Source: an uncultured Clostridia bacterium (lineage in GTDB: Bacteria > Bacillota > Clostridia > Christensenellales > CAG-917). From it: a DNA stretch of 64,000 nt. A model generated the notes under the pieces. It did not search any database. It was not told the DNA's origin and saw only the letters and a list, made by a program, of their open reading frames with translations. The stretch is from contig CANRBM010000001.1 in assembly GCA_947628855.1 (NCBI GenBank), positions 575-64,574 of the forward strand. Direction: 5' to 3'. This document shows positions 1 to 64,000 of this stretch, piece by piece; positions within the stretch are counted from its first letter, which is position 1, and every line of letters begins with the position of its first letter. Both the position numbers and the translations under genes were made by a program.

Positions 1-12
1 GAGGATATCATC

Positions 13-363
13 ATGAGAGCAAACAAAAAGATCGTAGCGGTCGTCGCTATCATTGCGCTTGTCGCAGTACTTGGTGTGTGCCTCGTCGCTTGCAACGCGG
101 ACAGCTACACAAAGAAGTTGGAGAAGGCGGGCTACAATGTGAGCAGCTATAAAGCCGAGAAAGATGAAGAAGGCAAGATCGAATGGGGCGTGGTCGGTAC
201 AAAGGTCGGCAGTATGGTCACAGTCGTCAAATACAAGAGCTCCGACGACGCCAAAAAGGCAGAAGATGATCATAAGAATGCCATTATCAAGGTCGGCGAA
301 GTTTACAGATCCGGCAAGATCGTCATTTGGGGCGATGCTGAAGGCGTAAAAGCGGCAAAATAA
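13..363 (+). CDS. small putative lipoprotein, unknown function (116 aa)
   Basis: GAGGA at 1-5 upstream of the ATG. Hydrophobic N-terminus ends in a lipobox-like LVAC. A hairpin terminator follows. Confidence 0.6.
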   Translation: MRANKKIVAVVAIIALVAVLGVCLVACNADSYTKKLEKAGYNVSSYKAEKDEEGKIEWGVVGTKVGSMVTVVKYKSSDDAKKAEDDHKNAIIKVGEVYRSGKIVIWGDAEGVKAAK

Positions 364-386
364 CCAAAAAATCAATTTGATAAAGG

Positions 387-411
387 CAGACCCGACAAGG
401 GTCTGTTTTTT
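387..411 (+). terminator. intrinsic terminator
   Basis: Stem cagaccc/gggtctg with loop gacaa, followed by a T6 run. Confidence 0.6.
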
Positions 412-691
412 ATTGTTGCAGACGAACCGAGAGGACGGATATTTTTGCAAACTCACGATATATGCGCGATTTAATTTATATAATACAAATATACCCTCGC
501 GTACAAGGCGGATGTGGACAAACCGAAAAGGCAATAGATAGTTTAAAAAGCGGGACTGCGTTTAAGCATACTCGGATGGGTTTTTCGATATAAAATTTGC
601 AAAAATATCGCATAATTATTCAATCTTGCAAGTATTTTGATTAAAAATATGGCAAATTTTGCAAATTTATAAAAAATTTATGAATATTTAG

Positions 692-719
692 TTGACATAT
701 TGCCGGGGGGGGGTATTAT
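692..719 (+). promoter_or_regulatory. sigma-A-like promoter candidate
   Basis: TTGACA (692-697), 16-nt spacer, TATTAT (714-719), about 75 nt upstream of the 795 start. Confidence 0.45.
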
Positions 720-794
720 AGAAATACATACTGATATTAATAGTTACAATTGTTCAATATCGACAAAAAATTTTTTATATAAAGGAGTATTTTT

Positions 795-3700
795 ATGAAA
801 CGCAGAAAAATTTTATGCGCTTTGCTCTCCGTCATCTTGGTGTTGGCGATCGCGGGATGTATACTTGCCGCATGCGACAAAAAGACGACTGCCACGGTCA
901 CTTTCGAGGGAGAGGGCATAGACACATTTAAGATGAATGTGAAAAAAGGCGACACAGTCGCCGAGCCCGAGACGCCCGTAAGAGACGGCTGGTTGTTTGG
1001 CGGCTGGTCTGACGCGGAAGGCAATATTTGGGATTTCGATTTGCCTGTCAATGAAAATTTGACTTTGCATGCCGCGTGGGGCAAGGCAAATCTTGTGCTT
1101 GACGCAAATGGCGGTACGCTGGGCGAAGGCGTACAGTCCGAGTTTAATGTAAAGAGCGACGCGAACTATACGCTTCCCGTCCCGACGGCACCTTCGGAGG
1201 CGTTGACCTTCGCGGGCTGGGAGGCGGACGGAGCTATGCTCACGGGCGCAGACGGCAAGTCCACCGCGGGCTGGAGCAGTAATGGGCTTGTCACGGCGAG
1301 CGCAGTCTGGGTGACAAAGGGATCAAAGGACGTTTTCAAAGTGAGCGCTTTGTCTGACGGCACCTACTCCATTTCCGCATGGGGAGAGGAGTACTCCGCA
1401 GAGCTCGCTTTCCCGTCCGAGATAGCTGGCAAGGCTGTCACGGAAATTGGCGATATGAGCAAGCTTTCCGCTACAAAAGTCACCGTACCTGCAAGCGTGA
1501 AGAGCATTGCGGCGAAGGCTTTTGCAAGAAATGCGTCCGTAACTATCGTCGATATGTCAAATTTCGGCGGCGCGATAGGCGATCTTGCATTCAACGTCAG
1601 CGCAGTGGAGTTTGTGTTGCTTGGCGGCACGACGGCTATTGGAGAATACGCGTTTTTGGGCAGCAATATTGAGATGTTGTATGTGCCTGCGACGGTCAAG
1701 AGCTGCGCAAAGGGCGCGCTTGAAAACGAGGCGCTTATTGAGATAGACTTCGAGGGCGATTTTCCGACGCTCGGCGAAAAAGTTTTCGGCGACGGCACGA
1801 GCGACCTTTCCATAATCGCGTCCGAAAGTGCGTGGAACAAGCTCATAGAAGGCACGGACGATACAAAGGAATTCAATGTGCGCGTACAAGAGGCGACAGG
1901 GCTTTTGAAGGGCGGTCTCTTCACTTGGAGCGATGAGATGATGGAAAGTGGCATAGCGTCGCACGGTTTTTATACGGGAGATGAATTCGACGCGTATCTC
2001 GGACTCGGACTGAATATCGCGGTGATCATCAACGGACACGTCACGCTTGCCGACGTCTACGACGGCAAAGCGGCGAGCGACCATTTCTACAACTACGCCG
2101 CCACTCCGACCGATACATATTGTCTTGACAGAGAGGCAAAAACGCTCCAAAAACTTGCCGCAAACGAAAAGGGCGAAGTCATCAAGGACGGTGTGCTGTA
2201 TGACTATGTCGGAAGCGAATCTGTGTACACCGTGCCCGACACCGTCACGGAGATCGCGGGCGGCGCGTGCATGACCGCAAGTTCATTGAAATTTTTGCAT
2301 ACGGGCAAAAATGTGACAAAAATAGGCAGTTCCGCATTCGCAAATGCCAATTTGTTCGGCGTCACCATAGGCGCAAGCGTGACGGAGATCGGCGACTACG
2401 CATTTTTCCTCAACAGCTATCTTTCGCAGCTCATCTTCGAGGGCACGACAGCTCCCACAGTGGGACAGGGCGCATTCTGCGACCTTATAGACGGTGTATT
2501 GCTCGTCCCTATGACGGACAATACTCTTGCGAGCTACGGCGCAAACGTTAAGATATACACAGTTGATCCCGTTTGGGGAGAGTCGGCAGGGAAACCGTTC
2601 TATGAGGCTATGTTGGGATCGCTCGAAGGACTTGACATGAGCAAAGTCAAGGATTCTCCCGACGCAGAGGAAAAACCGGCGACATATGACACGGGCGACT
2701 TCGAACAATTAAAATCCAATTATTTTGCGGCAAAAAATAAGACTTACGAAAGCGACTATGGCACGATCACTATGTTCGGCACGATGTCGGGCTATGCGTT
2801 GATAGAGTATAACGAAGCGAGCGATTTTAAGGGCACGGGCTACGTCTATTTTAACGCAGTACCCGGTTATGCGATCTCGTATTATGACGATGTGTCTGTT
2901 CCGCTTAAATTCGAGATGTTCTACTTCTCGGAAGGAAGGGCGCAAAGCCGCGTAACTTATGGAAAACTCGGCAACGATCAACTCGTTCCGCGCGGAGCAG
3001 AGGCGGGCACATACGGAGACGTGGACAAAGATTACTTCGTATTGGACGGCTATTCCATCATAAAGTGCCGCAAACAGGACGGTCAATTCTATGCGGGCAC
3101 ATATAAAAATAAGGACGGAGAGCTGACGGTCACGGGCATAGAAGGCATTTTAAAGTTGACGTTTGACGCAAACAATAAGACGCTCACATTCGGCGGCGAG
3201 GCGCTTGCGTTGATCGGAGAGGAAGCGGGCGTTTATTACGACATGGTCAGCAGGGCGATGCTCAAATTGGACGGCAAGCCGACGGAAGAAGGCTATTCGG
3301 GCACGATGACATTGTTGTACAAAGGCGAGACCGAGACCATGCCTTACTATATCAACGGAAAGAAGTTGACGTTCATACTCAACGGCGTCGATCATGAATG
3401 GGAGTTCAGCAAGACTTCAAGCGATGTTTGCGATGGCTATTATGACGAGAAAAATTACGAAGGACATCTCACATTCAATGAGATATCCGTAAGCACAAAG
3501 CATACATTCACCAATGGGAAGAGCAAACTTGAGCTTGACGGATTTTTCGGCGCGACATTGGACGGAAAGGACTACTCATACTATTATTATGAGAGCGGAG
3601 TACTCCTCTTTGACGGCGACGATGTGACGATATACACTATAGAGGGAAGCACTTTCACAAAGGCAACTGCTGCCGAAGTTGGTATGTATTATCACTCTAC

Positions 3701-4469
3701 GTCTAAAAATTATAGGGTGTATCTCGATGGCAAAAATGCGCTTTATTTCTCAGGTGATGAATACGATATGTTCACTTATACTCTCAGTCCGGACGGCACA
3801 TTTGAAACTTTTACGGTCGATGGTCATCAAGGAACAACGCTTAAGGGCAAGCTCAACACCGAAAAAGGATACGGAATGTTTGTCTATTACAGTTGGGGCG
3901 ACAGTGTCGCTGCCATAAGCAAACAGCCGTTTGAGCAGTTGCTATCCTATGAGTCCGTTCGCGTGTATGGCGTAAGCGATGGCATTGTTAAAAGTGAAGG
4001 TCCCAGCTTTAACGCATATGTGAGCAATAATGTTTTGTTTATAAGCGAATACGGCAAACCCATTAGCATGTACGAACTTAGCGGGCAGGCACAGAACTTT
4101 ACTTACACATTCACTTCCTCCGATGGCTGGACGGCAAATATCGATGTGAAGGTGACAAAGAAAGAGGCTACGGACGACAAATCGGGTTATGAAGTGGAAA
4201 TGTCATTCAAGTGCGCAAGTTCGGATCATAAGAAGGGGACTTTGGACGGAAGCGAAAAACAGTTTGTGTTCAGCTGGCTCGATGATGATAAGACTAAGGT
4301 CGGCGTTTATGAGGACGACAGCTGGATGAGCAACTTCTTCTGCGGCACAGTCACCTGGAGCGAGCAAGGCAAGAGCTTTACCGTCACAGACGGCGAGACG
4401 ACCTACACTGTCAGCGGATATGACACGGACAATGTGACCGTCACGAAATCCGAACCCGCAAAGAGCTGA
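795..4469 (+). CDS. large surface lipoprotein with InlB-B (Listeria-Bacteroides) repeats and BspA-type leucine-rich repeats (1224 aa)
   Basis: Signal peptide with lipobox LAAC. Two repeats of the ...GWxFxGW.....W.FD...V..N.TLxA.W type. Repeated xxIGxxAFxxCxxL-like LRR units (AVTEIGD..., SIAAKAFA..., AIGEYAFLGS...). Confidence 0.8.
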   Translation: MKRRKILCALLSVILVLAIAGCILAACDKKTTATVTFEGEGIDTFKMNVKKGDTVAEPETPVRDGWLFGGWSDAEGNIWDFDLPVNENLTLHAAWGKANLVLDANGGTLGEGVQSEFNVKSDANYTLPVPTAPSEALTFAGWEADGAMLTGADGKSTAGWSSNGLVTASAVWVTKGSKDVFKVSALSDGTYSISAWGEEYSAELAFPSEIAGKAVTEIGDMSKLSATKVTVPASVKSIAAKAFARNASVTIVDMSNFGGAIGDLAFNVSAVEFVLLGGTTAIGEYAFLGSNIEMLYVPATVKSCAKGALENEALIEIDFEGDFPTLGEKVFGDGTSDLSIIASESAWNKLIEGTDDTKEFNVRVQEATGLLKGGLFTWSDEMMESGIASHGFYTGDEFDAYLGLGLNIAVIINGHVTLADVYDGKAASDHFYNYAATPTDTYCLDREAKTLQKLAANEKGEVIKDGVLYDYVGSESVYTVPDTVTEIAGGACMTASSLKFLHTGKNVTKIGSSAFANANLFGVTIGASVTEIGDYAFFLNSYLSQLIFEGTTAPTVGQGAFCDLIDGVLLVPMTDNTLASYGANVKIYTVDPVWGESAGKPFYEAMLGSLEGLDMSKVKDSPDAEEKPATYDTGDFEQLKSNYFAAKNKTYESDYGTITMFGTMSGYALIEYNEASDFKGTGYVYFNAVPGYAISYYDDVSVPLKFEMFYFSEGRAQSRVTYGKLGNDQLVPRGAEAGTYGDVDKDYFVLDGYSIIKCRKQDGQFYAGTYKNKDGELTVTGIEGILKLTFDANNKTLTFGGEALALIGEEAGVYYDMVSRAMLKLDGKPTEEGYSGTMTLLYKGETETMPYYINGKKLTFILNGVDHEWEFSKTSSDVCDGYYDEKNYEGHLTFNEISVSTKHTFTNGKSKLELDGFFGATLDGKDYSYYYYESGVLLFDGDDVTIYTIEGSTFTKATAAEVGMYYHSTSKNYRVYLDGKNALYFSGDEYDMFTYTLSPDGTFETFTVDGHQGTTLKGKLNTEKGYGMFVYYSWGDSVAAISKQPFEQLLSYESVRVYGVSDGIVKSEGPSFNAYVSNNVLFISEYGKPISMYELSGQAQNFTYTFTSSDGWTANIDVKVTKKEATDDKSGYEVEMSFKCASSDHKKGTLDGSEKQFVFSWLDDDKTKVGVYEDDSWMSNFFCGTVTWSEQGKSFTVTDGETTYTVSGYDTDNVTVTKSEPAKS

Positions 4470-4524
4470 GATGCTTGAGAACAACGACAGTTTGGTCAAA
4501 ACGCTTTACGGCAAGTAGTAAAAA

Positions 4525-4555
4525 GCCCGTCTGCAAATGTTGCAGGCGGGTTTTT
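4525..4555. terminator. bidirectional intrinsic terminator between convergent genes
   Basis: Stem gcccgtctgca/tgcaggcgggt, flanked by an A-run upstream and a T-run downstream. Confidence 0.6.
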
Positions 4556-4579
4556 GTATGTAATTTGGAAAATGTGCCG

Positions 4580-5791
4580 TTACTCCGCGTCCCTAGTCAG
4601 CAGGTCGCCCTCGAGCAGGGGATAGGGACAGGCGAAAGAATAGGTGTGCTGGACGAGTTTGGCGTCGTCCGTGGCGGAGCCGTCCGCGGGGTCGATTATC
4701 ACGCCAAGCGTAAAGCGCTTTCCGTCCGCGGGGGAGGGGGAGAGGATGTTGAGGGCGTCGCCCGTTCTAAAACGGTTGCGCATCTCCACAGTGGCTACGC
4801 CGTCCGCGTAGGAGAGCACTGTCGCGACATATATCTCCTTTTCGCGGGTGCGCGTGCTGTCATAGCTTATGCTGTCAAGCGGCGCGCCGAACAAAAATCC
4901 CTCCGTGTACGGGCGGTGCGAGACGCGTTCTAGTCTGGCATTCAGCTCCGCCTCATGGGTAATATGCCCCGTGGACAGGTACTCGTCTATGGCGGCGCGG
5001 TAGGCGGACGCGACGGTCGCGATGTAAAATTCGCTCTTCATGCGCCCCTCAACCTTGAGCGAGCATATGCCCGCCTCGGCGAGCGACGGTATGCGCGAGA
5101 GCAGGCGCATATCCTTGCTGTTGAGGATATAGGTGCCGCGTGCGTCCTCTTCTATATCCAAAGGCGCGTCCGGGCGCTGCTGTTCGACAAGTTTATAGCT
5201 CCAACGGCAGGGCTGTACGCACTCGCCCCTGTTCGCGCTGCGCCCCGTGAAGTAGGAGGAGAGCAGACATCTGCCGCTGTAGCTCACGCACATAGCGCCG
5301 TGGCAGAACGCCTCGAACTGCATATCGGGACAGGCGTCGCGCATGGTTTTGACCTCCGCGAGGGAGAGCTCGCGCGCAAGCACTATGCGCTTTACGCCCA
5401 TAGACTTGTACAACTGTACAGTGCGCGTGTTTAGCGTGTTCGCCTGCGTGGAGACGTGTATAGCAAGTGAGGGCGCCACTTCGCGGCACAGCGATATGAG
5501 ACCGAGGTCGGATATTATCGCGGCGTCCGCGCCCGCGGCTTGCAAAAAGCGGAAATAGTCGGCGGCGGGGGCTATGTCGGCGTCGTGCGCGAAGATGTTG
5601 ACCGCTACATACACCTTTTTGCCGCGCGTATGGGCATAAGCTATGCCCTCAATAATGTCATCGCCGCTGAAATTGTCCGCATACGCGCGCAATGAAAAGT
5701 CCTTGCCACCGATGTATACCGCGTCCGCGCCGAAATGTATGGCGCATTTGAGTTTTTTGAGATTGCCCGCAGGCATCAAAAGTTCAAGCAT
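4580..5791 (-). CDS. peptidase U32 family protein (collagenase-like)
   Basis: U32 signature EAFCHGAMCVSYSGRCLLS. The N-terminus MLELLMPAGN is typical of the family. The ORF track starts at 5821; I prefer the ATG at 5791, 4 nt after the upstream stop. Confidence 0.85.
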   Translation of the reverse strand: MLELLMPAGNLKKLKCAIHFGADAVYIGGKDFSLRAYADNFSGDDIIEGIAYAHTRGKKVYVAVNIFAHDADIAPAADYFRFLQAAGADAAIISDLGLISLCREVAPSLAIHVSTQANTLNTRTVQLYKSMGVKRIVLARELSLAEVKTMRDACPDMQFEAFCHGAMCVSYSGRCLLSSYFTGRSANRGECVQPCRWSYKLVEQQRPDAPLDIEEDARGTYILNSKDMRLLSRIPSLAEAGICSLKVEGRMKSEFYIATVASAYRAAIDEYLSTGHITHEAELNARLERVSHRPYTEGFLFGAPLDSISYDSTRTREKEIYVATVLSYADGVATVEMRNRFRTGDALNILSPSPADGKRFTLGVIIDPADGSATDDAKLVQHTYSFACPYPLLEGDLLTRDAE

Positions 5792-5795
5792 ATCA

Positions 5796-6338
5796 TCATT
5801 TGAGGAGGGGTATGCCCGCAAGATATATCAAGTCCGTCCTGTCGCGCGCGTCGCCCTCGGCAAGTACGAACGCTTTTTTGACGATGTTGCCGCCCGCGAG
5901 CGTAACGACTTTTTCTATGCCAAGCAGACTGCCGCCCGTGGATACAACGTCGTCCACGATCGCCACGCGCTTGCCCTTGATGAGCTCCGCATCGTGCTTG
6001 CTGAGATACAGCGTCTGCTCCTCGCCCGTCGTTATCGAATGTACGGACGCCTCTATGCCGTCCTGCATGTACAGCTTTTTGCTCTTGCGGCATACCGCGT
6101 AAAAGCGCTGTCCCAGCTCACGCGCTACCACGTGCGCAAGCTGCAAGCCCTTCGACTCCGCCGTGATAATGACGTCACATTCGCCGTCAAGCAGTTTTGC
6201 CAACTGCTTGCCGCAATGCTCCGTCAACTCTTGGTCGCCGTGCAGATTGAAAAAGCATATGCGCACCCCCGACGGCAATGGCAATATCGGCAGCTCCGTC
6301 TTGTAGCCGCATATGTCAATGGGATAGTATCCTTCCAT
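5796..6338 (-). CDS. phosphoribosyltransferase (purine/adenine PRT-like)
   Basis: PRPP-binding motif VAIVDDVVSTGGS. The ATG at 6338 is preceded by GAGGTG; the track ORF begins at 6350. Confidence 0.8.
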   Translation of the reverse strand: MEGYYPIDICGYKTELPILPLPSGVRICFFNLHGDQELTEHCGKQLAKLLDGECDVIITAESKGLQLAHVVARELGQRFYAVCRKSKKLYMQDGIEASVHSITTGEEQTLYLSKHDAELIKGKRVAIVDDVVSTGGSLLGIEKVVTLAGGNIVKKAFVLAEGDARDRTDLIYLAGIPLLK

Positions 6339-6371
6339 ATTGCACCTCATCTAGCGATATTTTCAATATAT

Positions 6372-6399
6372 ATTATAACAATACGGGAAGCAAAGTCAA
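6372..6399 (-). promoter_or_regulatory. sigma-A-like promoter candidate for the PRT-U32 unit
   Basis: On the minus strand: TTGACT, 16-nt spacer, TATAAT. Confidence 0.4.
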
Positions 6400-6460
6400 G
6401 CGAGGTATGCGCGGTAAATCATAAGTATGACAACAGGACAGGGCAAAGTCCGTGTATTCA

Positions 6461-6578
6461 CCCCACAAAAACATTTCATATTTTTTCGGGGTAATTAAGC
6501 GCGGAGCGGCGCAGCATTTGCGGTGCGCCACCTATCGCCCTTACTCCGTAATGGGCGCGGGCGCTCAGCAAATGCAAA
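6461..6578. repeat. intergenic modular hairpin repeat cluster (copy 1)
   Basis: CCCCAC-aaaaacatttcatattttt-CGGGG hairpin. Also carries the gcgcggagcggcgcagcatttgcggtg...cttactccgtaatgg...ctcagcaaatgcaa module, which recurs at 30626-30700. Confidence 0.8.
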
Positions 6579-7658
6579 CTAGTCGGCGAGGAAGGTTATT
6601 TTGCCGTAGACGCAGACGCTCAAAAAGTCTATGAACCACATGAAGGGGAAAAGCGCGAGGCAGAGCGCGCCGAAGAGCAGGGTGGAGGCGTTGCGCGTCT
6701 CGAAAAAGCGAGTAATGCGATAGGCGGCGGACATCAGCCAGCCGAAGAATATCTCTATGAGTATCTTGCCCCAAAGCGGAAGTTTGTCGAATTTGTTCGT
6801 GAGCGTGAGCTTGTCCTCGAGAGTAGGCTCAACGGGGATCTCGACGATAAACGTGCTGCCCTTGTCTTTTTTGCTCTTCACGGAGATGTTGCCGCCGTGG
6901 TCGCGCACTATCTCCTTTGTGATGTACAGCCCGAGGCCGTTGCTCCCGGGATTTGTGCGCGTCTTGTCCTCGGTGTAAAATTGGTCGAAGATGTAGGGCA
7001 GGCTTGCCTTCGCTATGCCTTGTCCCTCATCCTTGACTATGAAAAACAGCGATTTTGCCCACAGCCTGTATGAGACTTTTATCGTCGTACCCGAGGGGGA
7101 ATACTTGACGGCGTTGGAGATGAGGTTTTGTATCACTCGCCCGAATTGATAGGAGTCAAGCCTTACGGGGACGTTGGGCACTTTTTTGTGCTTTATCGTG
7201 ATGCCTTTTGCCTCCGCGACGGGACGCATGCGGTTTACCGCCTCCGTGAAGTATTCGCGCGCGTTTGTAATGCTTTTGATATTTTTGTTGCTTTCAAGCT
7301 CCGCGTGCGACTTTTCGACAAGGGAGAGCACCATCTCGTTCATCTGTTCTGTCTTTTGCAAAATGAGGTCCGCATAATTTTTGTCGTCCATGCCGTCGCT
7401 CAAGCACTCCGCATAGCCCGAAATGACTTGCAGCGGCGTCTTCATATCGTGCGCGACGGAGGCTATAGCCGTGTTTGTGCGGTTGGCGATGTCTACCTGC
7501 GCGTCCTGCAATTTGAGCATTGTTATTCTAAGCGTGTCGAGGCGCTTTAAAATGGCGTGGTAGACCCCCGCGCCTTCTATCTTTACGGGCGTCAGCAGAT
7601 CGCCCTCTTGAAGGCGCATAAGCTCCGTCTCTATCTTTGCAAGTCGCGATCTTCGCAT
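6579..7658 (-). CDS. sensor histidine kinase with a C-terminal membrane hairpin
   Basis: H-box SVAHDMKTPL, N-box ISNAVKYS, G1 VKDEGQGI, G2 GSNGLGL. The last ~70 aa contain two hydrophobic segments. Confidence 0.85.
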   Translation of the reverse strand: MRRSRLAKIETELMRLQEGDLLTPVKIEGAGVYHAILKRLDTLRITMLKLQDAQVDIANRTNTAIASVAHDMKTPLQVISGYAECLSDGMDDKNYADLILQKTEQMNEMVLSLVEKSHAELESNKNIKSITNAREYFTEAVNRMRPVAEAKGITIKHKKVPNVPVRLDSYQFGRVIQNLISNAVKYSPSGTTIKVSYRLWAKSLFFIVKDEGQGIAKASLPYIFDQFYTEDKTRTNPGSNGLGLYITKEIVRDHGGNISVKSKKDKGSTFIVEIPVEPTLEDKLTLTNKFDKLPLWGKILIEIFFGWLMSAAYRITRFFETRNASTLLFGALCLALFPFMWFIDFLSVCVYGKITFLAD

Positions 7659-7668
7659 TTCAGACCTC

Positions 7669-8349
7669 TCAATCCTGCCACTTGTAGCCCAGTCCCCAAA
7701 CGGTGGCGACGTTGTGGATGTCCACTTTTGCGAGCTTGTCCCTCAGCCTCGCTATCGTCACGGCGACTGTGTTTTCGTCTATGTATTCGTCTATGCCCCA
7801 TACCTCGTCGATGAGCTTTTGTTTGGGGATTATCCGGTTCGCGTTCAATGTGAGGTAGTCGAGTATCTTGAACTCCTTTGCCGAGAGGGGAATGTCAACG
7901 CCATCTACCTTCGCCTCGAAACGGGAGGATGAGATGCTGAGTCTGCCATAGCGCCTGTCGCTGCCCGTCTGCTGAGCGTTGAAGTCATAATAGCGCCTCA
8001 GTTGCGCGCGTACCCTCATCACCATCTCCTTGAAAGAGAAGGGCTTTGTCATATAGTCGTCCGCGCCGAGGGAGAACATGCGCTCCTTGTCCTCTTCGGC
8101 GACCTTGGCGGACACGACGATGACGGGGATCGTCTTGCTCTCGCGCAGTCTGCGGCATACCTCGTAGCCGTCGATCACGGGCATCATTATGTCGAGCAGC
8201 ACGAGGTCGGGATCGATGTGCAGCGCCATGTCGAGCGCCTGTGAGCCGTCAAAGGCTTGATATACGGTCATGTCGCCCGACTTGAGCAGATAGTTGCGCA
8301 TCATGTCCGAAATTTCGATGTTGTCCTCGGCAATAAGAATTTTTCTCAT
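7669..8349 (-). CDS. OmpR-family response regulator
   Basis: Receiver domain motifs (ILIAEDN, LVLLDIMMP, VIVVSAK) plus a winged-helix C-terminus (VWGLGYKW). Confidence 0.9.
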   Translation of the reverse strand: MRKILIAEDNIEISDMMRNYLLKSGDMTVYQAFDGSQALDMALHIDPDLVLLDIMMPVIDGYEVCRRLRESKTIPVIVVSAKVAEEDKERMFSLGADDYMTKPFSFKEMVMRVRAQLRRYYDFNAQQTGSDRRYGRLSISSSRFEAKVDGVDIPLSAKEFKILDYLTLNANRIIPKQKLIDEVWGIDEYIDENTVAVTIARLRDKLAKVDIHNVATVWGLGYKWQD

Positions 8350-8375
8350 TTTTACCTCAAAATGTTTTAATATAT

Positions 8376-9275
8376 TTATTCTACATCATTATTTTGTTTT
8401 GCACAATTGATTTTTTGCGTCGCCGCCTCGAAATATCGCTTGTAAGCCTTCTTGCAGTACCAATCGTGCTTGCTCTTCTGCTCCTCGCCCGCATAGTCGA
8501 GGTCATATTTGCCGTTTATGCGCCACGAGTTGAGCAGCGCGATATTAAAAGCGTCCGTGGGGCAGGAGAAAGAGCAGCGCGTGCACATTATGCAATTTCC
8601 TCCGAAACGGAATTTGCCGTCCTCGCCCCGCGTTATGTTGCCCATGGGACACGCCTTTACGCACTTGCCGCATCCTATGCACTTATTTTTGTCCACCTTG
8701 AACATTCTTCCGTTTACGCGCATCGCGGGCTGTTCTATGCGGAAAAGCCACGCTATGAAGTGCCCGAAGGGTATGCCTTTGAGCATATGCGGCGTCTCGC
8801 TAAGCACCTCGCGCGCCTCGACGGGAGCGAGCTCCTTGGCGGTGCGCCACATCTTTGCCGCCATGCTGTCCGTGTGGCGGAAGATCATATTGTAGGGCAT
8901 GACGTAGTGATACTCCGCAAACTGCTCATATCCCTTGCGCCTGAGTATCGCGCGCATTTTGTAGGAGGAGATGTTGTTCGTCTTGAGCGGCTCGCCCGAA
9001 CTTTTGAGTACGAAATACTTTTTTTTGCCCCCATTTGCGCATTTTGGCAGCGCTTTTGCGAGGTCGAGCATTATGTGAGGCGCGTTGAAACCGTGTATGG
9101 GATACGCAAATCCCACAAAGTCATAGGCGGCGGGGGAGGGCAGGGAGGTCAAGTCTCCCTTCAGCTCGAAGAGCGTCGTCTCCACGCCGTGGACCTCAAA
9201 TTCCGCCTTGTAGAGGTCGCATATTTTTTTGGTGTTGCCCGTGCCCGAAAACACGTAGATAATTGCACAACTCAT
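8376..9275 (-). CDS. EFR1-type flavodoxin-like / 2x[4Fe-4S] ferredoxin domain protein
   Basis: N-terminal IIYVFSGTGNTKK. Two cluster motifs, CIGCGKCVKACP and CIMCTRCSFSCP. Confidence 0.75.
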   Translation of the reverse strand: MSCAIIYVFSGTGNTKKICDLYKAEFEVHGVETTLFELKGDLTSLPSPAAYDFVGFAYPIHGFNAPHIMLDLAKALPKCANGGKKKYFVLKSSGEPLKTNNISSYKMRAILRRKGYEQFAEYHYVMPYNMIFRHTDSMAAKMWRTAKELAPVEAREVLSETPHMLKGIPFGHFIAWLFRIEQPAMRVNGRMFKVDKNKCIGCGKCVKACPMGNITRGEDGKFRFGGNCIMCTRCSFSCPTDAFNIALLNSWRINGKYDLDYAGEEQKSKHDWYCKKAYKRYFEAATQKINCAKQNNDVE

Positions 9276-9298
9276 AGTTTATCTATATATTTTGTTCA

Positions 9299-10873
9299 TC
9301 AGAACTTCGTGAAGCGCGCTTTGTGCTCCCTGTCGTACCAATAGGTGCGATTTTCGCCCTTCGCGTGTGTGTCATACCATACCTGCGCGTAGAAGGGCAT
9401 AAACTTTGAAAGCCTGTCATAGTCCCAAGGTTGCGGCTGACAACACGTCGGGCACCAATGTCCCGCCTTGAGCACGGTGTAGGGGGAGGCGAAGAAGCGG
9501 TGTCCGTCGTGGCACTCCCACTCGAGTTTTGTATACAGGTCCCCCTTCGTCATGCTCTCGGACAGGCACCTGCCGCCTCTGAACGCCGCCGCGTCGCGCA
9601 TATCCTCGATGTCGAGTTCGCTGTCCGGCTTTGTCTCGTCATAGCCGTGGTTGAGATGATATCCGTTCTCCTTGACGTGCTCGAGGTTGCGCATTTCGTC
9701 ATAGTCTATGCTGCCGTCGGCAAGCTGTCCCTTTGCGAGGACGGGGAATTTGCTCCAATCCTCGGGCATGTTCGTCACGTTTTCGGGACTGCCGAAGAAA
9801 GCGCGCACCTTGCCCGCGTCGTCGCTCGCTATCCACTTGCGCGGCGCATTCTCGTCCTTGAGCAGCCTCTCTATCGCCAGCTTGCGTATCAGCCCCGCGG
9901 GGAAGAGCTTTGCCACTCTATAGTAGCTGTGCTTTTTGAGTATCTCCGTCCAATAGTCCTTTATGTCCTCCTTTTGGAAGTCAAAATAGTCGTTTAAGAC
10001 GTCGCTGTCCTCAAACCACATGCAGTGGAAGTTTCGGAGCGAGTTCCATTGCGGTTTCATGAATTTCTCCGTGGAGCCGCCTATTATCTCGAAGCCTTGA
10101 TCGAAGGTGTCATAGCCCGTGACTCTGTTGCGCGCTCCGCCGCCTATGTTGTAGCACTTCTTCCAGAATTTTTCGTCAAGCTGTCCCGATGCGTCCTTCT
10201 CCACGAGGTTTTTCAAAAGCCTGCCACTGTCGCGCGCGGTCACCCACTCTATGGGCGCGTTGAAACAGGTGTGGAACATCAGCCCGTCCTTCATGTTGTT
10301 GGTCAGCATACGGCTGTGCAGCATGCCCGTCTGGCGAAGTACCGCCCAACAGGCGAGGTCACTGTCAAGCACATATCTCTCGCCCTTTATCTTGCTTGCG
10401 GAGTACTCGTCGTATACGCTCGATATGAGGGGATCGCCCACGCGCCCCCACGGGTGCTTGTAGTTGCGGTTGCCGTATATCGCTACGGTGGAAATGTGTA
10501 CGAATTTGGGTTGCTTGTCGCCAAGCTCCTGCACCGCATTGACAAGATTTATGGTGCCCAAGCGGTTGCAGTCGTCCGTCTCCTTGGGGTAGTGATCCGC
10601 CATAGGGGGGATGACCGCCGCGAGATGAAGCACGTAGTCCGCGTCCTTCACGAGCTCGCGGCACTTTTCCATATCCGCGATATTGCCGAAAATTATTTGC
10701 ACTCTGTCCTTATACTTTTTGCGCACGGCGCGCGCATAGCGTCTCTCGCGCCTTTCGTTGAGCAAAAGCGCCTTCACCCTGACAACTCTGTCAAGCTCCA
10801 TGAGCTGCGAGAGCGTCTCCATGCCCATATTGCCGCTCGCGCCCGTCATTGCGACTACGACTTTGTCTTTCAT
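9299..10873 (-). CDS. NAD(P)-binding SDR/epimerase-family protein with a Cys/His-rich C-terminal extension (524 aa)
   Basis: Rossmann motif VVAMTGASGNMG. SDR-like YSASK. The C-terminus reads CHDGH...WCPTCC. Confidence 0.7.
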   Translation of the reverse strand: MKDKVVVAMTGASGNMGMETLSQLMELDRVVRVKALLLNERRERRYARAVRKKYKDRVQIIFGNIADMEKCRELVKDADYVLHLAAVIPPMADHYPKETDDCNRLGTINLVNAVQELGDKQPKFVHISTVAIYGNRNYKHPWGRVGDPLISSVYDEYSASKIKGERYVLDSDLACWAVLRQTGMLHSRMLTNNMKDGLMFHTCFNAPIEWVTARDSGRLLKNLVEKDASGQLDEKFWKKCYNIGGGARNRVTGYDTFDQGFEIIGGSTEKFMKPQWNSLRNFHCMWFEDSDVLNDYFDFQKEDIKDYWTEILKKHSYYRVAKLFPAGLIRKLAIERLLKDENAPRKWIASDDAGKVRAFFGSPENVTNMPEDWSKFPVLAKGQLADGSIDYDEMRNLEHVKENGYHLNHGYDETKPDSELDIEDMRDAAAFRGGRCLSESMTKGDLYTKLEWECHDGHRFFASPYTVLKAGHWCPTCCQPQPWDYDRLSKFMPFYAQVWYDTHAKGENRTYWYDREHKARFTKF

Positions 10874-10969
10874 AAACTATCTCCCGAAAGTTTTTTACAA
10901 TATCATTTTTGCACATCATTCTTGCATGGTCGTGACAAATTTCTTACAAATTTCTTACAAAGTTTTTTA

Positions 10970-11133
10970 CCCCACGAAATCACTGTGTGATTTCGTGGGG
11001 ACCCCGAGAAAGCTCGGACAAACGTTGCGTTATTTCGCTCTGACTAGGGGATGTTTCGACAAGCTCAACATGACGGCGTGTATAAGTGCGCTCGGACAGA
11101 GGGGATTCCTCGACTGCGCTCGGAATGACAACT
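10970..11133. repeat. intergenic modular hairpin repeat cluster (copy 2)
   Basis: ccccacgaaatcactgtgtgatttcgtgggg-accccg hairpin. Also carries the ggggatgtttcgacaagctcaacatgac and ggggattcctcgactgcgctcggaatgaca modules shared with 28737-28817, 30298-30325 and 55913-56038. Confidence 0.8.
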
Positions 11134-11423
11134 ATGGCAGGGGGGAGCAATACGCGCGCGGGCGCACATAAGTGTGTGCGCATACGTACGTACATTAAAA
11201 AATTAAGAAACGGGCGAAGCGATTGGGGCGGGGGTAATGGCAGACGGGCGAAACCGGTGGGCGTGAGTGGCAAAGGCAGACGATGGGGCGACGGCGAGGA
11301 CAATAAAAATAGGGCGGAGAGAGGGAAAACGCAAGATGTTGCGGTGGGGAGGAGAGGCAAAATACAAGCGAAAATTTTTTTTGAAAATATGTAAAAATTT
11401 TTTGAAATTTAAGTTGAAAATGT

Positions 11424-11452
11424 TTGACAAAGGGGCGGTGGTCCGCTATTAT
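11424..11452 (+). promoter_or_regulatory. sigma-A promoter of the S10 operon
   Basis: TTGACA (11424-11429), 17-nt spacer, TATTAT (11447-11452). The ~120-nt leader contains the hairpin gcgccttcgggcgc. Confidence 0.6.
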
Positions 11453-11575
11453 ATTACAGTATCTGCTTAGGCAGAGGTTTGTTTTGCGCCTTCGGGCGCA
11501 GGAAAAATATAAAGACACACGCGGATAGGTGTTAAATAATCAAAGATATCCGCGACGAATAAGTAGGAGGCTAAA

Positions 11576-11884
11576 ATGGCTGGACAAAAAATCAGAATCA
11601 AGCTCAAGGCTTACGATCACAACCTTATCGACCTTTCTGCGGAAAGGATAGTCGAGACCGTCAAAAAGACAGGCACAAAGGTCTCGGGTCCCATCCCTCT
11701 CCCCACGGATAAGGAGATCATCACCATACTTCGTGCGACTCACATGTATAAGGACAGCCGCGAACAGTTTGAACTGAGAACTCACAAACGTTTGATCGAC
11801 ATCTACAACCCCACAAAGAGCACGCTCGACTCCCTCATGAAGCTCGACCTGCCCGCGGGTGTGGACATCTCGATCAAGCTCTGA
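11576..11884 (+). CDS. rpsJ: 30S ribosomal protein S10
   Basis: Translation recognisable as S10 ([10 protein letters not shown]...LDLPAGVDI), with a GGAGG ribosome-binding site (RBS). Confidence 0.97.
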
Positions 11885-11916
11885 CACGACAATTTATTTA
11901 GGAGGGTGATCTTTAC

Positions 11917-12552
11917 ATGGATAAAGCAATCATCGCAAAGAAAATAGGCATGAGCCAGGTCTTTACCAAGGAGGGCAAGGTGATTCCCGTCACAGTGCTC
12001 GAAGCAGGTCCCTGCCCCGTGGTACAGATCAAGACCAAGGAGAACGACGGTTATGAGGCGATACAAGTCGGCTTTGGCACCGTCAAGGAGACAAGGGTGA
12101 ATAAACCCGTCGCCGGCCACTTCAAGAAGGCGGGCGTGACAGTCAAGAAGTATCTGCGCGAACTGAGACTCGCAAACTGCGCAAGCTATACGCTTGGACA
12201 GGAACTGACCTGCGACATCTTCGGCGAAGGCGACAAAGTGGACGTCACGGGCACCTCCAAGGGCCACGGATTTTCGGGCGTCATCCAAAGATGGAACTCT
12301 CAACGTATAGGTTCCATGACGCACGGCACGGGTCCCATACACCGTCATCCCGGTTCTATGGGCGCTTGCTCCTCTCCCTCGAGAGTGTTCAAAAACAAGC
12401 ATATGGCTGGACAGTGGGGGCATGAGCAGGTCACAATGCAAAACCTCACCGTCGTCAGAGTGGACAAGAGCAGAAATCTGCTCCTCGTCAAGGGCGCAGT
12501 CCCCGGCCCCAAGGGCGGAGTGGTCGTCGTCAAGGAGTCCGTCAAGGGCTGA
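11917..12552 (+). CDS. rplC: 50S ribosomal protein L3
   Basis: KKIGMSQVF... L3 sequence in the conserved operon position. Confidence 0.97.
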
Positions 12553-12565
12553 GCGGAGGTAGGAT

Positions 12566-13186
12566 ATGAAACAGGATGTTTTGAATCTCGCCGGCAAAAA
12601 GGTCGGCACAATCGAAATGAATGACTCCGTTTTCGCTTGCGACTACAACGAGCCCCTCATTCATCAGGTCGTTGTGGCACAGCTTGCAAACAAGCGTCAA
12701 GGCACGCACGCGGCGCTCACTCGTACGGAAGTGCGCGGAGGCGGCTGCAAGCCTTATCGTCAGAAGGGCACGGGTCGCGCGCGTCAAGGCAGCATCGTCG
12801 CTCCTCAATTTGTCGGCGGCGGCGTGGTGTTCGCAAAGAAACCGAGAGACTTCTCTCAAAAAATCAATAAGAATATGAAGAGAGCCGCTCTATATAGCGC
12901 GCTTTCCGAGAAACTGCGTCAAGGCGAAGTCACTGTCATCGACAAGTTCGAGCTTGCCGAGGCAAAGACAAAGCTTGTGGCAGGCGCCGTCAAGGCACTG
13001 TCGCTTGACGGAAGGGTGCTGTTTGTGCTGGGCGACTATTATCCCGCCGCTGTGCAAGCATCCAAGAATATCCCGACGGTCGGCGTTTGCGAGTCGAGAC
13101 AACTCAATGTGTATGACATCGTAGCCACAAAGAATCTTGTCCTCACCGTTGACGCGATCCATACTTTGGAGGAGGACGCACAATGA
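12566..13186 (+). CDS. rplD: 50S ribosomal protein L4
   Basis: L4 motif YRQKGTGRARQGS, in operon order. Confidence 0.97.
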   Translation: MKQDVLNLAGKKVGTIEMNDSVFACDYNEPLIHQVVVAQLANKRQGTHAALTRTEVRGGGCKPYRQKGTGRARQGSIVAPQFVGGGVVFAKKPRDFSQKINKNMKRAALYSALSEKLRQGEVTVIDKFELAEAKTKLVAGAVKALSLDGRVLFVLGDYYPAAVQASKNIPTVGVCESRQLNVYDIVATKNLVLTVDAIHTLEEDAQ

Positions 13187-13473
13187 CAGCATACGACATC
13201 ATTTTGGAACCTATCCTTTCCGAGAAGAGCTATGACGGCATCCCCGCCAAGAAATATGCTTTTAAGGTCGTGAAGGATGCGACAAAGACTCAAATCAAAG
13301 CCGCGGTCGAGAAGATCTTCGGCGTCAAGGTCGCAAAGGTCAATACATGCAATTATGACGGTAAGCTCAAGAGAATGGGCAGAAACGAGGGCAGACGCGC
13401 GGCTTTCAAGAAAGCAGTCGTGACTCTGACCGAGGACAGCAAGGCGATCGAGTTCTTCGAGAGCTTGGCATAA
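13183..13473 (+). CDS. rplW: 50S ribosomal protein L23
   Basis: L23-like sequence with a 4-nt overlap onto rplD. Confidence 0.95.
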   Translation: MTAYDIILEPILSEKSYDGIPAKKYAFKVVKDATKTQIKAAVEKIFGVKVAKVNTCNYDGKLKRMGRNEGRRAAFKKAVVTLTEDSKAIEFFESLA

Positions 13474-13485
13474 GGGAGGCAGATT

Positions 13486-14313
13486 ATGGCTATCAAGAAA
13501 TATAAACCAACATCTCCCGCGCGCCGTTTTATGACGGTCTCCGCGTATGAAGAGATCACATGCACAACTCCCGAGCGCTCCTTGCTCAAACCTCTCGCGA
13601 AGTCGGGCGGCAGAAACGCGCAGGGCAAAATAACCGTGCGCCACATCGGCGGCGGCAACCGCACGAAGTACCGCGTCATCGACTATAAGCGCCTCAAGGA
13701 CGGTATCCCCGCAAAGGTCGCTACGATAGAGTACGATCCCAACCGCTCCGCGAACATCGCGCTGCTCCACTACGCAGACGGCGAGAAGACATATATCCTC
13801 GCTCCTCTCGGACTCAATGTGGGCGACGTGCTTGAAAGCGGTCCCAATGCGGATATCAAGGTCGGCAACGCTTTGCCACTCAGCGCTATCCCCGTCGGTA
13901 CTATGATACACAATATCGAGCTCCAACCCGGCAAGGGCGGCGTCATAGCGAGGGCTGCGGGCAACGCGGCGCAACTTATGGCGAAAGAGGGCAAATACGC
14001 CATCGTGCGTATGCCGAGCGGCGAGATGAGATACATCCTCATCGGCTGCAGGGCTACGATAGGCCAGGTGGGCAACCTCGATCATGAGATCGTCCGCGTG
14101 GGCAAGGCGGGCAAGACGCGCCATATGGGCACAAGACCTACCGTCCGCGGCGTCGTCATGAACCCGAACGACCACCCGCACGGCGGCGGCGAAGGCAAGT
14201 CCCCTGTCGGTATGCCTTCTCCCGTCACTCCGTGGGGCAAGCCCGCTCTCGGCTATAAGACAAGAAAGAAGAAGAATGCTTCAAGCAAGTTCATCATCAA
14301 GCGTGTGAACTAA
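13486..14313 (+). CDS. rplB: 50S ribosomal protein L2
   Basis: L2 sequence ([27 protein letters not shown]). Confidence 0.98.
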
Positions 14314-14325
14314 TCGGAGGGTAAA

Positions 14326-14604
14326 ATGAGTAGAAGTGTTAAAAAAGGCCCCTATGTTGAAGAGCGCCTTATGAAAAGAATAATCGCTATGAACGAGTCG
14401 GGCGAGAGACAGTCGATAAAGACGTGGTCAAGGAGCTCGACGATCTTCCCCGAGATGGTCGGTCACACGATAGCGGTGCACAACGGCAAACAGCACGTGC
14501 CCGTTTACATCACTGAGGACATGGTCGGTTGCAAGCTCGGCGAGTTCGCACCCACCCGCACCTTCAGAGGCCACGCAGGGTCAAAGACGACCTCGGGCAA
14601 ATAA
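14326..14604 (+). CDS. rpsS: 30S ribosomal protein S19
   Basis: S19 sequence ([10 protein letters not shown]...HNGK.HVPV). Confidence 0.97.
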
Positions 14605-14616
14605 GAGGAGGAGATT

Positions 14617-15006
14617 ATGGCTACAAGAAGTAAGCAAAAGTCACAACTGCGCGAGAGCCTTGCGGACAAGAGACCGCATGCGACCGCAAAGTATATCAGA
14701 ATTTCTCCCTTCAAGGTCAGAGTGGTGCTGAACATAATAAAGGGCAAGCCCGTGAATGAAGCTATCGCCATCCTCGAGAATACTCCCAAGGCGGCAAGCG
14801 AAGTGCTCATCAAACTTGTCAACAGCGCCGCAGCCAACGCGGAGAACAACCAAAATCTGGTGAGAGACGATCTTTATATCGCAGAGTGCTATGCGAACGA
14901 GGGTCCCACCCTCAAGCGCATACAGGCAGTCTCGAAGGGCAGAGCGTATCGCATCAACAAGAGAACGAGCCACATCACAGTCGTGCTCGACAGCAAACAG
15001 GCGTAA
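14617..15006 (+). CDS. rplV: 50S ribosomal protein L22
   Basis: L22-like sequence in operon order. Confidence 0.95.
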   Translation: MATRSKQKSQLRESLADKRPHATAKYIRISPFKVRVVLNIIKGKPVNEAIAILENTPKAASEVLIKLVNSAAANAENNQNLVRDDLYIAECYANEGPTLKRIQAVSKGRAYRINKRTSHITVVLDSKQA

Positions 15007-15019
15007 GGAGGTATACTGA

Positions 15020-15691
15020 ATGGGACAGAAAGTCGATCCAAACGGACTGAGAACCGGCGTCATTAAGGGCTGGAATTCAAAATGGTATGCCGACAAGGCG
15101 CACTTTGCGGACAATATCGTTGAGGACAACAAGATCCGCAAGTTCATCAAGAAGAAGTATTATGAAAGCACGATCTCCAAGATAACCATCGAGAGAGCCG
15201 CGAACAAGGTCATCATCGGTATCTATTCGGGCAGACCCGCTACGCTCATCGGTAAGGCGGGCGCGGGCGTCGCGGAGATCAAGGCGGAAGTAGACAAGCT
15301 CATTGGCGCCGAGGAGACAAAGAGACAAGTCTCCATCAACATCATGGAAGTGCAACATCCGGACGCGGACGCACAACTCGTTGCGGAGAACATCGCAAAG
15401 CAACTCGAGGCGCGCGGCAGTTTCCGTCGCAGCATGAAACAGGCTATGAGCAAGGCTATCAAAGCGGGCGCAAAGGGCATCAAGACTATGGTCAGCGGAC
15501 GCCTTGACGGCGCAGAGATCGCAAGGAGCGAGCAATATAGAGAGGGTTCCATTCCTCTTCAGACCTTGAGAGCGGACATCGACTACGGCGTAGCGACGGC
15601 AAACACGACTTTCGGCGCTATCGGCGTCAAGGTGTGGATCTACAAGGGCGAAGTGCTCGGCAACAATCCACTTGAAGGAGGAAATCAATAA
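15020..15691 (+). CDS. rpsC: 30S ribosomal protein S3
   Basis: S3 sequence ([11 protein letters not shown]..., KH and S3-C regions). Confidence 0.97.
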
Positions 15692-16128
15692 TGTTAATGC
15701 CTAAACGCGTCAAGAGACGCCGTCAAATGCGTGGCAGAATGAAAGGCAAAGCTATGAGAGGCAACACCGTTGCATACGGAGAGTTTGGGCTCATGGCGAC
15801 GGAGCCGGGTTGGATCACCTCCAATCAGATAGAGGCAGCGCGTGTAGCAATGACAAGATATATCCGCCGCGGCGGACAGGTGTGGGTGGATATCTTCCCC
15901 CATAAGCCCGTTACGCAGAGACCTGCCGGCACTCGTATGGGTTCCGGTAAAGGCGCGCCCGAATACTGGGTCGCAGTGGTAAAGCCGGGCCGCGTAATGT
16001 TTGAGATCGCGGGTATCGACGAATCTATAGCAAGAGAGGCGCTTCGTCTCGCCGCAAACAAACTTCCCGTCAAGTGCAAGTTTGTCAAGGCTGAGGACGT
16101 AAACGGTGCCGAAGGCGGTGAACAATGA
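15691..16128 (+). CDS. rplP: 50S ribosomal protein L16
   Basis: L16 sequence (MLMPKRVK.R...). Confidence 0.97.
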
Positions 16129-16340
16129 AATCTAAGCAGGTTTTGGAAATGTCAGATCAAGAGCTTCAAACAAAGCTCAACGAATTGAAGTCGGAGCTTT
16201 TCTTCCTTCGCTTCAAGCATGCCACCAATCAGCTCAGCAATCCGCAGGTGCTTGTGACTACAAGGCGTGACATCGCCCGCGTCAAGACGGTCATCCGTCA
16301 AAGAGAGCTCGCCCGCGCTAAGGCAGAGCAGAAGGGCTAA
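16125..16340 (+). CDS. rpmC: 50S ribosomal protein L29
   Basis: L29-like sequence with a 4-nt overlap onto rplP. Confidence 0.93.
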
Positions 16341-16352
16341 TCGGAGGAGATT

Positions 16353-16610
16353 ATGGAAGAGAGAAATCTTAGAAAAGAAAGAGTGGGGATCGTCGTCAGC
16401 GATAAGATGGACAAGACCATCGTCGTCGCCATAAGCGAGCGCGTCAAGCACCCCCTTTACAAGAAAATAGTCAGCCGTACCAAGAAGTGCAAGGCACACG
16501 ACGAGAAAAACGAGTGTGGCGTTGGCGACAAGGTGCGCATCGCAGAGACTCGTCCTTTGTCAAAGGACAAGTGCTGGAGACTTGTCGAGATAATCGAGAA
16601 GGCAAAGTGA
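16353..16610 (+). CDS. rpsQ: 30S ribosomal protein S17
   Basis: S17 sequence ([14 protein letters not shown]...). Confidence 0.96.
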
Positions 16611-16622
16611 TCGGAGGGCAGT

Positions 16623-16991
16623 ATGATTCAACCGTTAAGCTGGCTCAAAGTTGCGGATAACAGCGGAGCCAAGGAAATTATGTGCATCAGAGTTCTGGGC
16701 GGTTCATTCAGAAGGAGCGGCAACATCGGCGACGTCATAGTCGCGTCCGTGAAATCTGCTATCCCCGGCGGCAAGGTCAAGAAGGGCGACGTCGTCAAGG
16801 CGGTCATCGTCCGTACGCAGTTCGGTCTGCAACGCGAGGACGGCAGCTACATCAAGTTTGACGACAATGCGGCTGTCATCATCAACGCACAGAAGGACCC
16901 CGTGGGCACCCGTATTTTCGGGCCCATTGCAAGAGAGCTTCGCGAGAAGGAATACACAAAGATAATTTCTCTTGCGCCCGAAGTTCTGTAA
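16623..16991 (+). CDS. rplN: 50S ribosomal protein L14
   Basis: L14 sequence (MIQ....[10 protein letters not shown]). Confidence 0.98.
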
Positions 16992-17004
16992 GGAGGACGG
17001 AAAA

Positions 17005-17454
17005 ATGGCAAATTACAGCGTCAAGAAGGGCGACAACGTTGTCGTCATCACCGGAAAGGACAAGGGCAAGGTCGGCAAAGTGCTCAAAGTCAACACCGCG
17101 AATGGCAGGATCTATGTAGAGGGCGTCAACCTCGTGCATAAGAGCAGAAAGCCGAGAAACGCTCAAGAGAAGGGCGGCATCATCGAGCAAGAGGGCACCA
17201 TCGACGTGTCCAACGTCATGCACATCTGCTCGGGTTGCGGCGCGGCGATAAGGGTCAAGCATGAACTGAGAGACGTAAACGGCAAGCAAAAGTCCGTACG
17301 CGTCTGCCCCAAGTGCGGCATAGCCCTCGACGAGAAGAAACAATCCGCCAAGAGAGCGGCAAGAAAGGTCGCCAAAAAGAAGGCGGAAAAGAATACCGAC
17401 AATAAGGCTGATACAAAGGTCGAAAAGTCAAAAAAAGAGTCTAAGAAAGACTGA
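17005..17454 (+). CDS. rplX: 50S ribosomal protein L24 with a Cys4 insertion and Lys-rich tail (149 aa)
   Basis: KOW motif VKKGDNVVVITGKDKGK. The ATG at 17005 follows AGGAGG; the track ORF starts upstream at 16972. Confidence 0.93.
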   Translation: MANYSVKKGDNVVVITGKDKGKVGKVLKVNTANGRIYVEGVNLVHKSRKPRNAQEKGGIIEQEGTIDVSNVMHICSGCGAAIRVKHELRDVNGKQKSVRVCPKCGIALDEKKQSAKRAARKVAKKKAEKNTDNKADTKVEKSKKESKKD

Positions 17455-17472
17455 TAAATCGGAGGTAATATC

Positions 17473-18078
17473 GTGGCAAAAAAGGAAAATCAGGTTGCAA
17501 ACGCACCTGCAACCGATCTCAGTGCTGGTAATGCCGAAAGATATCGCTTGAGAAAGCAGTACACCGAAGAGGTTGTGCCGGCTCTCATCAAACGCTTCGG
17601 CTACAAGAACATCAACGAGGTCCCCCGTCTTGAGAAAATAGTGCTCAATATGGGTCTTGGCGATTGCAAGGACAACAGCAAGTCGTTGCAGCTCGCCGTC
17701 GAGGAGCTGAAGCAGATCGCAGGTCAAAAACCCGTCATCACTAAGGCAAGAAAGTCCGTCGCGAACTTCAAGGTCAGAGAGGGCATGAACGTCGGCGCAA
17801 AGGTGACGCTCCGCGGCACAAGAATGTATGACTTCCTCGACAAATTCATTTCTATCGCGCTCCCGCGCGTCAGAGACTTCCGTGGCATTTCCGCAAAGTC
17901 ATTCGACGGCAGAGGCAACTATGCGATAGGCGTCAAGGAACAACTCATTTTCCCCGAGATCGAATTCGATAAGGTGGAAAAAGTGCGCGGATTCGACATC
18001 TGCATCGTGACGACCGCAAAGACGGACGAAGAGGCACGCGAGCTTTTGAAGCTCATGGGCATGCCTTTTGCAAAGTGA
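17473..18078 (+). CDS. rplE: 50S ribosomal protein L5 (GTG start, ~20-aa N-terminal extension)
   Basis: L5 core ([11 protein letters not shown]...) with GGAGG upstream of the GTG. Confidence 0.93.
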
Positions 18079-18086
18079 GGTGAACT

Positions 18087-18272
18087 ATGGCCAAAACTTC
18101 AATGAAGATCAAGCAACAAAGACCGCAAAAATATTCGACGCGCGAGTATACTCGCTGCCGTATTTGCGGACGTCCGCACGCCGTACTCAGAAAGTACGGT
18201 ATCTGCAGAGTCTGTTTCCGCAATCTTGCCTATAAGGGCGAGCTTCCCGGTGTGAAGAAAGCAAGCTGGTAA
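18087..18272 (+). CDS. rpsN: 30S ribosomal protein S14 type Z (zinc-binding, 61 aa)
   Basis: CRICGRPH...CRVCFR motifs. Confidence 0.96.
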
Positions 18273-18282
18273 GGAGGAAATT

Positions 18283-18678
18283 ATGACAGATCCCATTGCA
18301 GATATGCTTACAAGAATAAGAAATGCCTTGACCGCAAAGCACGAGACGGTAGATGTCCCCGCAAGCAAGATCAAGGTCGCTATCGCGGATATTCTTTTGA
18401 GAGAAGGTTACATCAAGAGCTATGAGATCGTGGAGGGCGAGGTGCAAAACACCATCTCCATAACGCTCAAGTACGCTCCCAACAAAAACCAGAAGGTCGT
18501 TACGGGCCTCAAGAGAGTTTCAACTCCCGGCTTGCGCGTTTACGCAGGCGTCGACGATATCCCGAAGGTCTTGGGCGGGATGGGCATTGCCATCCTCTCC
18601 ACGTCGCAGGGCATACTCACCGATAAGGAAGCGAGAGCAAAACATGTCGGCGGCGAAGTGCTCGCCTACATTTGGTAA
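18283..18678 (+). CDS. rpsH: 30S ribosomal protein S8
   Basis: S8 sequence ([15 protein letters not shown]). Confidence 0.97.
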
Positions 18679-18689
18679 GGAGGTGCGTT

Positions 18690-19232
18690 ATGTCAAGAAT
18701 CGGAAGAGCTCCAATTGCTATACCTGCAGGCGTCACCTTTGACAATCAGGACAACCTCATCACGGTGAAGGGACCCTTGGGCACCCTCACTCAGAAGGTG
18801 GACAAGTCCATAGACGTCGTGCTCGAGGACGGGCACATCGTCTGCAAACGTCATTCGGACGATAAAGATCATCGCGCGCTTCACGGCCTCTACCGCGCGC
18901 TCATCCACAATATGGTGGTCGGCGTTACGAAGGGATTTGAGAAGTCGCTTATCGTCGCGGGCGTCGGCTTTAAGATCACCCTCACGGGAAACAACAAGCT
19001 CACTATGAACATAGGCTTTTCTCATCCCGTCGAGTTTACCGCTCCCGAGGGCATTACGTTCGCGCAGCCCGCTCCGCTCGAGATCGTCGTCAAGGGCATA
19101 GACCGCCAGCTCGTCGGTCAGACCGCCGCAACGATCAAGGCTATCAAGCCTGTCGAGCCTTATCACAACTACGGTTTCCACTATAAGAACGAGACCGTTG
19201 TCAAGAAGGTCGGCAAGAGAGCGACTAAGTAA
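18690..19232 (+). CDS. rplF: 50S ribosomal protein L6
   Basis: MSRIGRAPI start after AGGAGG; the track ORF starts at a TTG at 18672. Confidence 0.95.
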
Positions 19233-19243
19233 GAGGTGGCAAT

Positions 19244-19612
19244 ATGATTAAGAAGATAGATAAAAATCAAGACAGAGTCATTCGTCACGCGAGAGTGCGC
19301 AAAAAGATAAGCGGCACGGCAGAGCGTCCTCGTCTCAGCGTGTACAGAAGTACGAATCACATCTACGCTCAACTCATCGACGACGTGAAGGGTCACACCC
19401 TCTGCGCCGCGAGCACCGTTGAAAAGAGCATAGCGGCCGAGGTCGCCGAGCTCACAAAAACGGACGCCGCAAAGAAAGTGGGCGAGGCAGTCGCAAAGAA
19501 GGCGCTCGAGCTCGGCATCACCGAGGTCGTGTTTGACAGAGGCGGCTATCTGTACACAGGCAGAGTTCAAGCTTTGGCAGACGGCGCAAGAGAAGCCGGA
19601 CTGAAGTTCTAA
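19244..19612 (+). CDS. rplR: 50S ribosomal protein L18
   Basis: L18 sequence ([15 protein letters not shown]). Confidence 0.96.
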
Positions 19613-19623
19613 GGGAGGGAGTT

Positions 19624-20142
19624 ATGGCAGAGAATCGTGACAGAAGAAACGACAACAGAAGAGAGGAGAATGACGGCCTCGAAAAGAAACTCATCGCCGT
19701 AAACCGCGTCTCCAAGACGGTCAAGGGCGGCAGGAATATGCGTTTCTCGGCGCTTGTCGTAGTCGGCGACGGACAGGGTAAAGTCGGTCTCGGCATGGGC
19801 AAAGCGGCCGAAGTCTCAGAGGCTATCGAGAAGGCGTCCAAGCTTGCAAAGCGCAATATGGTCTCCATCTCTTTGAAAGAAAACACCATCCCCCATGCGA
19901 CGACGGGCAAGTACGGCAGAGGTCAAGTACTTCTGCTCCCCGCCGAACAAGGAACGGGCGTTATCGCGGGCGGCGCGGTGCGTATTGTGCTCGAGGTCGC
20001 GGGAGTCAAGGACATCAGGACGAAGTCCCTCGGCTCCAACAACCCCATCAACTCCGCAAAGGCGACTATGCAAGGGCTTATGAGCCTCAGAAACGCGGAC
20101 GAGATCGCGAGACTTCGCGGCGTGGATATCGCTACGGATTGA
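19624..20142 (+). CDS. rpsE: 30S ribosomal protein S5
   Basis: S5 sequence (VNRVSKTVKGGR..RF.ALVVVGD). Confidence 0.97.
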   Translation: MAENRDRRNDNRREENDGLEKKLIAVNRVSKTVKGGRNMRFSALVVVGDGQGKVGLGMGKAAEVSEAIEKASKLAKRNMVSISLKENTIPHATTGKYGRGQVLLLPAEQGTGVIAGGAVRIVLEVAGVKDIRTKSLGSNNPINSAKATMQGLMSLRNADEIARLRGVDIATD

Positions 20143-20152
20143 GGAGGAAACT

Positions 20153-20341
20153 ATGGCAAACGAAAACAAGATCAAGGTTACCCTCATTAAGAGCCCCAAC
20201 GGCGTGCTCAAGTGCCACAAGGTCAATCTTGAGGCTATGGGCTTGCACAAAATAGGCGACAGCAATATTTTTGTCAACGACGCCTGCGTACAGGGCAAGA
20301 TCAAAAAGGTCGTCCACCTTGTCAAGGTAGAGGAGATTTGA
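20153..20341 (+). CDS. rpmD: 50S ribosomal protein L30
   Basis: L30-like sequence (IKVTLIKS...), in operon order. Confidence 0.93.
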
Positions 20342-20355
20342 GGAGGAACTGCTTT

Positions 20356-20802
20356 ATGAAAATTCACGAACTCAGACCCGCTGAGGGCGCAAGGACATCT
20401 GAAAAGAGGATCGGTCGCGGCATCGGCTCAGGCATGGGCAAGACCTCCACGCGCGGACATAAGGGTCAATGGGCAAGAAGCGGCGGCGGCGTCCGTCCCA
20501 ACTTCGAAGGCGGACAAATGCCTATGACAAGGCGCTTGCCCAAAATAGGATTCAACAACAAGAGATTCGCCAAGGTCTACAACATCGTCAACGTCGAGGC
20601 GCTCAATGCCTTCGACAACGGCGCGACCGTCGGCATTGATGAGCTTGTCGCTTGCGGCATTATAAAGAAAGTCGAAAACTACGGGCTCAAGATCCTCGGC
20701 GACGGCGAACTCAAGGTCGCCCTTACCGTCAAGGCAAACAAATTCACCGAGTCTGCAAAACAAAAAATAGAGCAGGCAGGCGGAAAGGCTGAGGTGCTAT
20801 AA
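20356..20802 (+). CDS. rplO: 50S ribosomal protein L15
   Basis: [12 protein letters not shown] start after AGGAGG. Contains [12 protein letters not shown]. Confidence 0.95.
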
Positions 20803-22136
20803 TGTTTGAAACGCTGAAAAACGCATTCAAGACTAAGGACATAAGAAGGAAGATCTGGATGACCCTCCTTCTTGTGCTAGTCTACCGAATCGGTTGCTAC
20901 ATCCCTATCCCTTCGCTCAACATCACCGTTGTGCAGGGGGCTTTCAGCTCTACCGACTTCCTCGGAGTGCTGTCGTCTATTACGGGCGGATCAATGCAGA
21001 ATGCGACGTTATTTGCGCTTGGCATATTGCCATTCATCAATTCATTCATTATCATGCAACTGCTCACCCTCGTCATCCCGGCGCTCGAAAGAATGTCCAA
21101 AGAGGGCGAAGAGGGCAGAAACAAACTCACGCAGATAACGCGTATCGTCGCGATAGGACTTGCCGTGATACAGGCAATAGGCATTGTCATCATGTGGTAC
21201 AACTTTGGCGACAATCATGCGGGCATCATGCCTCTCTTCGAGTATGAGCTGGGGTCGGATACGGCGCCGATACTCACGATGGCGATCACCATAATAATCC
21301 TCGTCGCGGGCAGCACGATGGTCATGTGGCTGAGCGAGCGCATCACGGAGTTCGGCATCGGCAACGGCACGTCCATAATAATCTTCATCGGCATACTCGC
21401 CACCGCGGGAACTTCGATCGCGGGCTCCTTCAAGCAAGTCGCGGAGAATTGGCAATATATTTGGAACATCATCGGATATATCCTTGTGGTCGTGGCCATT
21501 CTTGCCTTCATCGTCTTTGTGGACGGAGCGGAGCGCAGGATCTCGGTGCAATACGCAAAGCAGGTCAAGGGCAACAAAATGTACGGCGGACAGACCACCT
21601 ACATCCCCATCCGCGTCAACGGCAGTGGCGTCATGCCCATCATCTTCGCCTCATCGCTTCTGATGTTCCCACAGATGATAATCCAGCTGTTCTTCTCGGA
21701 TACAGAGGCGGCGGTGTGGTATTCGCGCTATATGGGCACGGGCACTCCCGTCTACTATGTGCTGCTTGCATTGCTCATTCTCGGATTCTCCTACTTCTAT
21801 GCGCAGATACAGTTCAACCCCGACGACGTGTCAAAGAATTTGCAACAGTACGGAGGATTTATCCCCGGCATTAGGGCGGGCAAACCGACGAGCGACTTCC
21901 TCAAGAAGATAAACAACAGGATAACGCTGTTCGGAGCTATCTTCCTCATGTTGATATCGCTCATACCGACGTTCGTCTTCCTCGCGCTTTCGGGACAATA
22001 CTCCGGCTACGACCTCGGACTTGCGAACTCCTTCTCCGCAACGGGACTGCTCATCGTCGTCTCGGTCGCGCTTGAGATAAACAAGCAGCTCGAGTCGCAG
22101 ATCATGATGAAACACTATAAAGGTTTCCTCAAATAA
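20802..22136 (+). CDS. secY: preprotein translocase subunit SecY
   Basis: A 10-TM SecY-like sequence in the conserved position after rplO. Confidence 0.96.
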   Translation: MFETLKNAFKTKDIRRKIWMTLLLVLVYRIGCYIPIPSLNITVVQGAFSSTDFLGVLSSITGGSMQNATLFALGILPFINSFIIMQLLTLVIPALERMSKEGEEGRNKLTQITRIVAIGLAVIQAIGIVIMWYNFGDNHAGIMPLFEYELGSDTAPILTMAITIIILVAGSTMVMWLSERITEFGIGNGTSIIIFIGILATAGTSIAGSFKQVAENWQYIWNIIGYILVVVAILAFIVFVDGAERRISVQYAKQVKGNKMYGGQTTYIPIRVNGSGVMPIIFASSLLMFPQMIIQLFFSDTEAAVWYSRYMGTGTPVYYVLLALLILGFSYFYAQIQFNPDDVSKNLQQYGGFIPGIRAGKPTSDFLKKINNRITLFGAIFLMLISLIPTFVFLALSGQYSGYDLGLANSFSATGLLIVVSVALEINKQLESQIMMKHYKGFLK

Positions 22137-22178
22137 CAAAAATTCACACATTTCCCGCCGCGGACCCCTCAAACTCGG

Positions 22179-22207
22179 TTGCGCGGCGCGGAAAAAAGTG
22201 ATATAAT
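22179..22207 (+). promoter_or_regulatory. internal promoter candidate immediately upstream of adk
   Basis: TTGCGC (22179-22184), 17-nt spacer, extended -10 TGaTATAAT (22199-22207). The adk ATG lies at 22216. Confidence 0.35.
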
Positions 22208-22215
22208 AAACAATT

Positions 22216-22836
22216 ATGAAAAATATCGTACTCTTAGGCGCACCCGGCGCGGGAAAGGGCACTCAAGCGGCTCTCATACGTGAGGAATTTCACATTCCTC
22301 ATATTTCCACGGGCGACATCCTCCGCAGAAACATCAAGGAGGGCACTCCCCTCGGCGTGACGGCGAAGAAGTACATCGACGCGGGCGAGCTTGTCCCCGA
22401 CGACGTGGTCATAGGGCTGGTGGAGCTCCGCCTCAAAGAGGACGATTGCAAAGACGGTTACATTCTCGACGGATTTCCGCGCACCATACCGCAGGCCGAA
22501 AGCCTCGACAAAGTGGCAAGGATAGACGTCGCCCTCAACATAGACGTCCCGTTTGACGTCATAATGGAGCGGATGAGCGGAAGGCGCGTTTGCGCTTGCG
22601 GAGAGACGTATCACGTGTCTACTTTGGGCGACGCTACGACTTGCCAAAAGTGCGGAAAGGAGCTCTTTATACGCGATGACGACAGACCCGAGACCGTGGA
22701 AAACAGATTGAGAGTGTACGAAAAGCAGACCGCGCCCCTCATCGACTATTATCGCAAGCAGGGCAAGCTTAAAGACGTGAACGCGGTCGGCGAGATAGAC
22801 AAGATATTCGAGGACGTAAAGAAGGCGCTCATATGA
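22216..22836 (+). CDS. adk: adenylate kinase (zinc-lid type)
   Basis: P-loop GAPGAGKGT. Lid region CACGETYH...CQKCG. Confidence 0.96.
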   Translation: MKNIVLLGAPGAGKGTQAALIREEFHIPHISTGDILRRNIKEGTPLGVTAKKYIDAGELVPDDVVIGLVELRLKEDDCKDGYILDGFPRTIPQAESLDKVARIDVALNIDVPFDVIMERMSGRRVCACGETYHVSTLGDATTCQKCGKELFIRDDDRPETVENRLRVYEKQTAPLIDYYRKQGKLKDVNAVGEIDKIFEDVKKALI

Positions 22837-23570
22837 TACATATCAAGAGCCCATCGGAAATTGAATGTATGCGCAGGTCGGGCGCGATCTTGAGGGATTG
22901 CTTGCTCTTTCTCGAGGAGAGAGTGAAGCCCGGCGTGAGCACGAAGAGGCTGGACGAGTTTGCCTATGATTATATCGTAAGGCATGACTCAAAACCGTCC
23001 TTCCTTGGCTATGGCGGCTTTCCCGGCACGATATGCGCCTCTGTTGATGAAGTCGTCGTGCACGGATTTCCCTCCGATAAGAGGCTTAGCGAGGGCGAGA
23101 TACTCTCCATAGACTGCGGGCTCATCTTCAAGGGCTGGCAGGCGGACGCGGCAAGGACTGTCGCTGTGGGGCAGATATCCCCCGAAAAACAGGCGCTCAT
23201 CGACGTGACGAGAGAGAGTTTCTTCGAAGGCGTAAAGCATTTCAAGGACGGAGGGCATCTCGGCGACATATCAAATGCGGTGCAAGTGTATTGCGAATCG
23301 CGCGGCTACGGCGTCGTGCGCAGCATGGTCGGGCACGGCATAGGCAGAGAGATGCACGAGGACCCCGCGGTGCCCAACTACGGCGCGGCAGGGCACGGCA
23401 CGAGGCTGAAAGTAGGGCTTGTGCTGGCGATAGAGCCTATGATAACAATGGGTACGTGGGAGACGACGGGCACGGGCTGGACTTGCGTCACTAAGGACGG
23501 CAAACCCGCCGCGCACTATGAAAACACCGTCGCCCTTACGGAGAAAGGTGCGGAGATACTGACGCTGTAA
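22833..23570 (+). CDS. map: type I methionine aminopeptidase
   Basis: MAP1 sequence (metal ligands in DCG..., HGIG, EPM contexts), in operon position. Confidence 0.95.
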   Translation: MIHIKSPSEIECMRRSGAILRDCLLFLEERVKPGVSTKRLDEFAYDYIVRHDSKPSFLGYGGFPGTICASVDEVVVHGFPSDKRLSEGEILSIDCGLIFKGWQADAARTVAVGQISPEKQALIDVTRESFFEGVKHFKDGGHLGDISNAVQVYCESRGYGVVRSMVGHGIGREMHEDPAVPNYGAAGHGTRLKVGLVLAIEPMITMGTWETTGTGWTCVTKDGKPAAHYENTVALTEKGAEILTL

Positions 23571-23571
23571 T

Positions 23572-23832
23572 ATGGAACTGGGACAAGTGGTATATTCAAA
23601 AGCGGGACGCGACGCGGGCAGGTACTATGCCGTGGTCGAGCTTGTTGATGACACGCGCGTCAGGATTGCAGACGGAGATCTGCGCCGTATAAAGAGGGCA
23701 AAACTCAAAAATATCAAGCATTTGGGCACGGACGGAGAGGTCTTGGAAAAGATATCCGCAAAGCTCAAAGATGGAGCTCAGGTGTTTGACGCGGAGCTGT
23801 ACAGCGCGCTCAGGCTGTACGATAAAAAATAA
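23572..23832 (+). CDS. KOW domain-containing small RNA-binding protein
   Basis: [19 protein letters not shown] motif. The position between map and infA is typical of Clostridia. Confidence 0.7.
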
Positions 23833-23846
23833 TAAGGAAGGGTGTA

Positions 23847-24065
23847 ATGTCAAAGGAAGACGTCATCGAAACCGAGGGCAAGGTCATCGAAGTCCTGCCC
23901 AAGACGCAATTCAGAGTGATGCTGTCAAACGGCCATGAGATACTCGCGTATCTCGGCGGGAAGCTGCGCATCAACAACATCAGAATTCTCGAGGGAGACA
24001 AAGTCAAGATCGAAATGTCGCCCTACGACCTTACGAAGGGCAGGATAATCTACCGCAATAAGTAA
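23847..24065 (+). CDS. infA: translation initiation factor IF-1
   Basis: IF-1 sequence (SKEDVIE.EG.V.E.LP...F.V.L.NGH). Confidence 0.97.
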
Positions 24066-24099
24066 GTATAAAACGAAAACATTTTTTGGAGGATCAACT

Positions 24100-24216
24100 A
24101 TGAAGGTCAGACCGAGTGTAAAGCCGATGTGCGACAAGTGCAAGGTTATCAAAAGAAACGGCAGAGTAATGGTCATCTGCTCGAAGTATCCAAATCACAA
24201 GCAACGTCAGGGCTGA
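24100..24216 (+). CDS. rpmJ: 50S ribosomal protein L36 (38 aa; too short for the ORF track)
   Basis: Hand translation gives [43 protein letters not shown] lies 6 nt upstream. Confidence 0.93.
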
Positions 24217-24356
24217 GCCCGTCGCTTTCCCGCGCGTCTTGCGGGACTTATATAGGAAACAAGCATAGGGCGGCTGGTTGCTCCATTCCAATTCACGGGC
24301 AACTCCCTGTGCGGTCATATATAAATCAAACTGTACACAATTTTCGGAGGTAGAAA

Positions 24357-24725
24357 ATGGCAAGAATTGCTGGCGTGGATCTTCCGCGCGACAAGAGAGT
24401 CGAATATGGACTTACCTACATCTACGGTATCGGTTTGCCGACCTCTCAAGAGATACTCCGCGCAACGGGCATAAGCCCCGACGTGCGCGTCAAGGATCTC
24501 ACCGAGGAGCAAGTGAGTCTCATTCGTGATTACATCGAAAAGAATCTGCACGTAGAGGGCGATCTCAAGCGCGAAGTCCAGCTCAACATCAAGAGACTTG
24601 GCGAGATCGGCTGCTATCGCGGCGTCCGTCACAGAAAGGGTCTGCCCGTCAGAGGACAGAACACAAAGCAAAACGCCCGTACAAGAAAGGGGCCGAAGCG
24701 CGCTGTGGCTCGCAAGAAGAAATAA
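24357..24725 (+). CDS. rpsM: 30S ribosomal protein S13
   Basis: S13 sequence ([14 protein letters not shown]). Confidence 0.97.
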
Positions 24726-24735
24726 GGAGTGAACT

Positions 24736-25131
24736 ATGGCAGGTATCGCAAGAAAAGCAATCAAAAAGAGAAAAGATATCAAGCGCGTTGAGAAAGGGCA
24801 AGTGCACATCCACGCCTCTTTCAACAACACGATAGTCACCGTTACGGATATGAACGGCAATGCAGTCTCATGGTCCAGCGCGGGCAAACTGAAGTTGCGC
24901 GGCAGCCGTAAGGCTACTCCGTTCGCGGCTCAGATGGTCAGCGAGGACGCGGCGAAGGTCGCCTACGATCAAGGCATGAGGACCGTCGAGGTCTATGTCA
25001 AGGGCGCAGGTCAAGGCAGAGAGTCCGCTATCCGCGCACTCGGCAACGTCGGCTTGGAGGTCACGCTCATTCAAGACGTGTCTCCCATACCCCACAACGG
25101 TTGCCGTCCGCCCAAGGCGAGAAGGCTGTAA
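24736..25131 (+). CDS. rpsK: 30S ribosomal protein S11
   Basis: S11 sequence ([14 protein letters not shown]). Confidence 0.97.
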
Positions 25132-25146
25132 TAGGAGGTTGAACTT

Positions 25147-25776
25147 ATGGCAAAATATACAGGACCCGTGTGCCGTCTTTGCAGACGCGAGGGTTGCAAG
25201 CTCTATCTGAAGGGAGCAAGGTGCAACTCGGAGAAGTGCGCCTTCTATGACAGAAAGAATGTCCCCGGCTCCGATCCCAAGGCGAGGAGCAGGAAAAAGG
25301 CGAGCGGTTATTCCGTACAGCTGCGCGAGAAGCAAAAAACAAAGCGCTACTACGGCGTGACGGAAAAGCAGTTCAAGATGTACTATGACACCGCGTCCGA
25401 AATGCGCGGCATCACAGGCGAGAACATGCTCACCCTCATCGAGAGACGTCTTGACAACGTCGTTTACAGGCTCGGTCTCGGCGTTTCGAGAGCGCAAGCC
25501 CGTCAGATCGTCTGCCACGGACATATCACCGTCAACGGCAAGAGAGTGGACATCCCCTCCTACCTTGTCAAAGTCGGCGACGTCATCGCTGTCAAGGAGA
25601 ACAAGCAGGATTCCGTGATGTGGGAAGATGTCAAGCAGACGAAGAACCTCAGCGTCGTCAAGTGGCTCACATTTGACAATACTACGCTCACAGGTACGGT
25701 CGTCGCACTCCCCGAGAGAGAGGATATCGACCTCGACATCCAGGAGCACCTCATCGTCGAGTTGTATTCCAAATAA
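25147..25776 (+). CDS. rpsD: 30S ribosomal protein S4 (Cys-rich N-terminus)
   Basis: S4 sequence (MAKYTGPVCRLCRREG...). S4 RNA-binding domain. Confidence 0.96.
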   Translation: MAKYTGPVCRLCRREGCKLYLKGARCNSEKCAFYDRKNVPGSDPKARSRKKASGYSVQLREKQKTKRYYGVTEKQFKMYYDTASEMRGITGENMLTLIERRLDNVVYRLGLGVSRAQARQIVCHGHITVNGKRVDIPSYLVKVGDVIAVKENKQDSVMWEDVKQTKNLSVVKWLTFDNTTLTGTVVALPEREDIDLDIQEHLIVELYSK

Positions 25777-25793
25777 TGTAGGAGGATACCAAA

Positions 25794-26750
25794 ATGATGC
25801 AGATAAAGAGCCCACGCATTACTTTCGAAGAGAACGAGAGCAAAAATTATGCGAAATTTGTCGTCGAGCCGCTTGAGCGCGGTTTCGGAACAACGATCGG
25901 CAATTGCTTGCGTCGTATTCTCCTCTCCGCACTTCCGGGCGCTGCGGCGGTCGGTATCAAGATCGTCGGCGTGGAGCACGAATTCTCCACGATACCGGGC
26001 GTAAAGGAAGAGGTGACGGAGATCATCCTCAACTTGAAAAACGTTCGTTTCAAGGCGGCAGAATCTTTTGACGGAGCGGGCAAGCAGCAGTGCTACCTGC
26101 ACATGAACTCCATCGGCGTCGCAACTGCGGGCGACATCGAGTGCCCCTTGGGTATCGAAGTCATGAACCCCGAGCAGGTCATCTGCACCCTCGACGAGGG
26201 AGCGGAGATAGACATGACGATATATGTCGATCGCGGCAGAGGCTATGTGCCCGCGTCTCAAAACAAGGATATTTCCCAACCAATAGGGTATATCCCCATC
26301 GACTCCATATATACCCCCGTTACGAGGGCGAATTACGCAGTCGAGAGTACCCGCGTCGAGCAGAGCATCGACTTTGACAAGCTCACGCTCGAGGTGACGA
26401 CGGACGGGACGACTTCCGCAAAGGAGATCACATCCCTCGCCGCAAAGATAATGAACGACCATATGAAATTGTTTGTCGAACTCGTGGACAAGATGGACGA
26501 GACGCCCATACTCATCCAAAACGAGCCCGACAATAAGACTAAGGTGCTGGAAATGTCCGTTGAAGATCTCGACCTGTCGGTGCGCTCCTACAACTGCTTG
26601 AAGCGCGCAGGCATCCACACCGTCGAGGATCTCACCAAGCGTTCCGAAGAGGATATGCTCAAGGTGAGAAACCTCGGAAGAAAATCTCTCGAAGAGGTTG
26701 TAAAGAAGCTCGAGGAGCTCGGTCTCAGCCTCAAGACCCAGGAGGACTAA
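25794..26750 (+). CDS. rpoA: DNA-directed RNA polymerase subunit alpha
   Basis: RpoA sequence (FVVEPLERGFGTT.GN.LRR.LLS). C-terminal domain with LSVRSYNCLKRAGI. Confidence 0.97.
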   Translation: MMQIKSPRITFEENESKNYAKFVVEPLERGFGTTIGNCLRRILLSALPGAAAVGIKIVGVEHEFSTIPGVKEEVTEIILNLKNVRFKAAESFDGAGKQQCYLHMNSIGVATAGDIECPLGIEVMNPEQVICTLDEGAEIDMTIYVDRGRGYVPASQNKDISQPIGYIPIDSIYTPVTRANYAVESTRVEQSIDFDKLTLEVTTDGTTSAKEITSLAAKIMNDHMKLFVELVDKMDETPILIQNEPDNKTKVLEMSVEDLDLSVRSYNCLKRAGIHTVEDLTKRSEEDMLKVRNLGRKSLEEVVKKLEELGLSLKTQED

Positions 26751-26753
26751 GTT

Positions 26754-27272
26754 ATGCCAAAAAAATTAGGAAAACGCACAGACCAAAGAATGGCCTTGCT
26801 CAAGAATCAGGTTTCCGAGCTGTTGTGGTACGGTCAGATCGAGACGACCGTCGATCGCGCTAAGTCAGTGAGGAGCCTCGCCGAGAAATATATCACTCTC
26901 GCTATTAGAACATACAAGGACGATGTAAAAGTCGTCAAGACAGTCACCAACGTGAGCGCCAAGGGCGAAAAAACCCAATCCCAGGTGCAATTCACCAACG
27001 ACGGACCCAAAAAGCTCGCCGCGCGCCGCAGACTTATGGCGGAGCTCGTGGACCTTCAAGAGGTCAAGGGCGAGAAGGAGTCCAAGGCGGCTTTCCGCGC
27101 GCGTATCAAGGACACAAAGCATCCCCTCATCGAGAAGATATTCAAGGAGTATGCTCCCAAGTACGACAAGCGCAAGGACGAGCTCGGACAGGGCGGCGGC
27201 TACACCAAGATCCTCAAGACGGGAAACCGCAGAGGCGACGCTGCCGAGATGTGCATTTTGAAACTCATCTGA
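26754..27272 (+). CDS. rplQ: 50S ribosomal protein L17 (172 aa, with internal insertions)
   Basis: L17 ends match (LLKNQVSELLWYGQIETT... GGYTKILKTGNRRGDAAEM). Confidence 0.93.
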   Translation: MPKKLGKRTDQRMALLKNQVSELLWYGQIETTVDRAKSVRSLAEKYITLAIRTYKDDVKVVKTVTNVSAKGEKTQSQVQFTNDGPKKLAARRRLMAELVDLQEVKGEKESKAAFRARIKDTKHPLIEKIFKEYAPKYDKRKDELGQGGGYTKILKTGNRRGDAAEMCILKLI

Positions 27273-27296
27273 TACGTTTCATTTACTCCAATCAAG

Positions 27297-27326
27297 GCGC
27301 TCACCCAAGGTGGGCGCTTTGATTTT
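27297..27326 (+). terminator. intrinsic terminator ending the ribosomal cluster
   Basis: Stem gcgctcacc/ggtgggcgc followed by tttgatttt. Confidence 0.6.
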
Positions 27327-27351
27327 AACACCGCGTATTTTGGCGGCGCAC

Positions 27352-27380
27352 TTGACATAACCTAAGCATTTTTATATAAT
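27352..27380 (+). promoter_or_regulatory. consensus sigma-A promoter
   Basis: TTGACA, 17-nt spacer, TATAAT. Confidence 0.6.
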
Positions 27381-27410
27381 TCTGTATATAGAATTTATGG
27401 GAGGAGACAT

Positions 27411-28283
27411 ATGATCGCAACGGTCATCGAGTTTTTCAGAAAAATATTTGCGGGCAACGATTTTTTGACGCTGTATGTCATCTCCATTATCCCCATAATC
27501 GAGCTGCGCGGCGCTATCCTTTTCATGCCGGGCATGTTTTTGAAGGGCGCGGCGGACGCGTTTATCAACACGTACATCGGCATGTGGTGCTGCATTGCGG
27601 GCTCCACTACTGTCATTTTGCCACTCATACTCATTACCCGTCCGCTGCTCAAAAAGCTCAAAAATACAAAACTGTTTGCGAAATTCGCCAAAAATATGGA
27701 GTCCAACCTCTCCGACAGGGCAGAGTCCGCCTACAATGAGGAGGAGCAACGCCGTAAGGACGAGGAGCGCATCAAAAAAGGCAAAAAGCCAAAGCGCAAA
27801 TACAGCACGGATACCAAAAAGTTTTGGGGGCTATTCACCTTTGTTGCCATACCGCTCCCCATGACGGGCGCCTGGACGGGTTCCTGCATAGGCAGTTTCC
27901 TCGACTTCCCCGTGTGGAAGGCGTCGCTTGCGGTATTCCTCGGCAACATAGTCGCGGGACACATCCTCATGGCGATAGCCTGGTTCTTGCCAAACGAGTA
28001 TGCGGACATCTTCCTCGCGGGCTTTGCGGTGCTCGCCGTAGCGCTCGCCGTCATGCTCGCCTACTCCCGCGGCCGCAAAAACGAGAAGAAAAGACGCGAT
28101 GAACGCGCAAAATACGCCACTAAAAGCGAATATGAACTTGCGGTGCTCCAACGTGAAGCAGGCGAGGACGGCTCCGTCATCATCAAGAAGGAGTATATCG
28201 ACAAGCACGGTGACCGCCATATAATCATCGGCCACGACGAGTCAAAAAACGAGAATATCGCAGGCAAGGACGACGTGATTTGA
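27411..28283 (+). CDS. membrane protein, small multidrug-export-like (COG2426/PF06695-like) with Lys/Glu-rich loop and tail
   Basis: IIELRGAI motif near the N-terminus and multiple TM segments. GGAGGAG RBS. Confidence 0.6.
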   Translation: MIATVIEFFRKIFAGNDFLTLYVISIIPIIELRGAILFMPGMFLKGAADAFINTYIGMWCCIAGSTTVILPLILITRPLLKKLKNTKLFAKFAKNMESNLSDRAESAYNEEEQRRKDEERIKKGKKPKRKYSTDTKKFWGLFTFVAIPLPMTGAWTGSCIGSFLDFPVWKASLAVFLGNIVAGHILMAIAWFLPNEYADIFLAGFAVLAVALAVMLAYSRGRKNEKKRRDERAKYATKSEYELAVLQREAGEDGSVIIKKEYIDKHGDRHIIIGHDESKNENIAGKDDVI

Positions 28284-28293
28284 TCGAGAACAT

Positions 28294-29036
28294 GTGGGCT
28301 ACGCGCCCACACCCCGGCAAGGGACTTCGTCGCCCCACGCAGGGCTGCGCGCCCTGCACCTCGGCAAGGGACTTCGTCGCCCCACGCAGGGCTGCGAGCC
28401 CTGCACCTCGGCAAGGGACTTCGTCCCCTGCACCCCAAGCTAAAAAGCGCGAATGTGGCTCTTTCATCGCCGACATTCGCGCTTTTTGGATTGTGTGTAT
28501 GGTACTAACCCCTGCGTGAGAGTTTGATATTGACGAAAATATGGTCTGAGTTCTTTACTAAAAACGGGGGATTTCTCCCTATACCCCGCAAAAATATGAA
28601 ATGTTTTTGTGGGGTGCAGACACGCCCTCATTGCGTACTTAGCGTGAAACCGCTCGCTCCGCGAAGTCACTCGGACAATACGTCTGTCCGTGTACAGGCA
28701 CACTCGGACAGAGGTTGCGTTTATTCGCTCGGGCAGGGGGATTCCTCGACTGCACTACGCTCCGCTCGGAATGACACGTTATATAATCTGTCATGTTGAG
28801 CTTGTCGAAACATACCCCGGTTTTATAGTAAAAGCCTCGGACGATACTAACGTAAATATCAAGCTCGCACGCAGGAGTTTAGCACTTGCATACAATCAAA
28901 AACGCGAGCGACGGCAAGTATTTGCCTAGCTCGCGTTTTTAGCTTGGGGTGCAGGGGGTGAAACCCTTTGCCGAGGTGTGGGCGAGTAGCCCACATAGGG
29001 GAGTGCGGGGCAGCGCTCCGCTTATGAGCCCCATAC
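28294..29036. repeat. intergenic modular hairpin repeat cluster (copy 3): element A(+), module block B(-), element A-variant(-)
   Basis: gtgggctacgcgcccac start. The cggcaagggacttcgtc...gcagggctgcg.gccctgc units and the aaaaagcgcgaatgtgg...cattcgcgcttttt hairpin are shared with 30071-30265, 54095-54228 and 55586-55790. Confidence 0.85.
28315..28436 (+). repeat. 47-bp tandem repeat (about 2.6 units) inside element A
   Basis: The cggcaaggg unit starts at 28315, 28362 and 28409. Confidence 0.85.
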
Positions 29037-29133
29037 AGGAAACGAATTAAATTGTTGAGACAAATACTTGTTTTTTTTTGGGCAAGGTTATATAATATAT
29101 AGCGATAGAAATTTTATTTTATGGAGGCTTATT

Positions 29134-30063
29134 ATGCCACTTGTTACATCAACCGAAATGTTCAAAAAAGCGTACGAGGGCGGATATGCTATAGGCGCTT
29201 TCAACGTCAACAATATGGAGATCATCCAGGGCATCGTCGAGGCGGCTACGGAGGAGAATGCTCCTCTCATCCTGCAGGTCTCGTCCGGCGCGCGCAAGTA
29301 TGCGAACACCACCTACCTCACGAAAATGGTAGAGGCGGCGGTCGAGACGAGCGGTCTCCCCATCTGCTTGCACCTCGATCACGGCGACAGCTTTGCGCTG
29401 TGCAAGGATTGTGTTGACAGCGGATTTACGTCCGTCATGATAGACGCGAGCGCGCATCCCTTCGCCGAGAACATCAGCATAACAAAGCAGGTAGTCGAAT
29501 ATGCGCACGATCACGGCGTAGTCGTCGAGGCGGAGCTCGGAAAGCTCGCAGGCATCGAGGACGCCGTCAATGTCTCCGATAAGGACGCCGCTTTCACAGA
29601 CCCCGATCAAGTGCAGGAGTTCGTCACAAAGACGGGCGTTGACTCCCTCGCCATCGCGATCGGCACCTCCCACGGCGCATACAAGTTCAAGGGCGAGCCT
29701 AAGCTCCGTTTCGACATCCTCGAAGAGGTCGGCAAGCGTTTGCCCGGTTTCCCCATCGTCCTGCACGGCGCCTCCTCCGTCCCCGAAGAGCTTGTCAAGA
29801 TAGTCAACGAGTACGGCGGCAATATGCCAAACGCTAAGGGCGTGCCCGAGGAAATGCTGCGTAAAGCCGCGTCTATGGCGGTCTGCAAGATCAACATCGA
29901 CTCCGACCTGCGCATCGCCGTCACCGGCGCCATCCGCGAGCACTTTGCGCTCAACCCCTCGCACTTCGACCCGCGTCAATACCTCGGACCCGCAAGGGAA
30001 GCAGTCAAGAAAGTCGTCAAACATAAGATCGAGTGCGTGCTCGGTTGCGCCAATAAGGCGTAA
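29134..30063 (+). CDS. fba: class II fructose-bisphosphate aldolase
   Basis: MPLVTSTEMF...GYAIGAFNVNN, LHLDHG, HGASSVP. The ATG at 29134 follows GGAGG; the track ORF begins at 29068. Confidence 0.93.
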   Translation: MPLVTSTEMFKKAYEGGYAIGAFNVNNMEIIQGIVEAATEENAPLILQVSSGARKYANTTYLTKMVEAAVETSGLPICLHLDHGDSFALCKDCVDSGFTSVMIDASAHPFAENISITKQVVEYAHDHGVVVEAELGKLAGIEDAVNVSDKDAAFTDPDQVQEFVTKTGVDSLAIAIGTSHGAYKFKGEPKLRFDILEEVGKRLPGFPIVLHGASSVPEELVKIVNEYGGNMPNAKGVPEEMLRKAASMAVCKINIDSDLRIAVTGAIREHFALNPSHFDPRQYLGPAREAVKKVVKHKIECVLGCANKA

Positions 30064-30070
30064 GTTTTTC

Positions 30071-31022
30071 GTGGGCTGCGCGCCCACACTGCGGCAAGGG
30101 ACTTCGTCGTCCCACGCAGGGCTGCGAGCCCCGCACCCTCGGCAAAGGGCGCTTTGCCCTTTGCGATCCCAAGCTAAAAAGCGCGAATGTGGCTCTTTCA
30201 TCGCTACATTCGCGCTTTTTGGATCGTGTGTAAGGTATGAACTCCTGCGTGATAGCTTGATTTTAATGTTACTTATTAGTCCTAGTATTTATTTTATGTC
30301 ATTCCGAGCTTGTCGAGGAATCCCCAAGTCCGAGCGAATAAACGTACCCTCTGTCCGAGCGTACTTATACTCGGACGGACGCCTTGTCCGAGCGATATCG
30401 CGGAGCAAGCGGGATATACTCACGTACGCAGTGAGGGCGTGTCTGCACCCCACAAAAACATTTCATATTTTTGCGGGGACCCCGCAATCTCTTTGATAAA
30501 CGCTAGTAAAAAGAAAAAGCGGGCGTAAGCCCGCGTCCCCAAGCGCAAAAAATAGCGAGATATGAGCATTATTTAGTTAGAGTTTTGTGTAACTTTTATT
30601 GTGAATTGCGAAGCGTTAAGTTTTTTGCGCGCGGAGTGGCGCAGCATTGTGCGGTGGGCTTTATGGCACCTTACTTCGTAATGGTGCTCAGCCCTAAGCA
30701 AATGCAAGCGCGAGCGCAGCCCCTTCCCGCCCTGCCGCGGCGTAATGCTTGGGCTGTGTTTGCGCTTGTAACGAAGCGTTTGTCTGGGGCGATATCGGGG
30801 CCCCCGCAAAAAGTATTTTTTGTGGGGTATAGCTGGGGAGTCCTGAGTGCAGTGTGCCTTTACCCCAAAAAATCACTTCGTAATTATTTTGGGGACCCCC
30901 AATATCCCTCGGACAAGCGTTATCATCGCTGCACGTAACGAAGGGAGAGGTTGGGTCTTTCACTCCCTTGTCTGAGCCGCCAACGCTGGACGTGCTTGAA
31001 CTCTAGTAACCTCTGTCCGAGC
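30071..31022. repeat. intergenic modular hairpin repeat cluster (copy 4)
   Basis: Element A(+) lies at 30071-30265. Block B(+) at 30298-30478 is the reverse complement of 28585-28776. Further modules are shared, inverted, with 57300-57612 and 6497-6575. Confidence 0.85.
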
Positions 31023-31156
31023 ATATTTAAGGCGTTATTATATTCTTGCAATGATATTAGAGGGCGTATCATATATGCGCAATGTAAAAATTTTACAAAA
31101 AATTTTTATGCAAGAGAATTGCATAAATATGCAGAAAAATTTATAAAGATTATACA

Positions 31157-31185
31157 TTTACAAAATGGGGAAGGATTGATATAAT
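31157..31185 (+). promoter_or_regulatory. sigma-A-like promoter with extended -10
   Basis: TTTACA, 17-nt spacer, TATAAT preceded by TGa. It lies about 175 nt upstream of the aminopeptidase ATG. Confidence 0.5.
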
Positions 31186-31361
31186 CAAGTTGCCCGCGAG
31201 GCGGCGAGACAGACGCAATACTTTTGCCGCGGAGGCGCGAAAAATATATGTTGCCGCGGGTATGTCGCAGCAGGGCGGCGTAATAAGATATGTTGCCGCT
31301 AGGCGATGTGAATGTGTATTTTGCAGCCGGGCGGGCGCAAATGTAAGTTTCGAGGTGAGGC

Positions 31362-32480
31362 ATGATAAGAGACGAGAGGCAGATCAAATTGGCGAAAAAT
31401 CTTGTCAACTACTCCTGCAAAGTGAAAAAGGGGGACAAGGTGTGGCTGGACGTCATCGGCGATTGCGGAAATTTGGCGGAAATTGTCGTAAAAGAGATAT
31501 ATGCGGCGGGCGGGGTGCCATTTGTCAACATAGAGGACAGGCGCATGCTCCGCGCGGTGCTTATGGGCGCGAGCGCCGAACAGCTTGAAATAATGAGCGA
31601 GCGGGACTGCGCGCTTATGGACAAAATGGACTGTTATATCGGCATACGCGGCGGCAACAACAGCTATGAACTGAGCGACGTGCCCGAGGAGAGGATGCGC
31701 GCATACGAGACGATATATTCCACGCCAGTGCACAGCTTGAGGCGCGTCGCGCATACGCGGTGGGTGATATTGCGCTATCCGACGGAGGGCATAAGCCAGC
31801 TTGCGGGGATGTCCACGGAGGCGTTTGAGGACTACTATTTTGACGTATGTTGTCTCGATTACGGCAAGATGAGCAGGACGATGGACGCGCTCAAGGATCT
31901 GATGGACAGGACGGACAGGGTGCGCATAGTCGCAAAGGACACCGACCTCACATTTTCCATAAAGGGGATACCCGCCATAAAGTGCGCGGGGGAGTGCAAT
32001 ATCCCGGACGGAGAAGTGTACACCGCGCCCGTGAAGGACAGCGTGAACGGGCATATCCACTACAATGTGCCGTCTATCGAGAGCGATTTTCGCTTCGAGG
32101 ACGTGCGGTTGGAGTTTGAAAACGGCAAGATAGTGCAAGTTTCGGCAAATAATACGGCGAGAGCGACGGCGCTTTTCGATACAGACGAGGGCGCGCGATA
32201 TGTGGGGGAATTTGCCATAGGCGTAAATCCATACGTAACAAAACCCATCGGCGACATATTGTTTGACGAGAAGATAAGCGGCTCCGTGCACTTCACCCCG
32301 GGTTGCTGCTATGACGACGCGCCAAACGGCAATAAGAGCGCGCTGCATTGGGACCTCGTGCTTTGCCAAACTCCCGAATACGGCGGAGGGGAGATATATT
32401 TCGACGACGTGCTCATAAGAAAGGACGGGCGATTCGCGCTGCCCGAACTCGAATGTTTGAACCCCGAAAACCTCATGTAA
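31362..32480 (+). CDS. M29-family aminopeptidase (AmpS/PepS-like)
   Basis: Family-typical N-terminus (LAKNLVNYS..VKKGDKVWL) and C-terminal H...DxV motifs. GAGGTGAGG RBS. Confidence 0.8.
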   Translation: MIRDERQIKLAKNLVNYSCKVKKGDKVWLDVIGDCGNLAEIVVKEIYAAGGVPFVNIEDRRMLRAVLMGASAEQLEIMSERDCALMDKMDCYIGIRGGNNSYELSDVPEERMRAYETIYSTPVHSLRRVAHTRWVILRYPTEGISQLAGMSTEAFEDYYFDVCCLDYGKMSRTMDALKDLMDRTDRVRIVAKDTDLTFSIKGIPAIKCAGECNIPDGEVYTAPVKDSVNGHIHYNVPSIESDFRFEDVRLEFENGKIVQVSANNTARATALFDTDEGARYVGEFAIGVNPYVTKPIGDILFDEKISGSVHFTPGCCYDDAPNGNKSALHWDLVLCQTPEYGGGEIYFDDVLIRKDGRFALPELECLNPENLM

Positions 32481-32522
32481 TATTAAAACTTTTTAAGAAT
32501 AAAAAAATAAAAAATTTTTAAA

Positions 32523-32545
32523 GCGCTTCCCGCGGGGCGCTTTAT
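32523..32545 (+). terminator. weak intrinsic terminator candidate
   Basis: Hairpin gcgcttcc-cgc-ggggcgc followed by ttta. Confidence 0.35.
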
Positions 32546-32846
32546 ACATAATTTTGTATAAAAATTTCGTATGGCGCGATATTGCGCGAGACAGTGATAT
32601 TGCGCCGTAAAAATGCATAAATTTTTTGGATTTATGCATAAATTTGAGGGGGTTTATACATTTATTTTGCATAAAACCTCGCTGTTTAATTGAATTTTAA
32701 TTATATTTAGTGCATAAAAACAGTTGCCTTATCGCAGTTTTTTTGCTAAAATGATAACCTACACGATCCATAATGTGAGATTAGTATAAATATATATTCT
32801 CATTATGCAGATATTAGCCGATGTAATAGTTCGGCTTGGAGGCAGT

Positions 32847-35800
32847 ATGAACAGGACTAAAATACTCGGAAGGATCTCTCTTGTTTTGGTGGCGGTGCTC
32901 GTCTTCACCGCGGTTTTCAATATGGCTTACACGGGCGTCATAAACTTCGGCGGCGGCTCTGCCGATCCCGCGGGGGTCGCGACGGCGAGCAGCTCTATTC
33001 AAAAATCCGACATGAACATGGACTCCATCAGAGAGAAGTATCTCAATTTCGAAACAGTCGAAAAGAATACCGCCGCTTTTGACGGCGAGCGTTGGGTCAT
33101 CGTCGAGCTTGACGCGTCTTCTCTTTATGACGAGTTCAAAAAGAACACGAGATTTACGGATCTGACAGAGTATCTGAAGAGCGTCGAGGCGCAGAAGGCT
33201 CTTGCGAGCTTGAGAGCAAAACAGAGCCGTTTCCTCACAAAACTCGACAAATACGGCATCGACTACACTTTCAAATACAACTACTCCACATTGAGCGCGG
33301 GCGTCGCCATCAAGATCAACGCTTCCGCATACAACACTATTGCGGCGATGAGCGGCGTCAAGGGCGTCTACTATTCCGAAAGCTATGCCGTCCCCGAATA
33401 CACCGCGGTCGAAAACGACGCGAACGTGTACTCGACGGGTATCTATGACACTAAAGACCTCATCAACGTCGATACGAACGGAGACAATGTTAAAGAGACC
33501 TATCAAGGGCAAGGCATGGCGGTCGCCATTCTCGACACAGGTCTCGATCGTACTCATGAGGCATTCGACGTCAAGACTTTCAAAGAGAACCTCAAAGAGG
33601 CGGGCAGCGAGAATGAGTTGCACTTCAACAAGCAACAAATCGCAGACTTGCTTAGTCAAAAAGTTTTTAATGCGGAGCAATTCGGCGCGGGCGTAAACGA
33701 CGTCTACTACAATGAGAAGGTCCCCTTCGCATTTGACTATGCGGACGACGATCCAGAAGTTTTCCCCGGATATTCCAACCACGGCACTCACGTCGCGGGC
33801 ATTGTCGCAGGACAGAGCGATTATATCGTCAACGAGGAGACAAAAGAGACTTTCCGCGGCGTTGCGCCTCTTGCACAGCTTGTCATATGCAAGGTGTTTA
33901 CGGACAACCTTTATAGCGATACGCTTGGCGGCGCGAACGACATAGACATCGTCGCGGCGCTCGACGATTGCGTCAAGCTTGGCGTTGACGTCATCAACAT
34001 GAGCCTCGGCACCTCCGCAGGCTTTGCGGACGAGAAGTCAAAGAGTTATCAAGAAAACGTCTACTACAAGATAAGAGAGGCGGGCATAAGCCTCGTTTGC
34101 GCGGCGAGCAACGATTATAGCTCGGGCTACGGCGGCGGCAACGGCACCAACCTTGCTTCCAACCCCGACAGCGGCACGGTCGGCTCTCCTTCCTCATATT
34201 ACACCGCGCTTTCCGTAGCGTCCATAAACGGCAAGAAGTCCAAATATTTGCAGGGCAACAACGATACGGAGCAGGTCGCTTTCATCACCAACGCGTCGGA
34301 CGGCGACGGCAACAGGATAGAATTCATCGAGGAGCTCTATAAGCAACTCGAGGAAAAATACGGAGACGCAAGCAAGGATCTGAGAGGCGGCGAGGTCTTT
34401 GATAAGGAACTCGGCAAAACAAATCTCAACCTAAAATATGTGCTTGTCGGCGGCGTGGGACGTCCGAACAACTACAGTGCGACGATAAGAAATCAACTGC
34501 GTACAAGAACTTACAACGGCGAACCCGTGGACGGCACGATAGCGCTCATCAAGCGCGGCGACACGTCATTTGAAGAGAAGGTCCAAGAGGCTATGTCCAA
34601 CGGCGCCGACGCCGTCATCATCTACAACAACGTTTCGGGTACCATCAACATGAGCCTGGGCGAGGTCAACGATCCCGTCCCGACCTGCCTCATCACGATG
34701 GACGCGTCCGCTCCATTTGTGGACTTCGCACAAAGCCACGGCAACATCGGCACCGTACAGGTCGCGGACAGCTTCGAGGCAGGTCCGTTTATGTCCGACT
34801 TCTCAAGCTGGGGTCCCGTTTCCAACCTCACCCTCAAGCCCGAGATCACGGCGCACGGCGGCGAGATAACATCCGCAGTCCCCGGCGCATACGACGTGCT
34901 GAGCGGCACCTCTATGGCGTCCCCGAACATGGCGGGCGCAGTCGCTGTGCTCCGTCAATATCTGCAAAAGACGACAGAGCTCACAGGCAACGAGCTCAAC
35001 GCGCGCGTCAATCAAGTGCTTATGAGCACGGCTACGATCGCTCGCAACGAGGAGGGCAATCCCTATTCTCCGCGCAAGCAGGGCGCAGGTCTTGCGGGCA
35101 TTTCGGACGCGGTGTTCAGCGAGGGCTACATCACCGTAAAGGCGAATGAGAAGATATATTCCAAGGACAATGCTGCCACGAAGTACAGCATTGTGGCGGA
35201 CGAAAAAGGCGTAGAGTGGCTGGACAAGACAAAGCTCGAGCTGCTTGACGATCCCGACAGGAAGGGCGAATATGAGTTGAAGTTTACGGTGCACAACACG
35301 TCGAAAGAGACTCAGATCTACGCGCCCACGACTTACGTCATGACGGAGACTCTCGCCTCCGACAAGAGGACGGTCGCAGAGAAGGCGTACATGCTCACCG
35401 ATATGTGCGATATCGTATATAGCGGCGCGGGCTATGCGGACGGCAAGATCACCGTTCAAGCGGGGCAGAGCGTTGAGATCACGGTGAAGATAACGCTCCA
35501 ACAGGCGGCGAAAGATTACTTCGAGCAGACGCTTTCGAGGACGGTCATCGGCACGAACGGCAGACCTACCAGCGTGTCGTACAAGCCCTTTGCAAACGGC
35601 ATGTATGTCGAGGGATTCGTGTCCCTTGACAATGTGACATACAAGGATCAGCCGGATCACAAGGACGGCGTTACGCTGGGCGTCCCGTATCTTGCTTTCT
35701 ACGGAAAGTGGATAGACGCTCCGCTGTTCGACTATGACATCTACGAGGTGTCCGAGATCGAGGCAAACAGCGCAATAGATTTTGAAAATAAGCTCAAGAC

Positions 35801-38800
35801 CACCTCTCTCGCGTCTCAAGTCATAGGAATGTATCACAACGACGATTACATCATCCCCCTCGGCTCTTATCTGTACGAGATAGACGAGGAAGAGGACGAC
35901 ATTTATCCCGCGCGAGACAAAATTGCGCTTTCGCAATACGATCGAGAGGGCAGCTACACCGTGTACGAGCTGTATGCGGCTTATGCGGGACTTTTGAGAA
36001 ACGCATCCCAAGTCAAGACGACCGTGACGAACGCTAAGACGGGCGAGGTCGTCTATGAAGAGATACTGAACAACGTCGGCAAAGCATATTCCGCGGGCGG
36101 CGGCAACAGGGGCGCGTTTGTCAGATACGAGATCAATCCCTCCGAGTGGGGTTGGCAGAACAACGACGAGTTCTATTTCAAGGTCGAGGGTTGGCTGGAT
36201 TACAGCAATGACAACAAGCCTCTCGACTATACCAATGAGATCAATCCCGCGCAATCACAAGCGGTGGACGACGAGATATTGACGGCGTGGACGGGAAAGA
36301 GAAACACCTTTGAATTCCCTCTCACTATAGACTATGAGACGCCGCAGATCACGGATTATAAGATACGTTTCGACTCATACAAGGAGTACGGCGTAACTAA
36401 GTATCGTACCTATCTCGATCTGGACGTTTATGACAATCAATATGTAATGGCGGTGTTGCCGTGCTACCTCAAAGAGGAAAAAGAGGGCAAGCTTGGCACC
36501 TACCTCAACTTGCTCACGGAGTATCCTATCCCCGTTTACGGCGAGAAGGGCGGGACGTCCAAAGTGTCCATAGATATCACGGACTATTATGAGGAGTATG
36601 TGCTCAACGCGGATAACAATGGGGACAAGTCGCTGTACATCCAAGTCGAGGACTACGCGATGAACTCCGAGGTGTACGTCATCTATCTCGACGAGGATTC
36701 GCTCAGCTATCCCGAGGATCCCGAGCAGATCACTTTCGTTTCAGACAGCAAGTTGCAACAGACGGACAGACTCGAAAAGAATGTGGACGGCACGTTCTAT
36801 CACACCTATACGCTCACTCTCAAGCCCTTCGAGCTTTACAAACTCAATGTCCCGAGCGCTATCGAGAAAGAGTATATAACGCAAAATCTGACCTGGCAGG
36901 GCGCAAACGACTGCGTGCTTGTGCAGGGAGACGAGATATTTGCTCTCAGATCCGGTTGGCCCGCGAAATTGGAGCTTTATGCGACCATGACTCGTGAGGT
37001 CGGCAACAGTTCGGAAGAGTATGATCGCGTATACGCCGAAATATCGGTACAAGTCGAATCCGGTCCCAAGCAAAGCATGCCTTCGGCAAGCAGTCTGAAT
37101 TTCAAACCCGTGCATGCGGGCGACAACCACATCGTCAATCTGGACGGACTTGCTACAGTCGAGGTCAATCCCAACCAAAACTCGGACGACGAGCCGTTTG
37201 TGCTTGAACCTTACATCTCGCCCTGGTACTTTGAGGCGGCTTACAAGGAAGAAACAGGCAAGGATTTCGAATTTGAGTGGAGGTCCGCAAACGTCGATAT
37301 CGCAACTGTCGAAAACGGAAAGGTGACCTTCATCAAACACGGAAATGTCAACATAACCTGCTCCGCGGCAGACAAGGATAATTACCGCTATCTGAATAAG
37401 TCGGTCAACTTCGCGGTCGGCGAGGACTACTACGTCAACAATTATTATCTGTATGAGTGGTATGGCGGACAGAAAGTCGAGCTTCCGTCAGACGTCAACG
37501 TGTTCTACCTCAGTGATGAGTGTTTCAGAAACGACACGAAGATCACGGAAGTCGTCCTGCCCGATATGCTCATGGAGATACCCGACTTCGCATTCCAAAA
37601 CTGCACGAATCTGAAGACGATAACTATACCCAGCCAGTGCGCGTATATAGGGCCGCACGCTTTTGACGGCTGCACGAGCCTGGAGACGGTGATATTCCCC
37701 GCATACGTGGATTCCAACAAGGATCCCGTGCCCGGATATTACGGTTCCATCGCGGTAGGGCACTATGCATTCAGAAATTGTACGAGCCTCAAGAATTTCG
37801 TCACAGGCGAGCTCAACAGCGAGGGCAAACTTGATTTGAACAAGATATCTCACAGAATGACCGTCATGTATGACGGCGCATTCAGCGGCTGTACGGGACT
37901 TGAGAGCATTGACCTAAGCAAATTGCGCGTGGTCGGTACGGGCGTGTTTGCGGGCTGCACGGGGCTTCAAAGCGTCACGACGACAGCGTCTACGGCATTC
38001 GGTCCGTACATGTTTGACGGCTGCGTAAAATTGAACAACATCAAGTTTGAGGGCTCCACGTTGCCCGCGTACGCTTTCAACGGCTGCACGGGACTTACAA
38101 ACTTCACGTTTGGAAATCAGACGTTGCTCGGCATAGGCGACTACGCGCTTGCGGGCACGGGCATATCCACTATAAAACTTCCCGCGGGCGAATATACTGT
38201 GGGTAGCGGCGCATTTGCAAATTGCGCAAGCTTGAAGACCGTGACCGTGGATCAAGGCGCAAAACTTACGTTCACGGGCGAGAACCCCTTCAAGGGTTGC
38301 AACGGGCTGACATACGCAGTCGAAGGAACAGGCGAGGCGTACAAAGTCGATACGGACGGCGCGCTGTATTCGTTTGATGGCAAGACTGTCATCTCCGTAC
38401 CTTCGGACAAGGCGAACTACACTTTGCCGGAGGGAGTCACGACCATAGGCGACGGCGCGCTTTCGGGCAGCGCTGTCACGACGCTAGACTTGACGAATAT
38501 CACAAATATTGGCAAGTATGCCTTTGCGGGCAGCAAGCTCACGTCTATCAATTGGCCCGCCGGCATTGAGGAGATACCCGAAGGCGCGTTCAGCGGCTGC
38601 ACGAATCTTGCAACCGTCACAGGTCTTGACAATGTAAAGAAAGTGGGCGCGTACGCATTTGAGGGCTGCACCTCGCTTGCGGAGCTTACTTTTAACACGG
38701 TAACCGAGGTCGGAGATCATGCCTTCGATATGATGGATCATATGTCTATGAAGGCGGCTAAAAACAAGCTTAAGACAGTAAACGCGACAAATCTTCAAAA

Positions 38801-41129
38801 GATAGGCGCATGGGCGTTTGCGGGCACAGCTTTGATGCGTGCGGAGTATCAAAGCGCGACAAAAGTCGGCGCGTGGGCGTTTGCGTACAGCGATGTCTCA
38901 AGCGCTGATCTCGGCGCATTGAAGGCACAAGACGGCGTCCCCGGCTTGGGAGATCACGCATTCTACAAAGCGTACAAGTTGGTCAGAGTCTCGCTCGCGG
39001 ACGGAACGGACGAGATAGGCGACTACGCATTCAGCACATTCGACCCGAGGCTTGACAATATGACGAGGCAGAAAGCAAGTACGACAAGCGATTATGTCAA
39101 GGTCTATGTGCGTCAAAACTATATGGACATCACGACGAGCAACAAGCTTACCACCGTGACTTTGCCGACGAGCGTCACGAAGATAGGCGCATACGCTTTC
39201 ACGGGACAATCGGGGCTCAAGACCATTGCACTCGGCAACGTTACTGAGATAGGCGACAGCGCATTCAGACTTTGCTCTTCGCTTGCAAATCTTGACCTAA
39301 AAGCGGCCGTGAATATAGGCGACTATGCGTTCTACGGCTCCGCGCTCACAGAGGTGGCGCTTGACAAGGCGCAAGTGATAGGCGCGTATGCGTTTGCGGG
39401 ATCGAGCGTAACAATGTTCAGATCTACTCCGGGCGCTTCGACACTTCCCAGCGGTTTCGACTTCAGAACGGACAGATTCATGTTCGGCGGAAAGATAGAA
39501 AGAGTTACGCTGGGCGCTGCGACAAGGATAGGAGACTTCGCATTTGCGGGCAACAGTATCAGAAACGTCGTTATCCCCGCCTCAATGAACAGTACGACAT
39601 ATGAATTTGTCGAGAATATCTACGACGAGAAAGGCAGAGTCGAAAGGTCAAGAACGCGCATCGGCAACACCTTCGGCGCGGGCGTATTCGCATACAACTC
39701 CACTATGCGCAAGATCGAAGTTGCTGAAGGCAATACTGCGTTCACGTCCATAGACGGAGTGCTGTACGCATATCAATATGAGGCAAACGACAAGGGCGAG
39801 CTCGTGAAAAACGGCAAGCTCGAACTTGTGCAATACCCGGGCGGAAAGGAAGGCAATACACGTGGCAAATATACCGTTGCGGACAACACCGCGTCCATTG
39901 CCGCGTCCGCTTTCGAGGGCGCGACTGCGAGCAGCGTGGAAGAGGTCGAACTGCCTTATACAGTCAAGATCATCGGCAGCAGCGCGTTCTATTACACTGA
40001 CATAATGAAATACACATTCAACAGCGTGCAGGCGCCTATCATTGTCGCGGCAAACGACGACGTGGCAAACGAGATGTTCAAGGGATTGTTCGCGTCGATC
40101 TACTACGGGCAGAGCAATTACTTCCCATGGCAGATAGACCCCGCAGATGGAAATATGTACCTCGACCTTGACGGCATTTATCTGACCGCGGTATACAGCA
40201 ACTTCGTGGACTATGTTCTCTATTGCAACTTCGGCAATTCGATGTTCTCTTTCAGGGACGAGGTCAAGGCCGATATGCCGATAACCTTCAATGTCCCGGA
40301 GAACGGCGTAGGATATGACAGTGCGCTATTTAATGCATATGTCACGACGGTGACGAAGTCAGAGAACAAACCCGATGACACAACGTACGAAGCCATCAAT
40401 AAGATAGAGGCGCTGGATGAGGCTTTGAAAGATGTAGATTTCCAAAGCTTGACGGTGGCACAGTTGTCGGAGGACAGCAAGATAGGCAAGTTAGTCAAAG
40501 AGGTGCGCGCGGCGTACAACACCGTCACGAAATCGGATCAGCTGAAAGTACTTGAAAACTTCAACGGCAAAAACTACTACGATATACTTGTCAAGTATGA
40601 AACGGCGTTGCGCGAGGCGAGGAATGCGAGCGGTGATGCCAACTTGAAGATCACGCTCAAAGAGGTATCTGTGTTCTCTCCACCCGTGAAGAACAAATAT
40701 AATAATGGCGACAGTTTCGATCCCGCCGGCATGGTCATCAAAGTAGTCTACAGCGACGGCTCCGAGATAAAGATCTCGGACAACTACGCAGAGAACGGCA
40801 TCACGGTCAAGAACCCGCTCATCGACACAACCAGCAAAGCATACACAATAAGTATCGAGTATAAGGACAATTTGACAAACGAAACAAAAGAGGTACAATT
40901 GAGCATCCAGGTCGAGAATTCGTCGAGTCCTAGCGGTCCGAGCGGTCCGAGCGGTCCCAGCGGTCCGGCCGATCCGAGCGGTCCGTCCGATCCGAGCGGA
41001 AACGAGGGCGCAAACAACAACTCGTCTCTGCCCACTTGGGCAATAGCCGTCATAGCTGTCGGCGCGGCGCTTGTCGTGGCGGCGGTCGCCGTGACTGTCA
41101 TCCTCGTGCTCAAGAAGAAGAAAGTTTGA
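32847..41129 (+). CDS. giant cell-surface subtilisin (S8) protease fused to BspA-type LRR arrays, with an Ig-like domain and C-terminal membrane anchor (~2760 aa)
   Basis: Catalytic triad contexts: AILDTGLD, HGTHVAGIVAG, SGTSMASPNMAG. PA-domain-like GTIALIKRGDTSFEEKV. More than 20 LRR units of the IGxxAFxGCxxL type. C-terminal (SGP)n linker, TM helix and KKKKV. The ATG at 32847 follows GGAGG. Confidence 0.85.
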   Translation: MNRTKILGRISLVLVAVLVFTAVFNMAYTGVINFGGGSADPAGVATASSSIQKSDMNMDSIREKYLNFETVEKNTAAFDGERWVIVELDASSLYDEFKKNTRFTDLTEYLKSVEAQKALASLRAKQSRFLTKLDKYGIDYTFKYNYSTLSAGVAIKINASAYNTIAAMSGVKGVYYSESYAVPEYTAVENDANVYSTGIYDTKDLINVDTNGDNVKETYQGQGMAVAILDTGLDRTHEAFDVKTFKENLKEAGSENELHFNKQQIADLLSQKVFNAEQFGAGVNDVYYNEKVPFAFDYADDDPEVFPGYSNHGTHVAGIVAGQSDYIVNEETKETFRGVAPLAQLVICKVFTDNLYSDTLGGANDIDIVAALDDCVKLGVDVINMSLGTSAGFADEKSKSYQENVYYKIREAGISLVCAASNDYSSGYGGGNGTNLASNPDSGTVGSPSSYYTALSVASINGKKSKYLQGNNDTEQVAFITNASDGDGNRIEFIEELYKQLEEKYGDASKDLRGGEVFDKELGKTNLNLKYVLVGGVGRPNNYSATIRNQLRTRTYNGEPVDGTIALIKRGDTSFEEKVQEAMSNGADAVIIYNNVSGTINMSLGEVNDPVPTCLITMDASAPFVDFAQSHGNIGTVQVADSFEAGPFMSDFSSWGPVSNLTLKPEITAHGGEITSAVPGAYDVLSGTSMASPNMAGAVAVLRQYLQKTTELTGNELNARVNQVLMSTATIARNEEGNPYSPRKQGAGLAGISDAVFSEGYITVKANEKIYSKDNAATKYSIVADEKGVEWLDKTKLELLDDPDRKGEYELKFTVHNTSKETQIYAPTTYVMTETLASDKRTVAEKAYMLTDMCDIVYSGAGYADGKITVQAGQSVEITVKITLQQAAKDYFEQTLSRTVIGTNGRPTSVSYKPFANGMYVEGFVSLDNVTYKDQPDHKDGVTLGVPYLAFYGKWIDAPLFDYDIYEVSEIEANSAIDFENKLKTTSLASQVIGMYHNDDYIIPLGSYLYEIDEEEDDIYPARDKIALSQYDREGSYTVYELYAAYAGLLRNASQVKTTVTNAKTGEVVYEEILNNVGKAYSAGGGNRGAFVRYEINPSEWGWQNNDEFYFKVEGWLDYSNDNKPLDYTNEINPAQSQAVDDEILTAWTGKRNTFEFPLTIDYETPQITDYKIRFDSYKEYGVTKYRTYLDLDVYDNQYVMAVLPCYLKEEKEGKLGTYLNLLTEYPIPVYGEKGGTSKVSIDITDYYEEYVLNADNNGDKSLYIQVEDYAMNSEVYVIYLDEDSLSYPEDPEQITFVSDSKLQQTDRLEKNVDGTFYHTYTLTLKPFELYKLNVPSAIEKEYITQNLTWQGANDCVLVQGDEIFALRSGWPAKLELYATMTREVGNSSEEYDRVYAEISVQVESGPKQSMPSASSLNFKPVHAGDNHIVNLDGLATVEVNPNQNSDDEPFVLEPYISPWYFEAAYKEETGKDFEFEWRSANVDIATVENGKVTFIKHGNVNITCSAADKDNYRYLNKSVNFAVGEDYYVNNYYLYEWYGGQKVELPSDVNVFYLSDECFRNDTKITEVVLPDMLMEIPDFAFQNCTNLKTITIPSQCAYIGPHAFDGCTSLETVIFPAYVDSNKDPVPGYYGSIAVGHYAFRNCTSLKNFVTGELNSEGKLDLNKISHRMTVMYDGAFSGCTGLESIDLSKLRVVGTGVFAGCTGLQSVTTTASTAFGPYMFDGCVKLNNIKFEGSTLPAYAFNGCTGLTNFTFGNQTLLGIGDYALAGTGISTIKLPAGEYTVGSGAFANCASLKTVTVDQGAKLTFTGENPFKGCNGLTYAVEGTGEAYKVDTDGALYSFDGKTVISVPSDKANYTLPEGVTTIGDGALSGSAVTTLDLTNITNIGKYAFAGSKLTSINWPAGIEEIPEGAFSGCTNLATVTGLDNVKKVGAYAFEGCTSLAELTFNTVTEVGDHAFDMMDHMSMKAAKNKLKTVNATNLQKIGAWAFAGTALMRAEYQSATKVGAWAFAYSDVSSADLGALKAQDGVPGLGDHAFYKAYKLVRVSLADGTDEIGDYAFSTFDPRLDNMTRQKASTTSDYVKVYVRQNYMDITTSNKLTTVTLPTSVTKIGAYAFTGQSGLKTIALGNVTEIGDSAFRLCSSLANLDLKAAVNIGDYAFYGSALTEVALDKAQVIGAYAFAGSSVTMFRSTPGASTLPSGFDFRTDRFMFGGKIERVTLGAATRIGDFAFAGNSIRNVVIPASMNSTTYEFVENIYDEKGRVERSRTRIGNTFGAGVFAYNSTMRKIEVAEGNTAFTSIDGVLYAYQYEANDKGELVKNGKLELVQYPGGKEGNTRGKYTVADNTASIAASAFEGATASSVEEVELPYTVKIIGSSAFYYTDIMKYTFNSVQAPIIVAANDDVANEMFKGLFASIYYGQSNYFPWQIDPADGNMYLDLDGIYLTAVYSNFVDYVLYCNFGNSMFSFRDEVKADMPITFNVPENGVGYDSALFNAYVTTVTKSENKPDDTTYEAINKIEALDEALKDVDFQSLTVAQLSEDSKIGKLVKEVRAAYNTVTKSDQLKVLENFNGKNYYDILVKYETALREARNASGDANLKITLKEVSVFSPPVKNKYNNGDSFDPAGMVIKVVYSDGSEIKISDNYAENGITVKNPLIDTTSKAYTISIEYKDNLTNETKEVQLSIQVENSSSPSGPSGPSGPSGPADPSGPSDPSGNEGANNNSSLPTWAIAVIAVGAALVVAAVAVTVILVLKKKKV
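40932..41000 (+). repeat. 9-bp in-frame tandem repeat (agcggtccg)n encoding (SGP)n
   Basis: About 7.5 consecutive 9-mers with few substitutions. Confidence 0.9.
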
Positions 41130-41140
41130 GTCAAAACATA

Positions 41141-41285
41141 GCGCGTATATGCGCGCCGTGAGCGCGCGTATACGCACGAAATAAGGTAAAGCGTACGTGC
41201 GATAGAAAAGCGCGTGTGCAATAAAAAAGCACGTATGCGCGGTGGAAAGTAAGGCGCGTCTGCGCTATGGCGGGTGCAAATGCAC
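41141..41285. repeat. array of about 7 short purine-pyrimidine-alternating dyads
   Basis: gcgcgtatatgcgcgc, gcgcgcgtatacgcac, gcgtacgtgc, gcgcgtgtgca, gcacgtatgcgc, ggcgcgtctgcgc, gtgcaaatgcac, at roughly 20-27 bp spacing. Confidence 0.7.
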
Positions 41286-41316
41286 TTCGCAAAACGACCT
41301 TGATAGGAAGTAAAGT

Positions 41317-42483
41317 ATGAGAGCAAAACGAAATTTCAAGATCAAGTTGCTTATATGTTGTCTGACGGTTTTGTTGCTTGGCACATTGCTTGTTGCATGC
41401 AACGATTATAAGCCCGATCACTATGACTATCTTGTGACGTTCTGTTACAATTTGGGCGACGATATAAGCGGCAACGCTCCCGACGTATACCTCGGCGTGC
41501 TCGACCCTGAAGGGGACGGCGCGTATGTGGGCATACGTCCCGGCTACGACCCCGATACGTTCAGCGAGGCATCAATTGCAGGTTACTATCTTGATGGCTG
41601 GTATTGGCCAAAGCTCGACGAGAAAAAAAATCCCGTCATGGACGAGCACGGCAGAGTCATGCTGGACAAGGAGTTTAACTTCAAACAGGACAAGATAGAG
41701 AAAGATACCACGTTGTATGCCAAGCTGTTGGAAAGTCCTAAAATATTCTTTAAGGATGCGGACACAGATGAGACCATCAGCATGATAGACGGCAAAAAAC
41801 CCGGCACGCAAAGGGCGAAGCCATCCACTTCGCTCGCTCCGAAAAAGGAGGTCGACGGCGAAACTTACACGTTTTTGGGCAAATATTATTGGGATAAGGC
41901 GTGCACGCAGGAGTTCTCATTCCCGTATACATTCGGGAAGGATAGTGTCAATGTCTATTGCAAGTTTGTAAAGGGCGAATGGACGCTCGTTGAAACAGTG
42001 AAGGACTTCAACAACGCCGTCGTCAAAGGGGAAAACATCTATTTGATGAACGACCTAGATTTTGCGGGACAGTCCTATACGCCGCGAAACTACAATGGGG
42101 AACTCAACGGCAATAACCATACAATAAAAAACATTTCCATGAGTTATAACCTAAATAGGAATAACAACGGCACAAATATCGGCATATTCGGCACGCTTAT
42201 GGCAGGATCGTACATTCACGACATCACCTTTGAGGGCGTGACGATCAAGATCGAGACGACGTATACAGGCATAATTGGAGTGAACATCGGTTCCCTCGCT
42301 GGAGAGGCGAAAGAAGGCGCAAGGATGAATAACATCAAAATTTCGGGGCAGATGACCTGCGACGAAAATACGCATTTGGCGGAAGATGATCAACTTATCG
42401 CGCTTGACACGTTCATCGCCCTCAACAATGCAAAAGCGGATCAAATCGTCAACTGTGACTACAGTGGCGTAACATTGACATAA
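41317..42483 (+). CDS. lipoprotein with InlB-B-type repeat and possible GLUG-like repeats (388 aa)
   Basis: Lipobox LVAC. YYLDGWYW...FNF..D.I..DTTLYAKL repeat. The GLUG assignment (NIGIFGTL..., IGSLAGEA...) is tentative. Confidence 0.65.
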   Translation: MRAKRNFKIKLLICCLTVLLLGTLLVACNDYKPDHYDYLVTFCYNLGDDISGNAPDVYLGVLDPEGDGAYVGIRPGYDPDTFSEASIAGYYLDGWYWPKLDEKKNPVMDEHGRVMLDKEFNFKQDKIEKDTTLYAKLLESPKIFFKDADTDETISMIDGKKPGTQRAKPSTSLAPKKEVDGETYTFLGKYYWDKACTQEFSFPYTFGKDSVNVYCKFVKGEWTLVETVKDFNNAVVKGENIYLMNDLDFAGQSYTPRNYNGELNGNNHTIKNISMSYNLNRNNNGTNIGIFGTLMAGSYIHDITFEGVTIKIETTYTGIIGVNIGSLAGEAKEGARMNNIKISGQMTCDENTHLAEDDQLIALDTFIALNNAKADQIVNCDYSGVTLT

Positions 42484-42514
42484 TTATCCTGATAAGGAGC
42501 AAGGAGGCAGTAAT

Positions 42515-45394
42515 ATGAAAAATGCAAAGAAATGGCTTGGTGTGTTGGTCATAGTCATGCTTGTCAGCGCGCTGGTGGTGGGTATGGTCGCATGCGACCC
42601 CAAAAAACCCAGTAACAACGGCGACTATTACAACGACACCACCGCATTCTCAATGAGCATTCAAACCCCGGACGGCGTTTTCAACCCGTTCTTCTCCACG
42701 TCTGCATACGACAGCAGCGTCATTTCAATGACGCAAATCAGCATGTTCAACACCGACAAGGAGGGCAACCTCATCACGGGTAGCGATCAGCCTACGGTCG
42801 CGCTTGCCTTTAAACAGCAGCCGAAGGACAGCGAGGGCAATCCCACGAGCGACGAAATTGCCGCGCAAAACGGCTATACGGACTATGAGATACTCATCAA
42901 AAACGGCATCAAGTTCTCTGACGGCCGCGATTTGACAATAAAGGACGTACTTTTCAACCTGTATGTCTATCTCGATCCCGTGTTCACAGGCTCTGCGACT
43001 ATCTACTCTACGGATATTGTCGGACTCAATGCGTACAGGACTCAAGAGAAGAACGATCTGGGCGAGGAGGGGATGAACAACTTCGAGAAACAGTTCTATA
43101 CAGGCGCAAACACCTATCTCACACAACTTGTCGCATGGGTCAACAAATATAAAGGTGTGCAGGCAGATAAAAACCCCAACGCACCAAGTGTTTGGGATGG
43201 GCATGCGTGGAATGAGAAGACGTTCAAGTATGGAATGGATCAAGGTTTTGATACTGTTGATGTCACATTTGAAGAGCTTGCAAACAAAGTGAACCACGTT
43301 GCGTCGCTCTATCATGACGAGCTTGTCTCCGACTGGAACGCCATCAACATGGAGGACTATGAAAAATGGCCCGACTTCACCGAGCCGTGGCAGGTGTTTG
43401 TCCTCAATGACATGGGCGCAACGGATATCCTTCGCACCCTCGATGGCTCAAATACGCTCGACAGGACAGAGGACGGCACCTACAAACTGAACGTTGAGTA
43501 TGCGCAGCAACAATATTATGATTTGATCGTAAGCGAAGCTATTGACAGCATGCCCGCCGGCCCCGACAAGGACAACGCCATCCGTGACGCATTTGTCAAG
43601 TCGCAATTTGAGACGGTTTTCGGCGAGGCGACAAAAGATAGTGACGGCAATTATATAGTCGACGTCGAAAAGATGGGCAGTGCCGATCTCTTTGAGCAAG
43701 TCGTCAATTATTGGGGCACAGCATCCACGCTTATGGATGAGCTTGTCGCAGAAGTCAAGACGAACTATTTCAAAGACTCCGGCACTTCGCAAGGTCTCAA
43801 AGTCCCCAATATCACAGGTATCACCGTCGCAAAAGTCAAATCCTTCACGGGCAAGCAATCTGTCGTTTCGGGCACGCCCGACGTGACCATAAACGGAGAG
43901 CACTATGTCTTGAAGATCCGCATCAACAAGGTGGACCCCAAGGCGCTCATGAACTTTGCCTTCACCGTAGCGCCCATGCACTATTATTCCAACGATACAC
44001 AAGTCAACCTTGTCAATGAGGACTGGAAAAGATGGGAAGCCGCAGGCGCAAAGGAAAATGAGTTCAACAACTATGTCACACACTTTGGACTCAAGTATGC
44101 GGATACCGATTTCATGAACAACGAGATCAACGCGCCTTCCAAGATAGTCAAGCCCCTTGGCGCAGGCGCGTATCAAGCGAGCAATGACAACGGTGAAGAA
44201 AATTTCTACAATGTCACAGGCGGCGGTCGCGGAACCGGCTTCTATGACAGCAACATGATTTTCTACACCCGCAACAACTATTTCTGGACGGTAGGCGCAG
44301 ATGGTACAAACGGCTTGAGCGATCAAGAAAATAGCGGTCTGCACAACGCTTACATCAAAAAAGCAGTCTACAAAGTTGTCGCTCAAGATCAGATCATTTC
44401 GGCGCTTGCGCGCGGCGATATCCTCTTCGGAGATCCCAGTGCGACATATGAGAACCAGGACGAACTTGTTCGTGCGGGTCTCACGGTCGTCAAGACCAAA
44501 ACCGCGGGCTACGGCTACATCGGCGTCAATCCCCGCTATGTCCCCGATTATCAGGTGCGTCAAGCCATCATGATGGCAATGGACATCGACGGCACAATGA
44601 TCAATGACTATTACAAGGGCGGCTTCGCAGATCGTATCACAAGACCTATGTCCAACACTAGCTGGGCATATCCCTGGGACGCAGAGCCAGAGTATGATTT
44701 TAATGACTACAAGAATCAAGATGGCGTGCTTGACGCAGCAGGTGAAGAAAGGCTCGGTCAAGACATAAGAACCCTTGTGGAACAAGCAGGTTACTCACTC
44801 GTTGGCGGCGTGTATCAAAAAGGGACTCAAAAACTCGAGATCAAGTTTACGATCGCCGGCGGCTCTACGGATCACCCAGCATACAGCTGCTTCCTCAATG
44901 CGCAGAGGATACTCAACAACAATGGATTCAATGTGCAGGTCGTCACATCCGCACAGGCGCTTACCGACCTCTCCGCGGGCAAGCTCGCAGTTTGGGCTGC
45001 AGCGTGGAGCAGCGCGATAGACCCCGATATGTATCAAGTGTATCACATCAACTCTCAGGCAAGTTCCACGAGCAACTGGGGCTACAAGCAGATCAAAGCG
45101 GACACTGAGAAGTATTCTTATGAGTATGGCAAAATAACCGAACTCAGCGAAAAGATAGACGCTGCGCGCGAGACGACCGATCAAGACAACCGCAAGGAGA
45201 TATATGCCGAGTGCCTCGACCTTGTTATGGATCTCGCAGTAGAGCTTCCGACATACAACCGTTATGACCTTGCCGCGTACAACTCCAAGTATATCGACTC
45301 AAGTTCGCTGCCGAGGCACAACACACAAAACAATGACGAAGTAAGCTCGTACTACGGACTGCTCTCCCGCATATGGGACGTGAGGTTTGTCTGA
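42515..45394 (+). CDS. family-5 (Opp/Dpp-type) ABC substrate-binding lipoprotein, oversized (959 aa)
   Basis: Lipobox MVAC. SBP_bac_5-like blocks (IKFSDGRDLTIKDV, GYGYIGVNPRY, VRQAIMMAMD). Confidence 0.8.
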   Translation: MKNAKKWLGVLVIVMLVSALVVGMVACDPKKPSNNGDYYNDTTAFSMSIQTPDGVFNPFFSTSAYDSSVISMTQISMFNTDKEGNLITGSDQPTVALAFKQQPKDSEGNPTSDEIAAQNGYTDYEILIKNGIKFSDGRDLTIKDVLFNLYVYLDPVFTGSATIYSTDIVGLNAYRTQEKNDLGEEGMNNFEKQFYTGANTYLTQLVAWVNKYKGVQADKNPNAPSVWDGHAWNEKTFKYGMDQGFDTVDVTFEELANKVNHVASLYHDELVSDWNAINMEDYEKWPDFTEPWQVFVLNDMGATDILRTLDGSNTLDRTEDGTYKLNVEYAQQQYYDLIVSEAIDSMPAGPDKDNAIRDAFVKSQFETVFGEATKDSDGNYIVDVEKMGSADLFEQVVNYWGTASTLMDELVAEVKTNYFKDSGTSQGLKVPNITGITVAKVKSFTGKQSVVSGTPDVTINGEHYVLKIRINKVDPKALMNFAFTVAPMHYYSNDTQVNLVNEDWKRWEAAGAKENEFNNYVTHFGLKYADTDFMNNEINAPSKIVKPLGAGAYQASNDNGEENFYNVTGGGRGTGFYDSNMIFYTRNNYFWTVGADGTNGLSDQENSGLHNAYIKKAVYKVVAQDQIISALARGDILFGDPSATYENQDELVRAGLTVVKTKTAGYGYIGVNPRYVPDYQVRQAIMMAMDIDGTMINDYYKGGFADRITRPMSNTSWAYPWDAEPEYDFNDYKNQDGVLDAAGEERLGQDIRTLVEQAGYSLVGGVYQKGTQKLEIKFTIAGGSTDHPAYSCFLNAQRILNNNGFNVQVVTSAQALTDLSAGKLAVWAAAWSSAIDPDMYQVYHINSQASSTSNWGYKQIKADTEKYSYEYGKITELSEKIDAARETTDQDNRKEIYAECLDLVMDLAVELPTYNRYDLAAYNSKYIDSSSLPRHNTQNNDEVSSYYGLLSRIWDVRFV

Positions 45395-45436
45395 TATCGT
45401 AATGTAACAACATCCCGACTTTGGGATATCCTAAAA

Positions 45437-45467
45437 CGTCTGCCGAAACGTATCGCTTCGGCAGACG
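45437..45467 (+). other. strong intercistronic stem-loop after the substrate-binding protein (SBP) gene, with no T-run
   Basis: 11-bp perfect stem cgtctgccgaa/ttcggcagacg. Confidence 0.6.
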
Positions 45468-45488
45468 CCTAAAAAGGAAGGACTTTTT

Positions 45489-47192
45489 ATGGAAACTATA
45501 AAGTACATCGTCAAGCGACTGTTGCTTGCACTTTTGATACTGTTTGGCGTTTCGATAATCATTTACGGGCTTGCCCGTATGATGCCTACCGATTTTGTCG
45601 ATCAGCAGTTTCAAGGCGCGATCTCGCAGGGTACGATGAAACAGGAGGACCTTGACCGTATCAAGGAGCTGTACGGACTCAATATGCCCGACGCATACCT
45701 CGAGTTCACCCCGGGCGAGGGCAGTAAGTACAGCGGAGAGAAGTTCACCCGCAACACAAAGGAAGTCATCTATGAAGAAGACGTCCTGCTCGGCGGCATC
45801 TCCTATGCGGAGTGGTACACGGGCGACTACAGCGGAAGAGGCGATCATCGCGTCAAATTTGACGCACCGAATGCGACTCGTTTTATTGCGAATAAAGATA
45901 CCGGCGCGACTGTCACTTGCACGCTTAATTCGGGGATACTGTCCGTGCGCGTAGACGGCAGCGGCAGCGGCATCAGGTCTAATACCTTCAGACCTTTGGA
46001 TGGAGAGGCAAGGCTTGAGACGACGTGGCGTGCGGATGACGGCACACTGCTTTCCTTCAACAAAGGCATAGCGACTTATACGGCGCAGGGCACGGAAGCC
46101 CCCAGACAATTCCAATATACATATTGCGGCACCATTCGGTTTGGCGTAGGCACACAAAGAGTGCAAGAGGCAGAGGAAGAAGGAGACGAGATCTCCGTTG
46201 TCGAAGAGTTCGAGGCCATAGAGACGGGGACTTATGAGATGGAGTATGCCGACAAATCGGAAGATGAGAATGGGAAAACAGTCATCGGACGGAACAAGAT
46301 ACTCCAACTCAAGGTCACTGCGGGCATTTCCAACCCCATAAACTATGAAGTCAAGGTCAACTATCGCCTTGCGACTTTTTGGGATAAGGCGGGCAGTGTG
46401 CTCAAGAGCTATTTCAATTGGCTGGGCAACATGTTGAAGGGCGACCTTGGCACTTCCTTCAAGTATAAGAGACCCGTTGCGGACGTCATCCTTGACAATA
46501 TGGGCATCTCTTTCGCGATCGCTTTCATCGCGACTATATTGCAATTTCTCATCGCGATACCGCTCGGCATAAAGGCGGCGGTCAATCAGTACGGCGTTAT
46601 CGACTATACCGTCACGATATTTACGATGATAGGCATAAGCTTGCCGACATTCTTCCTCGGCGCTCTGTTCATAAGAGTGTTCGCCGTCGGCCTCGGCTGG
46701 TTTGAAGTCGGAGGCTTGATGTCCGCGTCGCTCGCAGGTTCGGGCGCAAGCTGGATAGTGAGGCTGGGCGATCAGCTGTGGCATATGATCCTGCCTATGG
46801 CGGTGCTCGTCATTCTCTCAATCGGCGGACTCATGCGCTATACGAGGACGAACACCCTCGAGGCGCTCAACGCCGACTATGTGCGTACCGCAAGGGCGAA
46901 GGGCTTGAGCGAAAAGTCCGTCATCTATAAACACGCCTTCCGCAACACGCTCGTCCCGCTTGTCACTCTGCTTGCGGGCACCCTGCCAAGCTTGTTCGGC
47001 GGCGCTATGATAACGGAGACCGTCTTTGCCATCCCCGGCATAGGCAAGCTCGCATATGACGCGCTCGTCGTCGCGGATGTGCCGTTTATCATGGGTTACA
47101 ATATGTTCCTCGCCGTTATGACGGTTTTGGGCACGTTGCTCAGCGACTTGATGTACGCGGTCGTAGACCCGCGCGTCAAGATAGGAAAGTAG
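45489..47192 (+). CDS. Opp/Dpp-type ABC permease (OppB-like) with a ~250-aa extracytoplasmic insertion
   Basis: N-terminal IVKRLLLALLILFGVSIIIY. BPD_transp_1 region with the EAA-like motif YVRTARAKGLSEKSVIYKHAFRN. Confidence 0.85.
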   Translation: METIKYIVKRLLLALLILFGVSIIIYGLARMMPTDFVDQQFQGAISQGTMKQEDLDRIKELYGLNMPDAYLEFTPGEGSKYSGEKFTRNTKEVIYEEDVLLGGISYAEWYTGDYSGRGDHRVKFDAPNATRFIANKDTGATVTCTLNSGILSVRVDGSGSGIRSNTFRPLDGEARLETTWRADDGTLLSFNKGIATYTAQGTEAPRQFQYTYCGTIRFGVGTQRVQEAEEEGDEISVVEEFEAIETGTYEMEYADKSEDENGKTVIGRNKILQLKVTAGISNPINYEVKVNYRLATFWDKAGSVLKSYFNWLGNMLKGDLGTSFKYKRPVADVILDNMGISFAIAFIATILQFLIAIPLGIKAAVNQYGVIDYTVTIFTMIGISLPTFFLGALFIRVFAVGLGWFEVGGLMSASLAGSGASWIVRLGDQLWHMILPMAVLVILSIGGLMRYTRTNTLEALNADYVRTARAKGLSEKSVIYKHAFRNTLVPLVTLLAGTLPSLFGGAMITETVFAIPGIGKLAYDALVVADVPFIMGYNMFLAVMTVLGTLLSDLMYAVVDPRVKIGK

Positions 47193-47201
47193 GAGGACGC
47201 T

Positions 47202-48500
47202 ATGGACAAAGATTTTGAAAAGGATAAAATTTTAAACGCCTCCGCTTCCGAAAACTCTCGCGAAATGGACGCAGTCGAGGTGCAGAATACCTCGGATATC
47301 ATCGTAGTGGGCAACGACAGTTCTTCCACGGGGATAAAGGTGGGAGAATTTGGCGAGATGAGCGATGCGGCGCTCGCAGAGCAAAGCGAACAGCTCGCTC
47401 CCGTCGCGCTGAATATGGACGACATCCTCTCGGACGCGGCAAGTCAGCCCTATGTCGAGGATAAGGACGAGGAGTCCATTGAGGAGATCACAACGAGGAC
47501 GCTCAGCCCCGGTCGTATCGTCGCGAAGCGTTTCTTCCGCTCCAAACTGTCTATCACGGGACTTGTCATACTGATAATCCTGTTCGCGTTCTCCTTCCTA
47601 GGTCCTCTTTTCAAGGACTTGCCCTTCATTTGGGGAGAACAGGAGGCGGATCGCTCGCAGTCGGTCAGATATGAATATACCACTGCGGTAGAAGTTGTCT
47701 CCGATCCAAACAACGACTATGCCGCTTATGATGACAACGGGAACAATATCGTGTACATAGTCACATATTCCACTCCGTCCAACTATCTTCCGCCTTCTAA
47801 GACGCACCTGTTCGGCACGGACGACAAGGGCTTCGACGTGTTCTCGAGGTTGATGTACGGTGGCAGGATATCGCTTACGATAGGTTTCGTCGTCATAATT
47901 TTGGAGACTTTCCTCGGCGTGTTGCTGGGCGGTATATCCGGTTACTTCGGCAAGTGGGTGGATCAGGTCATAATGCGTATTGTCGATATCTTCAACTGCG
48001 TGCCTACCATGCCTATGTTGATGATAGTCGGTGTCGCGCTCGAGGGCCTCAACCTCTACGGCGTCGAAAGGCTGTACATAATGATGGCTATGATGACACT
48101 GTTCGGCTGGGCGGGCACCGCAAGGCTTGTCCGAGGGCAGATACTATCCCTCAGAGAGCAGGACTTCATGCTTAGCGCGGAGGCGAGCGGCTTGACCGTG
48201 AGAAGAAAGATATTCAAACACCTGATACCAAACGTCATTCCGCAGCTCATAGTCTCAATGACGCTGGGCCTCGGCGGCATCATACTGACGGAGGCGACCC
48301 TCGGCTATTTGGGCATAGGACTTCCCACGCAGTACGCGACTTGGGGCAATATGATCAACGCCGCGACAAACAATATGGTGCTTACAAACTATCCCAACCT
48401 GTGGATAACCCCGGGCGTGCTCATAGTCCTCGCGGTGCTCGGTTTTAACTTCGTAGGCGACGGCTTGAGAGACGCTTTCGACCCCAAGGCGAGGAGGTAA
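47202..48500 (+). CDS. Opp/Dpp-type ABC permease (OppC-like) with a ~110-aa acidic N-terminal extension
   Basis: OppC-type motifs (HLFGTDDKGFDVFSRLMYGGRISL; FMLSAEASGL). GGAGG RBS. Confidence 0.85.
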   Translation: MDKDFEKDKILNASASENSREMDAVEVQNTSDIIVVGNDSSSTGIKVGEFGEMSDAALAEQSEQLAPVALNMDDILSDAASQPYVEDKDEESIEEITTRTLSPGRIVAKRFFRSKLSITGLVILIILFAFSFLGPLFKDLPFIWGEQEADRSQSVRYEYTTAVEVVSDPNNDYAAYDDNGNNIVYIVTYSTPSNYLPPSKTHLFGTDDKGFDVFSRLMYGGRISLTIGFVVIILETFLGVLLGGISGYFGKWVDQVIMRIVDIFNCVPTMPMLMIVGVALEGLNLYGVERLYIMMAMMTLFGWAGTARLVRGQILSLREQDFMLSAEASGLTVRRKIFKHLIPNVIPQLIVSMTLGLGGIILTEATLGYLGIGLPTQYATWGNMINAATNNMVLTNYPNLWITPGVLIVLAVLGFNFVGDGLRDAFDPKARR

Positions 48501-48503
48501 ATT

Positions 48504-50054
48504 ATGGCAGAAGAAAAAAACAAGCATTATATTACCGCCAAGGAGTCGCGCGAGATAGCAAAGAACAATGCGCGCACCATAAAGGAGCTGCAAAAAAAGC
48601 GCGCCTCGTATAAGCACGAGGACTACGTCACCGAGATGCGCGATCCCAAAAACATCGTGGAGTTTGACGATCTGCACACCTACTTCTTTACGGACAACGG
48701 CACCGTCAAAGCGGTCAACGGCGTGTCTTTCGACATCCCGCAGGGCTCTACGGTGGGCGTAGTGGGCGAGTCGGGCTGCGGCAAATCCGTGACAAGCCTG
48801 TCCCTTATGCAGCTCGTGCAAGGTCCTATGGGACAGATCGTGGAGGGCAGCATACGTTTCCGCTCCACGGTGCGTACTCCCGTTGGCAAGGAGCCCGTTT
48901 TTGAGGAGATAATAGACAGCGACGGCAACGTCGTCAAGGACGCCGACGGCAATCCCATAATGAGACAGGCACGCCACGGCAAGGGCAAACTCAAATTCAC
49001 GACGGAGAAGATCCCCGCCGAGGAAGAAGTGCTCGACGAAGAGGGAAAGCCCGTGCTTGACGAGGACGGAAATCCCAAAATGCGCCCCATACTCGACAAA
49101 AAGGGCAACCCCACATATAAAAAGATCAAAAAACCCGTGCTCATACCCGCGCTCGATAACGACGGGCATGAGATTTTGAAGGAGGACGGCACTCCCGTCC
49201 TCGAACAGGCGTATCAAAAGGCGGGCAAGCTGAGAGAGCGCACCGTCTTTGACGAGCACGAGGAAGTTTTCGACGTCGCAAAGATGCCTGCAAAGGATAT
49301 GTACAACATCCGCGGCAGGGAGATCGCGATGATCTTCCAGGAGCCTATGACAAGTCTGAATCCCGTCTTTACGATAGGCTATCAGCTTGATGAGGTCACG
49401 CTGCTGCACGTCAACGGCGCGGACAAAGAGGACGCCAAAAAGCGCAGCCTCGAAATGCTCAATCTTGTCGGCATAGCGATGCCCGAGCATGTGTACAAAT
49501 CCTATCCGCACCAACTTTCGGGCGGTATGCGTCAGCGCGTTATGATCGCTATGGCGCTGTGCTGCAACCCAAAACTCATCATCGCGGACGAGCCTACCAC
49601 CGCGCTCGACGTCACCATACAGGCGCAGATACTCGACCTTTTGAGGGACGTCAAGGACAAGATAAGCGGCAGCATTATGCTCATCACGCACGACCTAGGC
49701 GTTATCGCGGAAATGGTGGACTACGTCGTCGTCATGTACGCGGGCAGAGTCGTGGAAAAGGGCACTGTGCGCGAGATATTCAAAACTCCGCTCCACCCCT
49801 ACACGATAGGACTGCAACAGAGCAAGCCCGTCGTCGGCAAGGAAGTGGACAGGCTGTACAGCATACCCGGCAACGTCCCCAACCCAATAAACATGCCGTC
49901 TACTTGTTATTTCAAGGACAGATGCCATATGAAGTGCGCAGCTTGCAACGAGCCCTATCCCGATATGGTGCAGGTGTCGCCTACACACTTTGTGGCTTGC
50001 CACCGCTATAAAGATATTCTCAAGGAGCATGAAAATGAAGAAGCCGATGAATGA
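48504..50054 (+). CDS. Opp-type ABC ATPase (OppD-like) with a ~140-aa insertion
   Basis: Walker A GESGCGKS, signature LSGGMRQR, Walker B LIIADEPT, plus an oligopeptide C-terminal domain. Confidence 0.9.
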   Translation: MAEEKNKHYITAKESREIAKNNARTIKELQKKRASYKHEDYVTEMRDPKNIVEFDDLHTYFFTDNGTVKAVNGVSFDIPQGSTVGVVGESGCGKSVTSLSLMQLVQGPMGQIVEGSIRFRSTVRTPVGKEPVFEEIIDSDGNVVKDADGNPIMRQARHGKGKLKFTTEKIPAEEEVLDEEGKPVLDEDGNPKMRPILDKKGNPTYKKIKKPVLIPALDNDGHEILKEDGTPVLEQAYQKAGKLRERTVFDEHEEVFDVAKMPAKDMYNIRGREIAMIFQEPMTSLNPVFTIGYQLDEVTLLHVNGADKEDAKKRSLEMLNLVGIAMPEHVYKSYPHQLSGGMRQRVMIAMALCCNPKLIIADEPTTALDVTIQAQILDLLRDVKDKISGSIMLITHDLGVIAEMVDYVVVMYAGRVVEKGTVREIFKTPLHPYTIGLQQSKPVVGKEVDRLYSIPGNVPNPINMPSTCYFKDRCHMKCAACNEPYPDMVQVSPTHFVACHRYKDILKEHENEEADE

Positions 50055-51393
50055 GATCAATACCGATGAAAACGCCTTTGGCGTAGTCGATCAGCCCTCT
50101 CAACCTGCTCCGGAGGAGCAAACGCAAGAGGTGAGCGAGGCACAAGTTGCCGCAATTTTGGGCAAGCCCGTTCCCGCAAAGAAAAGGGCGAGGAAAACTA
50201 CCGCTAATACCAAGCCTAAACTTGAAGAGGTAGTACCCGAGGCAAATGCAGAGGAAACGCCTGCGGATGCACCCGCTAATGGACCTTTGACGAATTCAGA
50301 GGCAAAGGGCGGGGATACAGCGAAGAAGGCGGAGATCAAGCTTGAGGAAGTCAAGGACAATGGCGAAGAGCACATGCAGGCGGTACAGCTTGACAGTGCG
50401 CACGAGGACGCTCCCGAGGATGATACGCCACTGCTCAAGGTCGTGAACCTCAAGGAGTGGTTCCCGATAAAGACTTCCATCGACAAGCGCAAAAACGTCT
50501 ATCTTAAAGCGGTGGACGGCGTTTCGTTTGAACTTAGACAGGGCAAGACGATAGGCATAGTCGGCGAGTCGGGCTGCGGCAAGACGACTTTGGGACGTAC
50601 GATCTTGCGACTCTATCAGCCTACGGACGGCGAGATCATCTTCGAGGGCAAGCATATAGAGAAGTTGAAGGGCGAGGCGCTCAGGCGTATGCGTCCGCAT
50701 TTCCAGATGATATTCCAGGATCCGTATGCGTCGCTCTCTCCCAGGCTCACCGTCGGCGAGATAGTCGGAGAGGCGGTCAAGACGCACAAGATAGTGCCTA
50801 AGGAGCAGTACAAGGACTATGTCGTGGATATTATGCTCAAGTGCGGTCTGCAACCCCACTATTTCGAGCGCTATCCTCATGAGTTTTCGGGCGGACAGAG
50901 ACAGCGTATCTGCATCGCCAAGGCGCTCGCGCTCAAACCAAAACTCGTCATCTGCGACGAGCCCGTCAGCGCGCTCGACGTGTCCATTCAAGCGCAGGTC
51001 ATAAACTTGTTCAAGGACTTGCAGGAGTCGGACAACCTCGCGTATATCTTCATATCGCACGACCTCTCCGTCGTCGAGCATATCTCGGACGAGGTCGGCG
51101 TCATGTACCTCGGCAATATGGTGGAGTTCGGCTCCAAAAAAGACCTCTTCTCCAACCCGATGCACCCCTATACGCAAGCGCTCTTCTCGGCGGTCCCCAT
51201 CCCCGACCCCGACACAAAGATAAAGCGTATAATCTTGCAGGGCGACATCCCGTCCCCCGCGCACCCGCCAAAGGGCTGCAAATTCCACACTCGCTGCAGC
51301 AAGTGTATGGACATCTGCTCCGAGGTGGAGCCGAAATTCAAGGATTACGGCGACGGCCACTTTGTAGCTTGCCACCTCTATCCGCAGGATTGA
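50035..51393 (+). CDS. Opp-type ABC ATPase (OppF-like) with a ~150-aa low-complexity N-terminal extension
   Basis: Walker A GESGCGKT, FSGGQRQR, LVICDEPVSALD. AAGGAG lies 7 nt upstream of the ATG at 50035; the track ORF starts at 49990. Confidence 0.85.
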   Translation: MKKPMNEINTDENAFGVVDQPSQPAPEEQTQEVSEAQVAAILGKPVPAKKRARKTTANTKPKLEEVVPEANAEETPADAPANGPLTNSEAKGGDTAKKAEIKLEEVKDNGEEHMQAVQLDSAHEDAPEDDTPLLKVVNLKEWFPIKTSIDKRKNVYLKAVDGVSFELRQGKTIGIVGESGCGKTTLGRTILRLYQPTDGEIIFEGKHIEKLKGEALRRMRPHFQMIFQDPYASLSPRLTVGEIVGEAVKTHKIVPKEQYKDYVVDIMLKCGLQPHYFERYPHEFSGGQRQRICIAKALALKPKLVICDEPVSALDVSIQAQVINLFKDLQESDNLAYIFISHDLSVVEHISDEVGVMYLGNMVEFGSKKDLFSNPMHPYTQALFSAVPIPDPDTKIKRIILQGDIPSPAHPPKGCKFHTRCSKCMDICSEVEPKFKDYGDGHFVACHLYPQD

Positions 51394-51407
51394 ACTTGAA
51401 AACGCAC

Positions 51408-51438
51408 AAAAAAATGTCCGAATTTTCGGACATTTTTT
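51408..51438. terminator. bidirectional intrinsic terminator after the opp operon
   Basis: aaaaaatgtccgaa-ttt-tcggacatttttt. Confidence 0.75.
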
Positions 51439-51474
51439 GTTGCTCACCATTGGAATCGATAGTTGATTTGCGAA

Positions 51475-51509
51475 TAAAAAAGTCGAGAGTTTTGCACTCA
51501 ACTTTTTTG
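51475..51509 (-). terminator. intrinsic terminator of the HAD/TIR-like unit
   Basis: On the minus strand: agttgag-tgcaaaa-ctcgact followed by T6, 11 nt after the stop at 51520. Confidence 0.6.
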
Positions 51510-51519
51510 TATGTAAACT

Positions 51520-53043
51520 TTATAACTTTATGGAACGTGAAAGTTTGATTTTTTCACGCAATGCGTCAATACTTTCTTTCATAGCATAAAGCCTTCCAAG
51601 CTCAGATGAATCGTAATAATTGCGCAATTCGTCGCTGAGATCGTTTGTCGCGGCGATCAGCTGTTGTTTGGAATATTGACTATAGTCGTGGAGCCGCGAG
51701 CAAAGATCCAACTCATGTTTTTTAACAAGAAAATATTCAAACGAAAGTGCATTTGTAAAGACGCCACGGAATGCGTTGACTCTACACCATTCGCGTCTTG
51801 TTACGATTGATTGCATAGAATATTTGTGTATCAATGCTAGGTAATCTGTTTCGTCGGTGGCGAGATACAGCGTTTCATAGGCCCTTGTCAAATCATATTC
51901 TGCATATCCGCGCCACAGATTTTCCGACGTTCCGCCATTGCTAGCGGCAGTTTCAAGCATTTTGTCATAAAAAGCAATCGCTTTGTTTACTGTTTTGACC
52001 GCCTCATCGTCGAATTTGTTGCGAAAATTCACCATTTTCATATAGGCAAGTCCCGCATATTCGTATGCCATAATGCGTATAAGCCAATTGACTTTCAACA
52101 AGCCGCTCTCGATCTTGCCAATAAAAGCCTCCAGTTTTTCCGCGATGATTAAAAATTCATACTCATATTCTTGTGCCGCTTTCGGGTCAGCCGACGGATC
52201 ATTCATGCAGCGAATGACTTCTTTACGCAGTTTCAATTCGGAATATGTGATGAGCGTATTAACAAAATTGCACACTTGCGTCAAGAAATCGTTGCTTGCA
52301 TAGGCAAAGTCGTCCTCGGAAAATTTGACATGTTGTTTCAAAGCGTTTAAAAACAAGAAAAATTGTCCGTTGTTGTTGAAATCCGGGAAGAATTTAAGGC
52401 GTTCGAGGATATACATAAGACGTTCGGAGGCAAACGTGAAGGAGCGCGCGCCTTCTTCCCAGCTTGTGAGTATGCTGGCAAGTTGAATATCCGCTTTTTT
52501 TTCATAGGTTTCTTCGGGAATGTCGGAAAGCAGATTTTCATAGTCGAAAATATACTTGTCGTTTGAAAGTATCTCTTTATAAGTTTTGAGTTTGAGCAAG
52601 TTGACGATCTCTTGTACAACATCATCAATCACTTGTTCGATATTTTCCTTGTCAAATTGATTGGCGTTTATCCATCCTTTCAAGTCGGATGGGAAGTCGT
52701 CGGGCAAAGGATATTTTTCGGTCAAAAAGATGCATTTGTCGGTATTGTCCACCGCCATCAGCGCCATGCCGATCTCGACAAGGACGTTTTGTCTTACGCG
52801 CGTTTGTCCCACATCGTCAAACGTAAGTATGATGATGCTTATGTCTGAAGATGAAATGGCATCCTTAATTTGAGAAAAGATCGAAGCGCTGCTGAGCACA
52901 CGTTTTGCCACTATTGCGGAAACGATAGGATAGAAATTTTCGGAATGCAAAGCATTGATTCTTTCATTGAGTTTTGTCGCGACATTGCGTCCGGAGCCGC
53001 CATAAATGATTGAAATTTTTTTGTAACGTCCGATCATAGTCAC
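51520..53043 (-). CDS. TIR-like (PF10137/Cap12-PycTIR-type) domain protein fused to an uncharacterised helical-repeat C-terminal domain (507 aa)
   Basis: Residues ~8-130: KKISIIYGGSG, IIILTFDD, RVRQNVLVEIG, FPSDLKGW. The rest is helix-rich with TPR-like stretches. A GTG at 53043 overlaps the upstream stop; the first ATG is at 53037. Confidence 0.75.
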   Translation of the reverse strand: MTMIGRYKKISIIYGGSGRNVATKLNERINALHSENFYPIVSAIVAKRVLSSASIFSQIKDAISSSDISIIILTFDDVGQTRVRQNVLVEIGMALMAVDNTDKCIFLTEKYPLPDDFPSDLKGWINANQFDKENIEQVIDDVVQEIVNLLKLKTYKEILSNDKYIFDYENLLSDIPEETYEKKADIQLASILTSWEEGARSFTFASERLMYILERLKFFPDFNNNGQFFLFLNALKQHVKFSEDDFAYASNDFLTQVCNFVNTLITYSELKLRKEVIRCMNDPSADPKAAQEYEYEFLIIAEKLEAFIGKIESGLLKVNWLIRIMAYEYAGLAYMKMVNFRNKFDDEAVKTVNKAIAFYDKMLETAASNGGTSENLWRGYAEYDLTRAYETLYLATDETDYLALIHKYSMQSIVTRREWCRVNAFRGVFTNALSFEYFLVKKHELDLCSRLHDYSQYSKQQLIAATNDLSDELRNYYDSSELGRLYAMKESIDALREKIKLSRSIKL

Positions 53044-53720
53044 ACCATCCGTAAAATTTGATCCAATCCCTCGCGGATCGTATCAAAGTGATAAGTTGTG
53101 TATTTAGGGGCAAGTTTTCCCACTCCTATCGAATATTTGCAAAATTTTATCATCGGCAGATCGTTGACCCCATCGCCTACTGCGACGCAATCTGCCGGGA
53201 GTATTCCATAATGTTTGCAGACCGCCTCCAAACTGACAAATTTGTCTATGCTTTTTGGCACAATGTCAAAGGAGTCGACATGTTCGTATACGGTGACGGC
53301 AGAGGGCGGAGAAGAGAAATATTGCCGCAACAAGAGCCGCGTCTCCTCGTCCTTAAAAAAGAATGTGAGCATAACCTCGTTTGGTTGTAACCAAAACCGA
53401 CCCGCACATTTTGACGTGATATCCGCCAGTATGTCCGCGCGCTGTTTGGCGTAAGCAGGTGGGATGGGCAGAAAGATTGTATCGGGAGGAAGCGTCGACC
53501 CTATGGCAATACTGCATCCGTTTTCGCCAATAAAAATGGGATTTTTCAGGCCTACCTGTCGAAACATTCCAATTTGATAATATATGCTTTTGCCGGATGA
53601 AATGACGATTTTGACTCCTTTTTCCTCTATTTCTTTAAGCAAAACGACATCCTCATCCTTGATAGGACGCCCCACCTCTGCAAGTGTGCCATCGATATCA
53701 AACGCTGCCATTTTTATCAT
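53040..53720 (-). CDS. Cof-type HAD-IIB family hydrolase/phosphatase
   Basis: Motif I FDIDGTL, motif II ISSGK, motif IV GDGVNDLPM. AGAGGA lies 5 nt upstream of the ATG at 53720; the track ORF starts at a TTG at 53738. Confidence 0.8.
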   Translation of the reverse strand: MIKMAAFDIDGTLAEVGRPIKDEDVVLLKEIEEKGVKIVISSGKSIYYQIGMFRQVGLKNPIFIGENGCSIAIGSTLPPDTIFLPIPPAYAKQRADILADITSKCAGRFWLQPNEVMLTFFFKDEETRLLLRQYFSSPPSAVTVYEHVDSFDIVPKSIDKFVSLEAVCKHYGILPADCVAVGDGVNDLPMIKFCKYSIGVGKLAPKYTTYHFDTIREGLDQILRMV

Positions 53721-53865
53721 AACGATCCTCTTCCACAAAAGTAACTTGTACAGTCAAACCGGATTTATATTTTTATGATATCACAATATCTTAAAATAAT
53801 CAAAGATATTCGGCGAATTTGCAAGTTTTAGTATGAAATGTAGTGAAATCGATTTTTATCTCACA

Positions 53866-54228
53866 AAACCGATACGCAATTTTATGGCTGTCCCAAATCA
53901 TTATCAAAAAAATCACTCCGTAATTGTTTTGGGGACCCCGATCAAATACCCCATAAAATCGCTACGCAATTTTGCGGGGACCCCGATTATTTACCCCATA
54001 AAATCGCTACGCAATTTTATGGGGACCCCGATGTCGCTCGGACAAAGGTAACGTTAATCACTCAGACAAAGCGTTCGTCAATTTCAAGCTCTCACGCAGG
54101 AGTTAGTACCATACACACAATCCAAAAAGCGCTAATGTGGGCGATGAAAGAGCCACATTCGCGCTTTTTAGCTTGGAGTGCAGGGGACGAAGTCCCTTGC
54201 CGAGGTGTGGAGCAGCGCTCCACATATA
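53866..54228. repeat. intergenic modular hairpin repeat cluster (copy 5)
   Basis: Two ccccataaaatcgctacgcaatttt(a/g)(t/c)gggg-accccg hairpins with 45-bp period. A linker follows, then element A in minus orientation, ending about 20 nt from the spoVFB stop. Confidence 0.85.
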
Positions 54229-54245
54229 TCGGGCGAGCCTCATAC

Positions 54246-54815
54246 TCACCTGAGCAGCAGAGGTTGGAGTTGTTTGCCGTCGAGGGCGCATGCTAGGGTG
54301 GGCAGGGTGAGGGAGAAGTCGCAGACGAGGGAGTTTGGCTTTTTGGAGGGCGAATCCTGTCCGAAGGGCACGAAGTAGATGTTTTTTGTGTTGAGAAGTC
54401 TGCCTATATTGCGGGCGTTCGCGGCGAGGGAGTCGTTTGAGGCTATCGCGAGCACGACGGGGCGGTTGTTGCGAAGGTGCGCTTTGATCGCCATTGTTAC
54501 GGGCGTATCGGTGATGCCGTGCGCTATTTTGGCGAGGGTGTTGCCAGTACAGGGCGCGACGAGCATGATGTCGAGAGGGCGCGAGGTGCCCAAAGGTTCG
54601 GCTTCGACTATTGTCTTTATGGGCGTTTTGCCCGTCTTTTCTATTATTTTTGCTTCAAAATCCGCCTGTTTGAAAAAGCGGGTGTCGAGCGTTGCGACGT
54701 TAAAGCTGAATATGGGTGTGACGTCATAGTCGCTCTCGCGTATGCCGTCGAGGATATTAAGTAGGTTGGCGTGCGTGCAGAAGGAGCCCGTCACGCAAAG
54801 TCCGAGTTTTATCAT
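54246..54815 (-). CDS. spoVFB: dipicolinate synthase subunit B
   Basis: Flavoprotein-family sequence (IKLGLCVTGSFCT...VAPCTGNTLAKIA). 4-nt overlap with spoVFA. Confidence 0.9.
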   Translation of the reverse strand: MIKLGLCVTGSFCTHANLLNILDGIRESDYDVTPIFSFNVATLDTRFFKQADFEAKIIEKTGKTPIKTIVEAEPLGTSRPLDIMLVAPCTGNTLAKIAHGITDTPVTMAIKAHLRNNRPVVLAIASNDSLAANARNIGRLLNTKNIYFVPFGQDSPSKKPNSLVCDFSLTLPTLACALDGKQLQPLLLR

Positions 54816-55528
54816 TTTGTCACCTCCGATATGTAGTCACGCATGGCGCGCGCGGCGCCGAGAGGACACACTTTTGCGGGCAGGGCGGGATAGATGTCAG
54901 CGTCCAGCCCAAGATATTTGGCGTATTCTAGGTTGACGGCGGGCGAAGAGGCAAGGTCGATGTAGACTACGGTCTCGCGCATAGTGAGCAGTTCGGAGTC
55001 CTTGACGATGGGATAGGGCACGGTGTTTATTATCACGTCATACGGCGCAAAATCAAAACCTTCGAGCGGCACGACGCGCTCCGCGAATGCGTAGGCGGGA
55101 CGGGAAGATCCGTTGGTGGCGACATCGAGGGAAATTCCCAGCTTGTTCATGAGCCGCGCTACAGCCGCGCCCATGCGCCCGAAACCCATGACGAGCACGC
55201 GCGCATCGGAGATGGATATGAGCGAGTGCTCGAGCATGAGCATTAGCGCGCCCTCCGCCGTGAGTCGCGAATTGACCGCCAGAAACTTTTCGTCGCGCAT
55301 TATCTCATATACGTCTATGCCGCGTCCCGAGGCGGAATTTCTCACGACGTCCGAGCATTTTCCGCAAATTACGCACCCGCCGTCCGCAACTTCGGACAGC
55401 TTTTCTTCGTCGAGCGCTACGTTTGGCGCAAACACATGTGTGTCACGTCCGTAGCTTTCGCCAGAGAGCAGCTTCTGCAAAAAATACATCCTTTCATCCG
55501 TCCGATGGACCGTCAAATTGTTTTTCAT
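54812..55528 (-). CDS. spoVFA: dipicolinate synthase subunit A
   Basis: Rossmann motif VLVMGFGRMGAAVA and the NSRLTAEGALMLMLEH block align by eye to B. subtilis DpaA. The first 50 codons of the track ORF (start 55678) are translated repeat, so I prefer the ATG at 55528. Confidence 0.85.
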   Translation of the reverse strand: MKNNLTVHRTDERMYFLQKLLSGESYGRDTHVFAPNVALDEEKLSEVADGGCVICGKCSDVVRNSASGRGIDVYEIMRDEKFLAVNSRLTAEGALMLMLEHSLISISDARVLVMGFGRMGAAVARLMNKLGISLDVATNGSSRPAYAFAERVVPLEGFDFAPYDVIINTVPYPIVKDSELLTMRETVVYIDLASSPAVNLEYAKYLGLDADIYPALPAKVCPLGAARAMRDYISEVTK

Positions 55529-55585
55529 ACTGTATCGTATGCGCTTTGCTTTTGACTTGGTGCGTGGCTTTTTTTGGTATTGTTC

Positions 55586-56113
55586 GTGGGCTACGCGCCC
55601 ACACTGCGGCAAGGGGTTTCGTCGCCCCATGCAGGGCTGCGAGCCCTGCACCTCGGCAAGGGACTTCGTCCCCTGCACCCCAAACTAAAAACGCGAGCTA
55701 GGCAAATTCTTGCCGTCGCTCGCGTTTTTGATTGTTTGCAAGTGACAAAACTCCTGTGTGAGAGCTTGATATTGACGGACGCTTTGTCCGAGTTATTAAC
55801 GTTACCTTTTGTCTGAGCATCATCGGGGTCCCCATAAAATTGCGTAGCGATTTTATGGGGTAAATAATCGGGGTTCCCATAAAATTGCGTAGTGATTTTA
55901 TGGGGTATAACAGGGGGATTCCTCGACTACGCTCGGAATGACAATGTAATATATGAGGATTCCTCGACTTCGCTGCGCTTCGCTCGGAATGACAAGTTAT
56001 AATTCCTGTCATGTTGAGCGATACGGGGTCCCCATAGAAATGAGCGTAGCGAATTTTATGGGGTATAGGATACGGGGTCCCCACAAAAGATGAAATATTT
56101 TTGTTTTAAGTCT
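55586..56113. repeat. intergenic modular hairpin repeat cluster (copy 6), inverted relative to copy 5
   Basis: Element A-variant(+), linker, two ccccataaaattgcgtag.gattttatgggg hairpins, three ggattcctcgac...ctcggaatgaca modules and further hairpins. Confidence 0.85.
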
Positions 56114-56169
56114 CGGCTCGGCATTCACCCGAGGCGGAGACGGGCGCATAAGATATGGCGAGGTGGACT

Positions 56170-57189
56170 ATGGAAAGATATTTTCTCGGCAACAATACGG
56201 CATACGGTTTTCAAGGATACTACGAGGAGACGCTCAGGAGCGTTGACCCCGTGATCTTGCTCAAGGGCGGACCCGGTACGGGCAAGTCCAACATGCTCAA
56301 AAAGATAGCGGCGGACGCGCGCGACAAGGGCTATGACGTCGAGCTTTGGTACTGCTCCGGCGACCCCGCGAGTCTGGACGGCGTGTATGTCAAACAGCTG
56401 AATGCCGCGGTCGTGGACGCTACGGCTCCGCATGCGACGGGCGCAGACCTGCCAATGATAAAGGACTATATTTTCGATCTCGCAAGCAGTCTCTCGCACG
56501 ACAAGCTTGTGGAGAATAGGGACGAGATCGAGGCGCTACTTTCGCGCAAAAAGGCGAGTTTTTTGAGGGCATATCAGCATTTGAGGCTTGCAAAGTGCCA
56601 TAAGGACAACATATTTGAGCTCGAGGCGCGAGGTGTGAACGAGACGGAATTGCGCGCGTATGCGGCGGTGCTCGCGGCAGGACTTCGGGACGGCGGACAG
56701 AGCGCACGCGGCGGCGGACATAGGAGACTGTTTACACGGGCGATAAGTCCGGAGGGTGAGAGCGCGTATTTCGACCACCTGCGCGGGCGCAAGGTGTACC
56801 GCGTGATTGGCGGCGAGTACGCCTCGGCGATATTCATGAACGAGCTGGCGGGGCTGCTGCCGTCGGGCATGCTCATCCTCGATCCGCTTGAACCGTCCGT
56901 TGTGGAAGGGATAGCGTTGAAGGACGCGGTCGTTACGCGCGAGGTAGGGCACTTTTCGGGCGAGGTGTACGAAAACATCAATCTTGGCGTGTACGAAAAC
57001 GGCGCGGACAAGGACGCCGTGCAGGAGGAACAAAACAGCATGCTCATCGAGATCGCGTTCGCAAAAGAAAAACTGAACAGGGCGCGCGAGGCGCATTTGA
57101 GCGCGGAAAGGTATTTCGTCGCCGCAATGGACTTCGACAACAACGCGAAAATATGCGCGCAGATAGAAAAACTACTGACATTAAAGTAA
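56170..57189 (+). CDS. P-loop NTPase, resembling the PRK06851-type ATPases of spore-forming Firmicutes
   Basis: MERYFLGNNTAYGF...LLKGGPGTGKS...CSGDPASLDG...DATAPH. AGGTGG RBS before the ATG at 56170. Family assignment is from memory. Confidence 0.6.
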   Translation: MERYFLGNNTAYGFQGYYEETLRSVDPVILLKGGPGTGKSNMLKKIAADARDKGYDVELWYCSGDPASLDGVYVKQLNAAVVDATAPHATGADLPMIKDYIFDLASSLSHDKLVENRDEIEALLSRKKASFLRAYQHLRLAKCHKDNIFELEARGVNETELRAYAAVLAAGLRDGGQSARGGGHRRLFTRAISPEGESAYFDHLRGRKVYRVIGGEYASAIFMNELAGLLPSGMLILDPLEPSVVEGIALKDAVVTREVGHFSGEVYENINLGVYENGADKDAVQEEQNSMLIEIAFAKEKLNRAREAHLSAERYFVAAMDFDNNAKICAQIEKLLTLK

Positions 57190-57209
57190 AAATATACAAA
57201 AACGAAAGT

Positions 57210-57250
57210 ATGCCCGACGCGGCTTTTAAGGTCGCGTCGGGCATTTTGGT
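57210..57250 (+). terminator. intrinsic terminator
   Basis: 12-bp stem atgcccgacgcg/cgcgtcgggcat, then tttggtgctttttt. Confidence 0.7.
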
Positions 57251-57299
57251 GCTTTTTTGATGATAAACATAGGGTCATGGCGAGTACATCTCAGACATA

Positions 57300-57612
57300 G
57301 TTATTGAAAGACCCAACCTCTCCCTTCGTTACGTGCAGCGATGAGTCGGGTATTAGTATTGGCATAACGTTCCGCCACACTGCACTCAGGACTCCCCTCC
57401 CTCTCCGTACTCACTAACGGTTTGCGCTCGAGCGCAAACACAGCCCAAACGTTACGCCGCGGCAGGGCGGGAAGGGGCTGCGCTCGCTCACCGCGCTACG
57501 TCGTGCAGGCAAGCCTGCAATTATGCCACTTGTTCGGGCGGAAATAAATGAGAGCCCCGCCCTCACTGCGTACTATTATCTATCCCGCTTGCTCCGCGAT
57601 ATCGCTCGGACA
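57300..57612. repeat. intergenic modular repeat cluster (copy 7), overlapping the dapA 3' end
   Basis: Inverted, rearranged copy of modules at 30381-30440 and 30706-30960. Confidence 0.8.
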
Positions 57613-58483
57613 CGGCAAAGACCGCATGTAATAAGTCATCCACGAGTTTTTTATGCGCGGGCTCGAGTGGGGTGAGGGGCAGGCGTACGCTGCCGTCGCC
57701 GAAACCGAGGCGGGACGCGGCGTATTTGACGGGGATAGGGTTGACCTCGGAGAATAGCGCGTCCACGGCGGGCATGAGTTCGAGCTGCAATTTGGCGGCG
57801 GGGGTGAAGTCTCCGCTCAAGCAGAGAGATGTCATTTTTGACACCTGCGTCGGGAAAATATTGCTTGCGACGCTTATTACGCCCACGCCTCCGAGCGCCA
57901 TTACGGGCACGGTCATTCCGTCGTCGCCGCTGTATACGGCGCCGTAGCCCGCCTCGCCGACGCACTTTGCGATCTGCTGGATGTTGCCGCTCGCCTCCTT
58001 TATGCCGACTATGCCTTTCACCTCTCTGAAAAGCCGTCCGAATGTGGACGGGAGCATGTTTACGCCCGTGCGCGAGGGCACGTTGTAGCAGATGACGGGA
58101 AGGGCGGTCGCCTCGCATATCGCGCGGTAGTGCTCGAAGAGCCCTTGCTGCGTGCATTTATTGTAGTAGGGCGTGACGATGAGCGCCGCGTCTGCGCCCA
58201 TATCCTCGGCGCGTTTGCACTCTTCCGCCGCGACGCGCGTACAGTTTGAGCCACAACCGACTATTATTTTCAGCTTGCCTTTGAGCTTTTTTACGGTGCG
58301 GGATATTATGAGCGCGCGCTCTTCGCTTGTGAGCGTGGCGGGTTCGCCCGTAGTGCCAAGCGCGACGACGGCGTCTACTCCGCCATCGAGTTGAAAGTCG
58401 AGAAGTCTCTCGTATGCGTCGATATCCACCTCGCCGCCCTTGAATGGTGTGATGAGCGCGGTCGCTGTGCCTTTGAATATCAT
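57563..58483 (-). CDS. dapA: 4-hydroxy-tetrahydrodipicolinate synthase
   Basis: MIFKGTATALITPF, GTTGE, active-site Lys context GIKEASG. ATGA start/stop overlap with asd; GGAGG RBS. Confidence 0.92.
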   Translation of the reverse strand: MIFKGTATALITPFKGGEVDIDAYERLLDFQLDGGVDAVVALGTTGEPATLTSEERALIISRTVKKLKGKLKIIVGCGSNCTRVAAEECKRAEDMGADAALIVTPYYNKCTQQGLFEHYRAICEATALPVICYNVPSRTGVNMLPSTFGRLFREVKGIVGIKEASGNIQQIAKCVGEAGYGAVYSGDDGMTVPVMALGGVGVISVASNIFPTQVSKMTSLCLSGDFTPAAKLQLELMPAVDALFSEVNPIPVKYAASRLGFGDGSVRLPLTPLEPAHKKLVDDLLHAVFAVSERYRGASGIDNSTQ

Positions 58484-59487
58484 ATTTCGCCTCCCGTAAG
58501 CAGTTCGAGTATCTGCACGGCGTTGAGCGCCGCGCCCTTCAGCAGGTTGTCCGCGACTACCCACATGTTTATGCCGCTTTTTACGCTGTCGTCAAGCCGC
58601 ACCCTGCCCACAAATACCTCGTCCTTGCCGCTCGCCGTAATAGGCATGGGATAGAGGGCACGGGATGGGTCGTCAACGAGGGTCACGCCCTTTGCCTCTG
58701 ACAGCACTTTCTTGACATCTTCAAGTGTGCACTTTTGCACGAATTCGACGTTTATCGACTCACTATGGGCGTTAAACACCGGAACTCGCGCAGTTGTCGC
58801 CGTGACCTTGAGGTCGGGACGGTGCAAGATCTTACGCGTTTCCACGATCATTTTCCACTCCTCTTTGGTGTAGCCGTCCTCCAAAAATATGTCGATGTGC
58901 GGAAGGATGTTGCCTGCGATGGGATAGGGAAATTTTTCGAGAGTCGGGTCGCCTTTAAGCCCGTTTTCAAGGTCGCGTATGCCGCGTATGCCCGCGCCCG
59001 ATACGGCTTGATAGGTGCTGTATACGACGCGCTCTATTTTGAAAGCGTCGTCGAGGGGTTTGAGCGCTACGACCGCCTGTATGGTCGAGCAGTTGGGGTT
59101 TGCGATTATGCCGCTTGCCCACTTGACGTCATCGGGGTTGACCTCCGGCACGACGAGCGGCACGTCGGGATGCTGTCTCCACTGCGCGCTGTTGTCTATG
59201 ACCGTCGCCCCCGCGCGCACAAATACGGGCGCAAATTTTTCGGATACGGCGCCGCCCGCCGAAAACAGCGCGTATTGCACCTTGCCTTCGAGAGCCATGA
59301 CGTTTTGCTCCGTCAACTCTGTCACCTCTATATCCCGCCCGAAACAGTTTAATACGTTCCCCGCGCTCCGCTTCGACGCGAAGAGATAGCACTCCCCGAC
59401 GGGGAAGTCCCGCCGCTCAAGCACTTCTACGAATTTTCTGCCTACGACGCCTGTGGCGCCGACTATAGCGATATTGTATTTTTCCAT
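58480..59487 (-). CDS. asd: aspartate-semialdehyde dehydrogenase
   Basis: IAIVGATGVVG and active-site NPNCSTI. The ATG at 59487 follows GGAGG; the track ORF starts at 59547. Confidence 0.92.
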   Translation of the reverse strand: MEKYNIAIVGATGVVGRKFVEVLERRDFPVGECYLFASKRSAGNVLNCFGRDIEVTELTEQNVMALEGKVQYALFSAGGAVSEKFAPVFVRAGATVIDNSAQWRQHPDVPLVVPEVNPDDVKWASGIIANPNCSTIQAVVALKPLDDAFKIERVVYSTYQAVSGAGIRGIRDLENGLKGDPTLEKFPYPIAGNILPHIDIFLEDGYTKEEWKMIVETRKILHRPDLKVTATTARVPVFNAHSESINVEFVQKCTLEDVKKVLSEAKGVTLVDDPSRALYPMPITASGKDEVFVGRVRLDDSVKSGINMWVVADNLLKGAALNAVQILELLTGGEI

Positions 59488-59543
59488 AATGCCTCCCAAA
59501 CAATTTATGCAAGGAGAGCACGGATAGTGAGCCGCGCACACTA

Positions 59544-60698
59544 TCAAGCGGCTTCCTTGACGGTCAATTTCACTTCGGGGGTGAAGGAGAGTGTGGAAAG
59601 GCAGTCGCGCTCGAGGGATCTGCCGACGGACTGGTAGGCTTTCGCTTGCAAGCCGAGGAAGTCGATGCCTGTCTCAAGGGAGACGGCGAAAAGCTTTTCC
59701 ATGCGCGCGGTGAGCTGTTTTCCTAGAGCGGTCGCGGCGTTTTTGATGAGGGGGCTTGCGCCTGTCAATATCTCGTCGCTATCTACGAATTGATAGTCGA
59801 GAAGGTCAACTTTGAGCTCGATAGAGGCGGAGATATCGCGCCCCTTTGCGGAGGTATTTACGCTCTTGTCGAGTATGCGGAACTCGAAAGACGTGCCGTC
59901 CTCCGCGGTGTAGTTGAGCGAGCCGTATGTCGTGGTGGACAGGTAGATGGAGAGTATTTCGCTCAGCTCGTCGTCGAGGACGCGGCAGTCGCTATGGTCG
60001 AAAACGAGCACTTTGGACATGTCGAATTGATAGTTGCCCTTCAGCTCCTCTTTTTCGTCCTGCGGCTGGTCCTCTAGCTTGACGGGGACTATATAGGGGA
60101 TAGCGGTCGCCTCGCTGCGCGAAAGGGAGCGGGCAAGCAGGTCCTTTGCTGTCGTCTCTATCAGCCCGTCCGTGCCCTCGTTGTTGACTATGGCGGTCTG
60201 CAAAAAGTAGGGAGAACTTATGGTCGTGCTTATGCGGGTGGAGAGCATCTCCTTCGGCGGGAGGGAGCCGGTGACGATTATTGCCTGCTCGCGCAAAGCG
60301 TACATCGCGATGAGCGGATATATTGTCTGCATATGGTCGGGCTTGAGCGCCGATTGTGACATAAAGAGCACTTCACAGTGCGCAAGCGATACAATTAAAC
60401 CCATTTTCTGCGAAATGTCGTCCAAAGCGGATGACACGGTGTTGCCTTTCGCGGTGAATACGTCGAAACGCTGTCCGCCCGTCCCGCTGGTATTGGAGAG
60501 CATCTGTACGGACTGAGTCGTGACCTCGAACTCACGCGTCTTTTCGTCAAAATCCACGCCGACGCCTACGACTATGGCCGTCTTTGTGAGCGCGGGAGAG
60601 TTTACGGTGCGCCCGAATATCAAAAGCAGGGTGACCGCAAGCAGTACGACTATCCACTTTGTGCGCAGGGCGTATGAGGTGACGTTGAACTTTTTCAT
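59544..60698 (-). CDS. Ger(x)C-family spore germination protein
   Basis: Position and length fit. N-terminal hydrophobic anchor followed by AIVVGVGVD. 4-nt overlap with the upstream gene. Confidence 0.75.
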   Translation of the reverse strand: MKKFNVTSYALRTKWIVVLLAVTLLLIFGRTVNSPALTKTAIVVGVGVDFDEKTREFEVTTQSVQMLSNTSGTGGQRFDVFTAKGNTVSSALDDISQKMGLIVSLAHCEVLFMSQSALKPDHMQTIYPLIAMYALREQAIIVTGSLPPKEMLSTRISTTISSPYFLQTAIVNNEGTDGLIETTAKDLLARSLSRSEATAIPYIVPVKLEDQPQDEKEELKGNYQFDMSKVLVFDHSDCRVLDDELSEILSIYLSTTTYGSLNYTAEDGTSFEFRILDKSVNTSAKGRDISASIELKVDLLDYQFVDSDEILTGASPLIKNAATALGKQLTARMEKLFAVSLETGIDFLGLQAKAYQSVGRSLERDCLSTLSFTPEVKLTVKEAA

Positions 60699-61945
60699 GA
60701 GTCCTCCTCTGCCTTTAGCGAGCCGTTGTCAAGCGCGTCGAATTTGCTTTCCGCCTGCATTTTGAAACCGTCCATTATGTTGTCCGCGAGGCTGGCGGGA
60801 GGCTCGGGATAGGGCAGTTCGCGAGGGACGTATTCGTCGTCGAGACAGTTGTATATGCCCGCGTATTTGTATTTTGCGTACAGCGCCGTTGCAAGCATAA
60901 ATACGGGGACGGCTACGGCGAGCGCGCTCAGTGCATAGCCCATTTGCCGCGTGGAAAACTCCGCTACGGACTGCGAGGAAGGCACTACGGCGATAATTAT
61001 TATCACGGCGAGCGGGAAGAGTATGACCGCGGGCAGGCGGCTCTCCACGGCGCGGTCGCATGCGGCGGTCGCTCCGAAATAAATGAAGGAGAGGGAGAGT
61101 ATGGATACGGATACCGCGGCGAAGAGGTTTGTCCACTCCATGCGGCCTATATCCATAGACAGGCGATTGAATCCCGCCATGTGTATGAGAAGGTCGGAGA
61201 CCATGCGCAGAGAGTCGCCGTATGCCGCGACGCCCAGCATTACGGTGATGAGCACGGTCGCGAGCGTGAGCGCTATACTGCCCGTGATGTAGGGCAAGCG
61301 CTTGTTTTTTATGCGCAAAAACGCGAAGGGTATGGCGTCGCCCAGCCACAGCCCGAAACGCGGCAGATTTTTGAAGAAGTCCACGGGCTCCATAGAGAAT
61401 ATAGGCAAGTTGCGCCCAAAATCGTGATTTGTGTCGAAAAAGACGAGGTTGAAAACTATAAGCACGAAAAATACGGGGATCAATATCTCCGTCGTGCGCG
61501 CTATCGTGCGAGAGCCCTTTATGCCGAGGTATATTGCGGGCGAGAGGAAGAGCAGATAGAGCAGGGATGGCTCCACGCCGCCGAAAAGCTCGCGGGCGAG
61601 GTAGGATACGCAATAGCAAAAGTAGAAGGTGCCCTTGAGTATGAGCCATACGCTTGCAAAGGCGCAGCAAATGCGGTAGGGCTTTGACGCCGTGCAGCGG
61701 AGCAGGTCGTCGCCGCGCATGCGTACAAAGGCGAATATAAAGACGGTCAGCAAAAGCTCCACAGCGGACATCGCAATAAACGCCCAAAGCGTGGAGGAGC
61801 CGTACTCCCCGCTTATCACGCCCGGCGCTGCGGACAGCTTGAAGGCTATGCCTATCGCAAATATGAGGAAGCCCGCTTGAGAGTTGTACACAGTGCCCGA
61901 AGGCAGGTTTTTGTATATCCCATGTTGTATTTTTACGTTTTTCAT
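60695..61945 (-). CDS. GerAB/GerKB-type spore germination permease (APC superfamily)
   Basis: A roughly 10-TM protein sitting between the GerA-type and GerC-type genes. Confidence 0.8.
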   Translation of the reverse strand: MKNVKIQHGIYKNLPSGTVYNSQAGFLIFAIGIAFKLSAAPGVISGEYGSSTLWAFIAMSAVELLLTVFIFAFVRMRGDDLLRCTASKPYRICCAFASVWLILKGTFYFCYCVSYLARELFGGVEPSLLYLLFLSPAIYLGIKGSRTIARTTEILIPVFFVLIVFNLVFFDTNHDFGRNLPIFSMEPVDFFKNLPRFGLWLGDAIPFAFLRIKNKRLPYITGSIALTLATVLITVMLGVAAYGDSLRMVSDLLIHMAGFNRLSMDIGRMEWTNLFAAVSVSILSLSFIYFGATAACDRAVESRLPAVILFPLAVIIIIAVVPSSQSVAEFSTRQMGYALSALAVAVPVFMLATALYAKYKYAGIYNCLDDEYVPRELPYPEPPASLADNIMDGFKMQAESKFDALDNGSLKAEEDS

Positions 61946-61960
61946 ATATGCCTCTATGCC

Positions 61961-63391
61961 TCAGTGTTTGCGTATGCGTGTGCGGTTGGCGGTGGGAATG
62001 GAGTAGGGTCTGTCCACCATGGATACGGTGCCGACTTTGAGTACGGCGTCCTGCAGGTCGGGATTTATGCGCGGCGCATACGGCGAGAGGTAGGGCGTGC
62101 CGAAGTTGTCAAGGGAGCTCAGATATCCGATTATCACTATCGCCAATATTACCATGCCCACAAAGCCCGTTACCGCGCTTATAAGCAGGAAGAGCAGGCG
62201 CAAAATTGATATCGTACCCACCTGGTCGGGAACGCAGAATATGCCTATCGCGCTCAAGGCTATGACAAGCACGGACGGCGAGGAGATGAGCCCCGACTTG
62301 ACCGCTGTGTCGCCCAGCACTATCGCGCCTACGACGGACAGGGATATGCCGAGATAGCGCGGCATGCGTATGGACGCTTGATTTAGCACCTCGAAGAGCA
62401 TGAGCACTATGAGCATCTCTATCGCGGGCGGGAAGGGGATGCCCGTCGTCGCCGCCATGAGCGTCATCAAAAATTTCAGCGGCAACAGCTGCAGATGGAA
62501 GGTCTGCAGCGCGATATATGCCCCGGGGAGCAGTACCGTGAGCAGCGCGCCGATTATGCGGAACATGCGTATCATGGACGCGCGCCAATCCCCGGAATAG
62601 TAGTCGTAGCCGTCTTGCACATCCTCGAAAATGAGGTAGGGAAGAGTTATCACGATGGGCGAGCCGTCCACTATTATCGCGACGCGCCCTTCGAGTAGTT
62701 TTGCGCTAACTACGTCCGGTTTTTCCGACGTCCCCGCCTGCAAAAAGAAGGAAGTGCGCTTTGCCTGTACGAAGGACAGCACGTACGCGCTGTCTATCAC
62801 GCCGTCTATGTCTATTTTGCTTATCTTTTCATATATCTGCTTTATGACCTGCCTGTCCGCTACGCCGCGTATGTGCAGTACCGCGACGGACGTCGTGGAA
62901 TATCTGCCCACTTGAAAAGTGCGTATGACAAGGTCGGGAGTCTTGAGGCGGCGGCGCATCATGGAAAGGTTTGTCTTTATCTCCTCTATGAAACCCTCGC
63001 GCGGCCCCTTGAGCACGCTGGAGGTGGGAGGCTCCGTGATGGAGCGCTTTTCGGGCTTGCGCAGAGAGTAGACGAAGGCGTCCTCCTCGCCGTCTATAAA
63101 GAGCACGGCGTCCCCTTCCGCGATGGGACCGGGAGCGCTTATGACGGGCACGGGTACCGCCGTCTCCGAAAAGCATACCGTGCGCTCGAGAGAGTCCGTA
63201 TACGGCTTTGGAAACTCGCTCGCCGCGATAAGCGGTTTCAATATGCTTTGTTCAAACAGCTCGCGGTCTATGCCGCCGTCGATATACGCAAACGCCGCGC
63301 GCACTCCCGCTATGGTCAGTTCGCGTATTTTGAGGTCGTCGCTGAATGAAAACGTCTGCTGCAGTTTTGAAATTGCGTCTTTAAGTTCCAC
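61961..63391 (-). CDS. GerAA/GerKA-type spore germination protein
   Basis: GerA-family blocks (RSITEP..., GPREGF.E, DGSP.VITLPY.F, C-terminal TM region). GTG start without an obvious Shine-Dalgarno (SD) sequence. Confidence 0.85.
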   Translation of the reverse strand: MELKDAISKLQQTFSFSDDLKIRELTIAGVRAAFAYIDGGIDRELFEQSILKPLIAASEFPKPYTDSLERTVCFSETAVPVPVISAPGPIAEGDAVLFIDGEEDAFVYSLRKPEKRSITEPPTSSVLKGPREGFIEEIKTNLSMMRRRLKTPDLVIRTFQVGRYSTTSVAVLHIRGVADRQVIKQIYEKISKIDIDGVIDSAYVLSFVQAKRTSFFLQAGTSEKPDVVSAKLLEGRVAIIVDGSPIVITLPYLIFEDVQDGYDYYSGDWRASMIRMFRIIGALLTVLLPGAYIALQTFHLQLLPLKFLMTLMAATTGIPFPPAIEMLIVLMLFEVLNQASIRMPRYLGISLSVVGAIVLGDTAVKSGLISSPSVLVIALSAIGIFCVPDQVGTISILRLLFLLISAVTGFVGMVILAIVIIGYLSSLDNFGTPYLSPYAPRINPDLQDAVLKVGTVSMVDRPYSIPTANRTRIRKH

Positions 63392-63569
63392 TTTGGCATT
63401 ATTGACAAAACGCGGAGTTTATACGCGCAAACGCGAAGTTAAACGTCTGATATTGCAATTTTCGACAAATTTTTGCAAATATCGGCGCCCTCCGCGTCGC
63501 GTCTGAGCCCGATTAAGCGCATATCGCTAAAAAAATATCGTTTTGCGGCAAAAAATTTTCATGTCGCTA

Positions 63570-63597
63570 TTGACAAACGCATATATTATGATAGAAT
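63570..63597 (+). promoter_or_regulatory. sigma-A-like promoter candidate
   Basis: TTGACA, 16-nt spacer, TAGAAT. Confidence 0.45.
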
Positions 63598-63674
63598 AAT
63601 CTATATTAATTTATCGATACGGAATTGCCTGCACTTTTCCATGCAGACATTTTGTATTTAAGGGGGATTTCAAT

Positions 63675-64000
63675 ATGGCAAATGCTTTGAAAAAAGGCAC
63701 TAAGATCCTTATCATAGTGCTCGTAGTGTTCGCGGTGCTCGCCGCCGTCGTTTTGGGCGTGGCGTTCGGCGTCATCAACAACCTTAAGTTTATGACTTAC
63801 ACTAAGTCTAAGCTAAATAAACTTGCGGATAATTATCCATCGCACGAAGTGGGCTTCATAGCGCATAGGGGGCTCAGCGTGGAAGAGTATCAAAACACCG
63901 TCGAGGCGTTCAGACGCGCCGCCGCGGACGAAGGCACCTGGGGAATTGAGACGGACATTTGGGCGACAAGCGACAGGGAGTTCGTGTGCATGCACGACAA
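63675..64000 (+). CDS. membrane-anchored glycerophosphodiester phosphodiesterase (5' fragment, runs off the window)
   Basis: Hand translation gives MANALKKGTKILIIVLVVF...IAHRGLSVEEYQNTVEAF...IETDIW (GDPD motifs). AGGGGG RBS. Confidence 0.75.
   Translation, partial: MANALKKGTKILIIVLVVFAVLAAVVLGVAFGVINNLKFMTYTKSKLNKLADNYPSHEVGFIAHRGLSVEEYQNTVEAFRRAAADEGTWGIETDIWATSDREFVCMHD

Follow-up and report, generated by a model that had tools for sequence, protein, structure and literature searches.

What would a TIR-like protein do with a phosphatase as the partner in its operon? The question is raised by two minus-strand genes lying 2 nt apart in the 64-kb stretch of clostridial DNA that we analysed (the window), one encoding a HAD-IIB phosphatase of 226 aa (53040-53720) and the other a TIR-like protein of 505 aa (51520-53037). 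TIR NADase effectors stand at the core of immunity by CBASS, Pycsar, Thoeris, SPARTA and Avs, and to our knowledge the partner of a described TIR NADase effector, where there is one at all, is always a signal synthase or a sensor of nucleic acids. The original prediction held that no described system pairs a TIR-like protein with a HAD, and in the literature we likewise found no described TIR+HAD pair. Our analysis indicates that the operon was acquired horizontally and that the pair is probably a new variant of defence module. The reading that we favour as the most likely, tentatively, is an abortive-infection-type anti-phage module in which the HAD would serve as co-effector.

Results

A TIR-like head on a dedicated helical domain

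The open reading frame of the TIR-like gene was listed as 51520..53043 on the minus strand, and a length of 507 aa had been read from it. The true start is the ATG at 53037, since all 34 aligned homologues begin there with MI/MV/ML.(K)Y and the public gene call also gives 505 aa; the gene thus occupies 51520..53037(-), stop included, with homologues and an AF2 model in support of the reading frame. The motif blocks that had been cited as hallmarks of the PF10137 type are present in the translation, and Pfam PF10137 (CAP12-PCTIR_TIR) matches residues 12-126 to positions 4-114 of its 119 with 44.5 bits, against a gathering threshold of 24.7 (E=1.8e-11). The same PF10137 annotation, precomputed, is found in every one of 53 full-length homologues. 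Seven residues (R80, R82, Q83, N84, V85, E88 and G90) are invariant in 35/35 aligned family members. Among them is the predicted catalytic glutamate of RVRQNVLVEIG, encoded at 52774..52776(-), whose counterparts in the alignment are the Glu of PRDNVVFEFG in Cap12 (7un8) and that of VRDNVVFEFG in TIR-STING (9lmq); it had been numbered Glu90, and with the ATG start this invariant residue becomes Glu88.

Structure comparisons point the same way. In a profile search of the PDB the TIR-like domain matched Cap12 7un8 (E=1.5e-5), 9lmq (3.8e-5) and PycTIR 8jsj (0.038). In the AF2 model of the 505-aa protein (pLDDT 87.2, pTM 0.86) residues 6-148 (52594..53022(-)) take up a TIR/flavodoxin-like fold of five strands with helices in between, and the top Foldseek matches of this alpha/beta domain are TIR-STING 9lmq/7un8, TRAM TIR, DNPH1 and SPARTA TIR. 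The TIR-STING, TRAM and SPARTA matches reach probability 1.0 with E-values of 2e-3 and weaker, which are modest because the query had two domains. PADLOC gave TIR-effector, PycTIR and PDC-S35 matches on the domain. From the HMM score above cut-off, the invariant Glu at the catalytic position and a predicted fold like that of the TIR-STING TIR, the N-terminal domain is assigned to the Cap12/PycTIR type of TIR-like domains, and in this the original prediction was right.

The prediction had also proposed a second domain fused to the first, and a conserved one does follow: residues 175-499 (51541..52515(-)) form an all-helical array, with 14 helices in the AF2 model, which is presumably the sensor or assembly part. 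With Foldseek it finds generic helical repeats only (LGN TPR, 14-3-3, Rap). A profile run against 1.84 billion proteins gave only 140 hits, nearly all of the full-length ones being ~480-500 aa long with the helical domain at ~150-500. PF10137 is present in 58/73 scanned proteins with this domain, and a few of the proteins reach TPR Pfam models. A dedicated domain of TPR origin makes up the C-terminal ~350 residues, and it hardly occurs except in fusion with PF10137. Its invariant residues are W193, E205, E212, R213, Y265, Y327, R385, R414, W417, Y435 and F436. The family comprises ~140 clusters at 50% identity, mainly from gut Clostridia.

A HAD-IIB phosphatase with intact motifs

The frame of the phosphatase was listed as 53040..53738(-). 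Its start is most likely the ATG at 53720 (MIKMAAFDIDGTL), in favour of which a TTG at 53738 was set aside, giving 226 aa plus stop at 53040..53720(-). All HAD motifs are there: I, FDIDGTL (D8, D10); II, SSGK (S42); III, K160; and IV, GDGVNDLPM (D183, D187). D8, D10, T12, S42, K160, D183 and D187 are invariant in 32 HAD homologues, paired and solo alike. The protein matches Pfam PF08282 (E=7.4e-28) and passes NCBIfam TIGR01484 (HAD-SF-IIB) with 70.3 bits against a cut-off of 41.8. It had been called a Cof-type HAD-IIB hydrolase; 'HAD-IIB' is safe and 'Cof-type' loose, because TIGR01484 is passed and the Cof-subfamily model TIGR00099 stays at 83.2 bits, below its cut-off of 137. It is also ~40 residues shorter than typical Cof-type enzymes. 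The AF2 model (pLDDT 95.6) has the HAD-IIB sugar-phosphate phosphatases PH1421, YidA, YbiV and SupH as its top Foldseek matches, with a TM of 0.8 to PH1421, YidA and YbiV, and together they describe a bare 226-aa enzyme with the C2B cap placed between motifs II and III. We conclude from motifs and model that this is, by prediction, a catalytically intact HAD-IIB phosphatase.

As to its substrate, an HMP-PP phosphatase model matches weakly, and the family includes pyrophosphate-cleaving members. PADLOC has no match for the HAD. Clostridia commonly have near-identical stand-alone HADs, in housekeeping contexts and with every invariant residue retained; the HAD is thus not specific to defence, and such homologues make an ordinary metabolite the more likely substrate.

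A low-GC operon between housekeeping genes

On the minus strand the gene junction (53037..53043, GTGACTATG) lies within CGG ATG GTG TGA CT ATG ATC: by direct reading the HAD stop TGA (53042-53040) is followed after 2 nt by the first ATG of the TIR-like gene (53037), which suggests translational coupling. A GTG at 53043-53041 overlaps the stop (GTGA), and the sequence agrees in both respects with what had been described. The region upstream of the operon (53725..53907(-)) holds a Shine-Dalgarno-like GGAAGAGGA at 53725-53733, before the HAD gene, and two sigma-70-like sites, at 53803-53775 (extended TG) and 53907-53879 (consensus scan), which are weak evidence only because the scan gave 9 sites against 6.5 expected in shuffles. 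We found no riboswitch or metabolic regulator upstream of the operon. Downstream of the TIR-like gene an inverted repeat (I11, 51409..51438(-)) forms a terminator-like hairpin with a 13-bp stem and a T run, which the operon has in common with the convergent oppF.

The operon is located between the opp operon and the dpaAB operon, in a low-GC islet (51450..54150) that contains only the operon and the flanking intergenic DNA. Islet GC is 0.418 versus 0.527 in the rest of the window, where 2.2-kb windows have a mean of 0.528 (sd 0.021) and a minimum of 0.476. The low GC is common to both genes, whose GC3 is 0.47-0.48 versus 0.68-0.69 in the adjacent dpaA and dpaB. The claim that no signal generator is nearby was borne out for the 64-kb window: among the 46 other ORFs of at least 110 aa, PADLOC found no CD-NTase, cyclase or ThsB/TIR_2 and thus no CBASS, Pycsar or Thoeris partner, its only hits being subtilase/IetS-like, one ORF each.

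The pair and its relatives

If the two genes belong together, they should stay together elsewhere. A same-strand HAD adjoins the TIR-like gene in 17/17 loci that are at least 43% identical, corresponding to 11 non-redundant pairs, in all of which the gap or overlap between the genes is ~-23 to +30 nt. The HAD lies upstream in seven of these pairs and downstream in four. A HAD neighbour was found at none of 52 more distant full or partial TIR-like loci, and the HAD-paired TIR-like proteins make up one clade of the TIR-like tree. Distances among HADs and among TIR-like proteins co-vary (Mantel r=0.82, p ~2e-4). In nine further TIR-like/HAD cluster pairs the longest contigs are equally long, which fits shared contigs. 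In NJ bootstraps of the HADs the upstream-type and downstream-type sequences formed one exclusive group in 0/100 replicates, which is compatible with a second recruitment of the HAD, and the downstream-type HADs clustered with solo HADs in 65/100. By these sequence comparisons the HAD is an obligate partner in this clade of gut Clostridia, and the proposed co-occurrence of the two genes holds in 11/11 non-redundant loci despite the flip in gene order and the varied contexts.

Those contexts differ from lineage to lineage: opp/dpaAB here, and elsewhere rpmF/aldo-keto reductase, EamA/proBA, RtcB with phage terminase and portal, a two-component system with a large serine recombinase and Rep, or a TIR_2 protein with HNH. 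Pairs 84% identical to the window pair lie outside the opp/dpa context. The islet of low GC, the different flanks in each lineage and the position of these 84% pairs together establish mobility and a foreign origin of the operon. The flanks of HAD-paired loci are mostly housekeeping genes with some mobile-element genes, and they do not look like classical defence islands. ThsB-like neighbours are generally absent from these loci, the exception being L045, where a TIR_2 gene lies 2 kb upstream. No relatives were found in phage or plasmid collections, and no full-length relatives in viral contigs.

Relatives outside the HAD-paired clade have the same TIR-like/TPR architecture and lack a HAD, which makes the HAD dispensable for the core mechanism. 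Several of these relatives, among the neighbourhoods examined, sit amid ThsB-like TIR or Lamassu-like genes. Their neighbours include ThsB-like TIR proteins, DUF4062, WYL, a kinase-Card1 protein and a T4SS coupling protein; one gene directly follows a Lamassu LmuB-like gene, and in L006, L037 and L043 the immediate neighbour is a ThsB-like TIR_2 protein. The TIR_2 neighbours in these sister clades are large and multidomain, and they could be independent systems.

Discussion

How might the two proteins work together? We propose that the TIR-like/TPR protein would act as a single-chain effector, with the TPR-derived C-terminal domain as the part that senses a trigger or drives assembly, and with the N-terminal domain as an N-glycosidase that would cleave NAD+ or a closely related nucleotide, Glu88 being the putative catalytic residue. 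The phosphatase, a predicted small-molecule HAD-IIB enzyme co-translated with the effector, would preferably be a co-effector: by dephosphorylating a ribose-phosphate or nucleotide product, or an NAD precursor, it would make depletion irreversible, with ribose-5-phosphate, NMN/NaMN, 2'-phospho-ADPR and ADPR-pyrophosphate as candidate substrates. TIR cleavage of NAD+ yields ADPR and nicotinamide, and since neither is a phosphomonoester, such a co-effector role needs an extra step or another substrate. The scheme would parallel the two-enzyme sink of PUA-Calcineurin-HAD, in which a HAD in complex with an effector acts in sequence with it (PMC12871103). Against this reading we count the HAD's lack of a PADLOC match, its common stand-alone homologues, the mostly housekeeping flanks, the lack of relatives in the phage and plasmid collections and of full-length ones in viral contigs, the HAD-less clades of the same architecture, and the remark of the PUA-Cal-HAD authors that with a TIR as effector their HAD is mostly missing.

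Other roles for the HAD within an immune module have to be weighed against that of co-effector. It is possible, if doubtful, that the HAD is a brake, which would constantly hydrolyse either a phosphorylated small molecule that switches on the TPR-derived domain or a toxic product formed at low level and so, by analogy with ring nucleases in cyclic-oligoadenylate signalling, would set a threshold and prevent self-killing. The tight predicted coupling and strict co-inheritance resemble toxin/antitoxin-like pairs, although the variable gene order is unlike that of many antitoxin-first pairs. A constant, harmless activity fits the benign stand-alone HADs with the same active-site and cap residues, and mononucleotide danger signals are known from Metis and PUA-Cal-HAD; however, the structural neighbours of the HAD are sugar-phosphate phosphatases and not nucleotidases. 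The helical domain's invariant residues include aromatic and charged ones that would fit a small-molecule pocket for a hypothetical ligand, but sister clades with the same invariant residues do without a HAD. We regard it as somewhat unlikely that the HAD is a control or counter-counter-defence element of the TIR system. In one version it might make or destroy a phosphorylated small molecule to which the TPR-derived domain responds, resulting in a phosphatase-gated TIR effector where the HAD would hold the place taken by ThsB-type TIRs in sister clades; in the other it might hydrolyse intermediates of NAD+ resynthesis (ADPR-pyrophosphate, NMN/NaMN, PRPP-type), leaving phage NAD+ reconstitution and host salvage unable to reverse NAD+ depletion by the TIR. 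The intact catalytic residues and strict co-inheritance of the HAD, the pyrophosphate-cleaving members of its family with the weak HMP-PP phosphatase match, and the bootstraps that are compatible with a second recruitment leave room for both versions. A Thoeris-like logic, in which the TIR-like/TPR protein would be a ligand-activated effector comparable to ThsI and the HAD would have replaced ThsB, making the activator by dephosphorylation upon infection, seems to us rather improbable. ThsI, which cADPR activates (bioRxiv 10.64898/2025.12.03.692087), follows the same logic of head plus TPR sensor, but a ThsI-like protein lacks detectable homology to our family (hhalign 0.8%) and PF20308 misses the window protein. 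ThsB-like TIR_2 proteins are often immediate neighbours in the HAD-less sister clades, yet as large multidomain proteins they may belong to systems of their own. The HAD bootstraps (0/100 exclusive, 65/100 downstream-type with solo) would allow replacement of a partner, but an infection sensor is hardly to be expected in a 226-aa HAD that has ordinary solo homologues, and the arrangement lacks precedent.

The pair might also lie outside immunity. A metabolic or stress module, in which a nucleotide/NAD N-glycosidase and a sugar-phosphate phosphatase would serve turnover or salvage (base and ribose-5-P, then ribose), is in our estimate unlikely. In its favour are the sugar-phosphate phosphatases among the HAD-IIB relatives, the housekeeping surroundings of solo HADs, the several paired loci with nothing but housekeeping genes on their flanks, and a fold match of the TIR-like domain to DNPH1, a nucleotide N-glycosidase. 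However, a dedicated TPR-derived domain of 350 residues is hard to reconcile with a salvage enzyme, PF10137 is familiar elsewhere from effectors of CBASS and Pycsar, and the upstream region lacks a riboswitch or metabolic regulator. Moreover, the pair has a patchy distribution, low GC and variable locations, sometimes bordering a prophage or recombinase, and its sister clades lie in the midst of TIR and Lamassu-like genes. Solo HADs of this family are frequent in Clostridia, so one might ask whether a single TIR-like defence gene was simply inserted next to a resident housekeeping HAD with which it has no functional link. The comparative data make such a chance adjacency very unlikely: the genes adjoin in 11/11 non-redundant loci with gaps of at most 30 nt, in at least six unrelated contexts and in both orders, both share the low GC of the islet, and their distances co-vary.

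If an effector with a HAD is the right reading, TIR-like plus HAD would be the second example of this kind after PUA-Cal-HAD, with a chemically unrelated effector, and HAD phosphatases would look like an accessory that nucleotide-targeting immunity has taken up repeatedly. What the pair could reveal depends on what the HAD does: NAD+ depletion made irreversible against phage NAD+ reconstitution, a self-toxic effector held below threshold, or a new dephosphorylation-based signal. As the family is small, mainly from gut Clostridia, and the module only two genes long, the pair is cheap to test.

Comparison with known systems

The effectors Cap12 (TIR-STING and TIR-SAVED of CBASS) and PycTIR (Pycsar) share the PF10137 catalytic domain and the aligned NVxxExG Glu with our protein, whose predicted fold is closest to TIR-STING, and they too join a TIR head and a sensor domain in a single chain. 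In contrast to theirs, the fused domain here is a TPR-derived helical array and not a STING, SAVED or cNMP-binding domain, and while those systems work without a HAD, the operon partner here is a HAD phosphatase. Neither CBASS (no STING/SAVED Pfam match, no CD-NTase by PADLOC in the window, opp and dpaAB as neighbours) nor Pycsar (PycTIR model at E=0.016 on the TIR part only, no cyclase in the window, no cNMP-binding Pfam match) nor any type of Thoeris (no ThsB/TIR_2 match by PADLOC among the window ORFs) accommodates the locus. Closer in domain logic is ThsI of type VIII Thoeris, a 'CMP hydrolase + TPR' protein activated by cADPR (bioRxiv 10.64898/2025.12.03.692087), which like our protein combines an N-glycosidase-fold head with a TPR-type sensor, there PF20308 (TPR-S) reading cADPR from ThsB. 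ThsI has ThsB as its partner, whereas the window has no ThsB; identity with ThsI was set aside, with no PF20308 match at E<=1 and an hhalign probability of 0.8% against a ThsI-like E. coli plasmid protein. The best PADLOC match, PDC-S35 (E=5.2e-8), is domain-level only, aligning residues 44-146 of 507 with 119-228 of a 245-position model: these single-gene candidates of ~245-280 aa have a similar, C-terminal TIR-like domain, but their models reach only half the length, have no counterpart of the helical domain and include no HAD partner. Of the weak Pseudomonas matches in our genome scan, those in the two loci checked (L021, L023) fall in 288-aa ORFs, by length within the range of PDC-S35 models.

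Two systems bear on the HAD. The CARF-HAD Chp of type III CRISPR-Cas, which depletes ATP, dATP and IMP (PMC12715507), illustrates that a HAD phosphatase can itself serve as immune effector; its HAD is part of a fusion with transmembrane helices and a CARF sensor, whereas our 226-aa HAD-IIB has its C2B cap and nothing fused to it. In PUA-Calcineurin-CE-HAD the HAD docks onto the oligomeric effector to form a nucleotide sink in which one enzyme acts after the other, and the authors note that their HAD is mostly absent where the effector is TIR or DrHyd (PMC12871103). That system pairs a metallophosphoesterase with a PUA-like sensor, whereas ours would pair a predicted TIR-like N-glycosidase with a TPR-derived domain, PF10137 being the only Pfam domain in the 505-aa protein. 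The separate HAD in the operon is present in our case as well, 2 nt upstream in the window and next door in 11/11 members of the clade. Judged by gene arrangement, a sensor-effector fusion with a separate small HAD in one operon, PUA-Calcineurin-HAD is by analogy the system whose logic comes closest to that of the window pair.

Results

Our analysis indicates that the larger of the two minus-strand genes encodes a protein in which a predicted, intact TIR-like catalytic domain of the Cap12 type is joined to a conserved domain derived from TPRs. Residues 12-126 match PF10137 (CAP12/Pycsar-effector TIR) in Pfam at E=1.8e-11, with 44.5 bits where the gathering score is 24.7, and the best PADLOC matches of the protein all lie on this domain (PDC-S35, 5e-8; CBASS 'Effector TIR', 4e-5; PycTIR, 0.016). 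When a profile of the 35-member family was searched against the PDB, it found the Cap12/TIR-STING structures 7un8 (1.5e-5) and 9lmq (3.8e-5) and the PycTIR structure 8jsj (0.038), the family motif RvRQNVLvEiG lining up with PRDNVVFEFG of Cap12/TIR-STING. In the family alignment R80, R82, Q83, N84, V85, E88, G90 and F115-P116-S117 are invariant down to 28% identity. The AlphaFold2 model built from that alignment (mean pLDDT 87.2, pTM 0.86) has a five-stranded alpha/beta domain at 6-148, a linker and an all-helical domain at 175-499, and Foldseek against the PDB gave TIR-STING as best match, with the TIR of TRAM, DNPH1 (a nucleotide N-glycosidase) and the TIR domains of SPARTA ranking after it in that order. 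The TIR-like fold and the retained catalytic glutamate of the original prediction thus both stand, with PF10137 above its gathering score, E88 invariant and TIR-STING as best structural match. A search with the TIR-like domain only gave five fragments and nothing else, and we saw no HAD-TIR fusion protein among the HAD matches (all 212-279 aa) or the TIR-like matches.

The helical part resembles only generic repeat proteins in Foldseek (TPR/LGN, 14-3-3, Rap). Searching its C-terminal 356-residue profile against 1.84 billion representative proteins gave 140 matches, the full-length ones nearly all 475-540 aa long with the domain at ~150-500; 58 of the 73 matches scanned with Pfam contain PF10137, TPR models (TPR_12, TPR_8, TPR_MalT) are reached by a handful, and one has TIR_2. 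With so few matches, most of them fused to PF10137 and some recognised as TPR, we take the helical domain to be TPR-derived and not to be exchanged freely as a sensor; its almost exclusive fusion to PF10137 rules out a sensor module shared among interchangeable effectors. Its invariant residues (W193, E205, E212, R213, Y265, Y327, R385, R414, W417, Y435, F436) are largely aromatic or charged, which would be compatible with ligand or protein binding. The 14 positions kept in the HAD-paired clade but differing in HAD-less relatives all fall in the helical domain, six of them within residues 215-251 (K215, D219, F226, F227, E241, Y251), making this stretch a lead as a candidate HAD contact region.

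The partner gene matches PF08282 (E=7.4e-28) and is over the cut-off of the NCBIfam HAD-SF-IIB model, while the cut-offs of the Cof-subfamily and phosphoglycolate-phosphatase NCBIfam models are not reached, so that of its earlier description as a Cof-type HAD-IIB hydrolase we keep HAD-IIB and drop Cof-type. Its AlphaFold2 model (pLDDT 95.6) superposes with TM ~0.8 on HAD-IIB sugar-phosphate phosphatases, namely PH1421, Bacteroides HADs, YidA, YbiV, SupH and trehalose-6-P phosphatases. Across 32 HAD homologues D8 and D10 (nucleophile and acid/base), T12, S42, K160, D183 and D187 are invariant, as are the probable cap or substrate residues R54, Q55, GENG 65-68, LPP 77-79, Q112, N114, F151 and D152. 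Judged from these features, the protein is an intact and predicted active small-molecule phosphatase of the HAD-IIB type. PADLOC gave no match for it, and solo HADs, stand-alone homologues without a TIR-like gene, are common in Clostridia; 35-45% identical, they share these invariant residues and lie in ordinary contexts (for example beside an MS channel, an EAL protein, an acetyltransferase or lanthipeptide genes).

The two genes are tightly packed. As called, the HAD ORF (53040..53738, minus strand) lies directly 5' of the large-protein ORF (51520..53043, minus strand), and the junction reads ...CGG ATG GTG TGA CT ATG ATC GGA..., with the HAD stop at 53042-53040; a GTG (53043) overlaps this stop and the first ATG (53037) follows 2 nt beyond it, exactly as first read. 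All 34 aligned large-protein homologues start at the position of ATG 53037 (MI.KYK...), public gene calls for the large protein give 505 aa, and HAD homologues open with MIK(L/M)A(A/V)FD. Comparison of the relatives' N-termini therefore places the real starts at ATG 53720 for the HAD (226 aa) and at ATG 53037 for the large protein, whose length is corrected from 507 to 505 aa. A Shine-Dalgarno-like element, GGAAGAGGA, lies 5-13 nt 5' of the HAD ATG, and a hairpin with a T run (51438-51409, minus strand) lies 3' of the operon. For a riboswitch or RNA regulator 5' of the operon Rfam gave nothing, the sole match being a sub-threshold Clostridiales-2 sRNA beyond dpaA (55616-55690, minus strand; 27.9 bits where the gathering score is 58.6, E=0.0015).

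The operon is of foreign origin. GC content is 0.418 over 51450-54150 (operon plus intergenic flanks) against 0.527 in the rest of the window, where the lowest value among other 2.2-kb windows is 0.476, and GC3 is 0.47-0.48 in the operon against 0.68-0.69 in the adjoining dpaA/dpaB. This islet sits between convergent oppD/oppF on one side and the dipicolinate synthase genes on the other. When we looked in related genomes for an empty opp-dpaAB junction, the flanks recurred only in contigs of the same species, all of which carry the pair.

The surroundings have some features of their own. The dpaA/dpaB operon (54246-55678, minus strand) is flanked on both sides by long inverted repeats (53927-54207 and 55649-55922), complementary at 93% over 101 nt, 92% over 61 nt and 95% over 43 nt, with extra copies at 53855-53887 and 56020-56088. 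They consist of 45-nt units, each with the palindrome CCCCATAAAATCGCTACGCAATTTTATGGGG; one arm is immediately 5' of the HAD/TIR-like operon, and the arm 5' of dpaA is overlapped by the Clostridiales-2 match. They might represent intergenic repeats of the REP/MITE kind, or else mark where a segment that is invertible or mobile ends. Both oligopeptide-transporter ATPases (48504-51393, plus strand) are unusually long: OppD (516 aa) has a ~170-aa insert rich in D-G-N/T-P-hydrophobic-K repeats (...DSDGNVVKDADGNPIMRQ...DEEGKPVLDEDGNPKMRPILDKKGNPTYKK...), and OppF (~450 aa) is extended at its N-terminus by ~150 aa of low complexity. A single ORF of 2774 aa lies 5' of the opp operon (32805-41129, plus strand).

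Across genomes, the HAD is strictly co-inherited and, by prediction, co-transcribed with the TIR-like gene. We collected loci from the species-representative genome set, JGI metagenomes and assemblies encoding individual homologues, and searched them with six paired-type HAD queries. At a TIR-like identity of at least 43%, every locus has a same-strand HAD at -23 to +30 nt (17 loci, 11 non-redundant pairs), so the pairing is conserved in 11 of 11; a HAD partner is present in none of the 52 loci at 42% or less, two at 42% being truncated or frameshifted and uninformative. The HAD is upstream, as in the window, in seven pairs (TIR-like identity 49-100%) and immediately downstream in four (43-46%), and in the TIR-like NJ tree these two types are sisters that together form one clade. 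Pairwise distances among the HADs are correlated with those among the TIR-like proteins (Mantel r=0.82, p ~2e-4). In nine further TIR-like/HAD cluster pairs the longest contigs are equally long, which fits the same arrangement.

Besides opp and dpaAB in the window lineage, the pair is flanked in other lineages by rpmF and an aldo-keto reductase gene; by EamA and proBA; by a two-component system, a large serine recombinase and a Rep protein; by a TIR_2 protein, an HNH protein and a 1647-aa unknown; or by a UvrD-like helicase. Even pairs 84% identical to that of the window lie outside the opp/dpa context, and we conclude from these differing flanks that the two genes travel as a unit. In one collected locus (L034, 1-5120) the pair is directly 3' of an RtcB RNA-ligase gene and adjoins phage terminase and portal genes, and may be cargo at a prophage edge. 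Phage and plasmid collections gave no tblastn match, and viral contigs a weak domain match only.

In the bootstrapped NJ tree of the HADs the upstream type is monophyletic (100/100), the downstream type groups with solo HADs in 65/100 replicates (identities up to 56%), and an exclusive clade of both paired types appears in 0/100, leaving a single origin of the partner unsupported. Either the solo HADs would descend from pairs that lost the TIR-like gene, or HADs of a resident family would have become partners on two occasions. Each of these histories is consistent with a functional need for such a HAD, and under both its chemistry is probably ordinary.

HAD-less relatives at 25-39% identity share the TIR-like/TPR architecture, and several of those whose neighbours we examined lie in recognisable conflict contexts. 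One sits between two or three large ThsB-like TIR_2 proteins (L006, 3324-12143); another (L037, 3286-9220) shares its island with four TIR_2/ThsB_TIR genes, a kinase-Card1 protein, RyR and a T4SS coupling protein; and in L043/L044 (L043, 2068-10937) the relative has a DUF4062-TPR-MORN protein on one side and a 1103-aa TIR protein on the other, with a WYL regulator alongside. In a Eubacteriales MAG (L008, 4022-9473) there is a 4-nt overlap between the relative (30% identity) and the end of an SMC ATPase gene resembling Lamassu LmuB, and an abutting endonuclease-effector-like gene precedes the latter; this is possibly a three-gene Lamassu-type operon that includes the TIR-like/TPR protein. At other loci that we examined the neighbours are without defence annotation (lysyl-tRNA synthetase and a ClpB-like ATPase in L012, an AI-2E transporter in L015, and large proteins without PADLOC matches in L009 and L029). 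It is the defence-type contexts that give our main contextual argument for placing the family in immunity. The relatives of L006, L037 and L043 come from the human gut (36-39% identity; one cluster has 177 member sequences), and their loci may be multi-TIR systems on conjugative elements.

Discussion

How might the two enzymes work together? In CBASS and Pycsar, PF10137 domains cleave NAD+ upon ligand-driven oligomerisation (PMC12871103). By analogy, we propose that the helical domain would sense a trigger and drive assembly, and that the assembled TIR-like domain would cleave NAD+ or a related nucleotide. The role that we prefer for the HAD, ranked first of three, is that of a co-effector, which would take a phosphate off a product (ribose-phosphate or nucleotide) or off an NAD precursor, and so make depletion irreversible. 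There is an analogue in the PUA-Calcineurin-CE-HAD module (PUA-Cal-HAD), where the partner HAD binds to the oligomerised effector and both enzymes together act as a sink for dNTPs (PMC12871103).

We rank second the idea that the HAD is a brake, clearing an activating or toxic phosphorylated molecule. Ranked third is a signal-making enzyme in place of a ThsB-type partner, suggested by type VIII Thoeris, whose effector ThsI is described as 'CMP hydrolase + TPR' and is activated by cADPR (bioRxiv 10.64898/2025.12.03.692087). This role is weakened because a ThsI-like protein, with the TPR-S domain PF20308 and found beside a type VIII-like ThsB on the E. coli plasmid NZ_CP147111, has no detectable homology to the TIR-like/TPR family (hhalign against the family profile, probability 0.8%). 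A purely metabolic pair, an N-glycosidase with a sugar-phosphate phosphatase for salvage, is also possible, but it leaves unexplained the large dedicated helical domain, the patchy, mobile distribution and the family's neighbours. We regard the comparative signal as clean and the system as small and testable. We infer the pair's function in its entirety; the HAD-paired clade is narrow, and the HAD may do something mundane.

The IncP plasmid NZ_CP147111 (L124, 2776-5972) itself carries a TPR-S (PF20308) protein gene and a small TIR gene, adjoining a second TIR gene and a DUF4231 protein gene, with a recombinase alongside. Their domains suggest Thoeris of types VIII and VII arranged in tandem, and >100 plasmids, from Enterobacterales and other taxa, carry the same TIR.

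Where does the pair stand among known systems? PADLOC on 46 window ORFs, the 2774-aa ORF included, gave at E<=1e-5 only subtilase/IetS-like matches and nothing else of note. PF10137 membership aside, the defining partners of CBASS, Pycsar and Thoeris are absent from this set, in agreement with the original prediction that no known signal generator is near, and the pair is therefore none of these three. Nor is it PUA-Cal-HAD, since effector and sensor both differ, and its likeness to ThsI is analogy, not membership. Full-text literature searches found no paper with a TIR domain and a HAD phosphatase partner, just as no described system with this pairing had been known at the outset; a HAD is likewise unmentioned in the text and supplements of the systematic TIR survey of Yirmiya et al., as far as these go, two of the four supplementary tables being partial. 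The authors of PUA-Cal-HAD report that their HAD is mostly absent where the effector is a TIR (PMC12871103), and from this and the literature searches we judge the partner unprecedented. Thus, set against known systems, the pair is not categorically new; what we rate as new is the combination of a TIR effector in a single chain with a phosphatase partner that is conserved and without precedent.
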